Numbered from the stretch's first letter, positions 1 through 32,231 are shown. The stretch is 32,231 nt of DNA from an uncultured Eggerthellaceae bacterium (GCA_964411215.1 CAYPKC010000002.1:2099-34329); one strand, 5' to 3'. Numbers and translations are program-made. The notes: generated by a model not told the origin, from the sequence alone.

Positions 1-764
1 ATGTTGCAATGACCGGCGATGGCGTCAATGACACGTTGGCGCTTAAAGCAGCCGACTGCAGTGTCGCTATGGCTTCGGGATCAGATGCCGCCCGCAATGT
101 CGCAACGCTTGTGCTTGTGAACAATGACTTTGCCTCTATGCCGAAGGTTGTTGCCGAAGGAAGGCGTTCGATCAACAATCTGCAACGCTCGGCATCGCTC
201 TTTCTGGTGAAGACGCTTTTGTCTATGACGCTTGCCGTCTTGTTTATTCTGCTTCCGTGGCAATATCCCTTCCAGCCGATTCAGATGACACTTATCTCGG
301 CATTCACCATAGGCCTTCCCTCTTTTGTCCTTGCCCTTGAGCCAAACCATGATCTTGTTCGTGGCAGATTCTTGAGAAACGTCATTGTGCGCTCGATTCC
401 CAGTGCGTTTTGCGCCGTTTTAACCATTATTGCCATGAATGTCATAGGATACGTGGGTCTTGGGCTTGACTATGAACAGGTATCGACGCTCTGCGTTTTA
501 TTGACGGCTTGGATCGGCTTTATGCTTGTTGTCAGGCTTTCCCTCCCCTTCACGCCTATCAGAGGTGCGTTGTGCATCGTGGTTGTTGCGGGACTTCTTT
601 TAGGATCGCTTTTGTTCCCGAACCTCTTTGCCATCAGCCCCTTTACCCCTGCTATGGGAATGGTGTTTGCGATCAGCGCTGTAAGTGTAGCCATCCTCTT
701 CAATGTCCTGTATTCGCTCCTCACCGGCTGGTACGACAAGAGCAAATACCGCCATCAAAAGTAA
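1..764 (+). CDS. Cation-transporting P-type ATPase, C-terminal part (gene begins upstream of window)
   Basis: The frame of ORF 9..764 stays open to the window edge. The preceding codons give V-A, completing the P-type hinge motif VAMTGDGVNDxxALKxAD. This is followed by GSDAA and about five hydrophobic helices (M6-M10-like). Confidence 0.9.
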   Translation, partial: VAMTGDGVNDTLALKAADCSVAMASGSDAARNVATLVLVNNDFASMPKVVAEGRRSINNLQRSASLFLVKTLLSMTLAVLFILLPWQYPFQPIQMTLISAFTIGLPSFVLALEPNHDLVRGRFLRNVIVRSIPSAFCAVLTIIAMNVIGYVGLGLDYEQVSTLCVLLTAWIGFMLVVRLSLPFTPIRGALCIVVVAGLLLGSLLFPNLFAISPFTPAMGMVFAISAVSVAILFNVLYSLLTGWYDKSKYRHQK

Positions 765-796
765 ATACAAAACGACCCCGCGTATCGCAGGGTCGT
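761..796 (-). terminator. Rho-independent terminator downstream of hppA (possibly bidirectional)
   Basis: Hairpin ACGACCC-c-GCG / tat / CGC-a-GGGTCGT at 772..796. On the minus strand it is followed by TTTTGTATTT (complement of 761..771). It lies between the convergent ATPase and hppA genes. Confidence 0.6.
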
Positions 797-857
797 CTAT
801 CTTGATCACACTATGATCTGCGAGCGAGACAGCATGCCCCGCTCACGTAGTTCTTGA

Positions 858-2987
858 TTACATAGCAATGAGTGCCAGCAGCGGAACCAAGAGCAGTGCC
901 ACAATGTTGAACACCTTGATCATGGAGTTCAGGGCTGGGCCTGCAGTGTCTTTGTACGGATCACCTACGGTGTCACCCGTGACTGCTGCCTGATGTGCGA
1001 AGGAACCCTTGCCGCCGAACTTGCCTTCCTCGATAAGCTTCTTGGCGTTATCCCACGCGCCACCGCCACTCGTCATAGAGATAGCGACGAACAGACCCGT
1101 GATAATCGTGCCTACCAAAGCGCCACCGAGCACAAGCGTGGTGAATTCAAAAGCGGCTGTGTATCCGACGGCCTTCAAGATGAAGCCCACAATAATAATG
1201 ATGATGGGAGCACCGATCGGAATCATGGCCGGCAGCGTCATTTCGCGCAGCGCTGCCTGGGTTACGAGGTCAACGGCCTTGCCATAATCAGGCTTGCCGG
1301 TGCCTTCCATAATGCCCGGGATCTCCTTGAACTGGCGACGAACTTCGTCAACAACTTCGCCTGCCGCTTTGCCCACACTGGTCATAGCACGTGCGGCGAA
1401 GAGGTAAGGCAAAAGACCGCCGATGAACAGGCCGATCAAAATGAACGGGTTAGACAAATCGAACGAGAAGGTTGCGCCCGTTTGCTCTGCAACCGTATGC
1501 GTGAAGTCGGAGAACAAAACGACAGCGGCCAGAGCAGCACTCGCAATGGCATAGCCTTTGGTAACTGCCTTGGTCGTGTTGCCGACAGCGTCAAGGGCGT
1601 CGGTGCGTTCGCGGACTTCTTCAGGCAGACCGCTCATCTCGGCAATGCCGCCAGCATTGTCAGTAACTGGTCCGAATGAGTCGATAGCAACGACGATGCC
1701 TGCCATAGAAAGCATGGACAGCGCCGCAACGGAGATGCCGAAGATGCCGCCCAAGAAGAAGCAGATGATCATGGCAAGCACGATGGCCAAAACAGGAAGC
1801 CCCGTTGCTTCCATGCCAACAGCAAGACCCTGGATGATGTTGGTAGCGTGTCCTGTCTCCGATGCCTCAGAAATGCTTTCCACCGGCTTTTTCTCAGAAG
1901 AGGTGTAGTAGTCGGTGATGTAGACCATTGCCGCTGTCAAAACAACACCAACGACAGCGCAGATCCACACCGTGAGCGGCGTCATGGATTCCGGGCCTAA
2001 AGCGGTGTTCACGACAATCATGTTGCCGAGCATGACCTGGCAGATCGGGAAGAAAAGGATGATCGCGATAATAGCTGCGATCCAAAGACCTTTATATAAC
2101 GCACCCATGATCGTTCCGTTCGGGCTCATCTTCACGAACACCGTTCCGATAATGGAGGCGACGATGGAAGCTGCGCCGATCATAACGGGGAAGCCGAGAG
2201 CCAACGTGAAATTAGAGATGTCAAACGTGAGGTTGCCGATCAGCATGGCAGCAACCGTGGTAACGACATAGGTCTCAAACAGGTCAGCAGCCATGCCAGC
2301 GCAGTCGCCGACGTTGTCGCCAACGTTGTCGGCAATAACAGCCGGATTGCGCGGATCGTCTTCCGGAATACCTGCTTCAACCTTGCCTACCAAGTCAGCG
2401 CCCACGTCAGCTGCCTTGGTGAAGATGCCGCCGCCTAAACGAGCGAACACGCTGATCAGAGAGCCGCCGAAGCCAAGGCCAACGAGTGCCGACCAGTCAG
2501 CAATACCGGCCAAAACAAGTATCGAGATGATCGAAACGGACAGAATACCGAGACCGATGACGAACATGCCGGTGACGGTTCCGGAGCGGAAAGCTGCGCG
2601 AAGAGCAGCGCCAAGACCGGTGCGAGCCGCTTCAGCGGTACGAACATTTGCCGTTACGGAAATGCGCATGCCGATAAAGCCTGCTGCAGCAGAAGCAAAT
2701 CCACCCAAGATGAAGCCGATAGCTGTCCAGACGCCAAATCCTGAGACGCCTAACAAGCCCGGCACCAAAAGCAGAATCGCAATGATGACAGCAACGATCG
2801 CGACGGTTCTGTATTGACGAGACAGGTAAGCCATGGCGCCTTCCTGAATCGCCGCTGCAATGCTTTGCATCTTCTCATTGCCTGCAGGCAGTTTCTTGAT
2901 GCTGCTAATGAGTGCAGCAGCATAGACCGCAGCAATGATTCCCGCAGCCAGCCCTATGATAAGGGGCAGCGAGGGCATTTCTACCAT
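858..2987 (-). CDS. hppA: Membrane-bound proton-translocating pyrophosphatase, K+-independent type
   Basis: About 710 aa polytopic protein with the H+-PPase signatures [37 protein letters not shown] and [17 protein letters not shown]. The motif GNTTKA (Lys rather than Ala) marks the K+-independent class. Start set at ATG 2987 (MVEMPS...), 7 nt after GAAAGGG. The ORF-track start at 3041 lies inside a palindrome and adds a non-hydrophobic leader. Confidence 0.95.
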
Positions 2988-3023
2988 GATACAACCCTTT
3001 CTATTAGCAAATCCTTTTTGCGC

Positions 3024-3041
3024 ATGGGCGCACGCGCCCAT
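3024..3041. promoter_or_regulatory. 18-bp perfect palindrome in the hppA leader/promoter region
   Basis: ATGGGCGC-AC-GCGCCCAT, 37 nt upstream of the hppA start. No T-tract on either strand, so it is not a canonical terminator. It could be an operator or a 5'-UTR hairpin. Confidence 0.3.
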
Positions 3042-3130
3042 GTCCCCAACAGCTCTAAGAACTGCAACTGAATACTTATATCACTTTTTTAGGAGATTCT
3101 GTGGAGAATTGTGGTGATACGCCCGTATAG

Positions 3131-4183
3131 CTAGCTGATTTTCACAACCCAACCTGCTGGGCCCTCAATCTCGCCGCTTTGGATGCCCGTCAGTGTGTTG
3201 CGAAGCTCGGTCATCACCGGACCTGGTTTCTCCATTCCGCTAATGTTGATCGTTTTGTCTCCATAGGTAATCATGCCAACGGGGCTGATGACTGCTGCGG
3301 TGCCGCAGAGTCCCGCTTCGACAAAATCGCCTGCTTCGACTTCGCTGATCTTCACGGGGCGCTCTTCGACCTTCATACCCAAAATGTCACGGGCAACTAC
3401 CACGAGCGAACGTCTTGTAATGGACGGCAGAATGGAATCAGTCGCACTTTGAGGAACGACAAGCGTGCCTTCTTTGTTGACGAAGATGATGTTGGCGCCG
3501 CCAGCTTCTTCGACATACGTTCTGCTCTGCGAATCAAGGTAGAGATTCTCGGCAAACCCGTTTGCATGGGCTTCGACATTGGCTCGCAAGCTCATCGCGT
3601 AGTTGAGGCCGGCCTTGATGTTGCCCGTTCCACGCGGTGCTGCACGGTCATACTCGCTGACGCAGATATGGATAGGAACCGCGCCGCCCTTGTAATAAGG
3701 GCCAACGGGCGTGACGAAAATGCGGAACTGGTATTCGTCGGCAGGCTTTACGCCAATGACGATGCCGGTAGCAAACATGACGGGGCGCAAGTACAAGGTT
3801 GCGCCGCTTCCATAAGGCGGCACCCATGCCTCGTTTGCTTTCACGACTTGCTTGACGGCTTCAATGAACCGCTCTTTCGGGAAAGGCGGCATGCAAAGCC
3901 GCTCTGCGGTGGTATACATACGCTCGGCGTTGAGGTCGGGTCTGAAGCATACGATCTCGCCGTCTTTGGTGGTGTAGGCCTTAAGGCCTTCGAAGCATTC
4001 TTGGCAATAATGCAAGATGCCTGCGCATTCGCTCATAACGACGCTATGGTCGGGCGTAAGCTCGCCTTCGCCCCATGCGCCATCTTTATAATTGCAAACG
4101 AAGCTGAAATCCGTCTCCCTGTAACTGAATGTCAGATTGCTCCAGTCAAGATTTTTCTTTTCAACCACCGAGATCATCTCCAT
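3131..4183 (-). CDS. ilvE: Branched-chain amino acid aminotransferase (PLP fold type IV)
   Basis: 350 aa. It has the long-form IlvE hallmarks: FEGLKAY, YLRP, GxGNIKAGLNY, the EExGGANIF-like EEAGGANIIF, and GTAAVISPV near the C-terminus. Confidence 0.93.
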   Translation of the reverse strand: MEMISVVEKKNLDWSNLTFSYRETDFSFVCNYKDGAWGEGELTPDHSVVMSECAGILHYCQECFEGLKAYTTKDGEIVCFRPDLNAERMYTTAERLCMPPFPKERFIEAVKQVVKANEAWVPPYGSGATLYLRPVMFATGIVIGVKPADEYQFRIFVTPVGPYYKGGAVPIHICVSEYDRAAPRGTGNIKAGLNYAMSLRANVEAHANGFAENLYLDSQSRTYVEEAGGANIIFVNKEGTLVVPQSATDSILPSITRRSLVVVARDILGMKVEERPVKISEVEAGDFVEAGLCGTAAVISPVGMITYGDKTINISGMEKPGPVMTELRNTLTGIQSGEIEGPAGWVVKIS

Positions 4184-4211
4184 ACCCTATTGAGTCTTTT
4201 CAAGGCGCATC

Positions 4212-4547
4212 TTAGCCGAATTCGCGGAATAAGAAGACGCGCCTGAGATCCATATACCACTTATCCTCAAGCTCTATTATATCGGGATACATTTCAAGAA
4301 TTTTAAATCTCGGAATCTTGCAGCTATGAAGCCGGCATGTTTGGCTGCGTACGGGGTAGATGGCACACGTCATGTCATCGTTGCGGAAGGGGCACACGCC
4401 TTCACCGAGATCGCGCGGTGTTGCGTGACCCGCATCGACATAATCGATAATGCGCTTTGCCTCTTCGCGCGTCATTGCAATCACAGAGATGTTGCAACAC
4501 GTTCCGCACTGGGCGCACTCTTCATATGCGTTAAAACCAGTATCCAC
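4212..4547 (-). CDS. YkgJ-family (CxxCxxCC) cysteine-cluster protein
   Basis: Contains CAQCGTCCN plus downstream Cys residues (CPF, CAIY, CRLHSC), typical of UPF0153/YkgJ. Start reassigned to GTG 4547, 5 nt after a strong GGGAGGAGG RBS (4552..4560). The longer ORF-track start would overlap the upstream gene by 58 nt. Confidence 0.7.
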   Translation of the reverse strand: MDTGFNAYEECAQCGTCCNISVIAMTREEAKRIIDYVDAGHATPRDLGEGVCPFRNDDMTCAIYPVRSQTCRLHSCKIPRFKILEMYPDIIELEDKWYMDLRRVFLFREFG

Positions 4548-4582
4548 CTTACCTCCTCCCGCACCAAAAACGGGACAATAGG

Positions 4583-5557
4583 CTACGTCCCCGTTGTCCC
4601 GGTTTTGGTGCGGGAACCGCGTTCGCAGCGATTTCCCCACGAGTCAATGATCTCGCCGTTTTTGTACACGCAAATGACTTCGCAGTTGTTGGAGCATATG
4701 CCGCACTCGACTTCGCGCGTGACGAACTCAAAATCTTGGAAACCTTGCAGATCAATGGGCTTCTCGCCATTGGTTTCAGTCTCTGCTGCTGCAAGCAATG
4801 CGATCCCGAATGCTCCCATCAAATGCCCATCGTCATCAACGATCACCGGAAGCCCCAGCTCGTCTTCAAACGCTTTCACGACGCCAATGTTCTTGCTGAC
4901 GCCTCCCTGAAAGACAACCGGCGCAGAAACATGCTTGCCCTTCCCCACATTATTAAGGTAGTTGGACACCACGGCCTTGCACAGACCGGCAATAATGTCT
5001 TCGCGGCTATAGCCGACTTGAATCTTGTGAACTAAATCGGATTCTGCAAACACCGTGCAGCGCGCAGCGATTTTTGCAGGCTTATGCGATGTCAATGCAA
5101 TGCTGCCGAATTCTTCTACCTCAACGCCGAGTCTTTGTGCTTGGCTCGACAAAAAGGCACCCGTACCAGCAGCACAGAGCGTGTTCATCGCGTAATCGGT
5201 GGCGATGCCCCCATCCAAGAGAATGATCTTCGAGTCCTGGCCGCCTATTTCCAAGATCGTGCGCACATCAGGGTGAATATAGGTGGTGCCCACCGCATGT
5301 GCCGTAATCTCGTTTTTGACGACCTCGGCACCAAGCATCGCGCCAACCAAACGCCTTGCCGATCCGGTTGTGCCCGCACCGACAATCTCAACGTCTTCGC
5401 CAACTTGTCCTGCAAGATCAGCCACCACGCGCTTGGCAGCCTGAGACGGATTGCCTTCCGTCCACAAGTAGGATCGCGCAATAATGGTGCGATCCTTGTC
5501 AATGAGTACTCCCTTTGTAGAGATGGATCCGATATCGATTCCCAAATATGCTTTCAT
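4583..5557 (-). CDS. BadF/BadG/BcrA/BcrD-type ATPase (acyl-CoA dehydratase activase-like 'archerase') with Cys-rich C-terminal tail
   Basis: N-terminal actin-fold phosphate-1 motif LGIDIGSISTKGVL. Both [4Fe-4S]-bridging Cys contexts of HgdC-type activators are present (LCAAGTGAFL and RCTVFAESD). C-terminal tail is CGICSNNCEVICV...GNRCERG. Confidence 0.85.
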   Translation of the reverse strand: MKAYLGIDIGSISTKGVLIDKDRTIIARSYLWTEGNPSQAAKRVVADLAGQVGEDVEIVGAGTTGSARRLVGAMLGAEVVKNEITAHAVGTTYIHPDVRTILEIGGQDSKIILLDGGIATDYAMNTLCAAGTGAFLSSQAQRLGVEVEEFGSIALTSHKPAKIAARCTVFAESDLVHKIQVGYSREDIIAGLCKAVVSNYLNNVGKGKHVSAPVVFQGGVSKNIGVVKAFEDELGLPVIVDDDGHLMGAFGIALLAAAETETNGEKPIDLQGFQDFEFVTREVECGICSNNCEVICVYKNGEIIDSWGNRCERGSRTKTGTTGT

Positions 5558-5597
5558 TGCCTTAATCCGCCTTGGTCGTTAGGTACCGCTGTTATCG

Positions 5598-6713
5598 TTA
5601 CTTCGTGCTAAGCGCCCTGCCATGCTTTTTCCTCATAGCAAGCATGTCATAGAACGCTTCAAGCCTGGTTGAAAGTCCCGTATCGCTTGTCTCTGTATCG
5701 TAGGTCAGATACAAAATGGGGATATCGTAGTCTTCAGAGATGCGCCTCAGGATAGGAATGCAATCGATTTCAGGCGTGCATCCCGCACATTTTGCATGAA
5801 TCAGCCCGTCAAAGCCTGATTGCGCAAACTCTTTTGCTGCTGCGAGCGTCAGCGTCGATGTTGGCCCTGCATCGAACTGCAAGTATTCGGAAATACCGCG
5901 TCGCATATTCTTTTCGTGATAATGCAGGTAGCGATTGGAGAAATTCAGCTTTCGGTGCACTTCCGCCCCAAGCGCCATAAGCTTTTCGTCAAGCCCCAAA
6001 TTGGAATTCTCATCAATTGCCGTATAAAGCTCTCCCACAATGCCGATGCGTATGCAATCGTTCGGCTTATCGATGGGAATGGCGTTCATGCGATCGAGCG
6101 ATTTTGCACGAACCTCTTCAATGTCTTTAGCCGACGTGCAATGCATCATGTCGTTCAAAAACGACTCCCACGCTTGCGCATAGCTCCCCCGCGTCAGTTC
6201 AAAAGCGCCATGCTCCATATAGAAATCGCGCACTTCGTCAAGCGCGTTCAGCATCTTCGCGCACACAAGCAACTGCTTAATGCCAAAAGGCAAATTGATG
6301 TCAGGATTGACCAGGCGAAGCACTTCTTTGCCCCACCCGAGATACCCCTGCTCAATGCCGTGCGAGAAATTCAGCATGGTGAATTCATAGCCCATATCAC
6401 GCAGAATCTTCTCCTGCATCTCTCCGTAATAACCGAGCCGGCAAGGGCCGCCCACCTGCACAAGAAAATCCGCACCGCGCTCTAAAGCCTCAATCCAATC
6501 TCCCATCATGTGCTTGAAGGGCGTGCACACATAGTCGCTCGAGTTCTGTATCCCCAGTTCAAGGGTGCGTTTTGTCGGCTTTGGCAGCGGAAGATAATCG
6601 CAATCGAGAACTTGCTCGACAAAAAACTTGAACAGCGGCGCATAGTAGGCGTAACGAAAAACGGCAATCTTGGTGTCTTTGTGACTGCTTGCATCACGCT
6701 TGAACGTAACCAT
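5598..6713 (-). CDS. 2-hydroxyacyl-CoA dehydratase (HgdB/D-component)-like, activase-related protein
   Basis: About 371 aa with multiple conserved-looking Cys (YVCTP, GGPCRLG, KCAGCTPEIDC), resembling the C-terminal halves of fused activase-DUF2229 proteins. Start set to ATG 6713 (MVTFKRD), preceded by GAGGAGG. It overlaps the upstream stop by 20 nt. Confidence 0.65.
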   Translation of the reverse strand: MVTFKRDASSHKDTKIAVFRYAYYAPLFKFFVEQVLDCDYLPLPKPTKRTLELGIQNSSDYVCTPFKHMMGDWIEALERGADFLVQVGGPCRLGYYGEMQEKILRDMGYEFTMLNFSHGIEQGYLGWGKEVLRLVNPDINLPFGIKQLLVCAKMLNALDEVRDFYMEHGAFELTRGSYAQAWESFLNDMMHCTSAKDIEEVRAKSLDRMNAIPIDKPNDCIRIGIVGELYTAIDENSNLGLDEKLMALGAEVHRKLNFSNRYLHYHEKNMRRGISEYLQFDAGPTSTLTLAAAKEFAQSGFDGLIHAKCAGCTPEIDCIPILRRISEDYDIPILYLTYDTETSDTGLSTRLEAFYDMLAMRKKHGRALSTK

Positions 6714-7722
6714 GGGCAGGTTTCGCCTCCTCACCAAGATACGACCCCTTCTTCTTATACCGAAGAATGTCGACAAAACTCTCTATTCGTGTCTGAATGC
6801 CTGCCATGCCGCTTAACGAATCGATCATGAGATTCAGAATAGGAAGGTCGCTGAAATAGCGGATAACGGCATCATCAAACATAGAGTCGGGGCCACACGG
6901 AAATGCCGACAGCAGAATTACGCCGTCAATCCTCTTTTTGTTTTGAAGAAGAGAGCCCACCAGTTCGCGATTGATCAGCCACGGCAACGTATCGGAGAAT
7001 TCAAAGCTCCTTTTGAATCCAGCTGCACGGTCGCTTTCATCAGCATAGATCACAAATGCATTCAGCGATTCAATGGTGCGCACGATATCGCCGAAGATAT
7101 AGTCGTCATGCGCCACATAGGGATGCGCGATAAGAAGAATTGTCAATGGAGCGTCTATATCAGATGCGTGCTCTTTCAAAGACAGGCGCTTGAACTTATC
7201 GAGCAAGCAAAAGCTTTCTTCTTGATGAAGCGCCCGGCGTCTGTCGGAAAGAGCCTGCGCCTTATGCGCATCATGCCACGCTTGCGAAGCCTCTTGCGGT
7301 GAAGCGCCCAACGTGGATACGGCAAAATCAACAAAAGCCTTTTTCGTCTTCCGCACATTCTTGGAATCGGCCACGCGCAACGTCAGTACTTCTTGGCATC
7401 TGTCCCGAAATGTCGCTCGCACCATATCGGGAAGCGACTGGTACTTGGTGCAAAACCCTGCGCGTGGATTGGTGCTGTCATAACAGGGGATAAAGAGCGC
7501 GTCACATGAATCAACAAGGGAGGCGACGTGGCCCAGATAAATCTTTGAGGCAAGGCATACTTCATCAGATGATTCGGCTTCACCCAAATCAAAGATGGCC
7601 TTGTCGGTTGGCGGGCTCACTATTACCGTGCAGTCAAGCCTTTCGAGAAAGGTTTGCCACAGTATGCCGTACTTATACCAGAGCAACCCCCTGGGAATCC
7701 CTATGATTCTGTCTTGCTGCAC
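6694..7722 (-). CDS. Acyl-CoA dehydratase activase-related protein (DUF2229-like)
   Basis: N-terminus (R)IIGIPRGLLWYKYGILWQTFLERLDC resembles the IGIPRAL..Y start of CoA-enzyme-activase-associated domains. Cys-rich (EVCLASK, DSCDALFIPCYD, GFCTKY, FPCGPD). The start is uncertain because the GTG at 7722 sits only 2 nt after GGAG. Confidence 0.6.
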   Translation of the reverse strand: MQQDRIIGIPRGLLWYKYGILWQTFLERLDCTVIVSPPTDKAIFDLGEAESSDEVCLASKIYLGHVASLVDSCDALFIPCYDSTNPRAGFCTKYQSLPDMVRATFRDRCQEVLTLRVADSKNVRKTKKAFVDFAVSTLGASPQEASQAWHDAHKAQALSDRRRALHQEESFCLLDKFKRLSLKEHASDIDAPLTILLIAHPYVAHDDYIFGDIVRTIESLNAFVIYADESDRAAGFKRSFEFSDTLPWLINRELVGSLLQNKKRIDGVILLSAFPCGPDSMFDDAVIRYFSDLPILNLMIDSLSGMAGIQTRIESFVDILRYKKKGSYLGEEAKPAHGYVQA

Positions 7723-7902
7723 CTCTCCCCCTTAGCTCGCGCGACATGCGCGCATCAACGAAAAGACATGATAATCGATACGATATATAACCGTATTCTG
7801 TTACTAAATGTTATCGATTCTCAATTTCAGCATGAGAAATACCGCGAAAAAGCTATTAATGGTATTGAGGGACGAAGAGGTTAGCCCGCAAAGGCTCAAA
7901 GG

Positions 7903-9435
7903 ATGAAGATGGCTGATTCGGATACGCGCATATCGGTGGATGAGGCGCTCGTCAAGCTTATTACCTATGCACAAGACAAGAGTCTCATTTGCGAAGAAGA
8001 TTCCGTATGGGCGCTCAATACTGAATTGAGCATCCTTGGTTTAGCGTCTTTTTACGGCGATCTCTCGGACAAAAGTCCCATTGCTGATGCAGATCTTGAA
8101 GGCATCCTGACCATTCTGTGCGACGACGCCTGCGAGCGCGGCATTATTGAAGACACGCCGGCTGCGCGCGATCGGCTCGACACCAATATTATGGGCGCGC
8201 TCACCGCACGACCGTCTCATGTGATCGATATGTTTTGGGCTGAATACGGCAGATCTGCCCACAACGCGACGAATTGGTTTTTCCGCTTCAATCAAGACGT
8301 GAACTACATCAGGCGCTCTCGCGTGGCCAAAGACCTGCGATGGCAAGTTGCCACGGAATATGGCGATTTGGATATCACGATCAACCTTGCGAAACCGGAA
8401 AAGGATCCTAAAGATATCGCCGCAGCGCAGCATGCTCCCCATAACGATTATCCACGGTGTCTGCTCTGTCGGGAAAACGAAGGGTATGCGGGCCGCATCG
8501 ATCATCCAGCGCGGCAGAATTTGCGCATGATCCCGCTGAATCTTGCCGATGAGCCGTGGTTTTTCCAGTACAGCCCTTATGCGTATTACAACGAGCATTG
8601 CATCGTCTTGAGCACACATCATGTGCCTATGCATATTGACCGCACCACGTTCGACAGGCTTTTGGAATTCGTCTCGCTGTTCCCCGCCTACTTCATAGGA
8701 TCAAATGCCGATCTGCCTATCGTCGGCGGTTCGGTGCTCAGCCATGACCATTTCCAAGGAGGCAGGTGCACGTTCGCTATGACGAAAGCGCCTCTTGAGG
8801 ACACGTTTGTTTTCAAAGGTTTCGAAGATGTGGAAGCAGGCATTGTCCGATGGCCCATGAGCGTTATTCGCCTCACGTCCATTGATCCGCATCATCTGTC
8901 TGCGCTCGCGGAAAAAATACTGACCCGCTGGCGCACCTACTCTGATGAAAAAGCCTGCATCGTTGCTTTCACGGATGACGTGGGCCATAACACCATTACG
9001 CCTATTGCGCGCCAGAAAGATGGTGCTTTTGAGCTTGATCTCGTACTCAGGAACAACCTCACCACGGAAGAGCATCCGTATGGCGTGTTTCATCCTCATG
9101 CAGAGCTTCACCATATTAAGAAGGAAAATATCGGGCTGATTGAAGTCATGGGGCTCGCCGTTCTTCCAGCACGGCTGAAAGATGAACTGAACGAGCTCGC
9201 GTGCGCTCTGATGGCTGGCGAACATATTCGCAAGAACGCGCTGATTGCTAAACATGCCGATTGGGCAGAATATCTTGCATCAGCCTACACGTTCACCGCC
9301 GAGAACGTGTGCGACATCTTGAAAGAAGAGGTCGGTCAGGTGTTTGTGCGCGTGCTGGAACAAGCAGGTGTTTTCAAGCGAACGCCCGAAGGACATGCTG
9401 CTTTCATGCGCTTCATCAAAAGCGTCTCGCACTAA
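7903..9435 (+). CDS. galT: UDP-glucose--hexose-1-phosphate uridylyltransferase (galactose-1-P uridylyltransferase, class II, Gram-positive type)
   Basis: About 510 aa, the length class of family-2 GalT, with CLLCRENEGY and a HxHxQ-like SHDHFQGG active-site region. ATG 7909 has better RBS spacing (AAGGA-6 nt) than 7903. Confidence 0.88.
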   Translation: MKMADSDTRISVDEALVKLITYAQDKSLICEEDSVWALNTELSILGLASFYGDLSDKSPIADADLEGILTILCDDACERGIIEDTPAARDRLDTNIMGALTARPSHVIDMFWAEYGRSAHNATNWFFRFNQDVNYIRRSRVAKDLRWQVATEYGDLDITINLAKPEKDPKDIAAAQHAPHNDYPRCLLCRENEGYAGRIDHPARQNLRMIPLNLADEPWFFQYSPYAYYNEHCIVLSTHHVPMHIDRTTFDRLLEFVSLFPAYFIGSNADLPIVGGSVLSHDHFQGGRCTFAMTKAPLEDTFVFKGFEDVEAGIVRWPMSVIRLTSIDPHHLSALAEKILTRWRTYSDEKACIVAFTDDVGHNTITPIARQKDGAFELDLVLRNNLTTEEHPYGVFHPHAELHHIKKENIGLIEVMGLAVLPARLKDELNELACALMAGEHIRKNALIAKHADWAEYLASAYTFTAENVCDILKEEVGQVFVRVLEQAGVFKRTPEGHAAFMRFIKSVSH

Positions 9436-9515
9436 AGCTCGCAGACTTTCGCCGCGCACACAATAGGTATATGCGATAATCAATACATCCACTGTTCTCA
9501 TGAAAGGAAACGCAC

Positions 9516-9914
9516 ATGGATGAGGTCTTGAAGTATCTAAAGGACAATCCCACTTACTATCTTGCAACCGTTGATGCACAGGGAAATCCTGATGTTCGTC
9601 CGTTTGGCACCATCTCAAAAATTGATGGCGATCTGTACATTCAAACCGGCATGGTGAAAGATTGCTACAAGCAAATGGAAGCGCATCCGCAAATCGCCAT
9701 CTGCACGGCAGACGACAAGGGCACATGGCTGCGCCTGACGGCAACCGTCGTTCCCGTGTTGGATGATGCGATTGTCAACGCTGTTCTGGATGAGTATCCG
9801 CAGCTTCGCGACATGTATACGCCGGGCGACGGCAACACGGTTGTTCTCAAGCTCACCAATGCCACGGCTCGCTTCTGCTCCTTTACGGCAGAACCACGCA
9901 CCGTCACGTTCTAA
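9516..9914 (+). CDS. Pyridoxamine 5'-phosphate oxidase-family (FMN-binding split-barrel) protein
   Basis: 132 aa. The N-terminus LKDNPTYYLATVDAQGNPDVRPFG is typical of small PNPOx-like proteins. RBS AAAGGAAA lies 7 nt upstream. Confidence 0.72.
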   Translation: MDEVLKYLKDNPTYYLATVDAQGNPDVRPFGTISKIDGDLYIQTGMVKDCYKQMEAHPQIAICTADDKGTWLRLTATVVPVLDDAIVNAVLDEYPQLRDMYTPGDGNTVVLKLTNATARFCSFTAEPRTVTF

Positions 9915-9969
9915 TCTGAACGAACGACTCCGGGGTTTTTAAACCCTTCCGAGGTTTCGATTCGGATGT

Positions 9970-10006
9970 AAACGCATGGGCTCACCTGAGTCCATGCGTT
10001 TTTGTA
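9970..10006 (+). terminator. Rho-independent terminator after the galT/PNPOx-like unit
   Basis: 14-bp stem AAACGCATGGgCTC / loop ACCT / GAGtCCATGCGTTT with one mismatch, running into TTTTTGTATT. Confidence 0.8.
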
Positions 10007-10069
10007 TTACAGTACGAACAAAACAGCTCTTATTGAGACAGTATCAACTTCACGATCAAGGAGTACCTC

Positions 10070-11011
10070 ATGGGCATTATGGATAACGTCATGGATTCTT
10101 TCAACAAAGGTGCCGATGCCGTTGTTGGCGCTGCAACGAAAGGTGCTTCTGCTGTCAAAGATGCTGCCTCAAATGTTTTGATCGAAAACGCGGACTTCGT
10201 CAAAGACTTCGCGCGGCTGTGCACCCAAGGTTTCAACTTGGGCTTTCATGAAAGAAATGGTGGCAATCTCAGTTACCTCTTAACGCAGAACGACCTTGAT
10301 GCCGTCTACAAAAGCTTCAACAATACTCCCGGAACGTGGGTGGCTTTAGAGGTGTGCGAGCCGTCGCTCGCGGGTGCTTTCTTCCTGGTCACCGCAACTG
10401 GCAGCTATATGCAAAACATCGCACAAGAGCCCAAAGAAAACCTTGGCATCTTGGAGATCAATGCGGAAGGAAACGCGTATCGAGTTGTGTGGGGCTTTGC
10501 GGAAGGCGGCGCTCCCACCTCAGAATTCCCGTCGCACTTCATGATCCATGCGATACGCCAAAAAGCTACGGGCGGGAAAAGCCGCGTTCTCTACCACGCC
10601 CATCCGAAAAGCGTCATTGCCACCACCTTCGTACTTCCCCTTGATGCAAAAACGTTTTCGCGCATGCTTTGGAAGTCTATGACCGAATGCGTCATGGTTT
10701 TTCCCGAAGGCGTTGGTGTGGTGCCGTGGATGGTTCCAGGCGGCGCAGACATCGCAAAGGCAACGGCCGAGCAAATGGAGACATACCCTGCATGCATCTG
10801 GGCACAGCATGGCGTTTTTGCATCGGGCGAGACCTTCGATGCCACCCTTGGCCTTATGCATTGCATTGAAAAAGCAGCTGACATTTACGTGCATGCCCGC
10901 AGTATGAATGGCGGCAACGATAGTTTCGCCAACACTATTCCTGATGAAGGGCTCAAACAAACAGCGCTTGAGTATGGCGTGACACTCAATACGTCGTTAC
11001 TTGAGAAGTAA
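10070..11011 (+). CDS. rhaD: Rhamnulose-1-phosphate aldolase-like class II aldolase with about 35-aa N-terminal extension
   Basis: Near-collinear with E. coli RhaD: ERNGGNLSY, FLVTATGSYM, ILEINAEGNAY, PTSEFPSHF, YHAHP, VFPEGVGVVPWMVPG, HGVFASGETFD. RBS AAGGAG lies 7 nt before ATG 10070. Confidence 0.8.
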   Translation: MGIMDNVMDSFNKGADAVVGAATKGASAVKDAASNVLIENADFVKDFARLCTQGFNLGFHERNGGNLSYLLTQNDLDAVYKSFNNTPGTWVALEVCEPSLAGAFFLVTATGSYMQNIAQEPKENLGILEINAEGNAYRVVWGFAEGGAPTSEFPSHFMIHAIRQKATGGKSRVLYHAHPKSVIATTFVLPLDAKTFSRMLWKSMTECVMVFPEGVGVVPWMVPGGADIAKATAEQMETYPACIWAQHGVFASGETFDATLGLMHCIEKAADIYVHARSMNGGNDSFANTIPDEGLKQTALEYGVTLNTSLLEK

Positions 11012-11033
11012 CGACGCGCGGATAAACATGCGC

Positions 11034-12185
11034 TTAGCTCTCGTCTTTTTGCTCTGCCATGATGGCGGCAAAGTCCGACATCACATCGGCAATAGGAATC
11101 TGTTGCGGACACACCTCTTCGCACGTGCGGCATCCAATACAGGCACTCGGCTTTTTATCGTCGGGCAAAGCGCTGAGCGCCATGGGTGCCATGAAGTCTT
11201 TGCTTCCCGTCAGAACACGCTGATTGTAGAGTGCAATGAGTGCCGGAATGTTCAGCTCTTGCGGGCAATAGCTTGTGCAATAACTGCATGCCGTGCACGG
11301 AACCGAATCGTCCGTGAGCTCCTTTGCTATATCCATAAGCACCGCAAGCTCAGTGCTGTTCAAGGGTTCATCCGTCTCAAAGATGCGCAGATTGTCTTTC
11401 ATCTGCTCTCTGTTCGACGTTCCCGACAAAATGGTGGTAACCCCGGGAATGCTTTGCAGATAGCGCATCGACCATTCGGCTACACTCACCCCAGGGCGCA
11501 GCTCCTGGAATTTCTGGATGTACTTTTCCGGAATATCTAACAGTTTTCCTCCGCGCAAAGGTTCCATAACCCAAATCGGTATGCCCATGTCGTTCAGGCG
11601 CTCGACCTTGTACTTGGCATTTTGGAACTCCCAATCAAGCCAGTTCAGCTGGATCTGGCAAAACTCCATGTCTTTGCCGTATGCATCTAGAAACCTATCG
11701 AACGTTTCTTTGTCTCCATGGACCGAAAAGCCCAGATGCTTAATGGTGCCCGCGCGTTTTTGCTCCATGAGATAGGTGTAAATGCCGTAACGCGCATCGT
11801 CGAGATAGGCATCAATGTTCATCTCGCACACATTGTGGAAGAGATAGAAATCAAAGTAATCCACCTGGCAGCGACTCAACTGCCGAGCGAATATCTCTTC
11901 GACCTTGCCCCACAGCTTCTTATCATAGCCTGGGAATTTGGTCGCAAGATAGAAGCTCTCACGATCATAGTCGCGCAAGATTGAGCCAACGATCTCTTCA
12001 GATTTTCCATCATGATAGCCATAGGCGGTGTCGAAATAATTGACGCCGCCTTCAAACGCCATCTTGATCATTTCTTTTGTCTGGGGAATATCAACATCGC
12101 CATCAGCATCGCCGATCTTGGGAAGGCGCATGGTTCCCATCGCGAATTGGGAGATATCAAGTGATTCAAACTTTTTGAATATCAT
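11034..12185 (-). CDS. Aldo/keto reductase with C-terminal 4Fe-4S ferredoxin-like domain (COG1453-type)
   Basis: AKR core (GTMRLP, NYFDTAYGYHDGKSEE, HLGFSVHG) plus two Cys clusters: CTACSYCTSYCP and CIGCRTCEEVCP. Start set to ATG 12185 after GGAAGGA. Confidence 0.85.
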   Translation of the reverse strand: MIFKKFESLDISQFAMGTMRLPKIGDADGDVDIPQTKEMIKMAFEGGVNYFDTAYGYHDGKSEEIVGSILRDYDRESFYLATKFPGYDKKLWGKVEEIFARQLSRCQVDYFDFYLFHNVCEMNIDAYLDDARYGIYTYLMEQKRAGTIKHLGFSVHGDKETFDRFLDAYGKDMEFCQIQLNWLDWEFQNAKYKVERLNDMGIPIWVMEPLRGGKLLDIPEKYIQKFQELRPGVSVAEWSMRYLQSIPGVTTILSGTSNREQMKDNLRIFETDEPLNSTELAVLMDIAKELTDDSVPCTACSYCTSYCPQELNIPALIALYNQRVLTGSKDFMAPMALSALPDDKKPSACIGCRTCEEVCPQQIPIADVMSDFAAIMAEQKDES

Positions 12186-12321
12186 GTTACATCCTTCCAC
12201 AAACGTTACGAATGCCGCAGGTAGACCCCATAATTTGCTTTACCCTATTTTAATGCTATTTACAAGTTAAGTAGTATTATTGATGCTGCAATAAAAGCGT
12301 CTGGAGAGATGGGCTGAGTGC

Positions 12322-13278
12322 ATGATTTCATTTTTCAAATCAGAACAAGGCGAAATAACCAGGATCGATGACATGGAACCTGGTTGTTGGGTCGATGTTC
12401 TGCAACCCACCTCAGAAGACCGGGAATGGCTACTTGACAAACTCGAGCTCGTTCCCGAGTTTGTCAAAAGCGCCTTCGATGACGAAGAAACGGCACATGT
12501 CGACGTCGATGATGATACGGGTCAAGTGCTCGTCACAGTCGACTGCCCGTTTGTGGAAGCCGAAGACGAGGTTGACGATAAATCCATCACGCAATATGAC
12601 ACGCACCCTTTGACGTTTATCTTTTTGCCTGAACGCGAATGCTTTGTGACGTTCAGCTTGCGCCGCAATGAGACCGTAGCGAATTTCGCCTACGGCCGGG
12701 TTCACAACGTCTATACCGAGCGTCGCACGCAATTCCTCTTAAAGATGCTTTTGCGTGTCACGCAGCGATACCTTGTGTGTCTGCGCTCCATCAATCGGCA
12801 AATCCGTGAATACGAACGCTCTCTGCGCGCCACCATGCAAAATACCGAGCTCATGAAAATGCTCGGTTTGGAGAAATCGCTTGTCTACTTCTCCACCTCT
12901 CTGCAAGGCCTTGAGTCAACGGTCTCGCGCATCGAGTACGGACGCGTGCTGGAGTTCAACGAAGATGACAAGGATCTTCTCGACGACGTGAAAATCGAGA
13001 TCGCGCAATCAACTGAAATGTGCTCCATCTATACTCACATTCTTGAAAGCGTCATGGATACGTTCTCAAATGTGATTAGCAATAATTTGAACTACACGAT
13101 ACGAACATTGACCGTGATCACCCTCATCATGGCAATTCCGACTATCATATTTAGTTTTTACGGCATGAACGTAGCAGGGCTTCCGCTTGTCAACCTATGG
13201 TGGTTCCCGTTCGTAATTGCCTTAATTATCTGCATTGTGGCAGTAGTGGTACTAAGAAAGGGTCGTTTTTTGAAATGA
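12322..13278 (+). CDS. CorA-family divalent metal ion channel
   Basis: 318 aa with a soluble N-domain and two C-terminal TM helices carrying the signature FYGMNV (GMN motif). The stop overlaps the next start (ATGA). Confidence 0.82.
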   Translation: MISFFKSEQGEITRIDDMEPGCWVDVLQPTSEDREWLLDKLELVPEFVKSAFDDEETAHVDVDDDTGQVLVTVDCPFVEAEDEVDDKSITQYDTHPLTFIFLPERECFVTFSLRRNETVANFAYGRVHNVYTERRTQFLLKMLLRVTQRYLVCLRSINRQIREYERSLRATMQNTELMKMLGLEKSLVYFSTSLQGLESTVSRIEYGRVLEFNEDDKDLLDDVKIEIAQSTEMCSIYTHILESVMDTFSNVISNNLNYTIRTLTVITLIMAIPTIIFSFYGMNVAGLPLVNLWWFPFVIALIICIVAVVVLRKGRFLK

Positions 13279-14696
13279 GAAATGTACGGATCAGTGACGA
13301 AACAATGAAACGTGGAGCTCTGACCAAAGAGCTCTCTTTAACTTTTAAGGAAAAACTCGAGCTTGCAAAGCTTCTTGATAACTCCGGTGTTTCTGTAATT
13401 GAAATCGAGGGCATTGAAAAACCGAAAGCAGATGCGCTTCGCATTAAATCCATCTCATCGCTGACGAAAAAATGCACGCTTGCGGTGCCGGTCAAGCTCG
13501 ATGGCTCAGATGTCGAAGATATTTGGGCAGCACTTGAAGAAGCGACTTCGGCGCGTCTGCAGGTGCAAGTCGCAACCAGCCCTTCCCGCATGGAATATGT
13601 CCATAAACTGAAAGCTGAAACCCTTGTCAGCGTTGTTGCAGACACCATAAAGCAGTGCCGCGAATTCACCGACAATGTCGAGTTCATTGCCGAAGACGCA
13701 ACGCGTACCGACAGCGATTACCTTGCAACCATTGTGCGTACCGCCATCGATGCCGGCGCCACCACCGTTACCATCTGCGACGATGCCGGAAAGATGCTGC
13801 CTGATGAGTTCAAGCAGTTCATGGCGCAGCTGAAAAGCGATATTCCCGAGTTGGAGCATGTCACGTTAGGCATTTCGGTCTCAAACGATCTGTTTATGGC
13901 CGTGTCTTCCACCATGGCTGGCATTATCGAGGGTGCCGGCGAAGTGAAGACGACCACCTATCCGCTCGGTGTGACGCAGCTTCCGAAACTTGCCCGCGCC
14001 ATCGCAAGTAAAAGCGACAGCTATGGGTTCGAGACGACCTTGAACATGACTGCCCTCAACCGCACGGCGCTCCAAATTGAACGTATTTGCGAACAAGGCA
14101 AGGTGAAGTCAACTTCGTTTGCCGCTGCTGCCGTCTCAGAGACCGAAAGCGATATCACGCTGTCTGTGCATGACAGCCGCGAAGCTGTTGCAGAATGCGT
14201 AACGCAGCTCGGATACGATTTGACCGACGAAGACATTTCGCTCGTCTACGAGTCATTTATGCGGATTGCCTCTAAAAAGGAAAACGTCGGCGGGAAAGAA
14301 CTTGATGCCATTGTGGCTTCTGTTGCCATGCAGGTGCCTCCGACCTACAAGCTTGAGCGCTACACGATCAACTCAGGCAACTCTATTAAGGCGACCGCCT
14401 ATCTCAAGATCATTATCGGCGACAAAGCGATTGAGAAAACAGGCATGGGAGATGGCCCCATTGACGCCGCCTTCGCTGCAATTGATGAGATTGTGGGCAA
14501 AACCTACGAGCTTGATGATTGGCAAATGGCTGCCGTCACCGAAGGCCAAGAAGCTATGGGCGAGGCGGTTATTAAGCTGCGCTCCGACGGCAAGGTTTAC
14601 TCGGGCCGCGGTATTTCAACCGACATTATCGGCTCAAGTATCCGCGCCTACCTGAATGCGTTGAACAAGGTCGTCTTTGAGGAGGATAACCAATGA
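13275..14696 (+). CDS. 2-isopropylmalate/citramalate synthase-like protein with degenerate active site (probable pseudoenzyme)
   Basis: HMGL-like TIM barrel collinear with LeuA (EDATRT, ATTVTICDDAGK) plus a C-terminal LeuA-dimer/regulatory domain (GDGPIDAAFAAI...AVTEGQEAMGEA). The catalytic motifs are replaced: DTTLRDGEQ becomes SDETMKRGAL and HxHND becomes SVSND. Start is ATG 13275 (MRNVRISDE). Confidence 0.75.
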   Translation: MRNVRISDETMKRGALTKELSLTFKEKLELAKLLDNSGVSVIEIEGIEKPKADALRIKSISSLTKKCTLAVPVKLDGSDVEDIWAALEEATSARLQVQVATSPSRMEYVHKLKAETLVSVVADTIKQCREFTDNVEFIAEDATRTDSDYLATIVRTAIDAGATTVTICDDAGKMLPDEFKQFMAQLKSDIPELEHVTLGISVSNDLFMAVSSTMAGIIEGAGEVKTTTYPLGVTQLPKLARAIASKSDSYGFETTLNMTALNRTALQIERICEQGKVKSTSFAAAAVSETESDITLSVHDSREAVAECVTQLGYDLTDEDISLVYESFMRIASKKENVGGKELDAIVASVAMQVPPTYKLERYTINSGNSIKATAYLKIIIGDKAIEKTGMGDGPIDAAFAAIDEIVGKTYELDDWQMAAVTEGQEAMGEAVIKLRSDGKVYSGRGISTDIIGSSIRAYLNALNKVVFEEDNQ

Positions 14697-17212
14697 GACT
14701 TTCCTTCTCTACCCGCGGCTGGGATTCATACACCTGGGAAGAACTGGTAGATGCTGCTGCCGATATGGGCTTTACCGGCATTGAGGTGTACGACCTCTTA
14801 AAACATGAGCGCCTGCTCAAAAAGGGCGAGCCTTTCCACGAATTCAGCGCCCGTGCAACGTCGCGCGAACTGCGCAACAAGGGGCTTTGCATTCCCGTGT
14901 TCGACACGTCCATCGACATATCGGTGGCGGAAGGTGCCGATTCAAAAGGCGCTGGGGCTGGCCGTGCATCCGGCGCAAGCGCGATTGATGGCGTGAAGCA
15001 GCTCATCGATATCGCCGCGATCATGAAGGTCGAAAACGTGTGCGTCAAAGCACAGTTTGGCGATGAGGAAAACGTGAGAGCGGCCCTGGATGAGCTGGTG
15101 CCGTATGCGTGCGAGAAGGATGTGTGCATCCTTGTTGAGACGAGCGGCATGTATGCGGATACCGCACGCTTAATGGCGCTCCTCGACACGTATGCGAACG
15201 ACCACCTTGCAGCCCTTTGGGATGTGCATCATCCGTACCGCGATGCAGGAGAGACCCCTTCCCTTTCTATCGAGCATCTCGGTGCTTATGTGAAGCATGT
15301 CCACATGCGCGATTCCAACGATGATGCCACCTATAATCTGATTGGCGAAGGCACGCTGCCGATAGATCAGATCATGCGCGCGCTGGCGTCCATCAATTAT
15401 GACGGCTTTGTCTCTCTTGAATGGAAGCCAGAATGGATGGATGACCTTACTGACATGGAAATCATCCTGCCGCATTTTGTGAATCGCATGCGCCGCTATC
15501 GCTATACCAGAAGCTCGCGTCCACACTTCTATCCAAACCACGATGGCACCGGCCAGTATCTGTGGAAGAAGGCTGAACTGATCGATTTGACGTTTCCTCA
15601 AGTGCTCGATTATGTCGCCGACGCCTTTCCCGACCAGTATGCGTTCAAATACACCACGCTGGATTACACGCGTACCTATGAAGAATTCCGCAAAGATGTT
15701 GATGATTTCGCCCGCGCGCTCGTGTCGCTGGGAGTAAAGCCTGGCAGCAAGGTGGCGATTTGGGCGACGAACGTGCCGTCATGGTTTATTACGTTTTGGG
15801 CAACGACCAAGATTGGTGCGATTCTGGTAACCGTCAACACCGCCTATAAGATTCATGAAGCGGAATATCTGCTTCGCCAGTCTGACACCCATACGCTGGT
15901 CATGATTGAAGGCGCTCTTGACTCCAACTACCGCGAGATCATAAACGAGCTTTGCCCGGAGATAGCCCAAAGCAAACCGGGCGAGCCGCTGCATTGCGAA
16001 CGGCTGCCTTTCTTAAGGAATGTCATTACCGACGGCTTCAGTATGCCGGGCTGCCTATCGTTTGACGAAGTCTTCGACCGCGCCGATATGGTCTCCCTTG
16101 ATACGATCAACCGCATGGCTGCCAACATCCACCAAGATGATGTGTGCAACATGCAATACACGTCCGGTACCACCGGTTTTCCGAAAGGCGTTATGCTGAC
16201 GCATCGCAATGTGGTCAACGACGGCAAAAGCATCGGCGACCGCATGGGGCTTTCTACGGCAGACCGCATGATGATTCAGGTTCCTATGTTCCACTGCTTC
16301 GGCATGGTGCTTGCCATGACTGCATCCATGACGCACGGCACAACCATGTGCCCTATTCCGTATTTCAGTGCCCGAGCGTCCCTTTCCTGCATCACGCAAG
16401 AGCGCATCACGTGCTTCCATGGCGTTCCGACCATGTTTATCGCGATGTTCAACCATCCCGATTACAGAAAGACCGACTTCTCCCATATGCGTACCGGCAT
16501 TATGGCAGGTGCGGGGTGTCCGCCTGAGCTCATGCGCCGCGCCGCTGATCCTGACGAGATGAATATGACCGGTATTGTGAGCGTATATGGACAGACGGAA
16601 TCTTCCCCTGGCTCAACGCAGTCGACGTGGACTGACTCGCTTGAGCTGCGTACCGAAACGGTTGGATACGCTTTCCCGCATGTTGAATGCAAGATCATCG
16701 ACCCCGAAACAGGCGAAGAGTTGCCCGATGGCGAAGATGGAGAATTCTGCTCTCGCGGCTATAACACTATGAAGGGCTACTACAAGATGCCCGATGCCAC
16801 GCTTGCCGCTATTGATGAAGACGGCTGGCTTCACTCTGGAGATCTAGCCCGCCGCAATCCCGACAAAACGTTTACGATCACGGGCCGTTTGAAGGACATG
16901 ATCATTCGCGGTGGCGAAAACATTTATCCGAAGGAGATTGAAGAGTTCTTCTTGGCGCATCCGAAAGTGCAAGACGTCCAAGTTATTGGCGTGCCCGACG
17001 ACAAATACGGCGAAGAAGTGATGGCCTGGGTCATCATGAATCAAGAAGAAGTCGCTGATGAGGCCGAATTGCGCGCCTACGCAGAAGAGCGGCTTGCGCG
17101 TCACAAAGTTCCGCGTTACTTCAAATTTGTTGACGAGTTCCCTATGAATGCTGCCGGCAAGATTTTGAAGTACAAGATGCGCGAGACTGCCGTCGAAGAG
17201 CTGGGTTTGTAA
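14693..17212 (+). CDS. Fusion protein: xylose-isomerase-like TIM barrel (sugar-phosphate isomerase/epimerase, AP-endonuclease-2 fold) + AMP-forming acyl-CoA ligase
   Basis: Residues about 1-275 are AP_endonuc_2-like (ILVETSG, WDVHH, VHMRD, VSLEW). Residues about 300-839 carry the adenylate-forming motifs YTSGTTGFPKGV, VYGQTESSP, GWLHSGDLA, GRLKDMIIRGGENIYPKEIE and AAGKILK. RBS GAGGAGGA lies 7 nt upstream, and the start overlaps the previous stop (ATGA). Confidence 0.85.
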   Translation: MRLSFSTRGWDSYTWEELVDAAADMGFTGIEVYDLLKHERLLKKGEPFHEFSARATSRELRNKGLCIPVFDTSIDISVAEGADSKGAGAGRASGASAIDGVKQLIDIAAIMKVENVCVKAQFGDEENVRAALDELVPYACEKDVCILVETSGMYADTARLMALLDTYANDHLAALWDVHHPYRDAGETPSLSIEHLGAYVKHVHMRDSNDDATYNLIGEGTLPIDQIMRALASINYDGFVSLEWKPEWMDDLTDMEIILPHFVNRMRRYRYTRSSRPHFYPNHDGTGQYLWKKAELIDLTFPQVLDYVADAFPDQYAFKYTTLDYTRTYEEFRKDVDDFARALVSLGVKPGSKVAIWATNVPSWFITFWATTKIGAILVTVNTAYKIHEAEYLLRQSDTHTLVMIEGALDSNYREIINELCPEIAQSKPGEPLHCERLPFLRNVITDGFSMPGCLSFDEVFDRADMVSLDTINRMAANIHQDDVCNMQYTSGTTGFPKGVMLTHRNVVNDGKSIGDRMGLSTADRMMIQVPMFHCFGMVLAMTASMTHGTTMCPIPYFSARASLSCITQERITCFHGVPTMFIAMFNHPDYRKTDFSHMRTGIMAGAGCPPELMRRAADPDEMNMTGIVSVYGQTESSPGSTQSTWTDSLELRTETVGYAFPHVECKIIDPETGEELPDGEDGEFCSRGYNTMKGYYKMPDATLAAIDEDGWLHSGDLARRNPDKTFTITGRLKDMIIRGGENIYPKEIEEFFLAHPKVQDVQVIGVPDDKYGEEVMAWVIMNQEEVADEAELRAYAEERLARHKVPRYFKFVDEFPMNAAGKILKYKMRETAVEELGL

Positions 17213-17238
17213 CGCGAAGGATTTATATCGCGTAAGAT

Positions 17239-18837
17239 TTATGACACGTCATCAGTAGCGTTTTTTGCTTGGTCGCCTAAGACTTGATCGCGAATAATCT
17301 TGCCGTGTTCCGCTTGACGCGCCCATATATTTTCGCCTTCCGTCACTTCTGACTCTTTGAGTTTCTGTGCAGAGTTGCGTTTTCCGGGCGCATGCGAGCG
17401 TTCGCGCGCTTTTTGCTTTTCCACCCGCTCGGCTTTCCACTTCGCCATATCGCCTTCTATAGCCGAACGTGATATCGGGCGATCAAACGCTTCGCGCTTC
17501 CAGAAAAGCCAGATGGTCAGCAGCAGTGCCGCAATGGCTACTTGCCACGTGCCAATAAAGAGAAACTCTATGCCCGCAATGAGCACGAGCGCTGAGACAG
17601 TAATTGCCCATGCGGTTCGAAAGCGGAAGATAAGGCCGACGGCCAACACCATAAGACCGATCGAACTGAGGATTAAGGGTATGCCGACAACAAGCGAGCT
17701 CATGTCGACCCAGCTGGTCAGCATGGTATAGGGCGTGAGCATGTCAGGCAGCACGGCCACAAGGATATTAACCAGTCCGATCAAGAACACGAGCGTGCCG
17801 GAAATCCATGCAATGTCCTTATGCTTTTGGCGAAGCGTCGGCGACTTTTTCGCTTTGAAGAACCCTGACTGCGAAAGCATCACAGCACCTATGCAGAACG
17901 GAATCCAGAACATGATGCCGCGATAGACGAGTGCGATTGCAGCAGCAGTTGCGACGGTGCAACCATAAGCCGTGAGAATGGCGGTGATCATTGCTTCGAC
18001 AACACCCACGCCTTGCGGAGTGGGGCTCAAAATGACTGAGATTGCCCCGACCGCAAACGCTGCGACAAGAGCTTCCACGTTTTCAAAGCCGAACGCGTAG
18101 CCTATCGCGACAAGGCAGGCCATATTGAGAATGGCTGAAAAGGAGGCATATGAAACAGTGGTGATCGTGCCTTTGGGGTTTTTCGCAAGCAGGTTAGAAG
18201 TGCTGATAAACGAATGCGCCGTTGTCCTTCCCCATCCCGGCTTCAGCGGACGCTTGAACACAGACAGCACTTTATTGAAAAGCTTTTCGAGCAGTATGAA
18301 GACGCGATACAACACGCGCGGCCGTAAGTGTCCTACGAAAAAGAGGCTGGAGAGAATGACCAGTACGCCGGCGAGAAGAAGCCCGCCAATCAAAAAGACG
18401 GTGTTCATGCGCCCGGATATAAGCATTGTTAAAAACCCGATGATGGAGATGACGAAAACGGCTGCAAAATAGCCTATCTGCGAAAGGATGGCGCCACCCG
18501 TTGATTGACCTGCGTCGCATCCTTCGCGGTGCGCGTCATCGATGATGAACGCAACGCCGGTAGCACCGCTGAAGAGGCAAAACGTATTGATGAAGACGAG
18601 CGAGAAGATCAATACGACGTTGTGCCAAAATCCCGTTTTATGCCCGACCGCGTCGAAGGCTGCGTCATAGGATGCCGCTTGGACCAAATGACGGGCGAGC
18701 ATCAAGATAATGGAAATGATGAGCGGTACCAGCGCACCCGTCATCATGGTGTTGAAGAAATCGGCGAGATAATCGACGTTAGCAATGAGGAAACACACTG
18801 CCACAATAGCGAGTATTAGCAGTAATGCTTTTTTCAA
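17239..18837 (-). CDS. Polytopic membrane protein, MprF-like flippase / LPG-synthase-TM (UPF0104) type, without synthase domain
   Basis: About 12-13 predicted TM helices followed by a charged about 80-aa tail (KWKAERVEKQKARER...). The N-terminal architecture resembles lysyl-PG synthase TM/flippase-like domains. TTG start follows GAGGGGAA. The family call is tentative. Confidence 0.45.
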   Translation of the reverse strand: MKKALLLILAIVAVCFLIANVDYLADFFNTMMTGALVPLIISIILMLARHLVQAASYDAAFDAVGHKTGFWHNVVLIFSLVFINTFCLFSGATGVAFIIDDAHREGCDAGQSTGGAILSQIGYFAAVFVISIIGFLTMLISGRMNTVFLIGGLLLAGVLVILSSLFFVGHLRPRVLYRVFILLEKLFNKVLSVFKRPLKPGWGRTTAHSFISTSNLLAKNPKGTITTVSYASFSAILNMACLVAIGYAFGFENVEALVAAFAVGAISVILSPTPQGVGVVEAMITAILTAYGCTVATAAAIALVYRGIMFWIPFCIGAVMLSQSGFFKAKKSPTLRQKHKDIAWISGTLVFLIGLVNILVAVLPDMLTPYTMLTSWVDMSSLVVGIPLILSSIGLMVLAVGLIFRFRTAWAITVSALVLIAGIEFLFIGTWQVAIAALLLTIWLFWKREAFDRPISRSAIEGDMAKWKAERVEKQKARERSHAPGKRNSAQKLKESEVTEGENIWARQAEHGKIIRDQVLGDQAKNATDDVS

Positions 18838-18883
18838 GTGTTCCCCTCGGACGTCTTTTACAAGGACTGACCTTGCACCTCAA

Positions 18884-19543
18884 TTATACCTGAGGGCTCT
18901 CCTCAAACGCGCTTGCAAAGTGAGCAACCAGCGCCGCTCCTGTTGGCGTGCACAGCTCGCCTTCAACATCCCCTGGTTGGTGGGGAAGGTTCTCTAAAAT
19001 GTTGGCTGTTGCCGGGGCAGGAATAGGAAGTCTGCCATGAGCGCATTCCACGAAACCGTAGCCACAGGTAAGAGGGGTGGCCGTGATGCTTTGAGGCGCG
19101 AGTTGCTCGATGAGCATGCACGTTGCGACAATGTAGCCAAGCGCAAACGTGTTGCCAACTTCATGAAAATGCACGGTATCGGGTGTTGTGTTGTGCGCTT
19201 TTGCCTCTGCGCGTGCAAGGATGTCATAGACCGCACAGGCATCCTTTTTGACCTGGTCGCTCACGTGTAAGGTGCAGATGGTATCTTCAACCTCTTTGCG
19301 TGCATGGTGCTCATGCGCGGGCGCGGCATAGTCGCTTTCAGTGAGTCCGTCTTTTGTTATCTGGAAGGCGGCGTGCGGCGTGTCTCTGTGATAGACCAGT
19401 TCTGCCCGCGCCCCTGGAAGTCCAGCAGCATTAAAACGGTCTACAAAGCTCTCTGCTTCTTCGGGAGAAAGAAGATCGCATAATTGGTTTGCAATCGAAT
19501 CTTTGCGCGCACCGTTTTCGCAATCAAGGATTAACTTTTCCAT
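18884..19543 (-). CDS. larC: LarC-family nickel insertion protein, N-terminal domain only
   Basis: 219 aa. Has the LarC/DUF111 N-domain features LILDC.., a short His-rich patch (PAHEHHA), VHFHEVGN, CAHGRLPIPAPAT and GELCTPTGAAL. It ends where the LarC2/CTP-binding domain would begin. ATG 19543 directly abuts the larB stop (TAAATG). Confidence 0.7.
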   Translation of the reverse strand: MEKLILDCENGARKDSIANQLCDLLSPEEAESFVDRFNAAGLPGARAELVYHRDTPHAAFQITKDGLTESDYAAPAHEHHARKEVEDTICTLHVSDQVKKDACAVYDILARAEAKAHNTTPDTVHFHEVGNTFALGYIVATCMLIEQLAPQSITATPLTCGYGFVECAHGRLPIPAPATANILENLPHQPGDVEGELCTPTGAALVAHFASAFEESPQV

Positions 19544-20284
19544 TTATACACATCCTGTATGGTTGATTTTGCTTGCGAGGACGCCGGCGCCAAAGCCGTT
19601 GTCGATATTGACAACGCACACGCCGCTTGCGCACGAGTTCAGCATCGAAAGCAAGGCAGCAACACCTCCAAATGATGCGCCGTAGCCCACGCTTGTGGGA
19701 ACAGCAATGACTGGGCACGATGCCATGCCGCCAACAATGCTCGCGAGCGCACCTTCCATACCCGCAACAGCGATCACTACCGACGCGTCAACGATATCAT
19801 CGAGATGCGCAAGCGTGCGATGCACTCCCGCAACGCCCACATCATAGACGCGCTTCACCGCATTACCCATCATCTCAGCCGTCAGGGCCGCTTCTTCTGC
19901 AACAGGAATATCGCTGGTACCGCCAGTCATCACAAGCACGGTTCCCACGCCCGTTGGCTCAGGTATGGTTCCCACCATACCGATACGCGCATGGTCGTGA
20001 TATTCAAGGCTTACCACTGATTCGATCAGGCGCGCCTTTTCCTTGGAGAGACGCGTAACCAACACCCTCTCCTGACCTTCCGCGATCATCGCTTCAAGAA
20101 TGCCCGTGATTTGTTCAGCGCTTTTGCCTTCGCCATAAATAACCTCGGAAGCTCCTTGGCGAACTTTGCGATGCAAATCAACGTTGGCATATCCAAGATC
20201 GACAAATGGTTTAACTTTCAACGCATGCTCGGCGTCTTCAATAGATATTTCTCCCGCGCGCAATTGTTCGAGAATCTCTCTCAT
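19544..20284 (-). CDS. larB: Nickel-pincer cofactor biosynthesis protein LarB (pyridinium-3,5-biscarboxylic acid mononucleotide synthase, PurE-like)
   Basis: 246 aa. The N-terminal segment LGYANVDLHRKVRQGASEVIYGEGK and the PurE-like core VMTGGTSDIPVAEEA...VIAVAGMEGALASIVGG are characteristic of LarB. The start overlaps the larE stop (ATGA). Confidence 0.9.
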   Translation of the reverse strand: MREILEQLRAGEISIEDAEHALKVKPFVDLGYANVDLHRKVRQGASEVIYGEGKSAEQITGILEAMIAEGQERVLVTRLSKEKARLIESVVSLEYHDHARIGMVGTIPEPTGVGTVLVMTGGTSDIPVAEEAALTAEMMGNAVKRVYDVGVAGVHRTLAHLDDIVDASVVIAVAGMEGALASIVGGMASCPVIAVPTSVGYGASFGGVAALLSMLNSCASGVCVVNIDNGFGAGVLASKINHTGCV

Positions 20285-21141
20285 CTTGTCTGTCCCCTTT
20301 TATATCCTTCGATATCAAGTGTGATATACGTAAGTCCCAAATGCTTCAATGCCTCAGCAATCGCTGTACGCGTATCACCTGCCATAAACTGCGGTATGTC
20401 CGTTTCGTCGAGTTCTATACGCGCAATATCGCCGTGATGCCGCACGCGAACGTGGTGAAAGCCCCACTCATGCAACACGTCTTCTGCCTGTTCAATGGTA
20501 CGCAGCTTGTCTTCTGTGATCTTACTGTGCGTTGGAATGCGCGTCGCCAAACAGGCATACGCAGGTTTATCCCACGTTATAAGCCCTCTTTGACGCGACA
20601 GTGCGCGAATATCTTCCTTCGTCAATCCTACCTCGCGCAAAGGGCTTTTCACTCCAAGCTCTGTCAGCGCTTTCATGCCAGGGCGATAATCGTGTTCGTC
20701 GTCTTTATTCGTTCCATCAACAACAAGCGCTTTTTCCGCTTGGCATCCGCAAATGCTGCGACTCAATGCGTAAGCATCAGCCGTCTTTACAATCTCTTTG
20801 AAGAGCTTCAGCTTGCATACATAGCATCGCTCATCATTATTTTCAGCAATCTCGGGATCTTCTAAGACATCAACGGCAACTTCTATCAAATGCACGCCCA
20901 TCTCACGGGCAAGGCTGCGCGCTTCTTCAATCTCAGAAGCAGGAATAAACGGAGATACCACCATAATGGCGCATGCGTGTGAGCCGCACACATCATGTGC
21001 CACTGAGAGTAAAAAGGTCGAATCCACTCCTCCTGAGAAGGCAACAGCGACATAGGCATTTTGCCCATACTGGCGAAGCATCGCCTCAAGGTTCTGCAGT
21101 TTTTGCTCTCGCTCTTGCTTACACATTTCCAAGATAGACAT
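20281..21141 (-). CDS. larE: LarE-type ATP-dependent sulfur transferase (PP-loop ATP pyrophosphatase)
   Basis: PP-loop AFSGGVDSTF; CxxC (RCYVCK) and ACLATR Cys; C-terminal HHVRVRHHGDIARIE. The start is ambiguous (ATG 21141 or 21126), and both overlap the upstream radical SAM stop. The 349-aa ORF-track version adds an implausible antisense-derived leader. Confidence 0.87.
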   Translation of the reverse strand: MSILEMCKQEREQKLQNLEAMLRQYGQNAYVAVAFSGGVDSTFLLSVAHDVCGSHACAIMVVSPFIPASEIEEARSLAREMGVHLIEVAVDVLEDPEIAENNDERCYVCKLKLFKEIVKTADAYALSRSICGCQAEKALVVDGTNKDDEHDYRPGMKALTELGVKSPLREVGLTKEDIRALSRQRGLITWDKPAYACLATRIPTHSKITEDKLRTIEQAEDVLHEWGFHHVRVRHHGDIARIELDETDIPQFMAGDTRTAIAEALKHLGLTYITLDIEGYKRGQTR

Positions 21142-21982
21142 ACTCCAAATAACGCCGCGCAATGTCTTCAAAGTCCCTGAGAAGTTGCACGTCTGTTGGA
21201 TTACTATCAAGCATTTTATACTGCGGGAAGAACCGCGAAAGATGCAACGGCAGAGAAGTATCAAGAGAAGCAAGCCACCTGCACTCTTCTTCGAACTGCA
21301 CTGGATCGTCAGAAAGTCCCGGCACCACAAGCGTTGTCACTTCCACATGAATGCCCGCCTCTTGTGCCTCCGCGATGGTGTGCTTGACTACGCCAAGCCC
21401 GCCCGGCGCACCAACCGTTTCGTATCCTTTTTCGGAAAAGCACTTCAAGTCGATATTCATCGCATCAATGGATGGAATAAGAGAGGCGAATGTCTTTGGC
21501 GTGATGTATCCATTGGTCACTACCACGCACAAAAGGCCTTCTTCGTGCAGCAAATCTCCTACCGCTTTCAGGTATTCAGGCGCAATAAGCGGTTCATTGT
21601 AGGTCAGTGCGACGCCAATGTTGCCTTGGAACACAAGCTCTTTTGCCTTCTCTACCAGCTCGGTTGGAGAGATATAAACGGCGTGTTCTCCGAGGGCGTC
21701 ACATGCACGCGCCATGGAGATGTCGCTGTTTTGGCAGAAGTTGCAGCGCAAATTGCATCCGTAGCTCCCGTACGACAAAACAAGCGATCCCGGATGAAAG
21801 TGCGCAAGCGGCTTTTTCTCTATCGGATCGAGCGCCAAAGCACATGCTTCGCCAAAGTTCCTACTGACGACCTGACCATCTATGCAGCTCCTTGCCCCAC
21901 ACAGTCCCAGCTCCCCTTCAGCAATGCGGCACGTATGGGGACACACCGTACAAGTTGCCGCGCTTTGAGCACGATCATTCAT
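21119..21982 (-). CDS. AmmeMemoRadiSam-system-type radical SAM enzyme (PflA-like activase family)
   Basis: N-terminal Cys motif CTVCPHTCRIAEGELGLCGAR, then the radical SAM CxxxCxxC motif as CNLRCNFCQN. Length and C-terminal LHLSRFFPQYKM match this family. ATG 21982 overlaps the upstream stop by 8 nt. The alternative TTG at 22006 overlaps by 32 nt. Confidence 0.87.
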   Translation of the reverse strand: MNDRAQSAATCTVCPHTCRIAEGELGLCGARSCIDGQVVSRNFGEACALALDPIEKKPLAHFHPGSLVLSYGSYGCNLRCNFCQNSDISMARACDALGEHAVYISPTELVEKAKELVFQGNIGVALTYNEPLIAPEYLKAVGDLLHEEGLLCVVVTNGYITPKTFASLIPSIDAMNIDLKCFSEKGYETVGAPGGLGVVKHTIAEAQEAGIHVEVTTLVVPGLSDDPVQFEEECRWLASLDTSLPLHLSRFFPQYKMLDSNPTDVQLLRDFEDIARRYLEYVYLGNV

Positions 21983-23453
21983 GGCGAACAACTTCAAACC
22001 GCTCAATGTCTATCGGCATCGACGTATCGTTGGGATCAATGCCTGCTTTCATGCAAGCAATCTTAAACTGCTGATCGACGGTGTCGACCCCTTCGAGGTC
22101 AGGCAACAGAAGCCCCCGCTTAAAACCTTGCGTCACGATAATGCCGTAGCGCTTCGGATCCATGTCATCAAGCGTGGCAGGCTCCGGGGTAAAGAGCACA
22201 TCCACGTTGATGACCAGATTATCAAGCTCGCGTGGCGTGATAGCCGGGAAGCGCGGATCGCGCGTTGAAGCCGAAACAGCATTTGCAATGATCTCTTTTG
22301 CGAGCGAAGACTGGACAGGCTCAATGGTGCCGATGCATCCACGAAGATCGCCCGTGTCTTTCGTGTGTATGGAAACGAAACATCCCGCACGCGCCGGCTC
22401 GTCATCTCCTAATTGAGGCGCTTCAGGAACCGCGCCCGAGGTGACATAATCTTCCACCGTCTCATAGGCCAAGGCTACGAGGGGGTCTTGCGTTTTCTGG
22501 TCCGGTTCAGGAGAGATTTCTGCGGCGATCGGCTCCTGCGCACGAGCGCCTGCGGCGTTTGTTGAAGGTGCGACAGCTTGCGCTTGCGCCTGTCTCTGTG
22601 CTTTTGTCTGCACCCCACCGTCCTCATCAACATCGGCTTCAAAAGTCGCAACGCCATAGCCCACGCCAAACGGGCCTTCGTAGGAAATAAGTTCGCTTTG
22701 GTACGTGACGCCGCTATCTGAAGATGCCTGCTTCAGGGCTCCCGCCATCATGATGAAGCCTGAAAGGCCGCACTCAGCAGCATTTTCGCAAACCTGCGTA
22801 TCGAGTTCTGCAAATTTGGAGGGATCCCCGGATTGAACGACATCGACAAAGGCCTTGTCGAAAACAGGGCCTGCCGGATCAAACCCATAAGGTCCCTCTT
22901 CCTTCAACTTATGCGACAGGTCGCCACTGACGAGCAGCACGCATTTTCTGCCGCACTCCTTTGCCGCCTTCGCAATGGCAGCGCCAAAGGCAAGAAGCTG
23001 ATTTCGCGGAAGACCCGCTCCGCCAATCGAAATTGCTTTATAAGCCTGCGCCGGATACACCTTGTCAATGTAGTACAGCGGCACCATCATGCCATGGTCA
23101 AGGGGGCGCGCTTGGGTGTCAATAATGCCTGCAGGAATGCCTTCCTTATGGGCAATTTCATTGAGCGCCTGGCGCATCTCTTCGTCATATTCGATCGTGA
23201 GCTGAACTTGCGGCGCATGGAACTGGGCAAGGTTTCCCGTTGCTTTATCCCCTCCTGCCACAAAAATCCAATCGGCATAATAGGCTGTATGCGGGCTAAT
23301 AATGATGATCGTTTCTGGCGCAATTTCCGCTATGCGCTTGGCTACATGTTCGTATCCCTGCAGCGTAGCTTGGATTTTCATCTCTTCGCCATGGCCAACT
23401 TCGGGCACGGCAAGAGGTGGATGCGGAACGATAAAGGCACTTACTAACGACAT
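21975..23453 (-). CDS. Fusion: class III extradiol dioxygenase (LigB/Memo-superfamily) domain + AMMECR1 domain
   Basis: The N-domain has FIVPHPP, IIISPH and SGDLSHK motifs. A low-complexity Q/A/P linker follows (QTKAQRQAQAQAVAPSTNAAGARAQEP...). The C-domain has the AMMECR1 signature GCFVSIH...LRGCIGTIEP...RDPRFP. ATG 23453 follows AGGAGGAAAC. Confidence 0.85.
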   Translation of the reverse strand: MSLVSAFIVPHPPLAVPEVGHGEEMKIQATLQGYEHVAKRIAEIAPETIIIISPHTAYYADWIFVAGGDKATGNLAQFHAPQVQLTIEYDEEMRQALNEIAHKEGIPAGIIDTQARPLDHGMMVPLYYIDKVYPAQAYKAISIGGAGLPRNQLLAFGAAIAKAAKECGRKCVLLVSGDLSHKLKEEGPYGFDPAGPVFDKAFVDVVQSGDPSKFAELDTQVCENAAECGLSGFIMMAGALKQASSDSGVTYQSELISYEGPFGVGYGVATFEADVDEDGGVQTKAQRQAQAQAVAPSTNAAGARAQEPIAAEISPEPDQKTQDPLVALAYETVEDYVTSGAVPEAPQLGDDEPARAGCFVSIHTKDTGDLRGCIGTIEPVQSSLAKEIIANAVSASTRDPRFPAITPRELDNLVINVDVLFTPEPATLDDMDPKRYGIIVTQGFKRGLLLPDLEGVDTVDQQFKIACMKAGIDPNDTSMPIDIERFEVVRHE

Positions 23454-23656
23454 GTTTCCTCCTATCAAACATGAGGCACACAGCATCTGAAATCCATTTG
23501 TGTGGTTTTTACAAAGGTGGCAGCATCTGCGTATTCATATGCTGAATTTGTTTGATGTGCAGCTTCTTATAGCTTATTCTCGATATTGCTTTTAGACTAC
23601 GTTGAAACGAATACGTAGAACATGCGTTGACCAGGGTTTAGAAAGGCCGAATAAGA

Positions 23657-24331
23657 ATGAAGTCGATATGTAAGAAAATTGCCATTATGAGTGTTTCAGC
23701 TTTACTGTGCTTCGGCGTCGTTGGTGCACTTGGTTGCAGCTCAGGAGAGGCAAGCGATTCAAGTAAAGCAAGCAGTTCAAGCAGCGCGAGCAGCTCAAAC
23801 AGCTCAAGCGCGCTCACCCAAGCCGCCGATCCCATTGGCACCCATCATGCGGTTATAGAAATCGAAGGCTATGATCCCATCACGGTGGAACTTGACGGCG
23901 ACGTTGCTCCGGTTACGGTCGAGAACTTTATGAAGCTTGCACAAGAAGGCTTTTATGACGGCCTTACGTTCCATCGCATTATGGATGGCTTCATGATGCA
24001 GGGCGGAGATCCCCTTGGCAATGGAACGGGTGGAAGTGATAACGAGATCGTTGGCGAATTTGCTGAAAACGGCTACAAAAACGATATCTCTCACACCCGC
24101 GGCACCATCTCGATGGCGCGCTCGCAAGCTCCTAACAGCGCCTCTTCGCAGTTCTTCATCGTCCAGGACGACTCCACCTTCCTTGATGGACAGTATGCCG
24201 GATTCGGCCGTGTCACCGATGGTATGGAGACGGTAGACCTCATTTGCAAGAGCGCACAGCCTACTGACCAAAACGGCACCATCCCAGCAGCTGAGCAGCC
24301 GATCATCACAACGATCAAGATCATCGACTAA
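23657..24331 (+). CDS. Cyclophilin-type peptidyl-prolyl cis-trans isomerase, lipoprotein
   Basis: Signal peptide with lipobox (VGALGC), a Ser-rich linker, then a cyclophilin core (FHRIMDGFMMQGGDP, GTISMARS..PNSASSQFFI). Confidence 0.92.
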   Translation: MKSICKKIAIMSVSALLCFGVVGALGCSSGEASDSSKASSSSSASSSNSSSALTQAADPIGTHHAVIEIEGYDPITVELDGDVAPVTVENFMKLAQEGFYDGLTFHRIMDGFMMQGGDPLGNGTGGSDNEIVGEFAENGYKNDISHTRGTISMARSQAPNSASSQFFIVQDDSTFLDGQYAGFGRVTDGMETVDLICKSAQPTDQNGTIPAAEQPIITTIKIID

Positions 24332-24432
24332 AGGGCGCGGGTGGCTTGCTCATAAAGAGCACGCCTGCTGGAAAGGTGTTGAAGAGGCCGCCTGTGGATT
24401 ACGCGCACCAGGGCGCGCCTGCTAGCTACACC

Positions 24433-25167
24433 TTAAAGGGCACGCCAGCGCGTCATGCGGCGCTCTGCAAAATCGAAGAGTTCGTACAAGGCGATGCCCA
24501 TAATGGCCATCGCCACAATACCTGCGAACATTTTTGCGTACTCCAAGATCGACCATGAATGCATGATGAAATAGCCCAAGCCGGTTGATCCTGCCATTGA
24601 CTCAGCGATAAACAAGATAGCCACGGCTGACGCGGTTGTGACACGCAACGCCGTAAAGAGCGATGGCAGCGACTCGGGCACAATAACGTCTTTAAGCACG
24701 CGTCCTTTGCTTGCGCCGAAGGAAAGCATGGCTTCAATCGATTCTTTGGGCACGGCATGCGCAGCATCGCGCATCGACACCACCATTTGGAAGAATACCG
24801 CTATGCCGATCAAGATCACTTTGGCTTCTCCGCCGATGCCGAAAAGCACGAACAGAATGGGCAGAAGCACAATCTTCGGCAAAGGGTAGAGAATATACAT
24901 GACGGGAGACAAAATCCTGTCTGCCCAGGCTGATCTTCCCAACAAAAGGCCTAACGGGGCGCCTAAAATAGTTCCGCATGCCATGGCGAGCAGGATTCTT
25001 CCCAGGCTTATGCCGAATTCGGGCATGATCTTTGTGAAGTTGTCGCAGAGTTCTGGAATGGTTGCAAGCGGGGTTGGAAGTGCCGGAGAATCAACAAGAA
25101 GCGCCAGTACCCACCAGAGTACTATGACGATGATCGTCCCTCCTATGTAACCATATACTTTACGCAC
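24433..25167 (-). CDS. ABC transporter permease (NitT/TauT-ThiX-like family)
   Basis: 244 aa with six hydrophobic segments and an EAA-like loop (MRDAAHAVPKESIEAMLSFGASKGRVLKDVIVPESLP). GTG start. Confidence 0.83.
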   Translation of the reverse strand: MRKVYGYIGGTIIVIVLWWVLALLVDSPALPTPLATIPELCDNFTKIMPEFGISLGRILLAMACGTILGAPLGLLLGRSAWADRILSPVMYILYPLPKIVLLPILFVLFGIGGEAKVILIGIAVFFQMVVSMRDAAHAVPKESIEAMLSFGASKGRVLKDVIVPESLPSLFTALRVTTASAVAILFIAESMAGSTGLGYFIMHSWSILEYAKMFAGIVAMAIMGIALYELFDFAERRMTRWRAL

Positions 25168-25225
25168 GTGTTGTTTTGACTATTTCGAAGGTGGCACCAA
25201 ATGACGGATTGCGGCAAGCTCCCAC

Positions 25226-26296
25226 CTATTCCAGCGTGAATATACCGGTCGCCGGGTTGTAGCTTATCGTTTTTCCGCTATAGCCCTTCTCGTTCATCCA
25301 TGCCATAACCGGATCGACAAGGTTTCTCTGAGGATGGGCAAGATTGCCATCGACCAGCGCCATGGGATAGGTGCCGATCGGATACGTTTCGGCAATTGCG
25401 CCATTTAGATTGGCATTTTCGGCAAGAAGCGACACATAGGCTTCCGGGTTGACGTCAATGGCAGCAGCCGCCTCATCCCAGGCTTTCGCTACTGCCATCA
25501 CGCTCTCTTGCTTTTCGGCTGCAAAAGCCTCTGTCGCAACCATCACTGACTGCGACAGGTTCTCTCCAACCGTGTCTACCGCAAGCACTTTAAGGCCATT
25601 TGCCTCCCCTAGCGCGAGAAGGGATCCAGGCAGAGCGGCTGCGGCCAAACTTCCTGATGCCATAAGGCTGTACCGCTCAGGAAGTCCCGCGACTTCCTGC
25701 GTAGGAATGGCGTCTTTAGCAATGCCTTCTTGCTCGCACAGTTTGTCGAAAACGTATTCGGGCACGGTGTTTGCCGCAACTCCCACACCGCCCCCGGCAA
25801 GTTGATTGCTCTCAGCGTAAGCAGCAAGCTCCTTCAACGTTGAATACGGCATATCTGCAGCAGCCATAATGCCGAAGCGGCCTTGTTCAGCCTCGGTACC
25901 TAGCGTCACCCATTCGAGCACCACCGGAGAACCTGCTTCGCACAGTTTGACCGCGCGCATAATGTCAACCATCGCCATATCAACCTCTCCTGCCGAGATA
26001 GCCGCAGAGAGTGCTTGGGCAGAATCGAACGTGATTACCTCAGCATCAATAGCCTGGTCTTCGAAGATATTTTCGGCTTCGGCAACCCAGATAGGCAGAA
26101 TATCTTCGGTCGGCATGGTGCCGATGCGAATCGTCGTGTCAGCTATGGGATTTGTAGCCTCTTGCGCTTGCGACGTATCTTCAGCGCCAGAAGATGCCTG
26201 CATATTTGACGAGCCGCAGGCGACGAGCGTAAGCGAACAGAGAATCATGCATGCAATAGTTGCTATTTTGATAGTGCGGATGCTCAACGTGGCCAT
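25226..26296 (-). CDS. ABC transporter substrate-binding lipoprotein (NMT1/THI5-ThiY-like)
   Basis: Lipoprotein signal (CSLTLVACGSS). The mature part resembles NMT1/SsuA-type binding proteins (IRIGTMPTEDILPIWVA...). Start set to ATG 26296, 7 nt after GAGGAG. The substrate cannot be read from the sequence. Confidence 0.72.
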   Translation of the reverse strand: MATLSIRTIKIATIACMILCSLTLVACGSSNMQASSGAEDTSQAQEATNPIADTTIRIGTMPTEDILPIWVAEAENIFEDQAIDAEVITFDSAQALSAAISAGEVDMAMVDIMRAVKLCEAGSPVVLEWVTLGTEAEQGRFGIMAAADMPYSTLKELAAYAESNQLAGGGVGVAANTVPEYVFDKLCEQEGIAKDAIPTQEVAGLPERYSLMASGSLAAAALPGSLLALGEANGLKVLAVDTVGENLSQSVMVATEAFAAEKQESVMAVAKAWDEAAAAIDVNPEAYVSLLAENANLNGAIAETYPIGTYPMALVDGNLAHPQRNLVDPVMAWMNEKGYSGKTISYNPATGIFTLE

Positions 26297-26450
26297 AAGC
26301 TCGCTCCTCATGTGGTAGTGATAATCCGAAACGCTTGTATGACAGAACGGCAAAAACAATCAACGAAATGAATTATATAGAAACTGCCTGTCGCAAACGG
26401 GCATACGCTCTTGTTATTGGATACAAGCTCTAAAAACAAAGGAGACGGCA

Positions 26451-26759
26451 ATGATAGAGATCATTAACGAAGAAAATTTTGAGAGCAAAGTGCTAGACGC
26501 GTCAGGCTCCATTTTGGTTGAGTTCTTTGCAACATGGTGCCCTCACTGTGAGCGGATGCAACCAATCGTAGACAAACTAGCGCAGCTCGAACAAGGCAAT
26601 GCCACCGTCTATCGTGTTGATATCGATCAATCTCCAAGCCTTGCAAGCAAGTACGCCCCTCAAGGCTTCCCGACGTTTGTTGTCTTTGAAGACGGACGGA
26701 TCGTGAACGAATCAACCGGAGAGACAACCATTGAAAAACTTGAAGAGCTGATCGGTTAG
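26451..26759 (+). CDS. trxA: Thioredoxin
   Basis: 102 aa with active site WCPHC and a GFPT cis-Pro loop. RBS AAGGAGA. Confidence 0.92.
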   Translation: MIEIINEENFESKVLDASGSILVEFFATWCPHCERMQPIVDKLAQLEQGNATVYRVDIDQSPSLASKYAPQGFPTFVVFEDGRIVNESTGETTIEKLEELIG

Positions 26760-26813
26760 AAAAGGTAATGCGCTACAATGAGCGGGACATTACGCTAACT
26801 TTGAGGAGTCGAT

Positions 26814-27233
26814 ATGATTCAAGAGCTCGTCCATGATGAAGCCGTTCTTTCTACGCCGTGCGAAGCGGCCACAGCCGAAGATGCCGCGGTGGCACAAGAT
26901 TTGCTCGATACGTTTGAATCTCTTGAAGATGTCGCCTGCTTAGCTGCCAATCAAATTGGTGTGACGAAACAAATCGTTGTCTATCTTGACGAAAACAGCA
27001 AGCCTCAGGTCATGTATAACCCTGTGCTCAAGCGCGCTTTGTATCCGATCAAGGCGGAAGAAGAGTGCATGACGCTCAGCTATCCTGTCAAAGTCACACG
27101 CTACGGCAAGATCAACGTTGAGTTCGACATTCTGGAAGATGGCAAGCTGTATCACCGCAAGCGTGATTTCTCCGGCAATACGGCTCAAGCCATCCAGCAT
27201 GTGATCGACCACTGCAAGGGCAAGCTCGTTTAG
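26814..27233 (+). CDS. Peptide deformylase-like protein with altered catalytic motifs
   Basis: 139 aa, collinear with Def. Motif 1 GxGLAAxQ becomes ACLAANQ, motif 2 EGCLS becomes EECMTLS, and motif 3 QHExDH becomes QHVIDH (both His kept, catalytic Glu replaced by Val). Confidence 0.68.
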   Translation: MIQELVHDEAVLSTPCEAATAEDAAVAQDLLDTFESLEDVACLAANQIGVTKQIVVYLDENSKPQVMYNPVLKRALYPIKAEEECMTLSYPVKVTRYGKINVEFDILEDGKLYHRKRDFSGNTAQAIQHVIDHCKGKLV

Positions 27234-27263
27234 CGCTATAAACCCACGTTCCCGCACATCTTA

Positions 27264-27358
27264 TTAATGTCTGGCTGGGCGCTTAATGTCTAGCTGAACC
27301 CTTAATGCTTGGCTGAACGTTTAATGTCTGGCTGAGCGCCTAGTGTCTGGCTGAACGC
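27264..27358. repeat. Tandem repeat, 5 x 19 bp (consensus TTAATGTCTGGCTGAACGC)
   Basis: Units by start position: 27264 TTAATGTCTGGCTGGGCGC; 27283 TTAATGTCTAGCTGAACCC; 27302 TTAATGCTTGGCTGAACGT; 27321 TTAATGTCTGGCTGAGCGC; 27340 CTAGTGTCTGGCTGAACGC. The last unit is the final 19 nt of the minus-strand U32 gene, including its stop codon. Confidence 0.9.
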
Positions 27359-28584
27359 CGGAACTGCCGTGTGCGCACAAACGACCCCTCTTCTATCGCA
27401 AAGGGAGAGCGCACCACATAGAGATTCGTTGCGCGATTGGCCACACTGACCGGTTGCAGAAACTCTTCTTCGCAGAACCATTGCACATCTTGTATCACCA
27501 GCTGCCTTGTGGGCAGATGGGGCGAGACTATTTCCACCTCATCGCCTTCGCTAAACCTGTTTCGACAGCGCAAGGTAATGTCGAAGGTAGCGTTTTCGTC
27601 ACCCGGAGATGCATTGGCGCTGCAGTGGCATGAGACCACATCGGCAACGTGGACGGTTTCTTGCTCGTAGCCATCGTAATCGCAGGCTTGCTCAGGGTTG
27701 TCGAAATAGAAACCTTCGCTATAGGGCCTATGCGATATGACTGTCAGCTCTTCTGCGCACACTGCAGGGTCTTCGCCATCTAAAGCCCGGCGGTAAGCGC
27801 CCACAACACAGGCGACATAGAATGCCTTTTTGTTGCGCCCTTCTATCTTTATGGAATTGACGCCGGCCTCGCGCAGCTCATCGATATGCATGATCATGTT
27901 CAGGTCTTTCGCATTCATGATGAACGTCTTTTTGCCATCTTCTTCAATCGGAAAATGGACGCCGGGGCGCTTTTCTTCTTCCACGGTATAGGCCCAGCGA
28001 CACGGCTGCGTACAGTGGCCGAGATTTCCGGACCGCCCGGTCAGATATGAACTGATAAGGCATCTGCTGGAGACGGCCATGCATTGCGCGCCGTGGACAA
28101 ACGCTTCGATCTCTAAGTCGTCGGGAATGTTCTTCCGCATGTTCGCAATGTCGGCAAGCGTCATTTCCCGAGCGCACACAATGCGTTTCGCTCCAAGGTC
28201 ATGCCACATCTTGGCCGCCTCGGAATTCGCGACATTTGCCTGCGTGCTGACATGGATCGCGCAATTGGGCGCATAGGTGCGGGCAAGCGAGGCAACGCCA
28301 AGGTCGCCAATGATCAACGCGTCTGCCCCGGCATCTTCCACCGCTTGAAGATACGCCGGAAGGTGTGCAAGGTCGTCCTGCATGATCGTGACATTGCACG
28401 TCACATACACCCGCACACCTGCGGCATGAGCAAGCGCAATGCCTTCCGCCATTTCCGCGAAAGAAAAGTTGGCAGCACGGGCGCGCATACCGAACTTCTC
28501 ACCCGCGAGATACAGCGCATCAGCCCCAAAGCGAATCGCCGCTTGCAATTGTTCTTTTCCGCCTGCCGGTGCCAGAAGTTCCAC
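27340..28584 (-). CDS. Peptidase U32 family protein (RlhA/TrhP/YegQ-like, Fe-S type)
   Basis: Begins (V)ELLAPAGG..., typical of U32 proteins. Has the conserved Cys pattern HGAQCMAVSSRC-x17-CTQPCRW. Start reassigned to GTG 28584, 8 nt after AGAGAGG. The ORF-track start at 28710 would overlap ispD. Confidence 0.86.
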   Translation of the reverse strand: MELLAPAGGKEQLQAAIRFGADALYLAGEKFGMRARAANFSFAEMAEGIALAHAAGVRVYVTCNVTIMQDDLAHLPAYLQAVEDAGADALIIGDLGVASLARTYAPNCAIHVSTQANVANSEAAKMWHDLGAKRIVCAREMTLADIANMRKNIPDDLEIEAFVHGAQCMAVSSRCLISSYLTGRSGNLGHCTQPCRWAYTVEEEKRPGVHFPIEEDGKKTFIMNAKDLNMIMHIDELREAGVNSIKIEGRNKKAFYVACVVGAYRRALDGEDPAVCAEELTVISHRPYSEGFYFDNPEQACDYDGYEQETVHVADVVSCHCSANASPGDENATFDITLRCRNRFSEGDEVEIVSPHLPTRQLVIQDVQWFCEEEFLQPVSVANRATNLYVVRSPFAIEEGSFVRTRQFRRSARH

Positions 28585-28665
28585 GTGCCAGCCTCTCTTG
28601 AGATTTTTCTGTACGACGCAAGTATACTTATCGCAGACGAGATAATCCAAAGCAAGGATCAACCT

Positions 28666-29505
28666 ATGGCAAAGACAATAGACCCTGTTTTCACTCCGAA
28701 AACGCTGCAAGTTCCTGAGCTCTTAACGCAGATGATGAATGATGATCTTGATACGAAGCTGTCTGTCCAGCTTGTGGGTAAGCTCGATAAGAATCCAAAG
28801 ACCGCGGCAATCATCCTTGCGGGCGGAACCGGTGAGCGTTTTGGACGCGAAGGCGGAAAGCAGCTTGTCGAGATTGCAGGCAAGCCCATTTTGACGTGGT
28901 CGGCTGAAGCGTTTGACGCTGTTGGCGACATTGGACTTATTGTTGTCGTCTGCCCGGAAGATCGTCGCGACGAATACCTTAAGCGCGCCATTGATCCTTT
29001 CCCGTTTGTCACGCCGATCGTTTTGGCGAATTCAGGAAGCATCCGCCAAGAATCAGCCTATCTCGGTTTGGAAGCAGTCCCCGATGAGTTCGAGTTCGTT
29101 GTCATTCACGACGGTGCCCGCCCGTTGGTCACGCCAGAGCTCATCTTGCATACGATCAATACGGTAAAAGGCAATATCGATGCCGACGGTGCCGTTGTTG
29201 CGCATCCCGCCATCGATACGCTCAAAGTTGTCGAAGACGGAGCTATTGTGGGTACGCCTGACCGCCGCGTATTTTGGAATGCGCAAACGCCGCAGGTATT
29301 CCGCTCTGGCATTTACAGGCGTGCCCAAGCCTCTGCCCTCTCAGACGGTTTTGTAGGAACCGACGACTCTTCTCTCATTGAACGCTTGGGCGGCCGTGTG
29401 CTGGTCGTTGAGGGTAAGCGCGACAACATCAAGCTCACGGTGCCTGAAGACTACATCATGCTTGCCTCTGCGGTGCGCATGATGAAAGAAGACAAGGACA
29501 TGTAG
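28666..29505 (+). CDS. ispD: 2-C-methyl-D-erythritol 4-phosphate cytidylyltransferase
   Basis: AIILAGGTGERFG...KQL glycosyltransferase-A P-loop, VIHDGARPL, TLK, QTPQ. ATG 28666 follows AAGGA and gives an N-terminal extension of about 45 aa. The 434-aa ORF-track version runs antisense through the U32 gene. Confidence 0.9.
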   Translation: MAKTIDPVFTPKTLQVPELLTQMMNDDLDTKLSVQLVGKLDKNPKTAAIILAGGTGERFGREGGKQLVEIAGKPILTWSAEAFDAVGDIGLIVVVCPEDRRDEYLKRAIDPFPFVTPIVLANSGSIRQESAYLGLEAVPDEFEFVVIHDGARPLVTPELILHTINTVKGNIDADGAVVAHPAIDTLKVVEDGAIVGTPDRRVFWNAQTPQVFRSGIYRRAQASALSDGFVGTDDSSLIERLGGRVLVVEGKRDNIKLTVPEDYIMLASAVRMMKEDKDM

Positions 29506-30003
29506 ATGTCTTCTGAGAAAGCTTTGCGCATAGGGCTCGGCCTTGATGTCCATGCGTTTGCAGAACCAACTGCCGGGCGTCCTTTGATTATTGGCGGCGT
29601 GACCATTCCTTATGATCGCGGCCTTGACGGGCACTCTGATGCCGATGTGCTTGCCCATGCGATAGCAGATGCTTTGCTTAGCGCCGCCCGCATGGGAGAT
29701 ATCGGCAAGCTTTTTCCCGACACCGATCCTGCTTACAAAGATGCGGATTCGCTCGTTTTGCTGGCAGAAGCAGCGCGCGTCGTGCGAGAGGCCGGCTATG
29801 CCATCATTGATATCGATTGCGTAATAGCAGCTCAGGCGCCCAAGCTTTCTCCCTACCGAGATGACATGCGCGCAAAGCTTGCGCATGCGCTGCAGATTTC
29901 CGTTGACAACATTGGAGTGAAAGCTACGACAACTGAGCACCTTGGGTTCGAAGGACGTGGCGAAGGTATTTCCGCTTACGCGACGTGCCTACTCTCACGA
30001 TGA
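29506..30003 (+). CDS. ispF: 2-C-methyl-D-erythritol 2,4-cyclodiphosphate synthase
   Basis: [30 protein letters not shown] and [11 protein letters not shown] motifs. The start immediately follows the ispD stop (TAGATG). Confidence 0.95.
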
Positions 30004-31512
30004 GCTGCCGAAGGTAACGCGTGCTCCTTGAGGAGTATCTTCAATCGTAAAGCCAAGGCCTGCCAGTCCATCGCGTACGGCATCCGCGACTGCCCAGTTC
30101 TTTTCTTTGCGTGCCTGCGCTCTGGCATCAAGAAGAACCTCAACCGCCTCATGCGTATCTGCGCCACTATAGCCGGCAATGTCTGCGGCAAGCGCAATGA
30201 CTTCTTCAGGATAATCAGATGCGGCGGCCTCGTCTGCTGCAAGATCAATGCCTAACACACCTAAAAGATTGACGATTTGATCGCGCGCCTTCGTTGCCGC
30301 TTGCGCATCTTCCTTGGAAAGCGTTTTGCCAGCAACGGCCGTATTGACTTCCCCCACCAAGGTAAAGATGGCGCCTAGGGCAGCCGGGGCATTGAAGTCG
30401 TCGTCCATTGATGCGGTAAATGACTCCGTGCATTCCGCCACTTTTGCGTCGAGCACATTGGCATCAAGCGCATTCGCGATTCCCTCTTCGGCGTTTGCGC
30501 ACAGCCAGTCAACGCTCTTGATCGTATTTTCAATGCGCGCAAGGGCAGCATCTGCTTCTTCAAGGCGCTCGGTTGAAAAATCAAGCGGGCTTCTGTAGTG
30601 CGTTTGCAGCATGAGCATACGAAGTGCTGCCGGCCTTGTTGTTTCTAAGACCTCGTGGAGCAGCAAGAAATTTCCAAGCGACTTGGACATCTTCTCGGCA
30701 TTGATTTGCAGCATGCCGGAATGCATCCAATGGTTGGCGAAGGTTTTTTCGTAGGCGCATTCGGATTGCGCGCATTCGTTTTCGTGGTGCGGGAAGATAA
30801 GGTCTTGACCGCCGCCATGAATGTCGAACGGCAGTCCCAAATATTTGGCAGACATGGCCGAGCATTCGATATGCCATCCTGGCCGTCCTTGCCCCCACGG
30901 AGAATCCCATGAAGGCTCGCCCGGCTTTGCCGCTTTCCACAAAGCGAAATCGAGCGGGTCGTGCTTTCTGTCCGCAACCGTCTCGTGCCCGTTCGCCTCA
31001 GCACGCAACTCGCGATGACCGGCTTCCATCTCATCAATGTTGCGCCCGGACAAAGAACCATAATGAGGGTCAGAGCGCACCGAGAAGTAGACATCGCCGT
31101 CTTCGACATAGGCATGCTCTTTATCGATGAGCGTCTGGACGAGCTCAATCATGGCATCCATTTCCTCGGTTGCGCGAGGGCGTATGGTGGGGTCGGCCAC
31201 GCCGGCTGCATGCATATCTTCGATGAACGCGTCCGTGTATTCGCGCGCCACCTCTTGGGCGGTGCGGCCTTCTTCGTTTGCCCGGTTAATGATCTTGTCA
31301 TCAACGTCGGTCACGTTTTGGACAAACGTGACGTTGAAGCCGCGCCACTCGAGATAGCGTCTGATGGTGTCAAACGAGATAAACGTGCGCGCATTGCCGA
31401 TATGAATGCGATTGTAGACGGTCGGTCCGCAAACATACATGCTCACTTCGCCTTCGCGAAGAGGTTCGAAATCCACTTTCTTGTGCATCTTGGTATCGTA
31501 GAGCCGTATCAT
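29995..31512 (-). CDS. cysS: Cysteine--tRNA ligase
   Basis: Class I signatures [17 protein letters not shown] (HIGH) and KMSKSLGN (KMSKS), plus the zinc-binding WHIECS. RBS AAGGAG. The 3' end overlaps ispF by 9 nt (convergent). Confidence 0.97.
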
Positions 31513-31570
31513 GGGCGCTCCTTGAACTGAGGCGTGATCGCTGTGCCATTACCTGGAAGTGTCTATTATA

Positions 31571-31604
31571 AAAAATCCGCTGCCACAAAGGACAGCGGAT
31601 TTTT
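31571..31604 (-). terminator. Rho-independent terminator after clpC (symmetrical, potentially bidirectional)
   Basis: AAAAATCCGCTG / 10-nt loop / CAGCGGATTTTT. On the minus strand the stem is followed by TTTTTTATAAT. Confidence 0.8.
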
Positions 31605-31616
31605 GCGTGAATCTTC

Positions 31617-32231
31617 TTACTCGTTTCCTGACCCGAGCGCGCCTGCTGGCGTTGGCGTTGGATCAGGTGCCGATGGCTTTGACGGAGTAAACGATGCATT
31701 GCTCAAATCGTAATCCGTCAAAAGCAGCTCTGCCTCGCGTGCGATGGAATCACGCTTGCGCGGAGCAGGGATCTCTCCCGAGCCTTCCTTGAACACGAGC
31801 TTCTTGTCGTCGCCCTTGCCTTCGACATCAACATCGACAACCGAACCACTTACCCAGCGGCCTTCCAGAATCTGCTCGGAGATAGGATCTTCAATCATGC
31901 GCTGGATAGCGCGGCGCAGCGGACGTGCGCCATAGGTTGTGTCAACGCCTTCAGCCGCGATGAGCTCGACCGCTGCAGGCGTCAAGTTGATGGTCATGTT
32001 CTGGGCGATCATGCGGTCACGTAGATCTGCGATCATAAGCTCGACGATCTGGGAAATCTGTTCCTTGGTCAGGCTCTTGAAGACGATGATCTCATCGAGA
32101 CGGTTCAAGAACTCTGGTCTGAAGAGCTTTTTCATCTCAGACATAACGCGCGTCTTGATCTCGTCGTCTGACAGGCCTGATTGCCCGCTTGGCGAGAAGC
32201 CCAAAGACGTGGTGGCCGCAATATCGCGCGC
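31617..32231 (-). CDS. clpC: ATP-dependent Clp protease ATP-binding subunit (ClpC-like), C-terminal part (gene continues beyond window)
   Basis: The frame is open to the window end. AAA+ D2 sensor-2/small-domain motifs are present (FRPEFLNRLDEIIVF, YGARPLRRAIQRMIEDPISEQIL), followed by a Pro/Ser-rich tail. Confidence 0.85.
   Translation of the reverse strand, partial: ARDIAATTSLGFSPSGQSGLSDDEIKTRVMSEMKKLFRPEFLNRLDEIIVFKSLTKEQISQIVELMIADLRDRMIAQNMTINLTPAAVELIAAEGVDTTYGARPLRRAIQRMIEDPISEQILEGRWVSGSVVDVDVEGKGDDKKLVFKEGSGEIPAPRKRDSIAREAELLLTDYDLSNASFTPSKPSAPDPTPTPAGALGSGNE

Follow-up and report, generated by a model that had tools for sequence, protein, structure and literature searches.

Three plus-strand genes stand close together in the DNA analyzed here, a 32,231-nucleotide stretch from an uncultured Eggerthellaceae bacterium (hereafter, the window). 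They encode a CorA-family channel, a LeuA paralogue without the catalytic residues (pseudo-LeuA), and a fusion of a TIM barrel with an acyl-CoA ligase. What these proteins do, and whether all three belong together, is the question raised by the locus. A sequence-only reading had regarded them as a coupled trio mapping to no recognizable pathway.

Results

Organization of the locus

The three open reading frames, the ATGA stop/start overlaps at 13275-13278 and 14693-14696, and the GAGGAGGA site embedded in the second gene were confirmed in the sequence at their reported positions (Table 1). The second junction had also been written as 13693-14696; the junction is real, and the first coordinate is a slip for 14693. 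The GAGGAGGA site lies inside the pseudo-LeuA coding sequence, 5 nt ahead of the fusion ATG. The pseudo-LeuA start was placed at ATG 13275 from the N-termini of homologues; the mechanical ORF opens at 13197. An Rfam search of the window gave no match, the intergenic region 5' of corA contains no T-box or other known RNA element, and neither the T-box core motif nor the Stem-I model matched upstream of corA. A promoter and terminator scan around the operon gave results at or below the shuffled expectation.

Table 1. Features of the three-gene locus in the window
Feature	Position	Strand	Description
Intergenic region 5' of corA, presumed promoter of the three-gene transcript	12201-12321	+	
CorA-family divalent-cation channel gene	12322-13278	+	318 aa; Pfam CorA
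Pseudo-LeuA gene (LeuA paralogue)	13275-14696	+	473 aa; Pfam HMGL-like + LeuA_dimer
LeuA_dimer (allosteric/dimerization) domain of pseudo-LeuA	14295-14672	+	Pfam, residues 341-466
GAGGAGGA ribosome-binding site of the fusion gene	14680-14687	+	Read from the sequence
TIM-barrel::ligase fusion gene	14693-17212	+	839 aa; Pfam AP_endonuc_2 + AMP-binding + AMP-binding_C
Xylose-isomerase-like TIM-barrel domain of the fusion	14693-15532	+	Pfam AP_endonuc_2, 80 bits
AMP-forming acyl-CoA ligase domain of the fusion	15614-17161	+	Pfam AMP-binding + AMP-binding_C, 305 + 68 bits

The conserved unit is a pair of genes

The CorA protein possesses the fold and the GMN pore motif of its family (Pfam CorA, 170 bits; YGMN near the C-terminus), and scores 102 bits against the TIGR00383 equivalog, whose cut-off is 201. 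The CorA gene is co-transcribed here, yet it lies outside the conserved module as a chance or local operon neighbor, its junction with pseudo-LeuA being confined to this window. The sequence-only reading had named missing synteny in other genomes as grounds for giving up the trio, and this is what was found for CorA: corA precedes the other two genes in none of about 105 related loci, and the closest relatives, at 66-68% identity, are no exception. A conserved trio is thereby ruled out. The model that went with it, a stoichiometric three-protein system coupling metal transport to a ligase pathway, could draw on the corA/pseudo-LeuA ATGA overlap in this window and on the need of the ligase for Mg-ATP, but it is scarcely credible given this absence and given that the sole other corA seen is 6 kb away on the opposite strand (locus L021).

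In contrast to corA, the coupling of pseudo-LeuA with the fusion stood up fully. The fusion gene directly follows pseudo-LeuA in every related locus with enough sequence, approximately 75 of the 106 fetched (13 loci from genomes and about 65 from metagenomes, each with sequence downstream), and the pairing holds down to 35% pseudo-LeuA identity. The distance from the pseudo-LeuA stop to the fusion start ranges from −4 to +37 nt; the codons overlap in 29 of the 48 full-length pairs, and an overlap or a gap of at most 7 nt is found in 42 of 48. The junction is more than chance, and conservation defines a module of two genes, with pseudo-LeuA first and the TIM-barrel::acyl-CoA-ligase fusion second. 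The module occurs in Coriobacteriia, Oscillospiraceae, Lachnospiraceae, Bacteroidales-assigned MAGs, and Thermoguttaceae. The pseudo-LeuA of one locus (L104), from an abundant uncultured gut Oscillospiraceae, appears in 1147 index blocks of the assembly collection, and at 90% identity it belongs to a cluster of 5796 members. A literature search turned up no paper on this module.

Because the coupling is tight and universal, a complex in which the pseudo-synthase is a ligand-sensing subunit is a reasonable model. In a mirror-tree analysis, distances in the dead LeuA barrel remain correlated with those in the fused TIM domain once the ligase signal is accounted for (partial r 0.56 versus 0.31), suggesting that the two TIM barrels co-evolve. 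Little weight is given to this result, since both barrels are fast-evolving.

Pseudo-LeuA retains the regulatory domain of LeuA

LeuA is 2-isopropylmalate synthase, a metallolyase of the DRE-TIM type that binds leucine in a C-terminal regulatory domain. Pseudo-LeuA has both the fold and the dimer domain (Pfam HMGL-like, 119.7 bits; LeuA_dimer, 111 bits), and its barrel model superposes on the LeuA barrels of N. meningitidis and Listeria with rmsd of 1.6-1.8 Å (Foldseek target-normalized TM-scores to 3rmj and 3ewb, 0.84-0.93). The best LeuA NCBIfam model gives only 315 bits against a cut-off of 532, and the protein is far under every LeuA, CimA, and NifV cut-off.

The residues at the LeuA active site should be noted. 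Compared with N. meningitidis LeuA, TLRDGEQ is changed to TMKRGAL and HCHND to SVSND, so that the metal-binding Asp of RDGEQ and both metal-binding His of HxH are gone. These replacements are family-wide: in all members examined, the metal Asp is replaced with Arg, Gln, or Leu, and both His with Ser. RDGEQ, DTVG, and ERAGN are lost, and about 40 residues containing catalytic subdomain I, whose motif we take to be HxSGIHQDG, are deleted; matches to LeuA are split into two stretches around this position. Contrarily, the regulatory domain still has its GDGPIDA, TEGQEAMGEA, and GRGISTDI...AY.NALNK motifs, and the LeuA_dimer domain is the best-conserved part of the protein, with mean column conservation of 0.73 and a median identity to the window protein of 62%, against 0.53 and 37% for the dead barrel. 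A PDB sequence search with the regulatory domain alone, for leucine-binding residues, gave no match. The loss of catalytic residues with retention of the regulatory/dimerization domain, as read from the window, is thus borne out by the motif alignment and the conservation values.

The family comprises proteins of 450-500 aa, which form more than 100 clusters at the 50% identity level. All 48 full-length ORFs are intact (449-497 aa), and the sole split match, in L009, is probably a MAG indel. These intact ORFs and the strongly conserved C-terminal domain rule out a decaying pseudogene, the other outcome by which the sequence-only reading could have failed.

The fusion protein has an intact ligase domain and a variable TIM barrel

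The ligase motifs TSGTTGFPKG, YGQTE, SGD, GRLKD, and AGK are intact in the window protein, and the core motifs, a feature of ANL acyl-CoA ligases, vary little or not at all among 46 homologues. Ligase-domain identity to the homologues in all related loci is 63-85%, an unusually strong conservation. The closest curated family is PRK12583 (fatty-acid CoA ligase), the best NCBIfam model at 691 bits, and membership is denied by the NCBI threshold of 832; no close characterized homologue was found for this domain.

The fused TIM domain is less conserved than the ligase domain (mean column conservation 0.59 versus 0.81). Its AlphaFold model (pLDDT 88.8) gave Foldseek TM-scores of 0.65-0.70 to ketose 3-epimerases, UlaE, and AsbF with 13-19% identity; these are generic superfamily matches without a functional lead. 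Glu149, Asp177, His204, and Glu243 (E149, D177, H204, E243), which we presume to be the metal-ligand positions of this superfamily, are all present in the window's xylose-isomerase-like domain. They are replaced in about one third of lineages (E149K/V, D177N/S/C, E243V/D/Q), and their retention in most members hints at catalysis by the barrel. Two proteins with an apparently unfused TIM domain (P0366 and P0347) were rejected as real variants; they are most likely frameshift artefacts, because neighboring genes are also split in those assemblies.

Neighborhoods and T-boxes point to leucine

At 23 loci, the neighbors of the pair include VorBAC or a PFOR-type 2-oxoacid:ferredoxin oxidoreductase, IlvE, or both (Table 2). 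The assignments are above threshold for VorB (537 bits, cut-off 399) and IlvE (494 bits, cut-off 307). Most of the VOR/IlvE associations, like the T-boxes described below, were found in Firmicutes-like loci from metagenomes, where pseudo-LeuA identity is 35-51%. In the Coriobacteriia clade of the window, the flanks are mostly unrelated, and the pathway support consists of the downstream PFOR in L013, L102, and L103.

Table 2. Loci in which the pair lies beside VOR, PFOR-type, or IlvE genes
Arrangement	Loci
VorB-VorA-VorC-IlvE (or the contig's part thereof) upstream	L045, L064, L070, L075, L081, L082, L088, L090, L098
IlvE alone upstream of the pair	L065, L071
IlvE downstream of the pair	L041
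IlvE/P-loop/VorBA downstream of the pair, different gene order	L094, L097
PFOR-type enzyme directly downstream of the pair	L013, L036, L037, L042, L047, L074, L102, L103
VOR after the pair	L104

T-box leaders (Rfam RF00230, 99-117 bits) stand directly upstream of pseudo-LeuA in 43 loci, all of the Firmicutes type. Specifier codons were read with a Stem-I covariance model and a column-anchored read-out, and all 43 are leucine codons (CUC in 23, CUG in 20); the base 3' of the specifier is C, not the usual purine, in 13 of the 43. Other T-boxes in pseudo-LeuA loci carry AUC (8) or GUA (3), and three true leuA loci have a CUC specifier. In L098 and L070, the Leu T-box lies between ilvE and pseudo-LeuA, and therefore the leucine-specific control acts on the pair itself. 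Judging from these leaders, the relatives would induce the module when leucine is scarce. A T-box with a Leu specifier was found neither in the window nor in any Coriobacteriia-type locus, and the Coriobacteriia loci showed no known RNA element, conserved leader, leucine-rich leader peptide, or broadly shared upstream motif.

The arrangement in L104 is informative. Its first block consists of a Leu T-box, pseudo-LeuA, and the TIM::ligase fusion; the second, of an Ile T-box and an HTH-cupin-ligase gene; and the third, of a Val T-box, an HTH-cupin-ligase gene, a P-loop protein gene, a ferredoxin gene, VorB, and VorA. The three T-boxes score 82-92 bits, just below the Rfam gathering score of 93, and the best NCBIfam match of both HTH-cupin ligases is MbcS. 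The three ligases and three T-boxes match the three branched-chain acids one to one. This correspondence, together with the established C4-C5 branched acyl-CoA substrates of VOR, makes it quite improbable that the fusion acts on another carboxylate (isocaproate, 2-hydroxyisocaproate, or a medium-chain acid) with a VOR/IlvE link at the regulon level only, even though the closest curated match to its ligase domain describes generic fatty-acid CoA ligases and specificity in the superfamily is unreadable from sequence. Purified MbcS activates 2-methylbutyrate and isobutyrate but isovalerate poorly (PMC10026030), which leaves isovalerate for the third ligase of L104, the fusion.

Discussion

Proposed function of the module

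The VOR/PFOR and IlvE neighborhoods and the leucine T-boxes in relatives suggest salvage of a branched-chain fatty acid to leucine, and the view that the locus maps to no recognizable pathway is not supported. We judge it slightly better than an even bet that the fusion makes, from isovalerate, the isovaleryl-CoA that undergoes reductive carboxylation on the way to leucine and that pseudo-LeuA is the leucine-sensing regulatory subunit. The ligase domain would form isovaleryl-CoA from isovalerate (3-methylbutanoate), ATP, and CoA; VOR or a PFOR-type enzyme would convert it to 4-methyl-2-oxopentanoate by reductive carboxylation, and IlvE would transaminate this to leucine. Pseudo-LeuA, whose translation is coupled to that of the ligase, would serve as a non-catalytic partner whose LeuA-type allosteric domain senses leucine and throttles the ligase, with an interface formed mainly by the two weakly conserved TIM barrels, that of the dead LeuA and that of the fusion. 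Isovalerate as the substrate, the physical complex, and leucine binding with inhibition are the three elements that we infer. AMP-forming ligases run toward the thioester. Synthesis is favored over breakdown, because valine starvation would induce VOR and leucine starvation the pair.

The same acyl-CoA chemistry might instead supply a FabH primer for iso-branched membrane fatty acids at leucine scarcity. MbcS in Staphylococcus aureus is a precedent (PMC10026030), and MbcS-like ligases recur in loci carrying the pair; leucine being the normal source of isovaleryl-CoA, the T-box control would also fit leucine sparing. This fate of the product is nevertheless improbable. VOR lies downstream of a Val T-box in L104, and degradation of valine under valine starvation makes little sense. 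IlvE, whose gene overlaps the stop codon of the fusion gene in L094 and L097, is not needed for primer supply, and the loci inspected showed no fab genes.

A different role for pseudo-LeuA is somewhat less improbable than the primer route, but still unlikely: it may be a structural or dimerization scaffold, or have acquired, on its dead barrel, a metal-independent activity or a binding function, such as binding of 2-oxoisocaproate or CoA, or docking of the ligase to VOR/PFOR for channeling. Polar barrel residues common with LeuA (Asp8, Thr10, Ser102, Glu107, Tyr108, Lys113, Asp141, Arg144, and Asp169) are invariant or nearly so, and the mirror-tree signal of the barrels points weakly in the same direction. 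However, the strong conservation resides in the regulatory domain, not in the barrel; the three metal ligands and the catalytic subdomain are absent from every member, and the leucine-specific transcription control indicates a system tuned to leucine. Leucine sensing remains our preferred role.

A broader proposal, which we hold tentatively at a little under even chances, is that the pair supplies the dedicated first enzyme so far lacking from the reductive-carboxylation route by which gut and rumen anaerobes turn isovalerate into leucine, a holoenzyme with feedback through a LeuA-derived pseudoenzyme. If so, the allosteric module of the enzyme that opens the canonical pathway would have been transferred during evolution to the enzyme that opens the salvage pathway, a clear case of pseudoenzyme reuse as a regulatory subunit. 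With the MbcS-like ligases under Ile and Val T-boxes, it would complete an amino-acid-specific system from branched-chain fatty acids to branched-chain amino acids in abundant uncultured gut bacteria. Which organisms perform this conversion matters for models of microbiome metabolism, because both are host-relevant gut metabolites, and the module is a concrete candidate for the leucine branch, common in gut anaerobes. In NCBI and UniRef, the name "2-isopropylmalate synthase" is attached to at least one member, that of Slackia heliotrinireducens; from this label, reconstructions would credit a leucine-pathway step that pseudo-LeuA cannot perform.

Comparison with known systems

The fused barrel shares its fold and the four putative metal-ligand positions with xylose-isomerase-like barrels (ketose 3-epimerases, UlaE, AsbF, IolE, and hydroxypyruvate isomerase). 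It differs in its fusion to an acyl-CoA ligase, in its low identity to solved members, in the replacement of the ligands in some lineages, and in a proposed pathway without evident sugar chemistry.

MbcS resembles the fusion in being AMP-forming and in activating exogenous branched short-chain acids, and MbcS-like paralogues stand under Ile/Val T-boxes. However, it belongs to another ligase subfamily (approximately 24-25% identity to the ligase domain of the fusion), is missing from the best 25 NCBIfam matches of the fusion, feeds lipid synthesis, and has neither a TIM-barrel fusion nor a pseudo-LeuA partner.

Synthesis of branched-chain amino acids from branched acids in rumen and gut anaerobes has been known since the 1960s; Allison and co-workers reportedly found that rumen anaerobes turn isovalerate, isobutyrate, and 2-methylbutyrate into Leu, Val, and Ile by reductive carboxylation, a step of VOR-type 2-oxoacid:ferredoxin oxidoreductases. 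The VorBAC/PFOR and IlvE neighborhood and the amino-acid-specific T-boxes fit this route. Our literature search found no activating enzymes assigned to it, and a relaxed acetyl-CoA synthetase is merely assumed as the activating enzyme in PMC7709123; a dedicated, regulated ligase module would be new.

Pseudo-LeuA has the same HMGL-like and LeuA_dimer domains as LeuA, a superposable barrel model, and the regulatory motifs, but lacks the metal ligands and catalytic subdomain and is always paired with the ligase, never with leuBCD.

In HisZ-HisG ATP phosphoribosyltransferase, a catalytically dead HisRS paralogue is the histidine-sensing regulatory subunit. The folds and the pathway differ from those of our module, in which the complex and the feedback are putative. 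The proposed likeness is that, in both, a pseudoenzyme from the same amino acid system gives end-product feedback to an unrelated subunit performing the first committed step.

Loss of catalytic motifs in pseudo-LeuA

The three ORFs noticed in the sequence-only reading are confirmed (see the table), and their ATGA stop/start overlaps are read in the sequence at 13275-13278 and 14693-14696. The second overlap stands, while its printed position, 13693-14696, was a typing slip. A ribosome-binding site of the third gene is indeed present inside the second, 5 nt ahead of the third start codon. The start of the second gene, ATG 13275, is set by homologue N-termini; the mechanical ORF opens at 13197.

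The second gene encodes a LeuA paralogue (pseudo-LeuA). In LeuA structures, the metal is bound by Asp and two His residues. In an alignment with N. meningitidis and Listeria LeuA, TLRDGEQ is replaced by TMKRGAL and the HxH metal motif HCHND by SVSND in pseudo-LeuA, and ERAGN is deleted. The catalytic-subdomain region is ~40 residues shorter than in LeuA, and the best LeuA NCBIfam model gives 315 bits versus a cut-off of 532. The motif losses are common to 17 Coriobacteriia homologues (56-68% identity) and are also found in >100 representatives of 50%-identity clusters, all of 450-500 aa; bona fide LeuAs from the same search keep every motif. All 48 full-length pseudo-LeuA ORFs from related loci (numbered L, fetched from other genomes and metagenomes) are intact. 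Conservation is highest in the C-terminal LeuA_dimer domain, whose mean column value is 0.73 versus 0.53 for the barrel. In the AlphaFold model (pLDDT 81), the barrel superposes on LeuA barrels with rmsd values of 1.6-1.8 Å. Because the motif loss is family-wide, the ORFs are intact, LeuA_dimer is conserved, and the barrel superposes, it is well supported that pseudo-LeuA is catalytically dead yet maintained, as had been read from the window in the loss of catalytic residues and retention of the regulatory/dimerisation domain. A decaying pseudogene is excluded by the intact ORFs and the strongly conserved C-terminal domain.

Only L009 has a divided pseudo-LeuA match (residues 1-398 and 382-472), perhaps through an insertion or a frameshift in that MAG. 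None of the curated NCBIfam models accepts pseudo-LeuA or the third gene product, a TIM-barrel::ligase fusion. Database names of the two are "AMP-binding protein," "hypothetical protein," or, wrongly, "2-isopropylmalate synthase." The last is given by NCBI and UniRef to P0041, the pseudo-LeuA of Slackia heliotrinireducens, despite its absent metal ligands, and this misannotation could distort leucine-pathway reconstructions.

Features in the window and in related loci
Locus	Feature	Position	Strand	Description
Window	H+-pyrophosphatase gene	858-3041
Window	Aminotransferase region	3131-7722	-	class-IV (IlvE-like) aminotransferase, 40% identical to L098 IlvE; adjoins BcrAD/BadFG ATPase and two DUF2229/HGD-D "CoA enzyme activase" genes
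Window	Aldo-keto reductase	11034-12200	-	fused C-terminal two-[4Fe-4S] ferredoxin domain; divergent from corA
Window	CorA gene	12322-13278	+	318 aa; Pfam CorA
Window	Pseudo-LeuA gene	13275-14696	+	473 aa; Pfam HMGL-like, LeuA_dimer
Window	Ribosome-binding site	14680-14687		GAGGAGGA
Window	Fusion gene	14693-17212	+	839 aa; Pfam AP_endonuc_2, AMP-binding, AMP-binding_C
Window	MprF-like flippase/TM region	17239-18837	-	532 aa, without lysyl-PG synthase domain, long charged terminal tail; convergent on fusion gene, end about 26-27 nt from third stop codon
Window	Nickel-pincer cofactor biosynthesis cluster	18884-21330	-	LarC1 (N-terminal part only, 219 aa), LarB, LarE-like PP-loop gene; no lactate racemase gene nearby
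Window	AmmeMemoRadiSam-type pair	21119-23486	-	radical-SAM gene overlapping LigB/AMMECR1 fusion gene
L009	Pseudo-LeuA in two pieces	639-2203
L015	P0041	10001-11416
L037	c-di-GMP-I riboswitch	2051-2134
L041	Leu (CUC) T-box Stem I	444-1476
L098	P-loop protein	173-835
L102	Unfused TIM barrel and ligase	8001-10494
L103	Unfused TIM barrel and ligase	8001-10320
L104	malK-I RNA	7738-7916
L104	Unit 1			Leu T-box (CUG), pseudo-LeuA, TIM::ACS fusion
L104	Unit 2			Ile T-box (AUC), HTH-cupin-ligase
L104	Unit 3			Val T-box (GUA), HTH-cupin-ligase, P-loop protein, ferredoxin, VorB, VorA
L104	HTH-cupin-AMP-binding ligases	14036-19411
L104	P-loop protein	19426-20097
L106	Cupin_2 gene and AMP-binding gene	3160-5515	-	separate, divergent, upstream of pseudo-LeuA

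Conservation of the gene pair

The fusion gene lies directly 3′ of pseudo-LeuA in 13 of 13 genome loci (Adlercreutzia, Slackia, Parvibacter, and Eggerthellaceae and Coriobacteriia MAGs), wherever the contig continues. A family-alignment search found the same order in ~65 metagenome loci, with pseudo-LeuA identity as low as 35%; it fails only where the contig ends and in five loci with a true leuA. Of 48 pairs, 29 have a stop-to-start distance of −4 or −1 nt, and 42 have one of ≤7 nt. Across related loci the ligase domain is much better conserved (63-85% identity to the window) than the fused TIM domain (29-68%) or pseudo-LeuA (35-68%). No CorA gene is found upstream of the pair in any other related locus, and the other flanks are unrelated in S. 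heliotrinireducens, Adlercreutzia, and further lineages; both statements include the closest relatives (66-68% identity). The proposal of a conserved trio with CorA, for which synteny in other genomes had been named as the test, is thus refuted.

The unfused TIM barrel and ligase in L102 and L103 are most likely assembly frameshifts, since the adjoining genes for PFOR (a 2-oxoacid:ferredoxin oxidoreductase) and DUF5692 are split too. In L106, a 66%-identical relative, the Cupin_2 and AMP-binding genes look like a split version of the HTH-cupin-ligase of Firmicutes loci. Four Coriobacteriia-type loci (L009, L016, L022, and L106) share the 16-mer CTCCTTATCTAGGCGC in the 300 nt preceding the pair.

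Leucine codons in T-box leaders

Rfam T-box leaders lie directly upstream of pseudo-LeuA in L037, L042, L070, L094, and L098, with 99-117 bits against a gathering score of 93. Forty loci contain the T-box core motif, and a covariance model of Stem I, trained on five leaders, gives 59 matches. The specifier was read at the Rfam-alignment position (three bases, one base, 4-bp lower helix, GA motif) in a register that we take from glyQ T-box structures. All 43 leaders preceding pseudo-LeuA carry a leucine codon, CUC (23) or CUG (20). The controls gave the expected codons: three true leuA loci show CUC, and eleven other T-boxes of the same loci show AUC (Ile) or GUA (Val). The base after the specifier is C in 13 leaders. 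In L098 and L070, the Leu T-box is located between ilvE, encoding the branched-chain amino acid (BCAA) transaminase, and pseudo-LeuA; therefore, the pair itself is a leucine-specific unit. Such T-boxes place genes under induction by uncharged tRNA-Leu, as is the case for genes of leucine biosynthesis, transport, and charging.

In L041, ~900 nt without a convincing ORF separate the Stem I from pseudo-LeuA downstream; either the leader is unusually long or this is a second element. The c-di-GMP-I riboswitch and malK-I RNA in the table are unrelated RNAs elsewhere in the loci.

Neighbouring BCAA and 2-oxoacid enzymes

Clustering of all neighbouring ORFs of the related loci gave the recurrent partners. 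Nine loci have VorB-VorA-VorC, forming the 2-oxoacid:ferredoxin oxidoreductase VOR, and IlvE directly upstream of the pair and in the same orientation (VorB, 537 bits versus cut-off 399; IlvE, 494 versus 307). IlvE alone is upstream on two short contigs and downstream in L041, and L094 and L097 have IlvE/P-loop/VorB/VorA downstream in a different gene order. A single-chain PFOR-type oxidoreductase is directly downstream in eight loci, including L013, L102, and L103, whose pseudo-LeuAs are 52-63% identical to that of the window. With L104 counted, 23 loci tie the pair to enzymes interconverting branched acyl-CoAs, 2-oxoacids, and BCAAs. The only such enzyme in the window is the class-IV aminotransferase, 8 kb from the pair on the other strand.

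The P-loop protein (~220 aa, GHYGSGKT motif) has faint CbiA and MrpORP similarity and no NCBIfam family. It precedes vorB in 9 of 11 vorB-holding loci (L098, L104, L045, L070, L075, L082, L088, L094, and L097), and L028 has it as well. A role as an uncharacterised accessory protein or maturation factor of VOR is possible.

L104, from an uncultured Oscillospiraceae-type organism, has three T-box-led ligase units; its pseudo-LeuA occurs in 1147 index blocks of the assembly collection. At 82-92 bits the three leaders fall just short of the gathering score; their E-values are no higher than 5e-17. The best NCBIfam match of both HTH-cupin ligases is MbcS, the methylbutyryl-CoA synthetase of Staphylococcus aureus (412-436 bits). 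As a purified enzyme, MbcS activates both 2-methylbutyrate and isobutyrate, but isovalerate only poorly (PMC10026030). MbcS-like HTH-cupin ligases, behind Ile (AUC) or Val (GUA) T-boxes and adjoining the pair, are also found in L027, L028, L032, L062, L084, L097, and L078. We regard them as candidate ligases of 2-methylbutyrate and isobutyrate that have sensor domains of their own.

The fused TIM barrel

The xylose-isomerase-like barrel has a confident model (pLDDT 88.8), which gives TM-scores of 0.65-0.70 with solved members at 13-19% identity, a generic likeness only. The putative metal ligands (E149, D177, H204, and E243) are all present in the window protein; about a third of lineages carry substitutions there (E149K/V, D177N/S/C, and E243V/D/Q). 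For these two reasons a mainly structural role is favoured, though without confidence. The distances of the pseudo-LeuA and fused barrels correlate beyond the ligase signal, which is weak evidence.

Proposed role in leucine salvage

AMP-forming ligases make thioesters. The most economical interpretation is a leucine-salvage system in which the fusion acts as isovalerate-CoA ligase and its partner is a LeuA-derived leucine sensor. The fusion would activate isovalerate to isovaleryl-CoA, VOR or PFOR would carboxylate this reductively, and IlvE would transaminate the product to leucine; pseudo-LeuA would be the obligate co-translated partner sensing leucine. The window ligase domain is 65-84% identical to T-box-controlled homologues, and because identity over all related loci is 63-85%, the same chemistry is likely in the window; direct evidence in Coriobacteriia is thin.

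The reductive-carboxylation pathway from isovalerate to leucine has long been known physiologically in rumen bacteria. In one paper the activation step is assumed to be the work of a relaxed acetyl-CoA synthetase (PMC7709123). The module makes this old pathway gap directly testable. No published description of the module was found in the literature searched. All its parts are from known superfamilies, and its logic, a pseudoenzyme regulator and branched-chain fatty acid activation, has precedents. HisZ, a dead HisRS paralogue, confers histidine feedback on HisG, and the role proposed here for pseudo-LeuA would be alike.
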